Assembly (NCBI GenBank): GCA_964609495.1
Contig: CAZSTA010000008.1
Span: forward strand, 1 to 39,102
DNA length: 39,102 bases
Source of the DNA: an uncultured bacterium
GTDB taxonomy: Bacteria > CAZSTA01
Direction: 5' to 3'
Position numbers and translations under genes: made by a program. Under the pieces are notes generated by a model. That model did not search any database. It saw nothing but the letters and a program-made list of their open reading frames with translations, and had not been told where the DNA came from. This document shows, in pieces, positions 1 through 39,102 of the stretch. The number at the start of each line of letters is the position of its first letter. Position 1 is the first letter of the stretch.

Positions 1-2
1 GA

Positions 3-881
3 GGCTTCCCTGATAAGGTTCCCCTAAATCCGAGGATTTTGGATGAAGTGAAGGAGGATGATTATATCCGCCGCAAGGTAGCTTTCGACACCGAGCCAGG
101 AGTATCAGTTCCCGCCTATCTCCTCATACCTGACAAATTAAGGACCTCTGACAAGAACCGAGCTATGTTATGTTTACATGGGCATGGTTATGGGATAACG
201 GAGCTCGTTGGGGTAGCACCTAACGAGGAGATAGAGGAACACATAAAAGTTCATAACTCCGATTATGCCCGTCAATTCGCCAAGAGGGGATATGTAGTCC
301 TCGCTCCTGAGGCGCGGGGTTTTGGAGAGAGGGCGGATGGATCGGAGGATGGCTGTCATATCCCAGGCGTAATAGCTCTCTTCTTGGGCAAGCCAGTTAC
401 GGGATTGAGGACTTGGGATGATATGCGAGCTTTGGATTATCTCAGTTCCCTGCCCAAAGTTGATCCAGAGCGTATAGGTTGCGTTGGGCTATCCGAGGGT
501 GGAAAGAGAACGATGTATCTCTCCGCTTTAGATGATCGGATCAAGGTTGCTATAATCAGCGGATATTTCTCGAGCTTCCGCTTGGAGGTCGGGAAGTGGA
601 AGACCTATGGTTATCATGATATATGCAACTACATTCAGGGGCTTCTAAGATACGCTGATTATCCTGACATCGTCTCTCTGATAGCAGATCGACCTCTGCT
701 CATCGAGTATGGGAATAAAGATCCGCTCTATTCCTTAGATGTAGTCGAGTCTGCTTATAAGATGGTGCAAGAGGCGTATAAGGATATGGGGGCGGAGGAC
801 AAGATCGATATCGACATCTTTGAAGGGGAACATCAGTTCAGCGGGGCGAAAGCCTTCGCTTGGGTCGATAAATGGCTTTAG
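3..881 (+). CDS. Alpha/beta hydrolase (dienelactone hydrolase / acetylxylan esterase-like), 5'-truncated by the window edge
   Basis: Frame is open from base 3 (GFPDKVPLNPRILDEV...), so TTG at 39 is probably not the true start. LCLHGHG, nucleophile elbow GLSEGG (GxSxG), GNKDPL Asp and GEHQF His complete a catalytic triad. Confidence 0.85.
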   Translation, partial: GFPDKVPLNPRILDEVKEDDYIRRKVAFDTEPGVSVPAYLLIPDKLRTSDKNRAMLCLHGHGYGITELVGVAPNEEIEEHIKVHNSDYARQFAKRGYVVLAPEARGFGERADGSEDGCHIPGVIALFLGKPVTGLRTWDDMRALDYLSSLPKVDPERIGCVGLSEGGKRTMYLSALDDRIKVAIISGYFSSFRLEVGKWKTYGYHDICNYIQGLLRYADYPDIVSLIADRPLLIEYGNKDPLYSLDVVESAYKMVQEAYKDMGAEDKIDIDIFEGEHQFSGAKAFAWVDKWL

Positions 882-910
882 AATTTAATTTGAATTAAGG
901 AGACAATCGT

Positions 911-2341
911 ATGAGTTCACCTCCTAAAAGCTACGTAAATCTCCTGGAGGGCAATGTTACTAAGACCCTCCTTCACTTAGCTTGGCCGATAATAGTTTCC
1001 TCTTTGTTTCAAACAAGCTTTAATATTGCTGATACGATCTTCGTTGGTAGGGTTGGAGCGAATGCCTTGGCCGCGGTGAGTCTTACCTTCCCAGTAAATT
1101 TTCTCTTCTTTGCCATAGGAAACGGAGCGGCGATCGGGATAACCTCCCTGATAGCCAGATCCATAGGTGCAGGTGATATGAAGAAGGTCAGCAATGTAGC
1201 CAATCATTCTCTGCTTCTGATAGTCATATTGAGCATCTCTGGCACCCTAATAGGGGTCTTATGGGGGAGGAATATTTTTGAACTGATGAGAATTAGGGAG
1301 GATATATTGGAGTTGAGCTGGAGCTATATGAGGATAATATTTACTGGAATTGGAGCTATGTTCATCGCAGTGATATTGGAGGGAGTTCTTAGGGGAGAAG
1401 GAGATATGAAAACTGCGATGAGGATAATAGCTATCGCTATTACAATCAATATAATCCTCGATCCTATTCTGATCTTCGGCTTAGGTCCTTTTCCCAAAAT
1501 GGGGGTCGCAGGAGCAGCCCTAGCCACGGTAATATCTAGGGTGATTGGCTGTTTTATCTTAGCTCTCCATTTTATTCGAGGTCGCTCCTCCGTTAAGTTC
1601 AACCTTAAAGAATACTCTTATGATAGCGGTATAATTAAGGATATAGTCCGGGTGGGGTTGCCCACCACTATATCTATGGGGGCTATGTCCATATCTACGG
1701 CTATTATCAATAGTATGATAATAAGGTTTAGCCCCTTTGCTATGGCGGCTTGGGGAGTTACGGGAAGGCTTAGCTCGATCGCTTTCTTACCTGCCCTAGG
1801 CATTTCCGCGGCAAATACAACCTTAGTGGGACATAACTATGGCGCTAAGAAATATGATAGAGTGGAGATCTCAGCTTTTATCGGCGCTAAATTGGCTTTT
1901 CTCTTTATGTTCAGCATCGGGGCTATCTTTTTCCTCTTTCCCGATTTCTTAGTAGGAATATTCAATAGGGAGCCTGAGGTATTGCGATATGGTAGAGAGA
2001 TATTCCGCATCACTACCATAGGTTACGGTTTCATTGGAGTATCGATCTTAATAGGAGGATCTTTCCAGGGATTAGGGAGAGGAACACCGGCTTTAATTGT
2101 GAGCCTATTCCGTATAGGAGTCATCTATCTTCCCGCCGCTTATCTACTGGCATTCACTTATGGCTTGAAGACGGCGGGGATCTGGATCGCGATGGTCATT
2201 GGAGATGCCATAGCTTCTTCAGTAGCGGTAGGTTGGTTCACAAGAACTATAAATAAGATCAGGAGTGATTATAGGGCTGGAGAGTTAGCTATTGCAGAAG
2301 TTGAAATTGCCTCATCTCATCCTTCGGACACCTCATCCTAG
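911..2341 (+). CDS. MATE family efflux transporter
   Basis: About 12 hydrophobic segments; MATE motifs LAWPII, FNIADTIFVGRVG, LRGEGD, NIILDPILIFG, GVAGAALAT; RBS AAGGAG near 897-902. Confidence 0.93.
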   Translation: MSSPPKSYVNLLEGNVTKTLLHLAWPIIVSSLFQTSFNIADTIFVGRVGANALAAVSLTFPVNFLFFAIGNGAAIGITSLIARSIGAGDMKKVSNVANHSLLLIVILSISGTLIGVLWGRNIFELMRIREDILELSWSYMRIIFTGIGAMFIAVILEGVLRGEGDMKTAMRIIAIAITINIILDPILIFGLGPFPKMGVAGAALATVISRVIGCFILALHFIRGRSSVKFNLKEYSYDSGIIKDIVRVGLPTTISMGAMSISTAIINSMIIRFSPFAMAAWGVTGRLSSIAFLPALGISAANTTLVGHNYGAKKYDRVEISAFIGAKLAFLFMFSIGAIFFLFPDFLVGIFNREPEVLRYGREIFRITTIGYGFIGVSILIGGSFQGLGRGTPALIVSLFRIGVIYLPAAYLLAFTYGLKTAGIWIAMVIGDAIASSVAVGWFTRTINKIRSDYRAGELAIAEVEIASSHPSDTSS

Positions 2342-2365
2342 ATTTCGAGAAAGGAGTGATAGATA

Positions 2366-4090
2366 ATGGATAAGATATTGCGGGTTAATATGAGCGCTAA
2401 AGAGGTTCAATTTGAGGCTGTGCCTGATAAGTATGAAAGGTGGGGAGGCAGAGGTCTTACTTCTTCGATCATCTTAGATGAAGTTGATCCTCAGGGGCAT
2501 CCTCTAAGCGATAGAAATAAGGTGATCTTCGCCCCTGGTATATTATCTGGGACTCCTGCTCCGTGTATGGGCAAGCTCTCAATAGGTAGTAAGAGCCCTC
2601 TGACGGGAACGATCAAGGAGAGCAATGTCGGAGGAACAGCGGGAACGAAGTTCCCTAGATTGGGAATTAAAGCTCTCATTATCGAAGGAGAACAGCGGAA
2701 TAATGATTGGTATATACTTTATATAGATAAGGATTCTGCCAAGTTAGAGTCAGCAAAGGATATCTATGGCCTTGGCAACTATGATACCGCCGCCCGCCTG
2801 CAAGAGAGATATGGCAAGAGAGTGTCTATCCTCTCTATAGGTCAGGCAGGAGAGATGAAGCTATCCGCTTCTTCGATCGCCTCCACCGACTTGAAATCCT
2901 ATCCTTCTCGCCATGCTGGTCGAGGTGGATTAGGGGCTGCTTTGTCTGCAAAAGGCATAAAAGCTATAGTACTAAACGATGAGAGAACCAAGAAGTTCGT
3001 TCCCTTAGTTGATAGAGATCGTTTTAAAAAGCTCTCGCTACAGTTATCCAAGCAATTAGTAGAAACTAAGAAAGGGCTGACTAAATATGGGACTGCGCAG
3101 ATGATCGATACTACTAACAGCTTGGGGGGATTGCCCACTAGGAACTTTCGTCAAGGCGCATTCGAGGGCGCGGAGAAGATCAATGGACAAGCTCTATATG
3201 ATAATATCAAGGCGAGAGGAGGAACGATAAGTCTGCCTTGTATCCCTAGCTGTGTGATCAGATGTGCTAACTCCTATCCTGATAAGGATGGTAATTATTT
3301 AACCTCCAGCTTAGAATATGAAACGATCGCTATGCTAGGAGCCAATTGCGGAATAGATGATCTTGATGTCATCGCTATCCTAGATAAGCTATGCGATGAT
3401 TACGGCTTAGATGTGATAGATACTGGAGGAGCGATCGGGGTAGCGATGGAGGCGGGGCTTTTGAAATTCGGCGATGGAGAAGCTGCGATCAATCTGCTCA
3501 AGGAAGTAGGGGCTAAGACTCCGCTGGGTAGGATTATCGGCAGTGGAGCGAATCTAACAGGAAGGATATTAGGAGTGAAGCGGGTTGCTCAGGTAAAAGG
3601 ACAGGGGATGTCAGCTTATGATCCTCGAACCTTCAAAGGTTTCGGGGCAACCTACATCTCCTCCACGATGGGAGCAGATCACACCGCTGGTCCCGCTATC
3701 CCCGGACGTGGCGGTCTCCATCCCAGCAAGAAATCGGAGGTGCATGAACCGGAGGACAAAGCTGAGTTATCGTTAGATCTTCAAATTATGGTTGCCGCAG
3801 TTGATTCAACCGGCTTCTGTTTCTTCGTCGGCCCTCAACCTCCTATGATGAAGATGATAGCTGAGATGCTAAAGGCTCGTTACGGATGGGATTTGACCGC
3901 GGAGGATATAGTTGAGATGGGAAGAGAAATTCTACGTCGAGAGAGACGCTTCAACGAGTTAGCTGGCTTCACCAAAGCTGATAATCGCTTACCATCTTTC
4001 TTCTTGGAAGAGCCTCTGCCCCCCTTCAATCGCGTTTTCGATGTCAGTTATGAGGAGATGGATGATCAGCAGAGGAGATTAGACTATTGA
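2366..4090 (+). CDS. aor: Aldehyde:ferredoxin oxidoreductase family protein (tungstopterin/4Fe-4S)
   Basis: ILRVNMS start, KSPLTGTIKESNVGG, AGRGGLGA, CIPSCVIRC cluster, EYET, LCDDYGLD, YDPR, ERRFNELAGFT; RBS AAGGAG near 2351. Confidence 0.92.
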   Translation: MDKILRVNMSAKEVQFEAVPDKYERWGGRGLTSSIILDEVDPQGHPLSDRNKVIFAPGILSGTPAPCMGKLSIGSKSPLTGTIKESNVGGTAGTKFPRLGIKALIIEGEQRNNDWYILYIDKDSAKLESAKDIYGLGNYDTAARLQERYGKRVSILSIGQAGEMKLSASSIASTDLKSYPSRHAGRGGLGAALSAKGIKAIVLNDERTKKFVPLVDRDRFKKLSLQLSKQLVETKKGLTKYGTAQMIDTTNSLGGLPTRNFRQGAFEGAEKINGQALYDNIKARGGTISLPCIPSCVIRCANSYPDKDGNYLTSSLEYETIAMLGANCGIDDLDVIAILDKLCDDYGLDVIDTGGAIGVAMEAGLLKFGDGEAAINLLKEVGAKTPLGRIIGSGANLTGRILGVKRVAQVKGQGMSAYDPRTFKGFGATYISSTMGADHTAGPAIPGRGGLHPSKKSEVHEPEDKAELSLDLQIMVAAVDSTGFCFFVGPQPPMMKMIAEMLKARYGWDLTAEDIVEMGREILRRERRFNELAGFTKADNRLPSFFLEEPLPPFNRVFDVSYEEMDDQQRRLDY

Positions 4091-4096
4091 TCTTCT

Positions 4097-5686
4097 CTAT
4101 TCCCTACGATAGACGATCGAACCATCGAAGATAGTGTAATCTACTTCGGTGGTTCGAATATCTTCAGGAGAGATGTTAAGGATATCTTTAGATAGCACGA
4201 CTAAATCAGCCAATTTCCCCACTTCTATAGTTCCCTTAATATTCTCCTCGTAGGAGGCATAGGCGGCTCCCTTAGTATAGGAATGAAGTGCTTCAAAGGC
4301 GGTTATTCTCTCTTCTGGGAACCAACCATCGGCGGGCTCTCCGTTCTCACGTCGGCGAGTGACAGCCGCATACATTCCCTTTAAGGGATCTGGACTCTCC
4401 ACCGGGCAATCCGAGCCGAAGGTAAGTCTAGTCCCTCTAGCGAGCAGAGAGCGGAAAGCATAAGCCCAGCGGCTTCTCTCTCCCCAAAACTTATCGGCGA
4501 TGAACATATCGGAGGTGGCGTGAATAGGTTGCATCGAGGCTATAACTCCGAGCTGGCTGAAGCGAGGTAGATCTTCGGGAGTGAGCAATTGGGCATGCTC
4601 GATCCGTTGACGCAGGTCAAACTCATAACCGCCCCTTATACTATCCTCTATAACATCTAAAGCATCCCTATTAGCTCTATCGCCTATAGCGTGAATAGCG
4701 ACACTTATACCAGATCTGCTTGCCTTATTAACCAGATCCAACAATTCCTCATGAGGAGTGACTACCACTCCTAAATTATGAGGGTCATCTTCGTAAGCCT
4801 CGAGCATAGAAGCGGTTTTAGATCCCAAACTGCCATCGGCGAATAGTTTCACCCCTCCGATACGAAGCTTATCGTTCCCAAAGCCAGTTCTTATCCCCAA
4901 CTTGATAGCCTCTTCGAGGTTATCCTTGGGAATCATCATATATACCCGTAGCCCTAATTCACCTTCACGCAATAAGTCTTGAAAAACTTGAAATGCCTCT
5001 CTCCCTTCGCAATTATGAATACTTGTTATACCCAAAGCTTGAACTTTCGAGATAGCCTCTCCTACCGACTCACTTAACGTTTCCCGATCAGCCACAGGAA
5101 TTATATTATAAATCGCAGACATCGCTCTTTCTCGGAGAAGTCCGGTTAACTCGCCCTTTGCATCTCGCCCGATTTCTCCTCCCTCAGGATCAGGAGTGGA
5201 ACTAGTTATACCCGCCCGATGAAGAGCAAGAGAATTGACCCAAAGTTGATGCCCATCCTTGCGCGTCAGAGCAACTGGATTATCATCTGCTACGCGGTCT
5301 AGATCTCTCTTATGGGGAAGTTCACCCCCTTCCCATGTATGATGATCCCATCCCCCTCCTAGTATCCATTCTCCTTTCGCCCTGCTTTTCACTGAGCTTC
5401 GAACCCTATTTATCACCTCCTCCAGCGAGGAAATCCCACTTAGCATTATCTGTCTCAAGCTCATCGCATAGGCGGTGAAGTGTATATGGGAGTCGGTGAA
5501 GCCAGGAACTACTACCCTTCCCTTAAGGTCGATCATCTCTGTATCCCTGTTTCTCAATCCTTCTATCTCGTTTGTCTTTCCTAAGGCAGAGATCTTACCT
5601 TCTGAGATAGCGACTGCAGTCGCCTGAGGATCCCTATCAGCAAGGGTATGTATTAGGCCATTGTATAGAATAATATCGATCTTCAT
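4097..5686 (-). CDS. Amidohydrolase family 3 (YtcJ-like) metallo-hydrolase
   Basis: PGFTDSHIH, KLFADGSLGS, HAIGDRA, RIEHAQ, SMQPIH, FGSDCPV and GKLADLVVL motifs. Confidence 0.92.
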   Translation of the reverse strand: MKIDIILYNGLIHTLADRDPQATAVAISEGKISALGKTNEIEGLRNRDTEMIDLKGRVVVPGFTDSHIHFTAYAMSLRQIMLSGISSLEEVINRVRSSVKSRAKGEWILGGGWDHHTWEGGELPHKRDLDRVADDNPVALTRKDGHQLWVNSLALHRAGITSSTPDPEGGEIGRDAKGELTGLLRERAMSAIYNIIPVADRETLSESVGEAISKVQALGITSIHNCEGREAFQVFQDLLREGELGLRVYMMIPKDNLEEAIKLGIRTGFGNDKLRIGGVKLFADGSLGSKTASMLEAYEDDPHNLGVVVTPHEELLDLVNKASRSGISVAIHAIGDRANRDALDVIEDSIRGGYEFDLRQRIEHAQLLTPEDLPRFSQLGVIASMQPIHATSDMFIADKFWGERSRWAYAFRSLLARGTRLTFGSDCPVESPDPLKGMYAAVTRRRENGEPADGWFPEERITAFEALHSYTKGAAYASYEENIKGTIEVGKLADLVVLSKDILNISPEDIRTTEVDYTIFDGSIVYRRE

Positions 5687-5777
5687 AGAGTAGAGGTACC
5701 TCCATTATTGGAAAGAGGAGGAGATCAACTCTTTATTTCCCCTCCTTTTTGTTTTTGAGTTTCTAATCGGAGTATCA

Positions 5778-6010
5778 TATTCTTAGTTCTTCGTTAGGGA
5801 GTTAAAGACTAATACCCCCTCACCCTATCCCTCTCCCACGAGGGGAGAGGGAACATCCAGATAAGCTTGCTCCCTTTAGTTCCCCCTCCCTTGATGGGAG
5901 GGGGTTAGGGGGAGGGTGATAATTAACAAGATTCTTTGATAGCCTTATTAATTCAGCAAAAACCAAGATGGGAGGGATTAGGAGAAGGTGATTTATGAAG
6001 ATTCAAGATC
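5778..6010. repeat. REP/REPIN-like palindromic repeat, copy 1 (two inverted C-rich/G-rich units plus a degenerate extra half-unit)
   Basis: CCCTCACCCTATCCCTCTCCC-ACGAG-GGGAGAGGG, then CCCCCTCCC-TTGAT-GGGAGGGGG-TTAGGGGGAGGGTGA. Near-identical to 30989-31210, including the spacer GAACATCCAGATAAGCTTGCTC. Degenerate half at 5967-6010. Confidence 0.88.
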
Positions 6011-6014
6011 GCCT

Positions 6015-6923
6015 CTAACCAGCATAGCCTGCCACATAGAAATAGAGAATGCTCTTAACCTCTCCTTCGCTTTCCACCTGAATATCCGCTATCAACTCAT
6101 TTAAGCCATCATTATCAGCATCTCCAATAGCAAGTTTGAAGATAGAGCCTTCTATCTTCTCGCTCCGCCATTTCTCCACCAAATTATCATCTTCCCATTC
6201 TAGAAAGTATAATTGATCCCCTTCTCCGAAGGGATTAGCGGAGGTGGCTATAACTTCGGCTCGACCATTGAGATCCAAATCATAAGCGGCTAAACCAACT
6301 CCATAATCGGTATCACTTGTCCAGTTCTCGATCAGGTTAGAATTATATACTCTAATCTTATCGGAATTATCAACCACCACCCAATCATCGAGCTTATCTC
6401 CATCTATATCTGCCCCCAATAGGGTATAGAAATCAGTAGGGATATTTAACCTGGTCTTTTCGATCTTCTCTGGAGAAATAAGGGTCTGCTTTGTGGTTCG
6501 ACTAGCTAAATAATAATTATTCTCTTCTGCAAGGTGAGTTACAATCAAGGTCTTCTTTTCCTTCTGAGATAATATCACATTGCCCTGGATAAAGCCCACC
6601 TTTATCAAGTTCCCCCCATCCCACTTTAAGATATCTCCTCCCTCCCTTATCCCATCGGAGATAAATATTTCCTCCTTCCCATCGTCATCTAAATCGATCA
6701 GAACTAGATTTCTGATCATCTCCCTGCTCCTCTGTGTCTTCAGAGAGGTGAGCGATAAATCATAGCAGATAACCTCTCGGAAGAAAGACCCATCCCAACT
6801 TAATATCAGCAACTTATCAGAAGTTAGGACCACTATCTCCTTTTGACCATCGCTTATGACATCCCCTACCGCTAAATCAATTATACGGAAGTCGAAGAGT
6901 TGGCTCTTCTCTTCAGCATATAT
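6015..6923 (-). CDS. FG-GAP/VCBS repeat region; probably the C-terminal part of a frameshifted gene
   Basis: Repeats DLDDDGKEEI, ADIDGDKLDD, DLDLNGRAEV, GDADNDGLNEL. The frame stays open upstream of the called GTG (6833) to 6923 and encodes another repeat, DLAVGDVISDGQKEIVV. Confidence 0.8.
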   Translation of the reverse strand: MYAEEKSQLFDFRIIDLAVGDVISDGQKEIVVLTSDKLLILSWDGSFFREVICYDLSLTSLKTQRSREMIRNLVLIDLDDDGKEEIFISDGIREGGDILKWDGGNLIKVGFIQGNVILSQKEKKTLIVTHLAEENNYYLASRTTKQTLISPEKIEKTRLNIPTDFYTLLGADIDGDKLDDWVVVDNSDKIRVYNSNLIENWTSDTDYGVGLAAYDLDLNGRAEVIATSANPFGEGDQLYFLEWEDDNLVEKWRSEKIEGSIFKLAIGDADNDGLNELIADIQVESEGEVKSILYFYVAGYAG

Positions 6924-7693
6924 TTATCTTCGGATGGTTTGGCAGAGGGAGAGAAGAGGAGGCTTACTGATATATCCTTTATTATATCTTCCGCGGCGAC
7001 AGCTCTGACAAGTCCTGTTCCCGTATCTATCACGGAGACTCGCAGATCGATCACCACTCCTAGATCGGTCGCAGTTCCAAGTATTATCCCTCCGAAGTTC
7101 CCAATACTTTGCGCTATAGAAGGGTCGAATCCCTCGCCTTTCCTCAATAGAGCTATCTTCTTTCGCAGGTCCAACGACAGTTGACTCTCCCGTATCACCT
7201 GAATCTGAGGGAAATCGAGCAAATCGCTCGCCAATATCTGGGATACTAGATCGGTGAAGTTATTCTTCTCCCCCCGAGAGGTCACGAAATCAAGGACCAA
7301 AATTCTCCTGAAAGTGGGCTTAGCCATAACCTCATCGCCCACCTTTATGCTTTCCAGGGAATAACCCGCCAGAGGTTCAGCGATAGCCATCCTCTCTCCA
7401 GCCCATCTTATCCGAACCTCAGCACATTTCTCCCTTCTCTCCTCTACTCCTCGAAAGACCTCGCACTCCATCCCTTCCTTAATACCGGCGCCCTCCTTTA
7501 AATCGATGTAGATTCCCGAGGAGGATATGAGCTCCACCTCTCCTTTAAATAGAGAAAGTCCAGAATCCCAAATCTGCTGAGATAATTTTGCCACCGCAGG
7601 ATTGATCGAACTCACCCCAGTATCGGCAAGGGAGGAGTAGGGGAATAGAAGGATTATCAGTAGAGAGGATATCAATATAATATTACGCATCAT
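6881..7693 (-). CDS. Exported protein with FlgT-C-like and CsgG/TolB-N-like domains; probably the N-terminal part of a frameshifted gene
   Basis: Signal peptide ending SLA-D. IYIDLKEGAGIKEGMECEVFR...IKVGDEV suggests FlgT-C; ILVLDF...GGIILGT...LRVSVIDTGTGLV suggests CsgG/TolB-N. Confidence 0.7.
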   Translation of the reverse strand: MMRNIILISSLLIILLFPYSSLADTGVSSINPAVAKLSQQIWDSGLSLFKGEVELISSSGIYIDLKEGAGIKEGMECEVFRGVEERREKCAEVRIRWAGERMAIAEPLAGYSLESIKVGDEVMAKPTFRRILVLDFVTSRGEKNNFTDLVSQILASDLLDFPQIQVIRESQLSLDLRKKIALLRKGEGFDPSIAQSIGNFGGIILGTATDLGVVIDLRVSVIDTGTGLVRAVAAEDIIKDISVSLLFSPSAKPSEDKYMLKRRANSSTSV

Positions 7694-8664
7694 CTGAGCT
7701 TTATCTCCGAAGAATCTCCGACATTTAGTTTATAGAAATTCCCGCTTACCTCTGCGTTATCCCCTATCAAGGAATCTCGCAATAGGATATGTTCCACCTT
7801 AGCATTCTCATTTATAATAGTATCGGTGATTATCGAATCCGTTATCACCGAGCCACCAGCTATCGAGACATAAGGACCGATAATGGAGTTATCTATCCTC
7901 GCGTAAGGAGAAATGAAGACTGGAGGCCTCACGATAGAGCCTTCAAGCTCATAATCAGTGTGCTTCAGCTCCAGAAGATAGCGGTTGGTGGCTAGAAGAG
8001 ACTCAGCCTCCCCACAGTCGAACCACCCTTCAACCTCGAAGGTAGTGATCTTCTCTCCCCCCTCGATCATCACCCTCAAAGCATCGGTCAGTTGATATTC
8101 CCCTTTAGTCCTTAGGCCCTCCTTTATGATTTTTTCCAGAGAGGCGAAGAGGCTCTGAGTGGTATTGATATAATAAATACCTACTATAGCCAGATCGGTG
8201 GGGGGCAGGTCGGGTTTCTCCACCAGATTACTGATGAAATCCCCTGATAATTCCACAATTCCGAATCGCCTAGGATCGCTGACCTTCTTAACGCCAATGG
8301 AATTATAGGGGCTATTCATTATCTGCTTAAAATCAGCCTTAAAGATCGTATCTCCCAAGATTATCAAGATCGGCTCATCGGATATATAGTCCTTTGTTAA
8401 ATATATAGCGTGTCCCAGTCCTTTTCTCTCGCTCTGCTCAACATAGCTCACTTTGAAATCATAGTTATTATCGACATATTCCATCACCTTCTCTCCCATA
8501 TACCCGATCACCAATACTATCTCCTCGATAGATAGAGCTTTGATCTCATCCAAGATATACCCCAAGATAGGCTTTCCCGCTACCTGGATTAAGGCTTTAG
8601 GGATGGTATGGGTATGAGGTCTTAGTCTGCTTCCCACTCCAGCAGTCGGTATTACAGCTTTCAT
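7690..8664 (-). CDS. Sugar-phosphate nucleotidyltransferase (long-form glucose-1-phosphate thymidylyltransferase-like)
   Basis: AGVGSRLRPHT...PKAL, GLGHAI, ILGD, VEKP, GEYQLTDAL, WFDCG, and a C-terminal left-handed beta-helix region. Confidence 0.9.
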   Translation of the reverse strand: MKAVIPTAGVGSRLRPHTHTIPKALIQVAGKPILGYILDEIKALSIEEIVLVIGYMGEKVMEYVDNNYDFKVSYVEQSERKGLGHAIYLTKDYISDEPILIILGDTIFKADFKQIMNSPYNSIGVKKVSDPRRFGIVELSGDFISNLVEKPDLPPTDLAIVGIYYINTTQSLFASLEKIIKEGLRTKGEYQLTDALRVMIEGGEKITTFEVEGWFDCGEAESLLATNRYLLELKHTDYELEGSIVRPPVFISPYARIDNSIIGPYVSIAGGSVITDSIITDTIINENAKVEHILLRDSLIGDNAEVSGNFYKLNVGDSSEIKLR

Positions 8665-8684
8665 TGCGACCTCCGATCATAAAT

Positions 8685-8717
8685 ATAGGAGGAGTAGAGG
8701 AGAGAATTCCTCCCCCT
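8685..8717 (+). repeat. 33-bp palindromic element, intergenic copy
   Basis: ATAGGAGGAGTAGAGGAGAGAATTCCTCCCCCT; matches copies at 18095, 18420, 19419, 19845 and 21500. Confidence 0.85.
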
Positions 8718-8719
8718 CT

Positions 8720-9622
8720 TTAGAATTTCTCGATCACTGGCTCGAAGCCAGCTTTATCTAGCCAGCTTAGGTACTCCTCGGGGGTGAGTTCATCTGGCGA
8801 TTTTCCAGAAAGAGCTACTAAGATCGCCTCTATAACATTCGTCCCAAAAGTTCTCTCCTGCATTCTAGGGGTAGTGGTAACTAGAACAGAGACCCCTCTT
8901 TCCCTCAGCGCCTCCACATCGGAGGGGGTAGTCGTATTAGTTATCACTATCTTCCCCGTCATATCAGGAGGCATATCGTGCTTTATATAATTTAAATCGC
9001 CCGCGATGATCTCTGCCTCTCTGATGAACTTCATCCGACTCGATTCCTTCGGCTCGGCTTCCTGCTTACTGCCAGTGGGGTAGAAGACCTCGATCGGAAG
9101 AAGAGTCAAAATAGGCATCAATATCTTAGCTAGGAGGATAACAGACTCTATCTTCTTCAAGGGTATTGGAATCCCTAGAGCGAACATCAGATCGCCAAAG
9201 GTAGTCTCACATCCAGCCTTAAGACAGCCACGAGCCGTACCGAAGCGATCGACAGCTAGAATGACTAAAGCCTTCTTCCCCTTTATCGGGATTCCTCTGT
9301 CGGGAAGGGATAGGATTAATCTCTCCTCCATCGCATTTCTTAAACCTGTTCCATCGACCGCGGGGGTTCGTTTCAGCATGGAGATCAATCTCCTAGTATC
9401 CCTAAATTCATACTTCCTCGAACCGATGATAAAGTAGAGATTCGTTCCCCCCAGACCGATAGCATCTACCTTCCCATCCAGTTCTTCGAGAAGTTGCCTA
9501 GCTTTCTTCTTATCCCCATCAGTCCCTATTCGCTCGATCTTAAACTCCTCTCCTAGAATCTCCATCTCCACCGATTTATCTCTAGTGGATGATCCTAAAC
9601 TTACGCTTACTACTCTCTTCAA
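8720..9622 (-). CDS. Conserved protein of the family commonly auto-annotated 'quinate 5-dehydrogenase' (function unverified)
   Basis: VVSVSLGSSTRD, IERIGTDGD, DAIGLGG, VDGTGL, FGDLMFALGIP, VTTTPR...FGTNVIEA are typical of that family as I recall it. Confidence 0.75.
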   Translation of the reverse strand: MKRVVSVSLGSSTRDKSVEMEILGEEFKIERIGTDGDKKKARQLLEELDGKVDAIGLGGTNLYFIIGSRKYEFRDTRRLISMLKRTPAVDGTGLRNAMEERLILSLPDRGIPIKGKKALVILAVDRFGTARGCLKAGCETTFGDLMFALGIPIPLKKIESVILLAKILMPILTLLPIEVFYPTGSKQEAEPKESSRMKFIREAEIIAGDLNYIKHDMPPDMTGKIVITNTTTPSDVEALRERGVSVLVTTTPRMQERTFGTNVIEAILVALSGKSPDELTPEEYLSWLDKAGFEPVIEKF

Positions 9623-10617
9623 TTGTTCATCATCTCCTTGACACCTTCACATTCGTTTATGAAATCGGTCAGTATTTTCTCTATAACTTCCACCTCGGTC
9701 TCTCGATAAATTCTAGCGCGCAATTTTGTCGCTTTAGGCATACCTTTAGTATAATATGCTAGATGTCCTCTCATCTTTCGAACTCCTATATATTCTCCCA
9801 TATACTCGACTAACAGTTTAAGGTGAAATATAGCCGTCTCTATCCTCTCTCGGATCGTCGGTTCTGGAGCTATCTCTGAGGTCTCTAAATAGTGGCTAGT
9901 TCTAGCGAATATCCAAGGGTTACCCAGTGCTCCTCGAGCGATCATAACTCCATCACAGCCCGTCTCTTCAAACATCGCCTTTGCCTCCTCGGGGGAGAAG
10001 ATATCTCCATTGCCGATCACAGGTATATCCATCGCTCTTTTAATCGCTTTGATTGAACCCCAATCGGCAGGAATCCCATAGCTTTCCATCGCCGTCCTGC
10101 CATGAATAGCGATAGCGGTTACTCCTGCCTCTTGAGCGATCTCACCTATCTGAATAGCATTCACATAATCATCATCCCAACCCTTACGAATCTTAACCGT
10201 TACTGGAACATCCGAGGACTCAACCACAGCCTCTATTATCTCCCTAGCCCTCGATGGATCCTTCATAAGAGCAACTCCTGCCCCATTTCTAACCACCTTT
10301 TTTACCGGACATCCCATATTTATATCTATTATATCTGGCTTATGGACAAGAACTACCTTAACTGCCCTAGCCATAATATCAGGGTCCGAGCCGAAGATCT
10401 GAACGCTGACAGGTCTTTCCTCTGGGGCGAATCTCAGGAGACGCTCACTTTTTTTACTATTATATATCAAGCCATTAGAGGAAAGCATCTCCGTCGAGAC
10501 TAGCTCACAGCCACTATTTTTCGCTAAATATCTGAAGGGTTGATCGGTATATCCAGCCATAGGAGCCAGGATAAGACCGTGTTTAAGCGTTATATCACCT
10601 ATTTTCATTTCTTTCAT
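9619..10617 (-). CDS. dusB: tRNA-dihydrouridine synthase B
   Basis: LAPMAGYTD, QIFGSDP, IDINMGCP, VTVKIRKGW, IHGRT, IGNGDI, GVMIARGALGNPW. Confidence 0.95.
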   Translation of the reverse strand: MKEMKIGDITLKHGLILAPMAGYTDQPFRYLAKNSGCELVSTEMLSSNGLIYNSKKSERLLRFAPEERPVSVQIFGSDPDIMARAVKVVLVHKPDIIDINMGCPVKKVVRNGAGVALMKDPSRAREIIEAVVESSDVPVTVKIRKGWDDDYVNAIQIGEIAQEAGVTAIAIHGRTAMESYGIPADWGSIKAIKRAMDIPVIGNGDIFSPEEAKAMFEETGCDGVMIARGALGNPWIFARTSHYLETSEIAPEPTIRERIETAIFHLKLLVEYMGEYIGVRKMRGHLAYYTKGMPKATKLRARIYRETEVEVIEKILTDFINECEGVKEMMNN

Positions 10618-11365
10618 ATATTATCCTCAATCCCTTTAAGGTTAGTAAGGGATCTATCTTATGCACCTTATCAGTCTCCCCTGCGATCAATTCTGCCAGA
10701 CCACCAGTGGCGATAACTTGAACCTCTCCCTCCAATTCCTGGCTCATCCTTTCGATGATTCCTTCTACTAAGCTGATGTATCCATACACTATACCAGATT
10801 GCACACTATGAATGGTGTTTCTACCTATAACTTCATCAGGCTTTATCAACTCCACCCTGGGTAATTTGGCGGCATATTGGAAGAGGGCTTCAGTTGAAAT
10901 CTGGATTCCAGGAGATATCGTTCCCCCCAGATAAACACCATCACGAGAGATCGCATCGAAGGTAGTTGCAGTGCCGAAATCCACGATGATCAAGGGTCCA
11001 CCATACTGTTGATAGCCAGCAACGGCGTTCACGATACGATCGGCTCCTACCTCCCTGGGATTCTCGCAGGCTATCTTTATATCGGTCTCAACTTTGTGAT
11101 CTATGATGATCGGCTTTAGACCGAAATATCTTGATGAGGCTTTCTCTAGTTCCCTTATGGCTGGAGGAACAACGCAAGAGATGATAATCGCCTTGATCTG
11201 GTTCATCTCGATTCCTTTGTGGGAAAATAGCGACACCCATATTACTCCATATTCATCCGCCATTCGATTACGATCGGTGAAGATCCGCCAGTGAGCAAGA
11301 AGCTCTCTATCCCTATACACTCCAAAGACTATATTAGTATTTCCTACATCAGTTGCTAATATCAT
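10595..11365 (-). CDS. coaX: Type III pantothenate kinase
   Basis: DVGNTNIV, SCVVP, VGADRIVN, VDFGTATTFD, GGTISPG, IATGG, LTLKGL. Confidence 0.96.
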   Translation of the reverse strand: MILATDVGNTNIVFGVYRDRELLAHWRIFTDRNRMADEYGVIWVSLFSHKGIEMNQIKAIIISCVVPPAIRELEKASSRYFGLKPIIIDHKVETDIKIACENPREVGADRIVNAVAGYQQYGGPLIIVDFGTATTFDAISRDGVYLGGTISPGIQISTEALFQYAAKLPRVELIKPDEVIGRNTIHSVQSGIVYGYISLVEGIIERMSQELEGEVQVIATGGLAELIAGETDKVHKIDPLLTLKGLRIIYERNENR

Positions 11366-11485
11366 AAACTTTTTCCTCCCCTTTTCGGAAATTTAAAGCT
11401 CGATCACCACGAGTAGGAGAAGTTGTATCGCTTATAGCAATCAAGCTCTTGTAATTCCTTTTCGATATCCCTAATTATTTATAAT

Positions 11486-11720
11486 TTAACTTTCCTCCAG
11501 CACCTCTCTGGTGACTCGAAGTAGATCCGACAACATATAAGGTTTCTCCAGAAAACGATATCCCCTTTCTTGAATGATTCGCAAATCCGTCGTTCCGTCA
11601 GTATATCCACTGGTGAACAGATCTCACGAAGTATCCTTTCGGTAAGGACTCTCACCGCTTCTTCATCCTCTACAACTAGAATTCTCTCTCCCTTGCCTTG
11701 ATACTCCTTGATTGAATCGC
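11486..11720 (-). pseudogene. Decayed receiver (REC) domain formerly fused to the upstream kinase
   Basis: Out-of-frame GKGERILVVEDEEAVRVLTERILRE, then in a third frame LFTSGYTD...FLEKPYMLSDLLRVTREVLEES*. The central part holding the phospho-Asp is missing. Confidence 0.85.
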
Positions 11721-13642
11721 TCTCTCCCTTCTTCCTCTAGCTCTGGGGAAATGGCTGGGAGGTAAATCCTGAAAGTTGAGCCATGTCCAAGTTGACTCTC
11801 GACATCGATCCATCCCTCGTGCTGATCTATGATCCCATATGCTACAGAGAGACCGAGACCAGTGCCTTTTCCAGGTCCCTTCGTGCTGAAGAACGGCTCA
11901 AATATACGAGACATAGTCTCACTGTCCATTCCCACTCCCACATCCTTAACCGATAGACAGACGAACTTCCCGGGACGAGCGTAACTGTGAGTCTTACAGT
12001 AATCCTCATCTACATACACATTCTCGGTCCTGATGATGATCTCTCCTCCTTCTGGCATAGCATCCCGAGCGTTGATCACCAGATTCATAATCACCTGCTC
12101 GATATGGCCGGCATCAGCATTGATAGTCCAGAGAGCCACAGTAAGTTCACTGATAATAGAGAAGTTCTCACTAACAAGCCGATTGAGCATCTTGAGCAAA
12201 TTCGAGACAACCTCGTTGAGATCAAGGGGGATGGAGTCCACCGGTTGTCGTCGGCTGAATAGAAGCAATTGACGCGTGAGATCAGATGCTCGGAGGGAAA
12301 TATTATGAATCTCTTCGAAGAGGTCTTGATAATCTGAGTCACCCTTTGGAAGCCCCATTAAGCCCACCTCGGAGTATCCCCGAATGGCTGTCAGCAGATT
12401 GTTGAAGTCGTGTGCCACTTCGCCAGCCAGTATTCCAAAAGCTTCCATTCTCTGGGCATGGAGGAGCTGAGCTTGGATCTCTTCTTTCTCTTCCTCCGCC
12501 TGCTTGCGCTCGGTGATTTCCTGTTGAAGTTGTTCATTAATCCTTCTTAGTTCGGCTGTGCGCTCTTCTACTAGCTCCTTAAGGTGATCACGGTGTCTCC
12601 TCAATTCTTCCTCTATCCGCTTGCGCTCGGTTAAGTCTCTTCCAATATAAACGATACCCTGTTGTTTGCCATCCTTATTACGCACCACAGACACCGACAG
12701 GGAGACAGAGACTTTTATCCCATTTTTTGTCTTTAAACTTATCTCAAAATCTTTGATAGAGCCGGTTCGGTTCAGCTCCTCACCAGCTTTTTCCTCCTCT
12801 TCGGCAACGATAATTTCAAACGGCTGACCAATTAATTCTTCTTCTTCATATCCAAGAAGTTTTAATGTCGCTTGATTAACCTCTTGTATTGTTCCGTCCG
12901 GACTGACCAAGAACAGGGCATCTGACATAGTAGAAATAATATTTTCTCCTGCAGTTGCCGGAGAAAGAGAAAAGAGCTGATATCTCCAAATCGCATACCC
13001 AACAACAATAATTCCAAAAAGAAATTCAAGTGAGAATAAATCTGGGCTTCTGATTCCGAAGGATGGGAGCAATCCTTCGGTAGTGGAAGACAATACCACA
13101 GGGAAGAAGAAACCTATTGTTACGTACTTAGCCTGTTGTTTCTTGATGGGATCAGTCACTTTTAAGTAATATCGAAAGCATAAATATACTGATAAAAACC
13201 CCATACCAGCACTCCAAACCACAAGTAAAACTCGTGCTGGACCTTCGACGATGTGGTATGTCCAACCCCAATATTCCTTTATTGGTCCCTTTGCTATCAG
13301 ATCTGTAGTCAGAATCAGAATAGAGAACACTAATGCTGGGAAATAGATCGGAATATAGATCAATTTATTTTTAAGCTCTTTCTCTGTAAAAATCAGCACG
13401 AAATGAAATAGAACAGATATTAAGAGGGGCCAGAAAGAAGCAATTTTCATCCACAAAAAAGCTGTATAATAGTCACCCGCCTGACGATATACAAATTCGT
13501 TAAATGTCATATAGCTAATTAATATGCTCAATAACATATGAGTCTTGTTTAATTTATTTTTAGGATCTTTATAATAAACAAAGTTTCCAAAAAAGATAGA
13601 AATCACTGAAACAAGTAGTGATGATAAAGAATAAAAGTTCAT
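11663..13642 (-). CDS. Membrane sensor histidine kinase (7TM N-terminus, PAS, HisKA, HATPase) truncated before its REC domain
   Basis: Seven hydrophobic segments; PAS (VNQATLKLLGYEEEELIGQ); H-box AHDFNNLL; N-box NLVINARDAM; G-boxes DVGVGM, FEPFFSTK, GTGLGLS. Confidence 0.92.
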   Translation of the reverse strand: MNFYSLSSLLVSVISIFFGNFVYYKDPKNKLNKTHMLLSILISYMTFNEFVYRQAGDYYTAFLWMKIASFWPLLISVLFHFVLIFTEKELKNKLIYIPIYFPALVFSILILTTDLIAKGPIKEYWGWTYHIVEGPARVLLVVWSAGMGFLSVYLCFRYYLKVTDPIKKQQAKYVTIGFFFPVVLSSTTEGLLPSFGIRSPDLFSLEFLFGIIVVGYAIWRYQLFSLSPATAGENIISTMSDALFLVSPDGTIQEVNQATLKLLGYEEEELIGQPFEIIVAEEEEKAGEELNRTGSIKDFEISLKTKNGIKVSVSLSVSVVRNKDGKQQGIVYIGRDLTERKRIEEELRRHRDHLKELVEERTAELRRINEQLQQEITERKQAEEEKEEIQAQLLHAQRMEAFGILAGEVAHDFNNLLTAIRGYSEVGLMGLPKGDSDYQDLFEEIHNISLRASDLTRQLLLFSRRQPVDSIPLDLNEVVSNLLKMLNRLVSENFSIISELTVALWTINADAGHIEQVIMNLVINARDAMPEGGEIIIRTENVYVDEDYCKTHSYARPGKFVCLSVKDVGVGMDSETMSRIFEPFFSTKGPGKGTGLGLSVAYGIIDQHEGWIDVESQLGHGSTFRIYLPAISPELEEEGRERFNQGVSRQGRENSSCRG

Positions 13643-13794
13643 TTTACTTCCTCGCTATGAACTGATCAGGGACAGTCTGTCCTGATAAAGACTTACAGCG
13701 TATCGATATCGGCTTCCGCTATTATCTTGACATTCTCGCACTTAGCATTATGTAGGGAGATGTAGTCGTTCTACTATCTTCTTACAAACTCCAA

Positions 13795-14529
13795 TTACTC
13801 CTTTTCCTCTTCTTCCTCCTCGATTATGAAGGTTATGCCAACCTCTTCACCAGCTTCGCCTTTTTCCGCCTCTATCCAATCCTCTTTCAAGGATATAATT
13901 ATCTCCCCAGCGCTGATCTCGTTATCTCCTTGTTTCACCATCGCATTATCTATAAGAGTTAGCTTCTCATCCTTATCGGAGTAGATCGCCTTATCACCAC
14001 TGGCGGTTGTATCCTCCTCGGTAAATTTGACATTTCCAGTCGCGCTGAGGTCCTGAGTCTCGATATTAATATCCATCTGATCCGAGGCGACAGTCATCTT
14101 CTTCTTAGTAGGAGTTCCGCCTTCTTCCTCTGGTTCAACCTCTCTTTCCCTTTCCAGAAGGACATTTCCGGTGATCACTACTCTATCCTCCTTAAAATAG
14201 TAATCTAAGGCCTCTCCAGTTATGACAACATTTGGCTGAATAAGTCTTATGTTGCCTTCTGCATGAGCCACTTCCTTCTTCTCAACAGAAAGCTGATCGG
14301 AGTAGAGAGTAGTATCTCCTTGCACTAGTTCCACCGGATTACCAGTGTATATCTGGGTATCTGCCTCTCGATCCCATTTGAATTTATCCGCTTTTATATT
14401 TACTGTCTTCGGTTTTTTCTCTTCTGGAAGAGCTTCTTGATCTTCCTGAGCCCAGATAATTGCATTATTTATTCCTATAATAAGGATGTTAATGAGAAAG
14501 AAAGCTACAATTACCTTAGATTTTGTCAT
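13795..14529 (-). CDS. lptA: LptA/OstA family periplasmic beta-jellyroll protein
   Basis: Signal peptide; VNIKADK, YTGNPVELVQGD, AEGNIRL, ITGNV, ATGNVKF, ASGDKAIY, AMVKQGDNEISAGEI form two OstA-like units. Confidence 0.8.
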   Translation of the reverse strand: MTKSKVIVAFFLINILIIGINNAIIWAQEDQEALPEEKKPKTVNIKADKFKWDREADTQIYTGNPVELVQGDTTLYSDQLSVEKKEVAHAEGNIRLIQPNVVITGEALDYYFKEDRVVITGNVLLEREREVEPEEEGGTPTKKKMTVASDQMDINIETQDLSATGNVKFTEEDTTASGDKAIYSDKDEKLTLIDNAMVKQGDNEISAGEIIISLKEDWIEAEKGEAGEEVGITFIIEEEEEEKE

Positions 14530-14653
14530 AACGACCTCCTTGAAATTCGAGCTTTAATATTAGTCGAATGGTGCATTAAAAATCGATTATGCTTTACTTA
14601 TACGAAGTATAGACTTAATAGGGGAGTTAGAATTAGGATATTGAACTACTTTA

Positions 14654-14682
14654 ATATTAACAGAAGTAGCGAGATTTTGCAA
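14654..14682 (-). promoter_or_regulatory. Putative sigma70 promoter for lptA
   Basis: Minus strand TTGCAA-N17-TAATAT with TG just upstream of the -10 box. Confidence 0.5.
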
Positions 14683-14714
14683 GGGAAAATTTTGTTTTTG
14701 ATCTTCAAACTAAC

Positions 14715-14743
14715 TTGACAGCTTGAATCTTTTAGGTTATAAT
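14715..14743 (+). promoter_or_regulatory. Consensus sigma70 promoter for the lipoprotein cluster
   Basis: Exact TTGACA-N17-TATAAT, ending 58 nt before the TTG start at 14802. Confidence 0.85.
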
Positions 14744-14801
14744 TAGGTAACGAGATAATATTAAGTTTCCGATACAGCTTTGGGGCATAGGAGGGATAGA
14801 A

Positions 14802-16133
14802 TTGATTAAGCTTAATAAATTTTTAGTATTAGTTTCACTAGGGAGCATACTATTTTTGGCTCTATTTGCGCTTGGTTGTGATTTAGATAAGTTAATAAAT
14901 CCAGAGGCCGATATTCGCTTAATAGCGATCAAGGATTCTTCGGGAGCTAATACGATATCCTCGGTAACTTCAGCGGAGGTAGCGACAGGGACTGATATGG
15001 TGCAGTTCGTCTTTGAGGCCAGACCAAATAGCATCGGGGCTACCTTAGATCGCTATCGAGTCGAATACTATGATGATCAAGGACGTGGAATAACCTCGCT
15101 CACCCGAGAGAGAAGCACTTCCGTTACTATCGGCCCCTCGATCGGGACCGATGACAAGGGGGATCCCATCATTGGTACTGGTAGCGTTTTGGTCGATATT
15201 GCCGACTCTACGGTGTTGAACTATGGTCGAGAGAATCTCCTGAGAGAGATAAGGACTGTTTTCATCTTCTCTGGAGTAGATACTAACGGACATCGAATAG
15301 ATAACATTACTGGCTCCATTCCTATCGTTTTCGTGGAATCTCCTCCTCTGGCTCCGAAATTAGTGAGTCCTGAAGATAACGCGGTAGTAGGAATCAATCC
15401 TATCTTCATTTGGAGCGCCTCTCAGATCGATCCCGAATATCTGGCAGGATATGTATTAGATATTTATACTGAAGAGGGAATTCTAATCCTTTCTGCGACG
15501 ATAGAGAAAGATATACTCAATTTCGCTACAGAGGAGGAATTTTTAGTTTATGGGCAGAGCTACAAGTGGAGAGTAGGAGCAGTTAGTAGCTTCAGTTATC
15601 CTACAACTTTCAGTGAATTTCGTCACTTCAGGGTCGCCGATGCGGTACCTATATTGGTAGATGTGGAGTTGTTGTCCCCCTCCGATGGAGCCAACTATAG
15701 AGGGGAAAGGCCGAGTCCAATTGACCCGCTGCTGGGGCAACAGCAATATTCCACTATCGATGTAGAGTTCGTCTGGAAGGTCACTGTTACGGGAACAGGA
15801 GCAGATCCCGGTAATCTGAGATATATATGGGAATTGAAGGAATGGAAAAGCAATTATCTGATGGCGAATAAAGAGGTAACTACCCTGAAATATATTTGGC
15901 ATCACGAAAATGGTTTCTGGGAGTATGTAGGTGGGGGCAGGAATGCTATAAAATGTGTTGAAGGCGATCCTATCTGCGACTGCGAGGGCGATCCTAATAA
16001 GAGGTGCGATGATCCCTCTAAAAATGTGGCTGCCCATTATTTCTATCTGGAGTGGAAGGTCAAGGCTATAGATGATAATAATAATATAGTGGGAGTGAGC
16101 CCTGCTTATAAACTAACGGTTGCGATGCCTTAG
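14802..16133 (+). CDS. Hypothetical lipoprotein with Ig/FN3-like beta domains and a Cys-containing C-terminal insert
   Basis: Lipobox FALGC; APKLVSPEDN...PIFIWS...YKWRVGAV and VELLSPSDGA...FVWKV...WKVKAID modules; four Cys in CVEGDPICDCEGDPNKRC. Confidence 0.75.
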   Translation: MIKLNKFLVLVSLGSILFLALFALGCDLDKLINPEADIRLIAIKDSSGANTISSVTSAEVATGTDMVQFVFEARPNSIGATLDRYRVEYYDDQGRGITSLTRERSTSVTIGPSIGTDDKGDPIIGTGSVLVDIADSTVLNYGRENLLREIRTVFIFSGVDTNGHRIDNITGSIPIVFVESPPLAPKLVSPEDNAVVGINPIFIWSASQIDPEYLAGYVLDIYTEEGILILSATIEKDILNFATEEEFLVYGQSYKWRVGAVSSFSYPTTFSEFRHFRVADAVPILVDVELLSPSDGANYRGERPSPIDPLLGQQQYSTIDVEFVWKVTVTGTGADPGNLRYIWELKEWKSNYLMANKEVTTLKYIWHHENGFWEYVGGGRNAIKCVEGDPICDCEGDPNKRCDDPSKNVAAHYFYLEWKVKAIDDNNNIVGVSPAYKLTVAMP

Positions 16134-16154
16134 AAATTTGAGCGAGGAGACCTT

Positions 16155-17183
16155 ATGAATGAACATTTGAAGATCATAATCTTCATACTCTTAGGAATTG
16201 CCTTGATATTCGGTGGATGCGAGGAAGAAGAAGAACCGACCCCTACCCCTAGCCCAAGCACTATATCAGGGACAGTTAAGGACAAGGGGACGGATGAGCC
16301 CTTAGTTTCTGCAAAAGTGGTGATAATTGGATCCACTATGGAGGCAACTACCGATGATGAAGGTAAATATATATTCTCCACCGTATCGGCTGGTACTTAT
16401 ACTTTAGAGGCTAGATACGAGGGATATAAATCTGGGGTTCGAATCGTTCCCATATCTAAGGAAACTGATGTCCTTGACCAAGATTTTTATCTAACTGATA
16501 CGGAAGAGATAAAGGTCTTCCAGAACGGGTATTACCCGGATGACAAATATAAGGGGAGCAGTGCTGTCCACATCCTTTCTGCTAAGAGTGATACTAACTA
16601 TTCAGGGAGGGAATCGTTTTGGGTGGGGGAGTTTTCAACCTCTATTATTCCCCTGGATGAATATCGGGTGGGAATAAAAAAGATAATTCCGCTTGAGGAA
16701 TTGAAACAATATCGAGGCTTAGTCAAGTTCGATCTAAGTAGGATTCCCTCCTCGCCACCCAAGAAGGTTCTCTCAGCAACTCTTTTTCTCAAAGTTGCTG
16801 ATTTTATTGGTTCAAGCTCTGATTTGATTCTAAAACTGCACAAGATCACTAGATCGTGGCAGACCGAAAGTGTTACTTGGAATACCTATGATGGGAGTAA
16901 TAAATGGACTACTCCCGGAGGTGATTTTCTAAGTGAGCCGCTGACTTCACCTCATCTTCCCGTGGGCCCGAGCGATGTTGGTCGCTGGTTACAGTGGGAG
17001 TTACCACCCTCCGTAGTCGAGGATTGGATAAATGGTTCATCCTCCAATTATGGATTCATAATCCTAGCCAAGCGGGAGGAGGGTGGGGCTGCCCTAGATG
17101 AAGGGATCGCCTTCAAAAGCGATAGTTACCCCTATTCAGCCTCGGAGAGGCCAAAATTAGTGATAAGGTTCTATGAGCCGTAG
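16155..17183 (+). CDS. Lipoprotein with carboxypeptidase-regulatory-like and DNRLRE/CBM96-like domains
   Basis: Lipobox IFGGC; TISGTVKD...TTDDEGKYIF...GTYTLEA; RGLVKFDLSRIP...SATLFL...VTWN...WTTPGGDF...NYGFII...RPKLVI; RBS GAGGAG. Confidence 0.82.
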   Translation: MNEHLKIIIFILLGIALIFGGCEEEEEPTPTPSPSTISGTVKDKGTDEPLVSAKVVIIGSTMEATTDDEGKYIFSTVSAGTYTLEARYEGYKSGVRIVPISKETDVLDQDFYLTDTEEIKVFQNGYYPDDKYKGSSAVHILSAKSDTNYSGRESFWVGEFSTSIIPLDEYRVGIKKIIPLEELKQYRGLVKFDLSRIPSSPPKKVLSATLFLKVADFIGSSSDLILKLHKITRSWQTESVTWNTYDGSNKWTTPGGDFLSEPLTSPHLPVGPSDVGRWLQWELPPSVVEDWINGSSSNYGFIILAKREEGGAALDEGIAFKSDSYPYSASERPKLVIRFYEP

Positions 17184-18084
17184 AAATTGGTTAATTGGTA
17201 TAAGTTCGATTGTCTTTCTTCTGTTATATACCTCCTATGTCCATTCCAGCGAGGTTGACCATTGGCAAAGAGGTATAGACTATTACGATAAGGGCAACTA
17301 TAAAAGAGCTCAAAGGGAATTCGAGGTTGCCCTATTGCAGAATCCGTCTAGCCCTTCCCTTCTCACCTACTTAGGGCTGGCGAACTATAAGCAAGACGAG
17401 ATCGACAAAGCCATCGCGATCTTTAATAGGGCTTTAGCGATAGATCCCGATTATATCTGGGCTCTGAACGCCAGAGGATATATGCATCAGTTGAAGGGAG
17501 ATTTTCATAACGCCTCGACCGATTATCACCGGGCGCTTCAGATCTTTCCTGAATTCCTCGGTGCCCGAATCAACTTGGCTGATCTTTTCAGGAGACAAGG
17601 CCGCTTCAAGAAAGCCCTGGAAAATTACGAGATAGCTTTGAAGATCAAGCCCGATGAAATATATATCCTTAATTGGATGGGGATAATCTATTCCATACTA
17701 GGAGACTATCCCCGAGCGGAAGAAACCTTCAAAGAGATAATCGAGATCAACCAGGTCAGCATCGAGGCCATCCTCGCTGAGAGGTTGAAGGGACATATCC
17801 TCTCCTCAGAGTATATGAATAGCAGAGAAGAAGATCAAGCAGATAGATCCAGAAAAGAGGGGAACATAGATAGAGCGATCGAGGAGTATAAGAGGAGGAT
17901 AGCCCAAAACGAGAAAGACGCAGATGCATACTTTTGGCTCGGCTTGATCTATGCAGTTCAGGAGATAAATGATGAGGCCATCCTTCACCTTAACCGAGTG
18001 ATAGAGTTGCAACCTCGAGGTCAGGATGTCCCATTTATAAAAGATCTAATAATATTCATTCGTATAGCTGAGAAATTCGGCTAA
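17173..18084 (+). CDS. Exported tetratricopeptide repeat protein
   Basis: Signal peptide and several TPR units (LGLANYKQDEIDKAIAIFNRALAIDP, AYFWLGLIY...VIELQP). Confidence 0.88.
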   Translation: MSRRNWLIGISSIVFLLLYTSYVHSSEVDHWQRGIDYYDKGNYKRAQREFEVALLQNPSSPSLLTYLGLANYKQDEIDKAIAIFNRALAIDPDYIWALNARGYMHQLKGDFHNASTDYHRALQIFPEFLGARINLADLFRRQGRFKKALENYEIALKIKPDEIYILNWMGIIYSILGDYPRAEETFKEIIEINQVSIEAILAERLKGHILSSEYMNSREEDQADRSRKEGNIDRAIEEYKRRIAQNEKDADAYFWLGLIYAVQEINDEAILHLNRVIELQPRGQDVPFIKDLIIFIRIAEKFG

Positions 18085-18094
18085 ATTATCAAAT

Positions 18095-18119
18095 ATAGGA
18101 GGGGAGGATTCCTCTCCCT
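18095..18119 (+). repeat. 33-bp palindromic element, internally deleted intergenic copy
   Basis: ATAGGAGGGGAGGATTCCTCTCCCT, with the same AAAT left flank as the 8685 copy. Confidence 0.7.
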
Positions 18120-18158
18120 CCGGCAAAAGTTTCCTAATTGAAAAGTGGGTGATGGAAA

Positions 18159-19823
18159 ATGGGTAATATTATCTATGAGACCACCCTGAGAGAGATGGCC
18201 AATGTTGTGCCTCGTAGGGCCGCGGCGACTCTCCTAGAGGAAGGAGTGGATGGCATATCCACCAGTCCTGACGAAGTTCGTTATAGTCAGATGGTCGAGA
18301 TCCTTAAGGGCTATATTTATAAGAGAATGCAAGTCCTTATGCCTCCCTCGTCGGCTAAAAAGTCCATCCAGATGGTATTGGATAAGATAAAAAGTCTCGA
18401 GAAACTTCCCTCTATTGAAATAGGAGGGGTAGAGGAGAAGATTCCTCCTATCGAGGAAGAAGGAGAGCCTTCGTCTATCGAAACTACTGAGGAAGAGAGG
18501 ACGATTATCCAGGCAAGAGAATCTATAACTCCGCAACCCGAGACTCCCGAGTCGGAAGGAGGATTCGGCGGATTCAAATTAGGAGATTTGGGGGAAGATG
18601 CCCTAGCCAAACAGCTTGAGGCGGAGGGATATAACCCCGGGGAAATAGAGGCTATGCTTGGGGGACAGCAACCGACGGAGCCGCCTCCTGCTCAGGTAGG
18701 AGGTAGAGATGAGATAGACGAGGCTTTCGCGGGTATTATGTTAGGTGAGGAAGAGGAGGATGAAGAGTGGCAGATAGCCTCTGCTGAAGAAGGAGAGGAA
18801 GCTTTAGTGGGCGCCTCTGATACCGGCGATGAGGACCTCAGTGATATCCTGACTTCTATAGAGGAGACTCCTCTCCAAAGTATGCGAGATGTGGAGGAGA
18901 TTGAGACCATATCTCCTGACGAATTGCGAGCTGAAGGGGAGATCTTTGCCAAGTTAAAAATGAGGGTAGGGCGTCAAGTGAGCAAAGTAGGTGAAGATGA
19001 GAGGTTCATAGGGGATTTGAAGAAATTGATATCCAGTATATCAGCAAAACATAATATTGGATATAGTGCTGAAGAGGAACTCAATAAAGCTGGGGAATTA
19101 ATGGAGAGATGGGAGAAAGAAATACGAGAGGCGGAAGAGGAGAGAATCCCTGCTCCTACTGAGGCGGAAGAGCCTGCAGTCGCGATTACCGAGGAGAGGG
19201 CGGAACAAGGGAAGAGGCTCGAAAAGTTAGAGGAGACTTTCTCTAGTTATCAAGACGAGCCCTTGAGTGAGATCAACGAGTTCTCGATGTTGCTGGAAAT
19301 AGTCAAACAGAGATATTCTGCCGGGGAGGATATCACAAGTGCTTTAAACACTCTGGAGGAGTCTCTAGAGAAGATCAGAGATAAGGTCAAAGCCGGGGAA
19401 GAGGTTCCCCTTGAAAAAATAGGAGGGGTAGAGGAGAGGATCCCTCCTCCTATTGAGAAAGAGATCCCTGAGACTGCCCCCGTGGATGCCACAGCTCTGC
19501 TCGACTATATAGCCTCTTGGGAGAATGTTCAGAAAGTCGCATTAGTAAGCCACCAGGGCGATATAGAGAAGGAAAGCTTCTCTCCCTTCCAGATCGATCT
19601 TACGGCTTTAGTGCCTCCTGCGGAGAGGCTTGTTACTTTCCTTAAAAGCAAAGCTAAGAGAGATTGGCGCGCTCTAAACCAAGCCACTTTGATCTTCGAG
19701 GAGGGGGATATCTTCCTAGTTCCCACCTCCGATGAAAACTTCCTGCTCTTAATAACTTCTGCTGAATTCAACATAGGGAAAGCTATGATTAAGATAAGAA
19801 GATGGCTATCTGCAAGGTGTTAG
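18159..19823 (+). CDS. Acidic cytoplasmic protein with a C-terminal roadblock/LC7 (MglB-like) domain
   Basis: C-terminal ~115 aa (NVQKVALVSHQGDI...ATLIFEEGDIFLVP...FLLLITSAEFNIGKAMIKIR) follow the roadblock pattern; long Glu-rich linker; helical N-terminal domain. Confidence 0.7.
   Translation: MGNIIYETTLREMANVVPRRAAATLLEEGVDGISTSPDEVRYSQMVEILKGYIYKRMQVLMPPSSAKKSIQMVLDKIKSLEKLPSIEIGGVEEKIPPIEEEGEPSSIETTEEERTIIQARESITPQPETPESEGGFGGFKLGDLGEDALAKQLEAEGYNPGEIEAMLGGQQPTEPPPAQVGGRDEIDEAFAGIMLGEEEEDEEWQIASAEEGEEALVGASDTGDEDLSDILTSIEETPLQSMRDVEEIETISPDELRAEGEIFAKLKMRVGRQVSKVGEDERFIGDLKKLISSISAKHNIGYSAEEELNKAGELMERWEKEIREAEEERIPAPTEAEEPAVAITEERAEQGKRLEKLEETFSSYQDEPLSEINEFSMLLEIVKQRYSAGEDITSALNTLEESLEKIRDKVKAGEEVPLEKIGGVEERIPPPIEKEIPETAPVDATALLDYIASWENVQKVALVSHQGDIEKESFSPFQIDLTALVPPAERLVTFLKSKAKRDWRALNQATLIFEEGDIFLVPTSDENFLLLITSAEFNIGKAMIKIRRWLSARC
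18420..18449 (+). repeat. 33-bp palindromic element, in-frame copy inside a CDS (30 bp, IGGVEEKIPP)
   Basis: ATAGGAGGGGTAGAGGAGAAGATTCCTCCT at offset 261 from the ATG at 18159. Confidence 0.82.
19419..19451 (+). repeat. 33-bp palindromic element, in-frame copy inside a CDS (IGGVEERIPPP)
   Basis: ATAGGAGGGGTAGAGGAGAGGATCCCTCCTCCT at offset 1260 from the ATG at 18159. Confidence 0.85.
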
Positions 19824-19844
19824 GTAATAACTCCTATTCAAAAA

Positions 19845-19877
19845 ATAGGAGGGGTAGAGGGGAGGACCCCTCCCCCT
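19845..19877 (+). repeat. 33-bp palindromic element, intergenic copy
   Basis: ATAGGAGGGGTAGAGGGGAGGACCCCTCCCCCT; preceded by CTCCTATT (19831-19838), which can pair with its 5' end. Confidence 0.85.
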
Positions 19878-19899
19878 AAGGAAAGGAGAACGACTTATA

Positions 19900-21411
19900 A
19901 TGCTTAGACCGAAGGTATATCTTAGCTTGAGTTTAGGTATCATCCTCCTGACTTTGGTATATTCAGTCGAGGCGGCGGATCTAGCGGACACGGTCAAAGA
20001 ATTAAAGGGACATCTACAGGCCTCGATCTCAGCTCTGGATAAGGGTGAGACGGATAATGCTTTAGGAAACATCGATAAGGCTCAACAAGTTTATCAAAGC
20101 CAGTTACTCAATTTCGTAAACCGATATACTGAAGGCGTAAATGAGGCAATTTTAAATTATTTTCAGATGTCAAAGGATTTCATCAAAGAGGGGCGAAGAG
20201 TGTCCCTATCTGCCGAGATCGAAAAAATTGAGGGATCCTTACTATTAACCTTTCATCGAGCTTTCTTTGCCTCTCTACAAGGAGAGGATAAGAGCGAGGC
20301 TAATACCTACTTCGCTCTTCTGGTAGATAGGATAAAGGATTATCCCGAGGCGATTAATGGTATTAGAGAGGAGTTGAGGGCTCCTGCTCCCTATGTGGAT
20401 AAGATAAGAGCTCTTCTAAATGGCGCTTTAGCCTCTGAGTCCGAGACAGCTTTGAGGGATTCTCTGGAGTTACTGGCTCAGGATAGGGGGAGAGCTTATT
20501 TAAAGGCAGTAACCTCTATGTACCTTTATTGGATCATAAAGGATGATATTAAGGTTATGATGGGAACTAGTCAGGAGAAGCCGCTATCATCCTTCATTAA
20601 AGCAATCGTAGCCTCGGATAAGGAACAAGCGGATTCTCTGGCCAATTCTATAATCCAAGGTTTCGCTCGATATAAGGGAGAGGCCGCTAGGGCTGCCCAA
20701 CTTGAACCACCGCCTGCTACCTCGACTGGAACTGAGCTAACATCAGCTCAGTTGGAGGAATTAGCCGCCAAAGAAGAAGAGCTAGCTCAAGTTAGACAGC
20801 AAATAAATAGCTTTAGGGCGACTAATCTTGAATTAACTCAGGATATCCAGCAGTTGAGAAAAGATAATCAGGAATTGAGGGAGGAGAATGAGCAACTAAC
20901 CAAATCTACTTCTGCAGGGGCTTCGTTCTTCTGGCCTATTGACGAATCTATAGGTAGTTTATGGGCCCAATATAAGGGGTATATCTTCATATTATTGGCT
21001 ATAATTTTGATCTTATTGCCCCTTAGATATTCCACCTTAGCTTTTGGTGGCACCAATCCCAATCCAGCTTGGCAGAAGGTAGGGCAGTTCATCTTACTTC
21101 TGACTCTGCCGATCTTTATGTTAGGGATAGCATATCTCATTTCAGGTTTGCTACAAGTTGTAGGGACGTTTGTTCCCTCCCTAAAGGATTTTCAGCAAAT
21201 CCCTCTTTCTATATTCGATGTTTTCAGGGGAACTGTTGCCCAGATCCTATGGGTTATAGGGGTTTTAGCCGCGGTCTTTGTCGGAACTGCTGGACTTAGA
21301 GATATCTGTGCCCAATTTGGCTTATCTCCAGCGAGAGGCGCCGTCGCTACAGTGTCGGATGTTGCGGCTGAGTGGGAAGAAGAGGAAGAAGAGGAATGGG
21401 ATATAGAGTGA
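19900..21411 (+). CDS. Hypothetical membrane protein: signal peptide, helical exported domain, coiled coil, ~3 C-terminal TM helices, acidic tail
   Basis: Signal ending VEA-A; heptads LAQVRQQINSFRATNLELTQDIQQLRKDNQELREENEQL; three hydrophobic segments; tail EEEEEEWDIE; RBS AAGGAG. Confidence 0.78.
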   Translation: MLRPKVYLSLSLGIILLTLVYSVEAADLADTVKELKGHLQASISALDKGETDNALGNIDKAQQVYQSQLLNFVNRYTEGVNEAILNYFQMSKDFIKEGRRVSLSAEIEKIEGSLLLTFHRAFFASLQGEDKSEANTYFALLVDRIKDYPEAINGIREELRAPAPYVDKIRALLNGALASESETALRDSLELLAQDRGRAYLKAVTSMYLYWIIKDDIKVMMGTSQEKPLSSFIKAIVASDKEQADSLANSIIQGFARYKGEAARAAQLEPPPATSTGTELTSAQLEELAAKEEELAQVRQQINSFRATNLELTQDIQQLRKDNQELREENEQLTKSTSAGASFFWPIDESIGSLWAQYKGYIFILLAIILILLPLRYSTLAFGGTNPNPAWQKVGQFILLLTLPIFMLGIAYLISGLLQVVGTFVPSLKDFQQIPLSIFDVFRGTVAQILWVIGVLAAVFVGTAGLRDICAQFGLSPARGAVATVSDVAAEWEEEEEEEWDIE

Positions 21412-21464
21412 TAAAAGGGAACTTTTGCAGGCAATAGGACTCAAGGTAAAAAAGTTCCCTTTTT
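21412..21464. terminator. Long stem-loop (15-bp perfect inverted repeat, 23-nt loop); possible terminator or processing site
   Basis: TAAAAGGGAACTTTT (21412-21426) and AAAAGTTCCCTTTTA (21450-21464), directly after the stop codon. Confidence 0.55.
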
Positions 21465-21486
21465 AGAGGAGGCAAGTTAGGACATT

Positions 21487-22035
21487 GTGGAAATAGAATA
21501 TAGGAGGGGTGGAGGGGAGGATTCCTCCCCCTATAGCGAGGTTGAAAAAGAGATATGTTTAGAAGAGTTAATTATCGCTCCGATGCGGATATCCGATTTA
21601 GGTGAGTGTATGATCATCGAGAGAGCTTCTTTTTCTACTCCCTGGCCTCGCTTTTTCTTTATAGGGCAACTTTTAATTGGAAGATCTTGTTATCTAGTTG
21701 CCAGATTATCCGGTAGGATCGTTGGATATATTGGAGGGACGTTCGGTAGGAATGGGGGCCACATCGCTAATCTTGCGGTCCATCCCTCCTTCAGGAGAAG
21801 AGGTATAGGAGAGAGGTTACTACTTGCTATGTTCTCCGAAGCTATATCTCGTTCGGCTCGTCGTCTCACCTTGGAGGTGAGACGAACAAATTTGATCGCT
21901 CAAGAGCTATATGAGAAATATGGTTTTCGGAAGATCGATGTATATAAGGGCTACTATCATGATACGGGAGAGGATGCGTTCTTAATGATGGTAGATTTGA
22001 CCCACTATAAGAAGGCTGAAGAATTAAAGTCATAG
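21487..22035 (+). CDS. rimI: Ribosomal protein alanine N-acetyltransferase (GNAT)
   Basis: IERASFSTPW, HIANLAVHPSFRRRGIG, LTLEVRRTN, LYEKYGF, YYHDTGEDA. The start codon is uncertain. Confidence 0.88.
   Translation: MEIEYRRGGGEDSSPYSEVEKEICLEELIIAPMRISDLGECMIIERASFSTPWPRFFFIGQLLIGRSCYLVARLSGRIVGYIGGTFGRNGGHIANLAVHPSFRRRGIGERLLLAMFSEAISRSARRLTLEVRRTNLIAQELYEKYGFRKIDVYKGYYHDTGEDAFLMMVDLTHYKKAEELKS
21500..21532 (+). repeat. 33-bp palindromic element within the predicted rimI N-terminal extension (read as YRRGGGEDSSPY)
   Basis: ATAGGAGGGGTGGAGGGGAGGATTCCTCCCCCT followed by ATAG, a direct repeat of its first four bases. Confidence 0.85.
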
Positions 22036-22039
22036 GGAG

Positions 22040-24223
22040 ATGATCCTGTTGAAAAGAGCCAAAAGGATATACTTATCGATCTTGATCTTATCTATAATAC
22101 TAGTAAGTTTATCTCCTGCCAGGGCTCAGGAGGAGAAGCTGGAGATCTTCAAATCTGCCCAGATGCTCATCGAAGAAGAGGATTACGAGGTCGCGATCGC
22201 TAAACTCTTAGCATATATCGATACCGAGCCGGGGGAGGCTAATAAAGCCAAGGCCTTCTACTGGATAGGGCAAGCCTATGAGGGATTAGGAAGATGGACT
22301 CAGGCAGTAGGTGCTTATGAGAGAGCGTTACGGATGAGTAGAAGGGTTGTTGAGTCGGTATATGCCAAGGATAGAATAAGCTATATTAAGGGCAATTACC
22401 CGATCGATTATGGACCCCTCTTCGTCCTCTCCACTCCGAAGAGGGCGGATGTTTTCATAGGTGGGGAGGAGAGGGGAAAGACACCGCTCTTCCTCTTTCA
22501 ATCCGATGAACTCATCGTTGGAGAACATCTGCTTGAGGTGGTTATGAATGGCTATGAAGGGTGGAGTGATATTATAAACACCAAAATCGAAGAGACGGTG
22601 ATTATAGAGGTTGAGCTAAAACCTCTATGGGCTACTTTCTATTCCGTTCCTGAATCTGCCACGCTGTTCATAGATGGAAGGTTGTTAGGAATAACTCCGG
22701 TGATGGTCTCATTAGCTGATGAATCCTGGTGGGGGACTCACGAATTGAGGATAGCGAAGGAAGGGTATAGAGACTGGAGGAGCGAGGTAACCCTCACCGG
22801 AGAAACCTCTGTTGAGATCACAGGCGAATTGGAGTTAATACCTATAGTCTATGTGAGATCTATCCCCTCTCCTGCCCAATTATACCTCGATGGAAAGTTA
22901 TTAGGAGAGACCCCTCTTTCTCTCGCCCTAGTTGATAAGTCCTTGGAGGGAGTTCACCATTTGAAAGTGGTTAAAGAAGGTTATGAGGAATGGGAGGAGG
23001 AGGTAGTATTAGGGGAGGAACACGAATTATCCCTACAAGTCAAATTGAGAAAGGTCTTCGAACTCTCCGAGGTAGGTATAGAAAATTTCCTGCCTCCTGA
23101 GGGAAGGATCGATCGAGTGTTGATGGCTGATACAGATGATGATCGAACTGACGAGGTCATCATCGCTTATAGGACCAGAGATGCTGATGGGGAGTATCGG
23201 GATGGTCGCCTGATGATTATAGGTTGGAGCCATCAGAAACAAGAATTCGTTGAAAAGTGGCAGAGCATCGAATCCTTGGGAGATTACACCTTGGCGATGT
23301 TGGAGATAGGGGACATCAATGGAGATGGAAAGAATGATATTATAACTGGCACTAGTCCCTTGTTAAAGGTCCCGAAGATGTTCGTTTACACTTGGAATCC
23401 CCCATCCTATTATCTGCTGGAGAAGATAACTGAGGACCCATTCGCAACCCAGAGAGTATCTCCTAAACTTACCGCGGACATAGCGGATAAAGTGATCTCA
23501 GAAGATAGCGGTTTTGTGGTTTTGTATGTAAGAGTTGAGAATAAGGATACTAAGGAAGCCAGAAACGTGAAGCTCACTTTGGGGATATATGATGAGAATG
23601 GTGAGTTAATAAAGCAGATTCCTCGCTATATAGAGACGGTTAAGGGCAAGACAGGAGAAGAAAGAGCCTCCTCTCAGATTAAGATTGTAGTTCCTAATTA
23701 TCCCCATGCGGAATATAAAGTCGATAAGTTAGATTATGTGATGCAAGAGGAAAAAATTGACTTTATGGAAGCTAAGTATAAGTTAGATGAGAGAAGAAAT
23801 AGATTACTGGGGAGTTTAAATGGCAAATTGGAGGTGGCTAGAGAATCGTCTCAACCTGAGGAAAAAGTTGAGGTTGAATTGACCGGGGAGGAGAGAAAGG
23901 AAGCTTTGCTAACGGGGTTAGATCGAGTAAACGAGATGATAAGTCTCTGGCAGGAGGTCGAACTCGAGATAGACAATTTAGTTGACCTCTACGAAGATTA
24001 TATGGATCTGAGGAGCGATCTCCAATATGTCATTAACAAGGGGAAAACGCTTCCGGCTTTAGATGCTTATAATATGGATACCTACTCCGAGATAATAGGG
24101 GATTTGATGCGAGCGGAGATTAAGGCGCGTCGGGAGATAGAGGCTCATAGGGATGCTTTGGAGTTTCTGCGTCATGATCTAAGACAGGAATTGAAAGCGA
24201 TGGGGGTGTTAGGGGAGGATTAA
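22040..24223 (+). CDS. Exported multidomain protein: TPR, three PEGA domains, FG-GAP motifs, FxLYD-like beta domain, helical C-terminus
   Basis: Signal ending ARA-Q; AFYWIGQAY TPR; three SxPxxAxxxIDG...GxTP...HxLxxxKEGY units; GDINGDGKNDII; VRVENK...IYDENGELI. Confidence 0.82.
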   Translation: MILLKRAKRIYLSILILSIILVSLSPARAQEEKLEIFKSAQMLIEEEDYEVAIAKLLAYIDTEPGEANKAKAFYWIGQAYEGLGRWTQAVGAYERALRMSRRVVESVYAKDRISYIKGNYPIDYGPLFVLSTPKRADVFIGGEERGKTPLFLFQSDELIVGEHLLEVVMNGYEGWSDIINTKIEETVIIEVELKPLWATFYSVPESATLFIDGRLLGITPVMVSLADESWWGTHELRIAKEGYRDWRSEVTLTGETSVEITGELELIPIVYVRSIPSPAQLYLDGKLLGETPLSLALVDKSLEGVHHLKVVKEGYEEWEEEVVLGEEHELSLQVKLRKVFELSEVGIENFLPPEGRIDRVLMADTDDDRTDEVIIAYRTRDADGEYRDGRLMIIGWSHQKQEFVEKWQSIESLGDYTLAMLEIGDINGDGKNDIITGTSPLLKVPKMFVYTWNPPSYYLLEKITEDPFATQRVSPKLTADIADKVISEDSGFVVLYVRVENKDTKEARNVKLTLGIYDENGELIKQIPRYIETVKGKTGEERASSQIKIVVPNYPHAEYKVDKLDYVMQEEKIDFMEAKYKLDERRNRLLGSLNGKLEVARESSQPEEKVEVELTGEERKEALLTGLDRVNEMISLWQEVELEIDNLVDLYEDYMDLRSDLQYVINKGKTLPALDAYNMDTYSEIIGDLMRAEIKARREIEAHRDALEFLRHDLRQELKAMGVLGED

Positions 24224-24264
24224 TCTGTATTATAACTTTAATTATTTGACAGGAGGCGATAAAA

Positions 24265-24762
24265 GTGGGAACGAAAGGAAGAGAAATAGTTGGTATGGAT
24301 GTGAGCAAACTCATAGAGTTGCTCAACAAGGCGTTTGCAGATGAGTGGCTGGCCTATTATCAGTACTGGGTAGGGGCAAAGGTAGCCAAAGGTCCTATGC
24401 GAGGAGCAGTAGTTGCCGAGCTTGAAGAGCATGCCGGAGACGAGCTTGAACATGCGGGAATGCTTACGGAGAGGATAATACAGCTTGGCGGCACACCTAT
24501 CCTTAAGCCAGAGGATTGGTATAAAATGACCAACTGCGGATACGATGCTCCAGAAGACCCTTCTGTAGAAGCTGTATTGGAGCAGAATATAAAAGGCGAG
24601 CAGTGTGCAATTGATATGTATAACCGTCTGCTTGAGACCGTCAAGGATAAAGATCCAGTTACCTACAATATGGTATTGGAGATCCTTGAAGATGAGGTGG
24701 AGCACGAAGAAGACCTTCAGGCTATCTTAGAAGACATGAAATTGATGAGAGGAGGTAGATAA
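24265..24762 (+). CDS. Dps-like (DPSL) ferritin-superfamily protein
   Basis: LNKAFADEWLAYYQYW, ExxH pairs (DELEH, DEVEH), ERIIQLGG, two Cys (TNCG, EQCA); RBS AGGAGG at 24251; GTG start. Confidence 0.9.
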   Translation: MGTKGREIVGMDVSKLIELLNKAFADEWLAYYQYWVGAKVAKGPMRGAVVAELEEHAGDELEHAGMLTERIIQLGGTPILKPEDWYKMTNCGYDAPEDPSVEAVLEQNIKGEQCAIDMYNRLLETVKDKDPVTYNMVLEILEDEVEHEEDLQAILEDMKLMRGGR

Positions 24763-24763
24763 A

Positions 24764-25351
24764 ATGTTAGTAGTAGATAAACCAGCACCAGACTTCGAAG
24801 GAACTGCCTATTTTGAAGGCAAGGTGACAAAAGTAAAACTATCCGATCACCGAGGCAAATGGGTATTGGTTTGCTTTTATCCAGGGGATTTTACCTACGT
24901 GTGTGCAACAGAAGTTGCTGGGATAATTAGGAATTATGAAAATCTAAAGCAGTTTGGGGGAGTGGGTATTGCCATCAGTGCAGATTCCGTTCATTCCCAT
25001 AAAGTTTGGGCAGAGACAAGTCCGGCCATAACTGCTGCTTTAAAGGAAACGGGGAAGAAGTTTCCTCCAATGCCTATGGTAGCCGACCCGACCTTCGAAA
25101 TCGGCGGAAAGTATGGAGTTGTAGATGAAGATCAAGGCATTGAGACCAGAGGAAGGTTCATCGTTGATCCTGACGGCATTCTTCGAGGTTACGAAGTGTT
25201 AAATGCTACTGTTGGTAGAAACTTGGAGGAAACCTTTAGGCAACTTCAGGCTTTTAAGTTTGTTCGAGAGACAGGCAAAGTTACTCCAGCTGGTTGGAAA
25301 CCCGGTGAGGAAGGGATAGAACCTACCATTGAAAATGCAGGAAAGATTTAG
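24764..25351 (+). CDS. Peroxiredoxin (AhpC/TSA family, PrxU-like, Cys at the active site, no resolving Cys)
   Basis: FYPGDFTYVCATE, RGRFIVDPDG, VGRNLEET, and VTPAGWKPG where AhpC has VCPAGW. Confidence 0.9.
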   Translation: MLVVDKPAPDFEGTAYFEGKVTKVKLSDHRGKWVLVCFYPGDFTYVCATEVAGIIRNYENLKQFGGVGIAISADSVHSHKVWAETSPAITAALKETGKKFPPMPMVADPTFEIGGKYGVVDEDQGIETRGRFIVDPDGILRGYEVLNATVGRNLEETFRQLQAFKFVRETGKVTPAGWKPGEEGIEPTIENAGKI

Positions 25352-25437
25352 TTGAATTCTTAATAATTACCGAAGCTAAAGCCTAATTTTTGCCATAGCT
25401 GAACGGCATTTGTTTACATTGTTAGTAGCTTGTAGAA

Positions 25438-25471
25438 GCCATAAGTCGGCCTGACTTATGGCAAATTTTTT
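25438..25471 (+). terminator. Intrinsic terminator-like hairpin after DPSL-peroxiredoxin
   Basis: GCCATAAGTC-GGCCT-GACTTATGGC, a 10-bp perfect stem followed by AAATTTTTT. Confidence 0.6.
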
Positions 25472-25590
25472 GGGATTCTCTCATTTAGATATAAAAATGA
25501 TATTAGCAGTGATCCGATTAGTAATGACTATAATATTTTCAGAGATCTAATATCGGAGATCTTATGACAGAGGAGGAGTTCGATAGATAG

Positions 25591-27972
25591 ATGGATCAGC
25601 ATTCTATAAAGGTCTTAGAATTTGCTAAGATAAAGAATATGCTCGATGATTGTGCCACTTGTCAGTTGGGAAAAAGCCTTGTGCAAGAGATCGAACCTAT
25701 GACTGATATCGGGGCGATAAGAGAGGCTCAGCGGGAAACAACTGAGATGAGGGAGATAATGGAATATGAGGGAGGCATTCCGCTGGGAGGAATAAGGGAT
25801 ATTCGGGAAATGTTGCCCAAAGCTCAATTAGGTTCCGCTTTAGAGCCAAAGCAGTTATTAGATGTAGCCGATACGTTGAGAGCTTGCCGGAGGCTCAAAA
25901 ACTTCCTTATGCCTCTGAAGGAGAAATATCCTCTGATCGCCTCCTTAGCGAAGGAGATAGCGACTTTCAAGGGGATCGAGGATGAGATAGAGCGATGTAT
26001 AAGCGAATATGGAGAGGTTTTAGATTCGGCGAGTCCTCTGCTTAGGCGCATCAGATCTCAGATGCAGACGATCAATCAGCGGATACGCGATAAGCTCAAT
26101 TCCATGATCACCTCCTCTCAATATCAAGATGTGATCCAAGATCCAGTAGTTACCATCCGTAACGATAGGTTCGTCATTCCCATCAAGCAGGAACGAAAGG
26201 CGAACTTCAGGGGTGTTGTTCATGATAAATCGGCTAGTGGTTTGACTCTCTTCATTGAGCCGATGATCGTCGTCGATATGAATAACGAATTACGTGAGCT
26301 TTTGATAGAGGAACAGAAGGAGATTTGGCGGATATTGTTCGAGTTGACGCAGAAAGTCGGGGAGAATGCCGAGGCGATAGAGTCCAACCTCGAGTTACTT
26401 GCCCATATCGACTTCGTCTATGCGAAAGCACTTTTGAGCGAAAGAATGAGAGGATTCGAACCGATCTTAAACGATAGGGGATATATCGAGATAATTCAGG
26501 CTCGTCATCCCTTGCTCAACGTTGATTATATAGTTCCGATAGATGTCCATCTAGGAGATGATATCTCCACCCTGGTCATCACTGGACCAAATACTGGAGG
26601 AAAGACCGTTGCTCTAAAGACGATAGGTCTTCTCACGCTAATGGCTCAAGCGGGGCTTCACGTCCCCGCAGATCGGAAAACACAGTTAGCTGTATTTCAA
26701 GATATATTCGCTGATATCGGAGATGAACAGAGCATCGAGCAGAATCTAAGCACTTTCTCTTCGCACATAACTCAGATCGTAAGGATCTTTCGCGAGTTAG
26801 AGAATGAGCCTCGTCCTGCTCTCGTCTTACTCGACGAGTTAGGAGCAGGGACGGACCCCACCGAAGGATCAGCTTTAGCCATCTCGATTCTGGATCATTT
26901 TCATCAACTCGACTGGCGAGGAGTCCGAACGGTGATCACCACTCATCACGGAGCGTTAAAGAAGTTCGCTTACACTAGGGAAGGAGTGAAAAACGCTTCC
27001 GTGGAGTTCGATGTTGAAACCCTTCAACCCACTTATCGCCTTGTAATGGGATTGCCCGGAAGCAGCAATGCTCTCATCATCGCTTCTCATCTCGGGATGC
27101 CCGAGGCTATCATCGAATCCGCTAAGGAGTCCCTCGATAGCTCAGTCATCAAAGCTGAGGAGCTTATTCGAGGTCTTGAGCAGGAGAGGAAAGCTATAGA
27201 GAGCGAGCGGAGGAAGGTCGAAGCGACTCTAAGGGATGCGGAGATAATAAGGGGAAGAGAAGAAGAGAATTTACGCAAGTTAGAGGAGGAGAGGGAGAAG
27301 TTAAAGGATAAAATTATGAGGGAGATAAATGAGGCGGTGGCTTCTGCTAGAGAGGAGATGAGGAAACTCGTGGCGAAGTTACAGCGAGAAGGTAAAAGCT
27401 CTTTTATTCCCGCCACTAGAGAACAGATTGAAGGGCTTCAAAGGTCCATTCTAGAGAGATTAGAGAGGGAAGCGCCTTCTCGAAAGAGAGAGGAGGAAGA
27501 GAGTCCATCTGAGGAGATCAAGCCTGGAGATACAGTATTCATAGGAAGCCTTCGCCAAAAGGCGAATGTCTTGGAGGGGCCTAATGAACAGGACGAGGTT
27601 GTAATTCAGATGGGAGCTTTAAAGACGACCGTTCCTCTCGCTGATCTCAAAAGGGTAGAGGTCGAGGAGAAGAAACCCCAGGTGAGCATACCCCTCACGA
27701 ACTTTCGCTTCCGCGATGCTCCCCAGGTCTCTAATGAGCTTCACCTCCGAGGATATACCCAGGAGGATGCTCGATTTAAGATCGAGAAGTATCTGGATGA
27801 TGTTCATCTAGCAGGATTATCGCGGGTATATATCGTTCATGGAAAGGGAACAGGGACGCTGAGAAGGATGGTTCATGATTTCTTGAAGGATAGCCCCTTA
27901 GTGGAGAGCTTCAGATTAGGGGAGGATGGCGAGGGAGGCACAGGAGTAACAGTGGTGAAGATGAAGGAGTAA
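25591..27972 (+). CDS. mutS2: Endonuclease MutS2
   Basis: HDKSASGLTLFIEP, Walker A ITGPNTGGKT, DIGDEQSIEQNLSTFSSH, LLDELGAGTDP, C-terminal Smr domain (LHLRG...IVHGKGTG...GGTGVTVV). Confidence 0.97.
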   Translation: MDQHSIKVLEFAKIKNMLDDCATCQLGKSLVQEIEPMTDIGAIREAQRETTEMREIMEYEGGIPLGGIRDIREMLPKAQLGSALEPKQLLDVADTLRACRRLKNFLMPLKEKYPLIASLAKEIATFKGIEDEIERCISEYGEVLDSASPLLRRIRSQMQTINQRIRDKLNSMITSSQYQDVIQDPVVTIRNDRFVIPIKQERKANFRGVVHDKSASGLTLFIEPMIVVDMNNELRELLIEEQKEIWRILFELTQKVGENAEAIESNLELLAHIDFVYAKALLSERMRGFEPILNDRGYIEIIQARHPLLNVDYIVPIDVHLGDDISTLVITGPNTGGKTVALKTIGLLTLMAQAGLHVPADRKTQLAVFQDIFADIGDEQSIEQNLSTFSSHITQIVRIFRELENEPRPALVLLDELGAGTDPTEGSALAISILDHFHQLDWRGVRTVITTHHGALKKFAYTREGVKNASVEFDVETLQPTYRLVMGLPGSSNALIIASHLGMPEAIIESAKESLDSSVIKAEELIRGLEQERKAIESERRKVEATLRDAEIIRGREEENLRKLEEEREKLKDKIMREINEAVASAREEMRKLVAKLQREGKSSFIPATREQIEGLQRSILERLEREAPSRKREEEESPSEEIKPGDTVFIGSLRQKANVLEGPNEQDEVVIQMGALKTTVPLADLKRVEVEEKKPQVSIPLTNFRFRDAPQVSNELHLRGYTQEDARFKIEKYLDDVHLAGLSRVYIVHGKGTGTLRRMVHDFLKDSPLVESFRLGEDGEGGTGVTVVKMKE

Positions 27973-27979
27973 ATAATAG

Positions 27980-28002
27980 AGGGCGTCAGTTTCTGACGCC
28001 CT
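27980..28002. terminator. Hairpin between convergent mutS2 and PBP1A genes
   Basis: AGGGCGTCAG-TTT-CTGACGCCCT, a 10-bp perfect stem. Confidence 0.7.
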
Positions 28003-28008
28003 TACTAT

Positions 28009-28150
28009 TCACTCTTTTCTCCCATGTATATCGCAGAATTCCTTCGGCACCTCGTCCAATCCATCTCTACTCGTCCGATTCCTCTGGTTTTCTATGTATA
28101 TCGCAGAATTCCTTCGGCACATCATCTATATCCATCTCTACTCGTTCGAT
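28009..28150 (-). repeat. Diverged tandem duplication (~70-bp period) of the PBP1A 3' end
   Basis: 28024-28050 is identical to 28094-28120; 28051-28079 matches 28121-28150 with substitutions and a 1-nt deletion. Confidence 0.85.
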
Positions 28151-30772
28151 CTCTTCTGCTGGACAGTAGATAGTGGCCAACTTCCCACTCGCCTTACATA
28201 TACTGACTTTTACTCTCTGACTATTTGCCGACTTTTTTACACTTGGTTTCTTCTTCTCTATCGTCTCAGTTGGGGAGGACTTCGCGATCTCCTTATCCTC
28301 CATTGACGAGGTTATGACCTTTAACTTATTGCTCTCTATCTTAGCGGAATCCTTAGTATCATTTTCAGAACGAGGGCGCTCATTAATATCTCCTTTAAGC
28401 ACGATCGGTAGAGGGGTCTCATCCTCTTTAGCGGAGGATATAGGTCTTTTTTTGGTGGGCGGTTTTTCGCTTTCCAGCCTAGGTCTAGGTTTAGCTGTCT
28501 CTAGCTTCTCGCCTGGAGGAATTGCTGAGGAATCTATTATGATCTCGCTTTCTTGCTCATTTCTCTTAAGATTAAGTTTAGTCGTAATGATCCTGATCTC
28601 GCTACTTCCCTCTTCCTCCTCAGAAGCGATCTCAATCGGTTTTGTATGGAGGTAGCAGGTCTCGGTAGGAACCTCATCGGGTTTGAACGATTGTTGAATG
28701 ATATTAGGGCAGTATTCACCTGCTAGCAATCCTGTATCTTGGCAGATGCTTACCTCAATCTCCTTCAGGCGATGCAGGTCGCAAGATTTGCGAGGCTCAG
28801 TGCCTCGAACAAAGGCTTGTTTGACCTTATCAGGACAAAGCTCAGTGGCCAACTTCCCCGTATCGGCACATATCGTAACCTCTACGATCGAGTCGGATTT
28901 GGGGAATTCGTTCTGGGGATATTTCTTGAGAGCCTCCTTCATAAATTCCACCCAAACCGGGATCGCGATATCAGCCGCGATCCCAGAGCGATATTTCTCA
29001 GTCAGAGGAGTTCGATCATCATTTCCGATCCATATTCCTGTCACCAACTCTGGCGAGTAGCCGATGAACCAAGCGTCCGCATAATCATCGGTCGTGCCAG
29101 TCTTACCTGCCAACAATCTTCCCTCTATACGAGCTTTCTTTCCATAGCCTCTCTCAATATAGCCTTCTAACATATCAGTCATGATATAAGCTGTCTCAGC
29201 GCTGATAGCCTCATAGTATCTATTCTCAGGAGCTTTATTATCCTCAAGAACATTGCCATAGCGGTCGATCACCCTGGAGATAGCTATCGGTTCAACTCTG
29301 ATCCCTTGATTAGCAAAGACAGCATAAGCTGAGGTCATCTCTAATAAAGTTACCTCTGAAGTTCCCAGGGATAGAGAAAGATAGGGTGAGAGCCTACTTT
29401 TGAATCCCAATCTCCTGGCATAGTCGATAGCAACATCGACCCCCATATCATTGAGAACCTCAGCCGCTACTGTATTTAAGGATAATTCCAATCCTTTGCG
29501 AATAGTTGTTGGTTTATAACGAAAAGTTCCCGAATAGTTTTGGGGCGACCATTTCTTACTATACGCATCACGGAAGGTTACCGGTTTATCCTCCACACTA
29601 TAGGCCGCGGTGGCAAAACCACTGTCGATGGCTGCGGCATAAATGATGGGTTTAAATGATGAGCCGGGCTGTCTCTCAGCCTGAATCGCTCGGCTGAAGA
29701 CGCTCTCATCGTAGTCCCTTCCTCCTACCAGAGCTCTAATGAATCCAGTCTTCACCTCCATAGCGATTAGAGCTCCCTGATCCTCTTTTATCACATTCTG
29801 AGCTAGAGCTTGCAGTTCAAGATCGACAGTAGTATAAACTTCAAGCCCCCCCCCATATACCTTTTTGGACCCATATCGATCGAGGATCAGGGAGAGAACA
29901 TAGGAAGTGAAATAGGGAGCTCGATATTGTTGGGGATTTTCCTCCTCCCTAACAGCATACTCTAGAGGAGTATTAAAGGCATTCTCTCGCTCCTCCTCCG
30001 TTATATATCTCTCCTCCACCATTTTCTTGAGAACTACTATCTGTCTTCCCCTCGCCGCCTCAGGATCGACAAAGGGAGAATAATTATGAGGGGATCTGAT
30101 TATACCAGCTAGCAGTGCGCTCTCTGCTAGATTCAGATCGCTTACGTGTTTGCCGAAATAGAGCTGAGATGCAACCTCGACACCATTGGCTCCATGCCCA
30201 AAGAAAATCTCATTTAAATATAACTCCAATATCTCGTCTTTGGTAAGCTTTCGCTCCAATTGGATAGCCAATAGAATATCCTTGATCTTCCTCGACATTA
30301 TCCTTTCGGGACTGAGGAGGATGTTCTTTGCCAACTGCTGAGTGATAGTACTACCTCCCTGAACCTCTTTTCCTCTCGCTTTTATCGTAATCCATATGGC
30401 CCCTATCGTTCTCTTGAGATCGAGACCATAATGGTGATAAAAACGCTTATCCTCGATAGCGATTACCGCGTGCTGAAGATACTTGGGGATATCTTTGAGC
30501 TTAATTGGTATCCGGTGCTCCTCGGCATGGAGTTCAGCTAGAACCTCTCCTCGAGAGGAATAGATGATGCTAGTTGCCTCTGGCTCATAGTTGAATATCT
30601 CATCAACTTCAGGTAGGTCCTTAGCATATCTGAAGATCACCAAAGCTGAGGCACTAAAAGCGATGATGAGGACAAAGAGGAATATAGCTCCAAATATCAG
30701 AAGAACCTTGGTTAGAGATTTCCTCTTCCTATTCTTCTTTATCTCCCGAGCGTTGTTCTTTCTAATTGCCAT
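28067..30772 (-). CDS. Class A penicillin-binding protein (PBP1A family) with three C-terminal Cys/His repeats
   Basis: TM anchor; glycosyltransferase motifs EDKRFYHHYG, GGSTITQQL, RK, YLN; transpeptidase SxxK (GSSFKP), SLN, KTGT; three CxxxGxLAxxxCP...CxxH units. Confidence 0.95.
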   Translation of the reverse strand: MAIRKNNAREIKKNRKRKSLTKVLLIFGAIFLFVLIIAFSASALVIFRYAKDLPEVDEIFNYEPEATSIIYSSRGEVLAELHAEEHRIPIKLKDIPKYLQHAVIAIEDKRFYHHYGLDLKRTIGAIWITIKARGKEVQGGSTITQQLAKNILLSPERIMSRKIKDILLAIQLERKLTKDEILELYLNEIFFGHGANGVEVASQLYFGKHVSDLNLAESALLAGIIRSPHNYSPFVDPEAARGRQIVVLKKMVEERYITEEERENAFNTPLEYAVREEENPQQYRAPYFTSYVLSLILDRYGSKKVYGGGLEVYTTVDLELQALAQNVIKEDQGALIAMEVKTGFIRALVGGRDYDESVFSRAIQAERQPGSSFKPIIYAAAIDSGFATAAYSVEDKPVTFRDAYSKKWSPQNYSGTFRYKPTTIRKGLELSLNTVAAEVLNDMGVDVAIDYARRLGFKSRLSPYLSLSLGTSEVTLLEMTSAYAVFANQGIRVEPIAISRVIDRYGNVLEDNKAPENRYYEAISAETAYIMTDMLEGYIERGYGKKARIEGRLLAGKTGTTDDYADAWFIGYSPELVTGIWIGNDDRTPLTEKYRSGIAADIAIPVWVEFMKEALKKYPQNEFPKSDSIVEVTICADTGKLATELCPDKVKQAFVRGTEPRKSCDLHRLKEIEVSICQDTGLLAGEYCPNIIQQSFKPDEVPTETCYLHTKPIEIASEEEEGSSEIRIITTKLNLKRNEQESEIIIDSSAIPPGEKLETAKPRPRLESEKPPTKKRPISSAKEDETPLPIVLKGDINERPRSENDTKDSAKIESNKLKVITSSMEDKEIAKSSPTETIEKKKPSVKKSANSQRVKVSICKASGKLATIYCPAEEIERVEMDIDDVPKEFCDIHRKPEESDE

Positions 30773-30864
30773 ATATTATTTCTCCTTATGGGGAAGGGTT
30801 TAGTTATCACCATTCATATCCCTCAAGCACCCCCTCTTGAGGGGTATATTGTAGTTCTGTTACT

Positions 30865-30893
30865 ATTATACCCATTAAGACGAGGAATGTCAA
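30865..30893 (-). promoter_or_regulatory. Consensus sigma70 promoter for PBP1A
   Basis: Minus strand exact TTGACA-N17-TATAAT. Confidence 0.85.
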
Positions 30894-30921
30894 GAAAAGT
30901 TCCCCAGTCGCGATGATTAGC

Positions 30922-30937
30922 GTGTCAAAAATGACAC
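30922..30937. promoter_or_regulatory. Palindromic putative operator
   Basis: GTGTCA-AAAA-TGACAC, about 30 bp upstream of the -35 box of the PBP1A promoter. Confidence 0.45.
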
Positions 30938-30988
30938 AGTGATATATCCCAGTCCCATCTAGCGAGATTAAGTAGTTTCATAACTTAT

Positions 30989-31210
30989 TATTCTTAGTTT
31001 TTCGCTAGGGAGTTCAAGATATAATTCTCCCTCACCCTATCCCACGAGGGGAGAGGGAACATCCAGATAAGCTTGCTCTCTTTAGTTACCCCTCACCCTA
31101 TCCCTCTCCCGCAAGGGGAGAGGGGATTCTTGAGACCTGCGATTCCTTTTAGTTCCCCCTCCCTTGACGGGAGGGGTTAGGGGAGGGTGATTTATATGAG
31201 TTCAAGATCT
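30989..31210. repeat. REP/REPIN-like palindromic repeat, copy 2 (three units)
   Basis: Aligns with 5778-6010; has two CCCTCACCCTATCCC units and one inverted unit; internal direct repeat GAGTTCAAGAT at 31010 and 31198. Confidence 0.88.
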
Positions 31211-31353
31211 AATCTGCTCTCGAACATCTAAGACAGAACAGCTCGAAACTTTTTTGGGAGCTACTTGAAAGCTCACCAACTACTGATATTTTCTCCCTCA
31301 AGAGGGGAGATGAGGTTCACAATAATCTTAAAAGAGCAAATTATGTGCCAATA

Positions 31354-32508
31354 TTAATTATCTATCGCTTCTTCTGGTTCTTCTTCGCTCAGCTCCGTAA
31401 TGCTCCTTCTCCAATATTCGAACAACACCTTCAAGATAGCAGCCGTAGGAACTGCGATCAGAACGCCAAAGATCCCCAACAAACTACCACCAGCCAGAAT
31501 GGCGAAGATGATAATTAAGGGATGGAGGCTCACTTGTTTACCTAGGATCAAGGGAGATAAGAACCAGCTCTCAATCTGGTTTGCGCCAATGAAGATCAAA
31601 ACTATCCATACTAAATTCCAGATAGAGAAGGGAGGCGTTAAAGAAGCGATGAGCAGAGCAGGAATAATGGATATAACAGGGCCTAAATAAGGCACTATAT
31701 TTAGGATCATCGTCAATATACCGATAATGAGAGAGAATTTGACCCCTAATAGGGAAAGACCTAGAGCTACTAAAGAACCCACCATGAAGGAGACTAATAA
31801 TTGTCCTCGAATGAATCCGCCAAATATCTCATTTACTCTTCTTAAGAATTCAAGGAGATCCTTCTCGTATTTATCGGGGATAAGTTTCAGGATATCCTCT
31901 TTTATCTGGGCTATATCTTTGATCATATAGAAGGACAGAATCAAACCAAAGATGAAGGTGGCGAGAAGGTATATCATTCCTCGAATTATAAATACTCCTC
32001 CTTGAGTCAAAGCTAGAAGCACGACTCGTCCAGTATTTATGACTTGATTTATTAACTCTCCTAAGCCCTCGGAAAGGCTAAATTTGTCCTCGGCTTCCGT
32101 ATATATGTCTTGGATCGCTTTAAGCAGATCTTGCAATTGTCTCGGATAATCGGATAGGCTTTCGAGAAAGTTCCTAAGAGGGGGAAAGGTCCTTATAAGT
32201 TCGCTCAACTGCACGATTATATAGGGGATAATAGCTATAAATGTTCCCATCACAACGAGCATTATTATATAAGTGCAGAGGATAGCTAGTATTCGGGGGA
32301 ATCTCCTCTCTTCCAAGAAGGGCACTATAGGGCTAAATATGTAGGTGATGAGCATCGCTAGGATAAACGGAGAGAGAATCCCTCGAATTCTATATAATCC
32401 ATATAAGATAATTGCTCCTCCACCTATCGCCAGACCCCATTTTATTAATCTCTTTCGTCTAGCCTCGATAATTTCTGGATCTTCTTCCCTTTTCATCTCC
32501 ATATCCAT
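31354..32508 (-). CDS. AI-2E family transporter
   Basis: PFILAMLITYIFSP, FIRGQLLV, NIVPYLGP, QIESWFLSPLILG, LHPLII, GVLIAVP. Confidence 0.92.
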   Translation of the reverse strand: MDMEMKREEDPEIIEARRKRLIKWGLAIGGGAIILYGLYRIRGILSPFILAMLITYIFSPIVPFLEERRFPRILAILCTYIIMLVVMGTFIAIIPYIIVQLSELIRTFPPLRNFLESLSDYPRQLQDLLKAIQDIYTEAEDKFSLSEGLGELINQVINTGRVVLLALTQGGVFIIRGMIYLLATFIFGLILSFYMIKDIAQIKEDILKLIPDKYEKDLLEFLRRVNEIFGGFIRGQLLVSFMVGSLVALGLSLLGVKFSLIIGILTMILNIVPYLGPVISIIPALLIASLTPPFSIWNLVWIVLIFIGANQIESWFLSPLILGKQVSLHPLIIIFAILAGGSLLGIFGVLIAVPTAAILKVLFEYWRRSITELSEEEPEEAIDN

Positions 32509-32538
32509 TCCTCCTCTTGAAGTGGAAAGTGGAAAAGC

Positions 32539-32973
32539 TTACAGGCCCTCATAGATTCGCCAAGCCTTTTCGATCACCTTCCTCGCCCCTATCGTTAAAT
32601 CTAAATCGTTTAATTCATCGCGCTCCACCCATTTGGCATCCGAGATATCAGAAGCTGACTTCAATCTCCCAGTTTCATAGCCGGCTAGAAAGCCAATTAA
32701 AATATAGTGATATTTCACTCGAGAACTCTCATCGTATATTATATTATCGACTACTTGAACTAACTCAAGGACCTCTATCTCGATTCCGCACTCCTCTTTT
32801 GCCTCCCTTTTCAGAGCCTCCCTAACTGTCTCTCCTAGCTCTACCATTCCCCCAGGGATGCTCCACTTCCCTTTACTTGGCTCTTTAGCCCTTTTGATAA
32901 CCAAGACTCTATTAGCCTCGATGATCACTGCGGCGACAGCCACTATAGGGTGAGCTGGATATTCCCTTTGCAA
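32539..32973 (-). CDS. NUDIX hydrolase (ADP-ribose pyrophosphatase-like)
   Basis: Nudix box GGMVELGETVREALKREAKEECG; TTG start directly after the upstream stop codon. Confidence 0.92.
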   Translation of the reverse strand: MQREYPAHPIVAVAAVIIEANRVLVIKRAKEPSKGKWSIPGGMVELGETVREALKREAKEECGIEIEVLELVQVVDNIIYDESSRVKYHYILIGFLAGYETGRLKSASDISDAKWVERDELNDLDLTIGARKVIEKAWRIYEGL

Positions 32974-32974
32974 A

Positions 32975-34282
32975 TTACCACTCCTTGAAAAGCTTTAGTA
33001 GATCAGAAGCTTTAACGATGCCGATTGGTTTACCGTTCCCATCGGTTACGATCAAAGCTTCACTCCTATTCGTTAACATGCATTCTAAGGCTTCCTTCAC
33101 CGAAGTACTAGGACCAACTATAGTGCAGCTTCTGCTCATAACTTCTGCTACCGGCAAGGAAAGAGCCTTAGTGATGAGTTCAGGAGTTATCTTCTTCGCC
33201 TTCGTGAACTTACTTACCCGCTTACTTATATAATCATAGAACTCGCTAGTTAGAGAGCGGCTCTTCCCCATTGGCATAGGGATAAAGGGGCGATGTTGAA
33301 GAAAGGCCAGATGGCTTCCTAAGATCGATTGACCGGTCTTAGAATCTACGCTGAGCAGATAACGCAGAGAGCTATCGGGAACTTCCTCCTCGCTACTTTC
33401 AGGGATAGATGAGAGATAAGTTAAGCGATATAGATCATCCGGGGATAATATTTCCTTGAAATTCGCCTCAGCCTCGATATACCTAGCCAGATCCATATCC
33501 TGATCGGCATACTTCAGAGAATATTTCTCCAAAGTATCTATAGCATCTGCCAAGAATACTCCTAAAGCTACGCTTAGATTGAAGAGGAGGCCAGCGACTA
33601 CTATCGCCGCATCGTCAGATTGCCCTGGTCCCTCCTCATAGCGGATGTAGGTATAGATTATATTATTATCATCTTCCTCTTTAGAATCGACTATTAGACC
33701 AATCCTTCTATACTCCTGGATCTTATCTTTATGTTCCTGATGAGCCAGAATATCTCCATCTAATCCCATCTGCTCCATCACTTCGGTATTGACTAGATGG
33801 CACTTTCCCCCTCCGATTGGAATCTGATAGATCTCCTCAACTTTTTCCCTCACCTCAATATCATCTCTTAATCCACCTAGATAGATTCCTCTCAATACCT
33901 GAGTTGAATCCACTTTGATATTCTTAAGCTCGGGGATTCTTAATAGAGGTTGTCCTTTACTATTAATTAATTCTCGGTTAGAATCTCCTCTCAGGGTTTG
34001 TTTGACATATTCCTCTATCTCATCTATGAGCTTCTGCCTTTTAGATTTTATCCGTCTCGGCTCTCTATCCAAGGCCTTCACAACATCATCTATGGTAGTA
34101 TTGGGAAAGCGACGTTTATGAAATAAGCCACTTCCTTCATGAGCTCTTCCTTCAACTGACTGTATCAGAATTAGAGCTTCTATCTCCTCCGTTGTGCTTA
34201 ACTTTTCCTTCTCTGCTAGCGAGGTGAAATCCTTCACCAATAGATCATAAGGGGCTACTCCCGCCTTAGTAGTTTCTGACAT
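32975..34282 (-). CDS. Uncharacterised protein with a single C-terminal CBS domain
   Basis: 435-aa ORF with RBS AAAGGAG; C-terminal VAEVMSR...VKEALECM...LIVTDGNGKPIGIVKASDLL; the N-terminal ~370 aa were not recognised. Confidence 0.75.
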   Translation of the reverse strand: MSETTKAGVAPYDLLVKDFTSLAEKEKLSTTEEIEALILIQSVEGRAHEGSGLFHKRRFPNTTIDDVVKALDREPRRIKSKRQKLIDEIEEYVKQTLRGDSNRELINSKGQPLLRIPELKNIKVDSTQVLRGIYLGGLRDDIEVREKVEEIYQIPIGGGKCHLVNTEVMEQMGLDGDILAHQEHKDKIQEYRRIGLIVDSKEEDDNNIIYTYIRYEEGPGQSDDAAIVVAGLLFNLSVALGVFLADAIDTLEKYSLKYADQDMDLARYIEAEANFKEILSPDDLYRLTYLSSIPESSEEEVPDSSLRYLLSVDSKTGQSILGSHLAFLQHRPFIPMPMGKSRSLTSEFYDYISKRVSKFTKAKKITPELITKALSLPVAEVMSRSCTIVGPSTSVKEALECMLTNRSEALIVTDGNGKPIGIVKASDLLKLFKEW

Positions 34283-34372
34283 CCAATCAGCTCTCCTTTC
34301 CGTATCCGGTAATATTTCGGATGGGACTTATCATATCGCTCCATCTCAATCCTAATCTGGAGTTACAATTAT

Positions 34373-34401
34373 ATTATAGCAAAGCGATATGTTTAAATCA
34401 A
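34373..34401 (-). promoter_or_regulatory. Sigma70 promoter (extended -10) for the CBS-NUDIX-AI-2E operon
   Basis: Minus strand TTGATT-N17-TATAAT with TGn before the -10 box. Confidence 0.7.
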
Positions 34402-34795
34402 CTTTTAAGAGAACGAATATTTGGAGAGGTGATGAAGATTATAAAGTCTCTACTTTGATACTTATTTTGAGAGCCATGAATTTCCGTAAGGTTTGTATTA
34501 CCCATACCCTCTATCCAAAAAATCCGCTTGGAAACCGAGTTTTCAGTTTAGCGTCCTCAAAAAATGCGAAACTATAGTTGTTATATTTCGTATAATATGC
34601 AAGAAAAACATATTTTAGCGAGGACATCTCGTATAGAATCGCAATCCTACTGATCTCGAGGGACTAGTTTGTTATTAGAAGTCTAATTAACTCTATAATT
34701 GGGTATATATATCACAAAATATATCAAGGAAGGTTCATAATCAATAAACACTCGGTTATTAGCACTAAACCTGTTATTTTTAGGAGGCATTTATT

Positions 34796-37700
34796 ATGTT
34801 TAAGAAACTAGGTTTGTCGATATTAATCTTCTTCCTTATATCGCCCCTCGTATTGTTTCTAGGAAGCAATATAGCTTATACTGGTGAGCTTGATCCAGCA
34901 CTTGTGGAAGAGCTTAATAATATCCAGCCGAAAGATAAGATCAGCGTTATAGTTTATATGAGAAGACAAGCGGATCTAAGAGGGATAAAAGGAGATCCTG
35001 CTGCTGTTATCAGAACGCTCCAATCCACCTCCAACCTCGACCAGGATGATATCAACACCTATTTGGAAGAGCAACAGAAGTTGGGGAATGTAGAGAAAAT
35101 CGAAAAATATTGGATCTTCAACGGGCTGGCTGTAACTGCTACTAAGGAGGTAATTGAAGAAATCGGGGTGAGAGCGGATGTAGAATGGGTTTTCAATGAT
35201 GAGCTTATCTCTATTCCTCCTGAGCCGGATCCTGCTCCTGATGAGATTCGGAGTGGAGCCGAATGGAACATCTCGAAGGTTCGGGCTCCTGAAGTCTGGG
35301 ATTTAGGATATGATGGTTCGGGAGTGGTAGTAGCTAATATCGATTCTGGGGTAGATTATACTCATCCAGATTTGGCCAGTAAATATCGTGGAGGGAGCAA
35401 TAGCTGGTATGATGCGGTAAATGGTCAGTCTAATCCTTATGACGATTATGGTCATGGGACGCACACGATGGGGACTATAGTAGGAGGGAATGCTGGTGGG
35501 TCGCATATAGGGGTAGCTCCTGGTGCTACCTGGATAGCAGCCAAAGCTTTGAATTCCGATGGGTCCGGCAGTAGCTTAGATATACTTTCATGTATGCAGT
35601 GGGTGATGGATCCCGATGGCGATCCTAATACTAGAGATGAACCCAAAGTAGTCAATAACTCCTGGGGAGGTAGTGGATGTAGTACTATATATCAAGCGAG
35701 CGTTCAGGCTTGGGTAGCCGCGGGAATCTTTCCTTGCTTCTCCATTGGCAATTCTGGCCCCACTCCAGGAAGCGCTGAACGCCCAGGGAATTACCCGGAG
35801 TCTTTCTCCGTTGGAGCAACTGATAGTTCTGATGTGATAGCATCTTTCAGCAGTCGAGGGCCATCTCCATGTAATGGTGAGATCAAGCCCGAGGTTAGCG
35901 CTCCCGGAGTTAATATCCTCTCATCGATTCCCGGAGGATATGGTTATAGTGATGGGACCTCTATGGCTGCTCCTCATGTTGCAGGAGGAGTGGCTCTCCT
36001 TCTTAGTGCTGATCCCAGCTTGAGCATAGATCAGCTCAAGCAACGTTTACAGGAAGGAGCTGTCGAGCTGGGCTCTCCGGGAGAGGATAATGATTATGGT
36101 TGGGGTCGTATCGATCTCTATAATTCACTTCCAGTTCCTCCTCCCTCCCCTCCCACTTTGCTTTCACCAACTAATGGTTCGACAACGAATGACAATACAC
36201 CAACCTTCGATTGGAGTGATGTGAGCGGAGCAGTTGAGTATCAGCTTCTAGTGGATAACAACAGCAATTTCAGTAGTCCAGAGATAGATATTACTACTTC
36301 TTCAAGCACCTATACTCCTACTGATGCCTTAGCTGATGATACCTACTATTGGAAAGTAAGAGCTAAGAATAGCTCTGGGATCTGGGGAGATTATAGCGGA
36401 ACTTGGTCCTTTACTATTGATACTCCATTACCCAATCCTCCCACTTTGATATCTCCTACTAATGGTTCAACGATATCTGATAATACCCCCGCTTTTGATT
36501 GGAGTGATGTGAGCGGAGCAGTTGAGTATCAGCTTCTAGTAGATAATGACAGCAATTTCAGTAGTCCAGAGATAGATATTACTACTTCTTCAAGCACTTA
36601 TACTCCTACTATTGCGTTAACTGATGGAACTTACTACTGGAAGGTGAAAGCGAAGGATGGCTCACTAAATTGGAGTGATTATAGCGATAGCTGGGACTTC
36701 ACAATAGATACTAGTAACCCTAACCCTACCCAGTATTGGGCGGTGATCGCGGGAATATCTGTCTATCAATATATAAACAATCTCGAATATTGCGATGATG
36801 ATGCTCAAGATATCTATAACGCTCTTATCACCAAGGATAATTGGGATGCCAGCAGGATGAAGCTCCTCATCGATTCTGCCGCAAGCAAGTCGGGAATCCA
36901 GAACTGGATAAATTGGGCAGGGAGTCAGATGGACTCCAACGATGTATTCCTATTCACCTTCTCAGGACATGGCACAAATGGCACTGATATAGCTCCTATT
37001 GATGAAACTGATGGGCTGGATGAATATATCTGCCCCTATGATATGTCTTCTCTCAGTAGCGCGATAAGGGATGACGAGCTGAGCGATTGGTTGGGGGCTT
37101 TGCCAACTACGAATATAGCTGTTATTCTCGACACTTGTTATAGCGGCGGTCAGATTAAGATCGGGGACGCTAAAGATAAATTTACTATAAAGACCATTGC
37201 TGATTTGAAATCTAGAGTAGGTAAGGATGATGGCTTTGCTAAAGATCTAGATGACCTTCTAGGCTCGGTGGCTATCACCGCTTGCGATGATGATGAGTAT
37301 TCCTATGAAAGTAGTGGACTTGGGAACGGGGTCTTCTGCTACTATGTAATTGAGGGATTAGAAGGGGAGGCTGATTCTAACAGCGATAATCAGATTAGTG
37401 TTGAGGAAGTTTTCGATTATGCGGATCCTTTAACTAGGGCTTACGCGCCTCAGAATCCCCAGATCTCTGATCGATACCCCGGAGAATTGGTCATCTCTAT
37501 TGGAGGTGGAGGTGTAAGCGATGCAATCGCTCGCGTGGAGATAGATCACACTTGGAGAGGGGATTTAGTCGTCAAGGTAGGAGTTGGTGATCCAGCTAGT
37601 CCTGATTGGGTGACAATCGTCTCCGATCGCGAAGGAGGATCTGCTGATAATATCTATACCGATGTCGATATCTTAGGTGGTTTAGCATACTTACCTCCTA

Positions 37701-39102
37701 GCCTTGCTAATCGCTGGTTCCTAGAGGTCTCCGATGAGGCATATCAGGATACAGGAACTATTCAAACTTTCAGGATAGAATATGAAGGTCAGGCTTATAT
37801 TTCCGATGATCCACCAGTTCCGATAGAAGATTATCAAACCTCGTATGCTTACATTCCTTCCGCGCAATATAGTTGGTATTTTGGACAGGGATATGGAGCG
37901 CCTGGCTGGCAAACTTATGTGATGATGGTTAATCCCCACGCCTATGTAGTGAACTACAACGCTACCTTCTACAAGGAGGGAGGAGGGACAGCAACTGACT
38001 CTGGAATTATCAATCCCTATGCTCGAAAGACGATACCTGCTCATCTCCTCCCTGGCTTGGGAGATGCCTTCTGTGCCAAGATAGAGACGAGTGGGCCGAT
38101 AGTAGCCGAGCAACCGATGTATTGGAATTGGAGTGGGGGATTCCCTCAAGGAGGACACACTACCATCGGAGCACCTGAGTTATCAGATACCTGGTATTTT
38201 GGAGCAGGATTTGCAGGAACAGGTTGGCAGACTTACCTAATGATGTCTAATCCTCATAACTATTCAGTGAGCTACACCGCTACCTTCTACAAGGAAGGAG
38301 GAGGAACAGCAACTGACGCTGGGACCATCAATCCCTATTCTCGAAAGACGATACCTGCTCATCTCCTCCCCGAATTGGTAGGTTATCCCTTCTCGGCGAA
38401 GATAGAGACGAGTGCGCCGATAGTAGCGGAGAGACCAATGTATTGGAACTGGAGTGGGGGCTTCCCACAAGGAGGACATACCACTATAGGAGCACCTGAA
38501 TTATCACAAACTTGGTATTTTGGACAGGGATTTGGAAAGAGTGGCTGGCAGACTTATGTGATGATGGTTAATCCCCACGATTATGAAGTGACCTATGATG
38601 CTTACTTCTACAAGGAGGGAGGAGGAACAGTAGAAGATCATGGAACTATCGCTCCCAATGCTCGAAAGACGATACCTGCTCATCTCCTCCCTGGCTTGGG
38701 AGATGCCTTCTGTGCCAAGATAGAGACGAGTGGGCCGATAGTAGCCGAGCAACCGATGTATTGGAATTGGAGTGGGGGATTCCCCCAAGGAGGACATACC
38801 ACCATCGGAGCACCTGAGTTATCAGATACCTGGTATTTTGGACAGGGCTATGGAGGGAGTGGCTGGCAAACCTATGTGATGATGACTAATCCCCATAGCT
38901 ATGCAGTGAACTACACTGCTTACTTCTACAAGGAGGGAGGAGGGACAGTAACTGACTCTGGGACCATCAATCCCAATGCTCGAAAGACGATACCTGCTCA
39001 TCTCCTCCCTGGCTTGGGAGATGCCTTCTGTGCCAAGATAGAGACGAGTGGGCCGATAGTAGCCGAGCAACCGATGTATTGGAATTGGAGTGGGGGATTC
39101 CC
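34796..39102 (+). CDS. Large secreted multidomain protease: S8 subtilase, two FN3-like, C14 caspase-like, P-like domain, tandem ~106-aa repeats (3'-truncated; absent from the ORF track)
   Basis: RBS AGGAGG at 34782 and ATG at 34796; manual translation found no stop before the window end. S8 triad IDSG (35342), HGTH (35453), GTSMA (Ser 35960); caspase dyad SGHG (His 36968) and DTC (Cys 37136); IDHTWRGDL; four WYFG repeats. Confidence 0.93.
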   Translation, partial: MFKKLGLSILIFFLISPLVLFLGSNIAYTGELDPALVEELNNIQPKDKISVIVYMRRQADLRGIKGDPAAVIRTLQSTSNLDQDDINTYLEEQQKLGNVEKIEKYWIFNGLAVTATKEVIEEIGVRADVEWVFNDELISIPPEPDPAPDEIRSGAEWNISKVRAPEVWDLGYDGSGVVVANIDSGVDYTHPDLASKYRGGSNSWYDAVNGQSNPYDDYGHGTHTMGTIVGGNAGGSHIGVAPGATWIAAKALNSDGSGSSLDILSCMQWVMDPDGDPNTRDEPKVVNNSWGGSGCSTIYQASVQAWVAAGIFPCFSIGNSGPTPGSAERPGNYPESFSVGATDSSDVIASFSSRGPSPCNGEIKPEVSAPGVNILSSIPGGYGYSDGTSMAAPHVAGGVALLLSADPSLSIDQLKQRLQEGAVELGSPGEDNDYGWGRIDLYNSLPVPPPSPPTLLSPTNGSTTNDNTPTFDWSDVSGAVEYQLLVDNNSNFSSPEIDITTSSSTYTPTDALADDTYYWKVRAKNSSGIWGDYSGTWSFTIDTPLPNPPTLISPTNGSTISDNTPAFDWSDVSGAVEYQLLVDNDSNFSSPEIDITTSSSTYTPTIALTDGTYYWKVKAKDGSLNWSDYSDSWDFTIDTSNPNPTQYWAVIAGISVYQYINNLEYCDDDAQDIYNALITKDNWDASRMKLLIDSAASKSGIQNWINWAGSQMDSNDVFLFTFSGHGTNGTDIAPIDETDGLDEYICPYDMSSLSSAIRDDELSDWLGALPTTNIAVILDTCYSGGQIKIGDAKDKFTIKTIADLKSRVGKDDGFAKDLDDLLGSVAITACDDDEYSYESSGLGNGVFCYYVIEGLEGEADSNSDNQISVEEVFDYADPLTRAYAPQNPQISDRYPGELVISIGGGGVSDAIARVEIDHTWRGDLVVKVGVGDPASPDWVTIVSDREGGSADNIYTDVDILGGLAYLPPSLANRWFLEVSDEAYQDTGTIQTFRIEYEGQAYISDDPPVPIEDYQTSYAYIPSAQYSWYFGQGYGAPGWQTYVMMVNPHAYVVNYNATFYKEGGGTATDSGIINPYARKTIPAHLLPGLGDAFCAKIETSGPIVAEQPMYWNWSGGFPQGGHTTIGAPELSDTWYFGAGFAGTGWQTYLMMSNPHNYSVSYTATFYKEGGGTATDAGTINPYSRKTIPAHLLPELVGYPFSAKIETSAPIVAERPMYWNWSGGFPQGGHTTIGAPELSQTWYFGQGFGKSGWQTYVMMVNPHDYEVTYDAYFYKEGGGTVEDHGTIAPNARKTIPAHLLPGLGDAFCAKIETSGPIVAEQPMYWNWSGGFPQGGHTTIGAPELSDTWYFGQGYGGSGWQTYVMMTNPHSYAVNYTAYFYKEGGGTVTDSGTINPNARKTIPAHLLPGLGDAFCAKIETSGPIVAEQPMYWNWSGGF
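36140..36712 (+). repeat. Two tandem 288-bp FN3/Ig-like domain repeats in the protease gene
   Basis: PPTLxSPTNGS...FDWSDVSGAVEYQLLVD...TYYWKV occurs twice; identical DNA blocks begin at 36209 and 36497. Confidence 0.9.
37874..39102 (+). repeat. Four tandem 318/321-bp coding repeats (DUF5719-like), the last cut by the window edge
   Basis: Units start at 37874, 38192, 38513 and 38831; consensus WYFGxG...WQTYxMMxNP...PIVAExPMYWNWSGGFPQGGHTTIGAPELS. Confidence 0.92.

Follow-up and report, generated by a model that had tools for sequence, protein, structure and literature searches.

A predicted exported protein joining a subtilisin-type serine protease and a metacaspase-like cysteine protease on one chain

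Analysis of a 39,102-nt stretch of bacterial DNA (hereafter the window) revealed a long open frame at its 3' end, encoding a protein in which an intact subtilisin-type serine protease (S8A) and an intact metacaspase-like cysteine protease (C14) are joined on one chain. The order of domains is signal peptide, I9 propeptide, S8A, two Ig-like units, C14, a P-like domain and four repeats of ~106 residues (Table 1). With a probability of about 0.5, this would be a Sec-exported, glycan-tethered degradative protease with two independently maturing sites acting in parallel.

Table 1. Features of the open frame at the 3' end of the window
Feature	Position	Strand	Residues and remarks	Basis
Shine-Dalgarno-like AGGAGG	34781..34786	+	9 nt upstream of ATG	Upstream sequence
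Open frame	34796..39102	+	1435 codons; the 3' end lies outside the window	ORF listing and translation
Probable Sec signal peptide	34796..34879	+	Residues 1-28: MFKK, uncharged stretch, SNIA; no lipobox Cys
Inhibitor_I9 propeptide	34946..35206	+	Residues 51-137	Pfam
Subtilisin-type S8A domain	35315..36106	+	Residues 174-437	Pfam, motifs, alignments to 2sni_E and 3afg
Ig-like unit 1 (Big_13 / Ig_Rha78A_N type)	36149..36424	+		Direct repeat D3, Pfam
Ig-like unit 2 (Big_13 type)	36437..36712	+		Direct repeat, Pfam
C14 metacaspase/orthocaspase-like domain	36722..37495	+	Residues 643-900; His725 at 36968, Cys781 at 37136
Lys/Arg-rich loop after the catalytic Cys	37148..37255	+	Residues 785-820, 8 K/R of 36; candidate self-cleavage site	Composition, model confidence, clade-wide K/R enrichment
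P_proprotein-like beta-sandwich	37520..37777	+	Residues 909-994	Pfam; PF01483 of relatives
Tetrad of ASRT-fold (ASRAH / DUF5719-related) repeats	37838..39100	+	Residues 1015-1435; fourth copy cut by the window end
Exact 132-nt repeat copy	38971..39102	+	Matches 38653-38784; probable cause of the sequence break

The frame starts with ATG and covers 34796 to 39100 of the forward strand (1435 amino acids) with no stop before the end of the window, as stated in a preliminary description of this DNA; the ORF listing includes it only if open-ended frames are requested. Since the last 132 nt of the window exactly repeat an earlier segment, a repeat is the most likely reason for the break in the sequence. 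In relatives the number of C-terminal repeats is usually exactly four, and probably only ~15 C-terminal residues therefore lie past the window end. Whereas the preliminary description allowed for more than four repeats, the protein is probably little longer than seen, four copies being the norm (75 of 92 repeat-module relatives). A sorting signal may exist in the missing C-terminus. Sequence searches found no identical or near-identical protein.

The neighbouring genes code for aldehyde:ferredoxin oxidoreductase, an LptA-like protein and PBP1A, and LptA/LptC-type genes are present; the genes around the frame are unrelated housekeeping genes. The neighbouring genes suggest that the source organism is an anaerobe with an outer membrane. 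Given the LptA/LptC-type genes, a protein equipped with nothing but a Sec signal would end up in the periplasm, and no export route across the outer membrane was identified.

The export signal and propeptide proposed for the N-terminus were both recovered. The predicted signal peptide, called on inspection and with a crude script that looks for a hydrophobic stretch, consists of MFKK followed by a 19-residue uncharged stretch, and contains no Cys. Inhibitor_I9 reached 19.8 bits on the whole protein, which is under the cut-off, and 25.7 bits against a cut-off of 21.2 when the segment was searched alone. Lys and Arg account for 5.1% of the whole protein, whereas the other 26 ORFs of the window have a median of 11.8%; this scarcity is not specific, since for each domain the relatives are just as poor in K/R, whether they carry C14 or not. 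Within the protein, the I9 propeptide is comparatively rich in these residues (9.8%). The Pro-rich inter-domain linkers contain, by translation, neither Arg nor Lys, which fits parallel action of the two proteases; equally, it leaves no obvious C14 site for releasing neighbouring domains.

Pfam finds both protease domains on the full protein, Peptidase_S8 at residues 174-437 (E 1.9e-57) and Peptidase_C14 at residues 648-871 (E 1.2e-16). The S8 catalytic residues, Asp183 (codon at 35342), His220 (35453), Asn319 of the GN motif (35750) and Ser389 (35960), align with IDSG, HGTH, AAGNEG and GTSMA of subtilisin BPN' chain 2sni_E. Ser389 is encoded by TCT within GTSMA and Cys781 by TGT within LDTCYSG, both codons lying exactly where the preliminary description had placed them, and the catalytic motifs of both proteases, including the His-Cys dyad of C14 (FSGHG begins at residue 722), look intact as it had claimed. 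The best solved matches to the S8 domain are Tk-SP (3afg/9ues) and subtilisins, not kexin. The best full-length relatives are annotated as S8 or bacillopeptidase F, and C14 is listed in none of the best 120. Tk-SP of Thermococcus kodakarensis, subtilisins BPN' and E and bacillopeptidase-F-like enzymes share the propeptide and catalytic domain with the window protein, and multi-domain secreted S8A subtilases likewise carry beta-sandwich domains after the catalytic domain, whereas the second catalytic domain and the ASRT-fold tetrad are additions of the window protein. These alignments point to an S8 of the broad degradative subtilisin / bacillopeptidase-F type.

The two units following S8, described earlier as FN3-like, are indeed two in number, but they are Ig-like (Big_13 / Ig_Rha78A_N, matched at residues 463-540 and 559-639), not Pfam fn3. 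The P_proprotein model fell under the cut-off on the whole protein and gave 24.3 bits against 21 on the segment alone, while relatives of this domain, in which HTWRGDL begins at residue 918 of the window protein, carry PF01483 at E 1e-16. The nearest of them (52-66% identity) are proteins without a listed S8 (transglutaminase-elicitor-like, M4 and others), and the closest S8 relative, P0017, has a 31%-identical P-like stretch ~600 residues downstream of its S8. Kexin/furin-type convertases (S8B, adjacent P domain) also combine S8 with a P_proprotein-type domain; in the window protein, by contrast, the catalytic domain is subtilisin-type and the P-like domain lies ~470 residues downstream, past the two Ig-like units and C14. 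Domain insertion, with the caspase placed between S8 and a P domain of its own, is therefore unsupported, as the S8 is S8A rather than kexin, the nearest P-like relatives occur in non-S8 proteins and the P-like stretch of P0017 is itself remote from S8. As an observation against this rejection, S8 with P_proprotein is a combination often seen in bacterial proteins among the Atlas neighbours (scores 0.77-0.82, rated by the tool as leads only).

The C14 domain matched solved metacaspases and GSU0716 by sequence, and its model matched metacaspases 9 and 4, MALT1, GSU0716 and Yca1 with a Foldseek probability of 1.00. Among 148 aligned C14 domains, His725 is kept in 145, Cys781 and Asp669 in 144 each, and Asp736, Glu737, Asp739, Asp742 and Glu743 in 135-140; this acidic stretch aligns with DGDEEDGMDD of metacaspase chain 7qp0_A. 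The NCBIfam model 'caspase, EACC1-associated type' scored 44 bits against a cut-off of 140. Sequence and model thus place the domain in the metacaspase/orthocaspase type, with dyad and acidic motifs conserved. MaOC1 of Microcystis, GSU0716 (3bij), Yca1 (4f6o) and Arabidopsis MC4 and MC9 share with it the His-Cys dyad, the acidic residues and the fold, and orthocaspases and metacaspases also have, behind the catalytic Cys, a basic loop that looks cleavable. The characterised enzymes stand alone or are linked to intracellular signalling domains, whereas the window C14 lies on a predicted exported chain, behind a subtilase. According to a 2017 review, MaOC1 was then the sole biochemically characterised orthocaspase (PMC5756287).

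The loop contains 22% K/R, whereas p20 and p10 on either side of it have 2.5-3.5%, and it is modelled with low confidence (block-mean pLDDT 59-75 over model residues 141-180, below 50 at residues 146-150). Across the 148 domains, the corresponding loop is richer in K/R than the remainder of the domain in 143, and by a factor of two or more in 121, with a clade-wide median of 13.3% versus 4.0%. The enrichment is found whatever the partner domain, which points to self-activation, as for orthocaspases. The latter have been reported to cleave after basic residues (PMC6426788) and to autoprocess, cleavage of p20 from the chain being reported as a prerequisite of MaOC1 activity (PMC5756287). The C14 clade looks extracellular, since CARDB, PKD, FlgD_ig, Big_5, LTD, dockerin or similar domains occur in 21 of 41 scanned relatives (hand count) and an uncharged N-terminal stretch in 94 of the 137 relatives beginning with M (crude test). 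In many relatives C14 comes straight after the signal peptide, with binding domains alone downstream.

The C-terminal repeats have a period of 318-321 nt, with three full copies and 91 residues of the fourth inside the window. The model of the tetrad is confident (pLDDT 92.2, pTM 0.91), and Foldseek aligned the repeat model to 1nc7 with TM 0.81 and rmsd 1.8 A. No direct match of the window repeats to Pfam DUF5719 / PF18986 was obtained; PF18986 is listed for 61 of the 92 repeat relatives (hand count), and in 76 of the 92 the last copy ends no more than 21 residues from the C-terminus. By listed Pfam accessions, the domains preceding the tetrad in these relatives include S8 (seven proteins), pro-kumamolisin (six), M23 (four) and, in one protein each, domains whose accessions we take to be NlpC/P60 and Amidase_2. 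Secreted hydrolases with ASRAH/DUF5719 tetrads, among them the S8-tetrad proteins P0313, P0314, P0317, P0318, P0325 and P0336, end like the window protein in four ASRT-fold domains of ~100 residues; the window repeats differ in lacking a PF18986 match, in reading WYFGQG for the consensus WYFAEG and in being far more alike mutually (77-89% amino acid identity, whereas the 75 relatives with four copies average 43.7%). The ASRT/ASRAH superfamily has been predicted to bind sugars, its secreted forms being dyads and tetrads (PMC2739507). The ASRT fold, this predicted binding and the position of the tetrad after cell-wall hydrolase domains make it plausible that the repeats hold the protein at the surface.

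Joining of S8 and C14 is rare but not unique, with known modules shuffled between proteins. Among 152 close C14 relatives, four contain S8, nine contain S8, C1 or C10, and 143 contain none of these. In the cases seen, the partner protease is always N-terminal to C14 (10 of 10: five S8 including the window protein, three C10 and two C1). Since every one of these proteases depends on a propeptide at its own N-terminus, this order would be expected in any case. An ESM Atlas cluster of 62 'S8 family serine peptidase' proteins, mostly from Bacteroidota, carries PF00082 in 100% and PF00656 in 97% of members. The architecture picked out in the preliminary description is therefore uncommon, without being exclusive to this protein. 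In P0131 (Candidatus Aerophobetes; partial record), P0135, P0296, P0263 and the Atlas cluster, S8 precedes a C14 of the same clade (40-55% identity), as in the window protein. The extra domains of these other proteins are different (CARDB, T9SS sorting domain, beta-helix, fn3), P0135 having a fervidolysin-type prodomain, and the P-like domain and the tetrad of the window protein are both absent from all of them. S8 domains from proteins without C14 share 61% identity with the window S8, those of the four S8+C14 proteins only 26-33%, which indicates that the two domains are not a co-evolved pair. A literature search for the pairing gave nothing relevant. Gingipains of Porphyromonas (clan CD, C25) are Arg/Lys-specific cysteine proteases on long secreted chains with adhesin or binding domains; they differ from the window protein in belonging to C25, not C14, and in having no serine protease on the chain. 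A further likeness to gingipains is that P0131 ends in a T9SS sorting domain.

The preliminary description had proposed a self-contained cascade, with one of the proteases activating or releasing its partner. S8 might, for instance, cut the C14 loop, or C14 might trim the S8 propeptide, and the activity of the second domain would then depend on the first. Such a cascade is possible but unsupported, and we consider it unlikely: the K/R-rich loop is kept in a clade where 143 of 152 close relatives lack S8, C1 and C10 altogether, the S8 resembles those of C14-less proteins, the S8 domains joined to this clade represent four or more lineages (only 26-37% mutual identity), and the constant N-terminal position of the partner has its own explanation. 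It is favoured by the presence of both domains on one chain in this constant order, by the exposure of the loop in the model and by the K/R content of the propeptide, as well as by reports that orthocaspase activity needs a cut after the p20 part (PMC5756287) and, in supplement file 2 of a 2012 survey, four mentions of S8 genes as operon neighbours of metacaspase genes (PMC3501461). Alternatively, the C14 domain may be a built-in breakpoint, which would cut its own loop after export to give S8-Ig-Ig-p20 and p10-P-tetrad; the pieces would stay joined via the caspase fold, or part and free the S8 'warhead' from its glycan anchor, the same module doing this job for S8, C1 and C10 proteases. Clan CD also includes self-cleaving domains of large secreted proteins, the C14 module is found downstream of three protease families (nine of 152 relatives and the window protein), and the K/R-rich, low-confidence loop is located precisely where the fold's two halves join. 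In type II metacaspases and orthocaspases a cut at this place is the known step of activation, but the halves of caspase-family proteins stay associated afterwards (PMC5756287), so that release is not expected. As, in addition, 143 of the 152 relatives have no second protease to free and many carry C14 right behind the signal peptide, this explanation is improbable.

A role at the envelope or towards neighbouring cells rather than in feeding, such as surface-protein maturation, cell-wall remodelling, fratricide or programmed death, is likewise doubtful. Programmed-death roles are often discussed for bacterial metacaspases, yet NACHT, TIR and other signalling or death-associated domains are absent from this protein, its gene neighbours are unrelated and its S8 is of a broad degradative type. 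The occurrence of the tetrad after M23 (4/92) and presumed NlpC/P60 and Amidase_2 (1/92 each) cell-wall hydrolase domains speaks for such a role, and a Sec signal combined with an outer membrane may mean a periplasmic protein. Surface and fratricidal roles were also raised for extracellular metacaspases by the authors of the 2012 survey (PMC3501461). An artefact, with the S8 and C14 halves joined by the assembler at the Ig-like units or the repeats mis-assembled, is very improbable. The Ig-like units are 82% identical over 276 nt, the C-terminal repeats are unusually alike, the window terminates in an exact repeat and no near-identical protein was found; however, the Ig-like units share no exact in-register run longer than 49 nt, the frame is unbroken over 4305 nt, and S8+C14 chains exist independently in four other proteins and the 62-member cluster. 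Four repeats are moreover the norm, and three relatives also have homogenised repeats (mean identity 72-81%).

In the preferred reading, that of two sites working in parallel, the protein would pass the inner membrane by its Sec signal, and the S8A domain would fold with the aid of the I9 propeptide and then remove it, as is established for the S8 subtilisin family. The C14 domain would become active by cutting its own Lys/Arg-rich loop past the catalytic Cys, and would cleave after Arg or Lys. The two Ig-like units would serve as spacers, while the P-like domain and the four ASRT-fold repeats would act as glycan binders, attaching to polysaccharide of the cell wall or envelope or to a glycan of the substrate matrix, and so hold the enzyme at its place of action. 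For bacterial metacaspases, a part in extracellular protein degradation was suggested earlier (PMC4933709); here both sites would attack the same extracellular protein substrates with complementary specificities.

The preliminary description of this sequence had pointed to a giant exported protein, and this was borne out: a single open frame of 1435 codons, reported only if open-ended frames are allowed, runs unbroken along 34796-39100 of the plus strand from an ATG start, with AGGAGG 9 nt upstream of it, and meets no stop up to the end of the window, whose sequence is free of N. Both Peptidase_S8 and Peptidase_C14 were matched by Pfam on this protein, and the catalytic codons lie where they had been placed, TCT at 35960 encoding Ser389 in GTSMA and TGT at 37136 encoding Cys781 in LDTCYSG. 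At the N-terminus, MFKK followed by 19 uncharged residues, without Cys, looks like a Sec signal peptide, judging by the sequence together with a crude script test. Two domains that stay below threshold in the whole-protein search exceed it if scanned separately, namely the I9 propeptide (25.7 bits against a cut-off of 21.2 for residues 29-150) and P_proprotein, a marginal match (24.3 bits against 21 for residues 901-1014). No NCBIfam model reached its curated cut-off on the window protein.

Domains of the window protein (residue numbers) and the upstream same-strand genes (nucleotide positions in the window)
Feature	Position	Strand	Score or remark	Search
Inhibitor_I9 (PF05922)	residues 51-137		19.8 bits, sub-threshold	Pfam, whole protein
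Peptidase_S8 (PF00082)	residues 174-437		E 1.9e-57, 195.2 bits vs cut-off 21.8	Pfam, whole protein
Big_13 / Ig_Rha78A_N, two units	residues 463-540 and 559-639			Pfam, whole protein
Peptidase_C14 (PF00656)	residues 648-871		E 1.2e-16, 61.6 bits vs cut-off 21.4	Pfam, whole protein
P_proprotein (PF01483)	residues 909-994		17.1 bits, sub-threshold	Pfam, whole protein
Same-strand gene run	14802-24223	+	four genes with N-terminal hydrophobic stretches	
Gene, no Pfam family	14802-16133	+	hydrophobic N-terminus, lipobox-like Cys	
Gene	16155-17183	+	hydrophobic N-terminus, lipobox-like Cys	
ORF, no family	18159-19823	+	no hydrophobic stretch	
Gene, no Pfam family	19900-21411	+	hydrophobic N-terminus	
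Gene	22040-24223	+	hydrophobic N-terminus	

The catalytic residues of the S8 domain, Asp183, His220 and Ser389, together with the oxyanion Asn319, follow the order found in subtilisin. In subtilisin the motifs IDSG, HGTH, AAGNEG and GTSMA carry the catalytic Asp, His and Ser and the oxyanion Asn; the window motifs IDSG, HGTH, IGNSG and GTSMA align with these four in 2sni_E. The closest solved structures are those of Thermococcus Tk-SP (3afg, 9ues; E ~1e-49), subtilisins BPN', E and Carlsberg are also among the best solved matches, and kexin and furin are absent from the 60 solved matches listed in one search and the 25 listed in another. The subtilisin-type matches and the aligned motifs therefore assign the domain to S8A and not to the kexin type. 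A kexin/furin-type (S8B) assignment was also rejected on domain order, as the P domain does not directly follow the catalytic domain (S8 ends at residue 437, the P-like domain occupies 909-994). The nearest sequence relatives of the window S8 are large secreted S8 proteins, many of them named bacillopeptidase F, and C14 is listed in none of the best 120 relatives from the full-length search.

The C14 domain matches in sequence the solved metacaspases 7qp0, 6w8s and 4f6o and the Geobacter protein GSU0716 (3bij). A structure model built from 37 sequences has a mean pLDDT of 83.1, mostly above 90 in the C14 part, and a Foldseek search with it returned metacaspases 9 and 4, MALT1, GSU0716, Yca1 and TbMCA2, all with probability 1.00; the predicted fold is caspase-like. 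The His-Cys dyad is formed by His725 in FSGHG and Cys781 in DTCYSG. Conservation was assessed in an alignment of 148 C14 domains, the window's own and 147 from 141 of the 152 stored proteins matching it, the other 11 having no stretch that covers both catalytic motifs. His725 is kept in 145 of these domains, Cys781 and Asp669 each in 144; these column counts supersede strict motif regexes, which had found both dyad motifs in 109 of the 152 relatives. The acidic residues Asp736, Glu737, Asp739, Asp742 and Glu743 are each kept in 135-140 aligned domains, and the stretch lines up with DGDEEDGMDD of the metacaspase chain 7qp0_A. Since this stretch is metacaspase-like and cleavage after basic residues is reported for orthocaspases in the part of the literature consulted here (PMC6426788), the window C14 domain would be expected to have Arg/Lys specificity. 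Against the NCBIfam model 'caspase, EACC1-associated type' (NF047832) it scores 44 bits, well short of the cut-off of 140. An exhaustive search through 1.84 billion cluster representatives gave 21,862 matches with E <= 1e-3, and 321 when the threshold was set to E <= 1e-30.

A loop following the catalytic Cys (residues 785-820), modelled with low confidence, contains 8 Lys/Arg among its 36 residues (22%), compared with 2.5-3.5% for the p20 and p10 parts on either side. The enrichment is general: across the 148 domains the loop has a median K/R content of 13.3% versus 4.0% for the remainder of the domain, being richer in 143 and at least two-fold richer in 121. In the sections of a review dealing with activation, type II metacaspases are described as cut in the p20-p10 linker, orthocaspases as autoprocessing without further activation, and MaOC1 as requiring its p20 domain to be cleaved off the chain before activity (PMC5756287). 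By analogy, loop 785-820 is likely to be the self-activation site of the C14 domain. The protein as a whole is poor in Lys and Arg (5.1%), the 26 other ORFs of the window having a median of 11.8% and a minimum of 8.0%. Self-protection from the C14 protease was considered as an explanation and rejected: whether or not they carry C14, relatives of the individual domains have just as little Lys/Arg (medians of 4.2% for S8, 5.3% for C14, 5.4% for the P-like domain and 5.5% for the tetrad of C-terminal repeats), so the low content is not a specific signal.

The preliminary description had singled out the joining of an intact subtilase and an intact caspase-like protease on one chain. This pairing proved to be present in public data already, but judged from sequence records it is rare and, as far as the searches reach, undescribed. 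A search with the C14 and P-like region gave 53 matches, 27 with PF00656 listed and two of these with PF00082 as well, P0131 (named Candidatus Aerophobetes) and P0135. Local phmmer searches of the 152 C14 relatives, confirmed by Pfam, found S8 in four (P0131, P0135, P0296 and P0263), C10 in three (P0143, P0230, P0249) and C1 in two (P0148, P0281); phmmer found M4 in none of the 152. The C10 partners are streptopain-type with an I69 inhibitor domain and the C1 partners papain-type, in proteins of 1768-2165 aa. The ESM Atlas holds one 62-protein cluster named 'S8 family serine peptidase', mostly from Bacteroidota, with PF00082 in 100% and PF00656 in 97%, its scores of 0.81 and 0.85 serving as leads only. 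A scan of genome contigs gave only one distant locus (L001), 43% identical in the C14 part; there, positions 4214-13573 encode a 3119-aa protein in which C14 spans residues 1936-2148; it also has four PKD domains and ends in a dockerin, and its first ~1800 residues match no family.

In the consulted part of a 2012 survey, another proteolytic domain was counted in 5 of 671 prokaryotic metacaspases, and the per-protein entries of its supplement include Trypsin and no Peptidase_S8, the latter occurring four times among operon neighbours (PMC3501461). A full-text literature search for Peptidase_S8 with Peptidase_C14 returned no paper on the pairing, and caspase or C14 is not mentioned in the part consulted of a survey of serine-protease architectures (PMC2605481).

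Identities were compared among five proteins, the window protein and the four S8-containing relatives. The window S8 is 61% identical to the S8 of two relatives without C14 (P0017 and P0022) and only 26-33% identical to that of the four other S8+C14 proteins, while their C14 domains are 55, 55, 43 and 40% identical to that of the window. P0131 and P0135 have S8 domains that share 85% identity with one another, 37% with that of P0296 and 30% with that of P0263. The simplest reading of these identities is domain shuffling, in which one extracellular C14 module would have become attached downstream of C1 and C10 proteases as well as of S8 domains from at least four lineages. The partner protease is N-terminal to C14 in 10 of 10 cases, as would be expected because each partner needs its own N-terminal propeptide.

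The nearest relatives of the P-like domain (52-66% identity) are proteins without a listed S8, including multi-copy transglutaminase-elicitor-like proteins and M4 metallopeptidases. The proposal that the caspase had been inserted between the S8 domain and its P domain is not supported, the S8 being subtilisin-type and the P-like domain having relatives of this kind. Positions 37496-37860 (P-like domain and linker) show ~60% identity, a visual estimate for the first ~120 residues of the alignment, to a segment of the M4 metallopeptidases P0156-P0161, named Thermoleophilia/Gaiellales, in which looser 'TWY...NP' repeats come next. Apparently the P-like module moves among proteases that belong to unrelated families.

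The C-terminal repeats have a period of 318-321 nt, with three full copies in the window and 91 residues of a fourth up to its end. A large protein search found 92 relatives with such repeats, in 61 of which PF18986 (DUF5719) is listed (manual count); one repeat or all four compared directly with Pfam PF18986 or PF07100 gave no match up to E = 1, and a literature search on DUF5719 returned no papers. According to an HMM of the window repeats, exactly four copies are present in 75 of the 92 relatives, and in 76 no more than 21 residues separate the end of the final copy from the C-terminus. Given this four-copy norm, the C-terminal position and the 91 residues of the fourth copy, the window protein probably lacks only ~15 residues at its C-terminus. 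The tetrad, modelled with 34 sequences (pLDDT 92.2, pTM 0.91), is predicted to form a compact four-domain arrangement. Foldseek gave a single meaningful match for this model, to Thermotoga TM1070 (1nc7; probability 1.00, target TM 0.81, rmsd 1.8-1.9 A over 111 columns), and the predicted fold is a beta-sandwich of the ASRT type. Going by the Pfam accessions listed, the tetrad follows S8 in seven of the 92 relatives, pro-kumamolisin domains in six, M23 in four, and NlpC/P60 and Amidase_2 in one each. In the part consulted of their study, De Souza, Iyer and Aravind treat 1nc7 as the ASRT ortholog from Thermotoga, predict the ASRT-homology superfamily to be sugar-binding and describe secreted ASRAH forms as dyads and tetrads (PMC2739507), a tandem arrangement shared by the four window copies. 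Inspection by eye of the window repeats did not reveal the SHE..C..N signature that the stand-alone ASRT family has. Because tetrads also occur behind other hydrolases and sugar binding is predicted, a glycan-binding, retaining role of the tail is plausible by analogy.

The last 132 nt of the window (38971-39102) exactly copy 38653-38784 in the third repeat. Protein identity among the four repeats (37838-39100) is 77-89%, whereas the 75 four-copy relatives average 43.7%; only three relatives come near such homogeneity (72-81%). Such likeness suggests recent duplication, gene conversion or partial assembly collapse. In view of the exact copy and the likeness of the repeats, the sequence most likely stops at an assembly break inside the array, and some collapse of the repeat region is possible. 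The two Ig-like units share 82% identity, with a longest in-register exact run of 49 nt, and a chimeric join of the S8 and C14 halves in the assembly is possible. The independent S8+C14 proteins show only that the architecture exists in nature, and GC3 by domain (0.32-0.47), with no clean break at the Ig-like units, is uninformative on a chimera.

The remainder of the window is ordinary bacterial chromosome, encoding MutS2, a class A penicillin-binding protein, an LptA/LptC-like protein, Dus, type III pantothenate kinase, aldehyde:ferredoxin oxidoreductase, ferritin, peroxiredoxin and several exported proteins without family. No gene neighbour is functionally linked to the window protein, and Rfam and tRNA scans of the whole window gave no match. 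The LptA-type gene implies an outer membrane, so a Sec signal alone would leave the window protein periplasmic. The run at 14802-24223 includes a CarboxypepD_reg and disaggregatase-repeat protein, a TPR protein, a GNAT acetyltransferase and a protein with three PEGA domains. Two small adjoining ORFs lie on the minus strand at 6015-7693, one (6015-6833) with an FG-GAP-like repeat and the other (6881-7693) with a signal-peptide-like start and no family. The window protein gene is preceded by a 513-nt AT-rich gap (34283-34795) and a divergent CBS-domain gene; a sigma-70 scan of the gap found no plus-strand site and four minus-strand sites versus 2.6 expected, and a terminator-like hairpin lies at 34526-34540.

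Taken as a whole, the window protein may be an extracellular protease tethered to glycan, with two active sites that mature by themselves, independently of each other, and have complementary specificities, a reading to which we give a probability of about 0.5. The preliminary description had proposed instead a cascade, in which one protease domain would activate or release the other. Both proteases do have intact catalytic residues on one chain, but the basic loop is kept whatever the neighbouring domains, which argues that C14 does not need the subtilase, and a cascade seems unlikely. An equally doubtful proposal is that the extracellular orthocaspase clade acts in secreted 'warhead' proteases as a portable joint that cuts itself. 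A cut after export in the Lys/Arg-rich loop of C14 would then give a two-piece, glycan-anchored protease complex and could determine when the subtilase is freed from its anchor. In favour of such a joint, the C14 module appears to have been joined independently behind at least four subtilase lineages, papain-type C1 proteases and streptopain-type C10 proteases; the likely self-activation in the same loop fits the two independently maturing sites of the preferred reading as well.

Bacterial caspase homologues are usually discussed in terms of cell death and signalling. If the joint existed, it would give them a defined extracellular job unrelated to cell death. The window C14 belongs to a large, mostly unnamed clade (the 321 representative clusters at E <= 1e-30) found in exported, adhesin-rich proteins, occasionally with a second protease. 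According to a 2017 review, in the part consulted, biochemical characterisation was by then limited to a single orthocaspase (PMC5756287). The dual-protease chain, with intact dyad and triad, would be a convenient object for testing extracellular orthocaspases, because two point mutants (Ser389, Cys781) would reveal whether such enzymes have activity, which targets they have and whether there is cross-talk with a neighbouring protease. It also links the ASRT-fold tetrad, predicted to bind glycans, to proteases. Its practical interest is modest, relating to how uncultured anaerobes turn over protein and perhaps to a new secreted enzyme specific for Arg/Lys.
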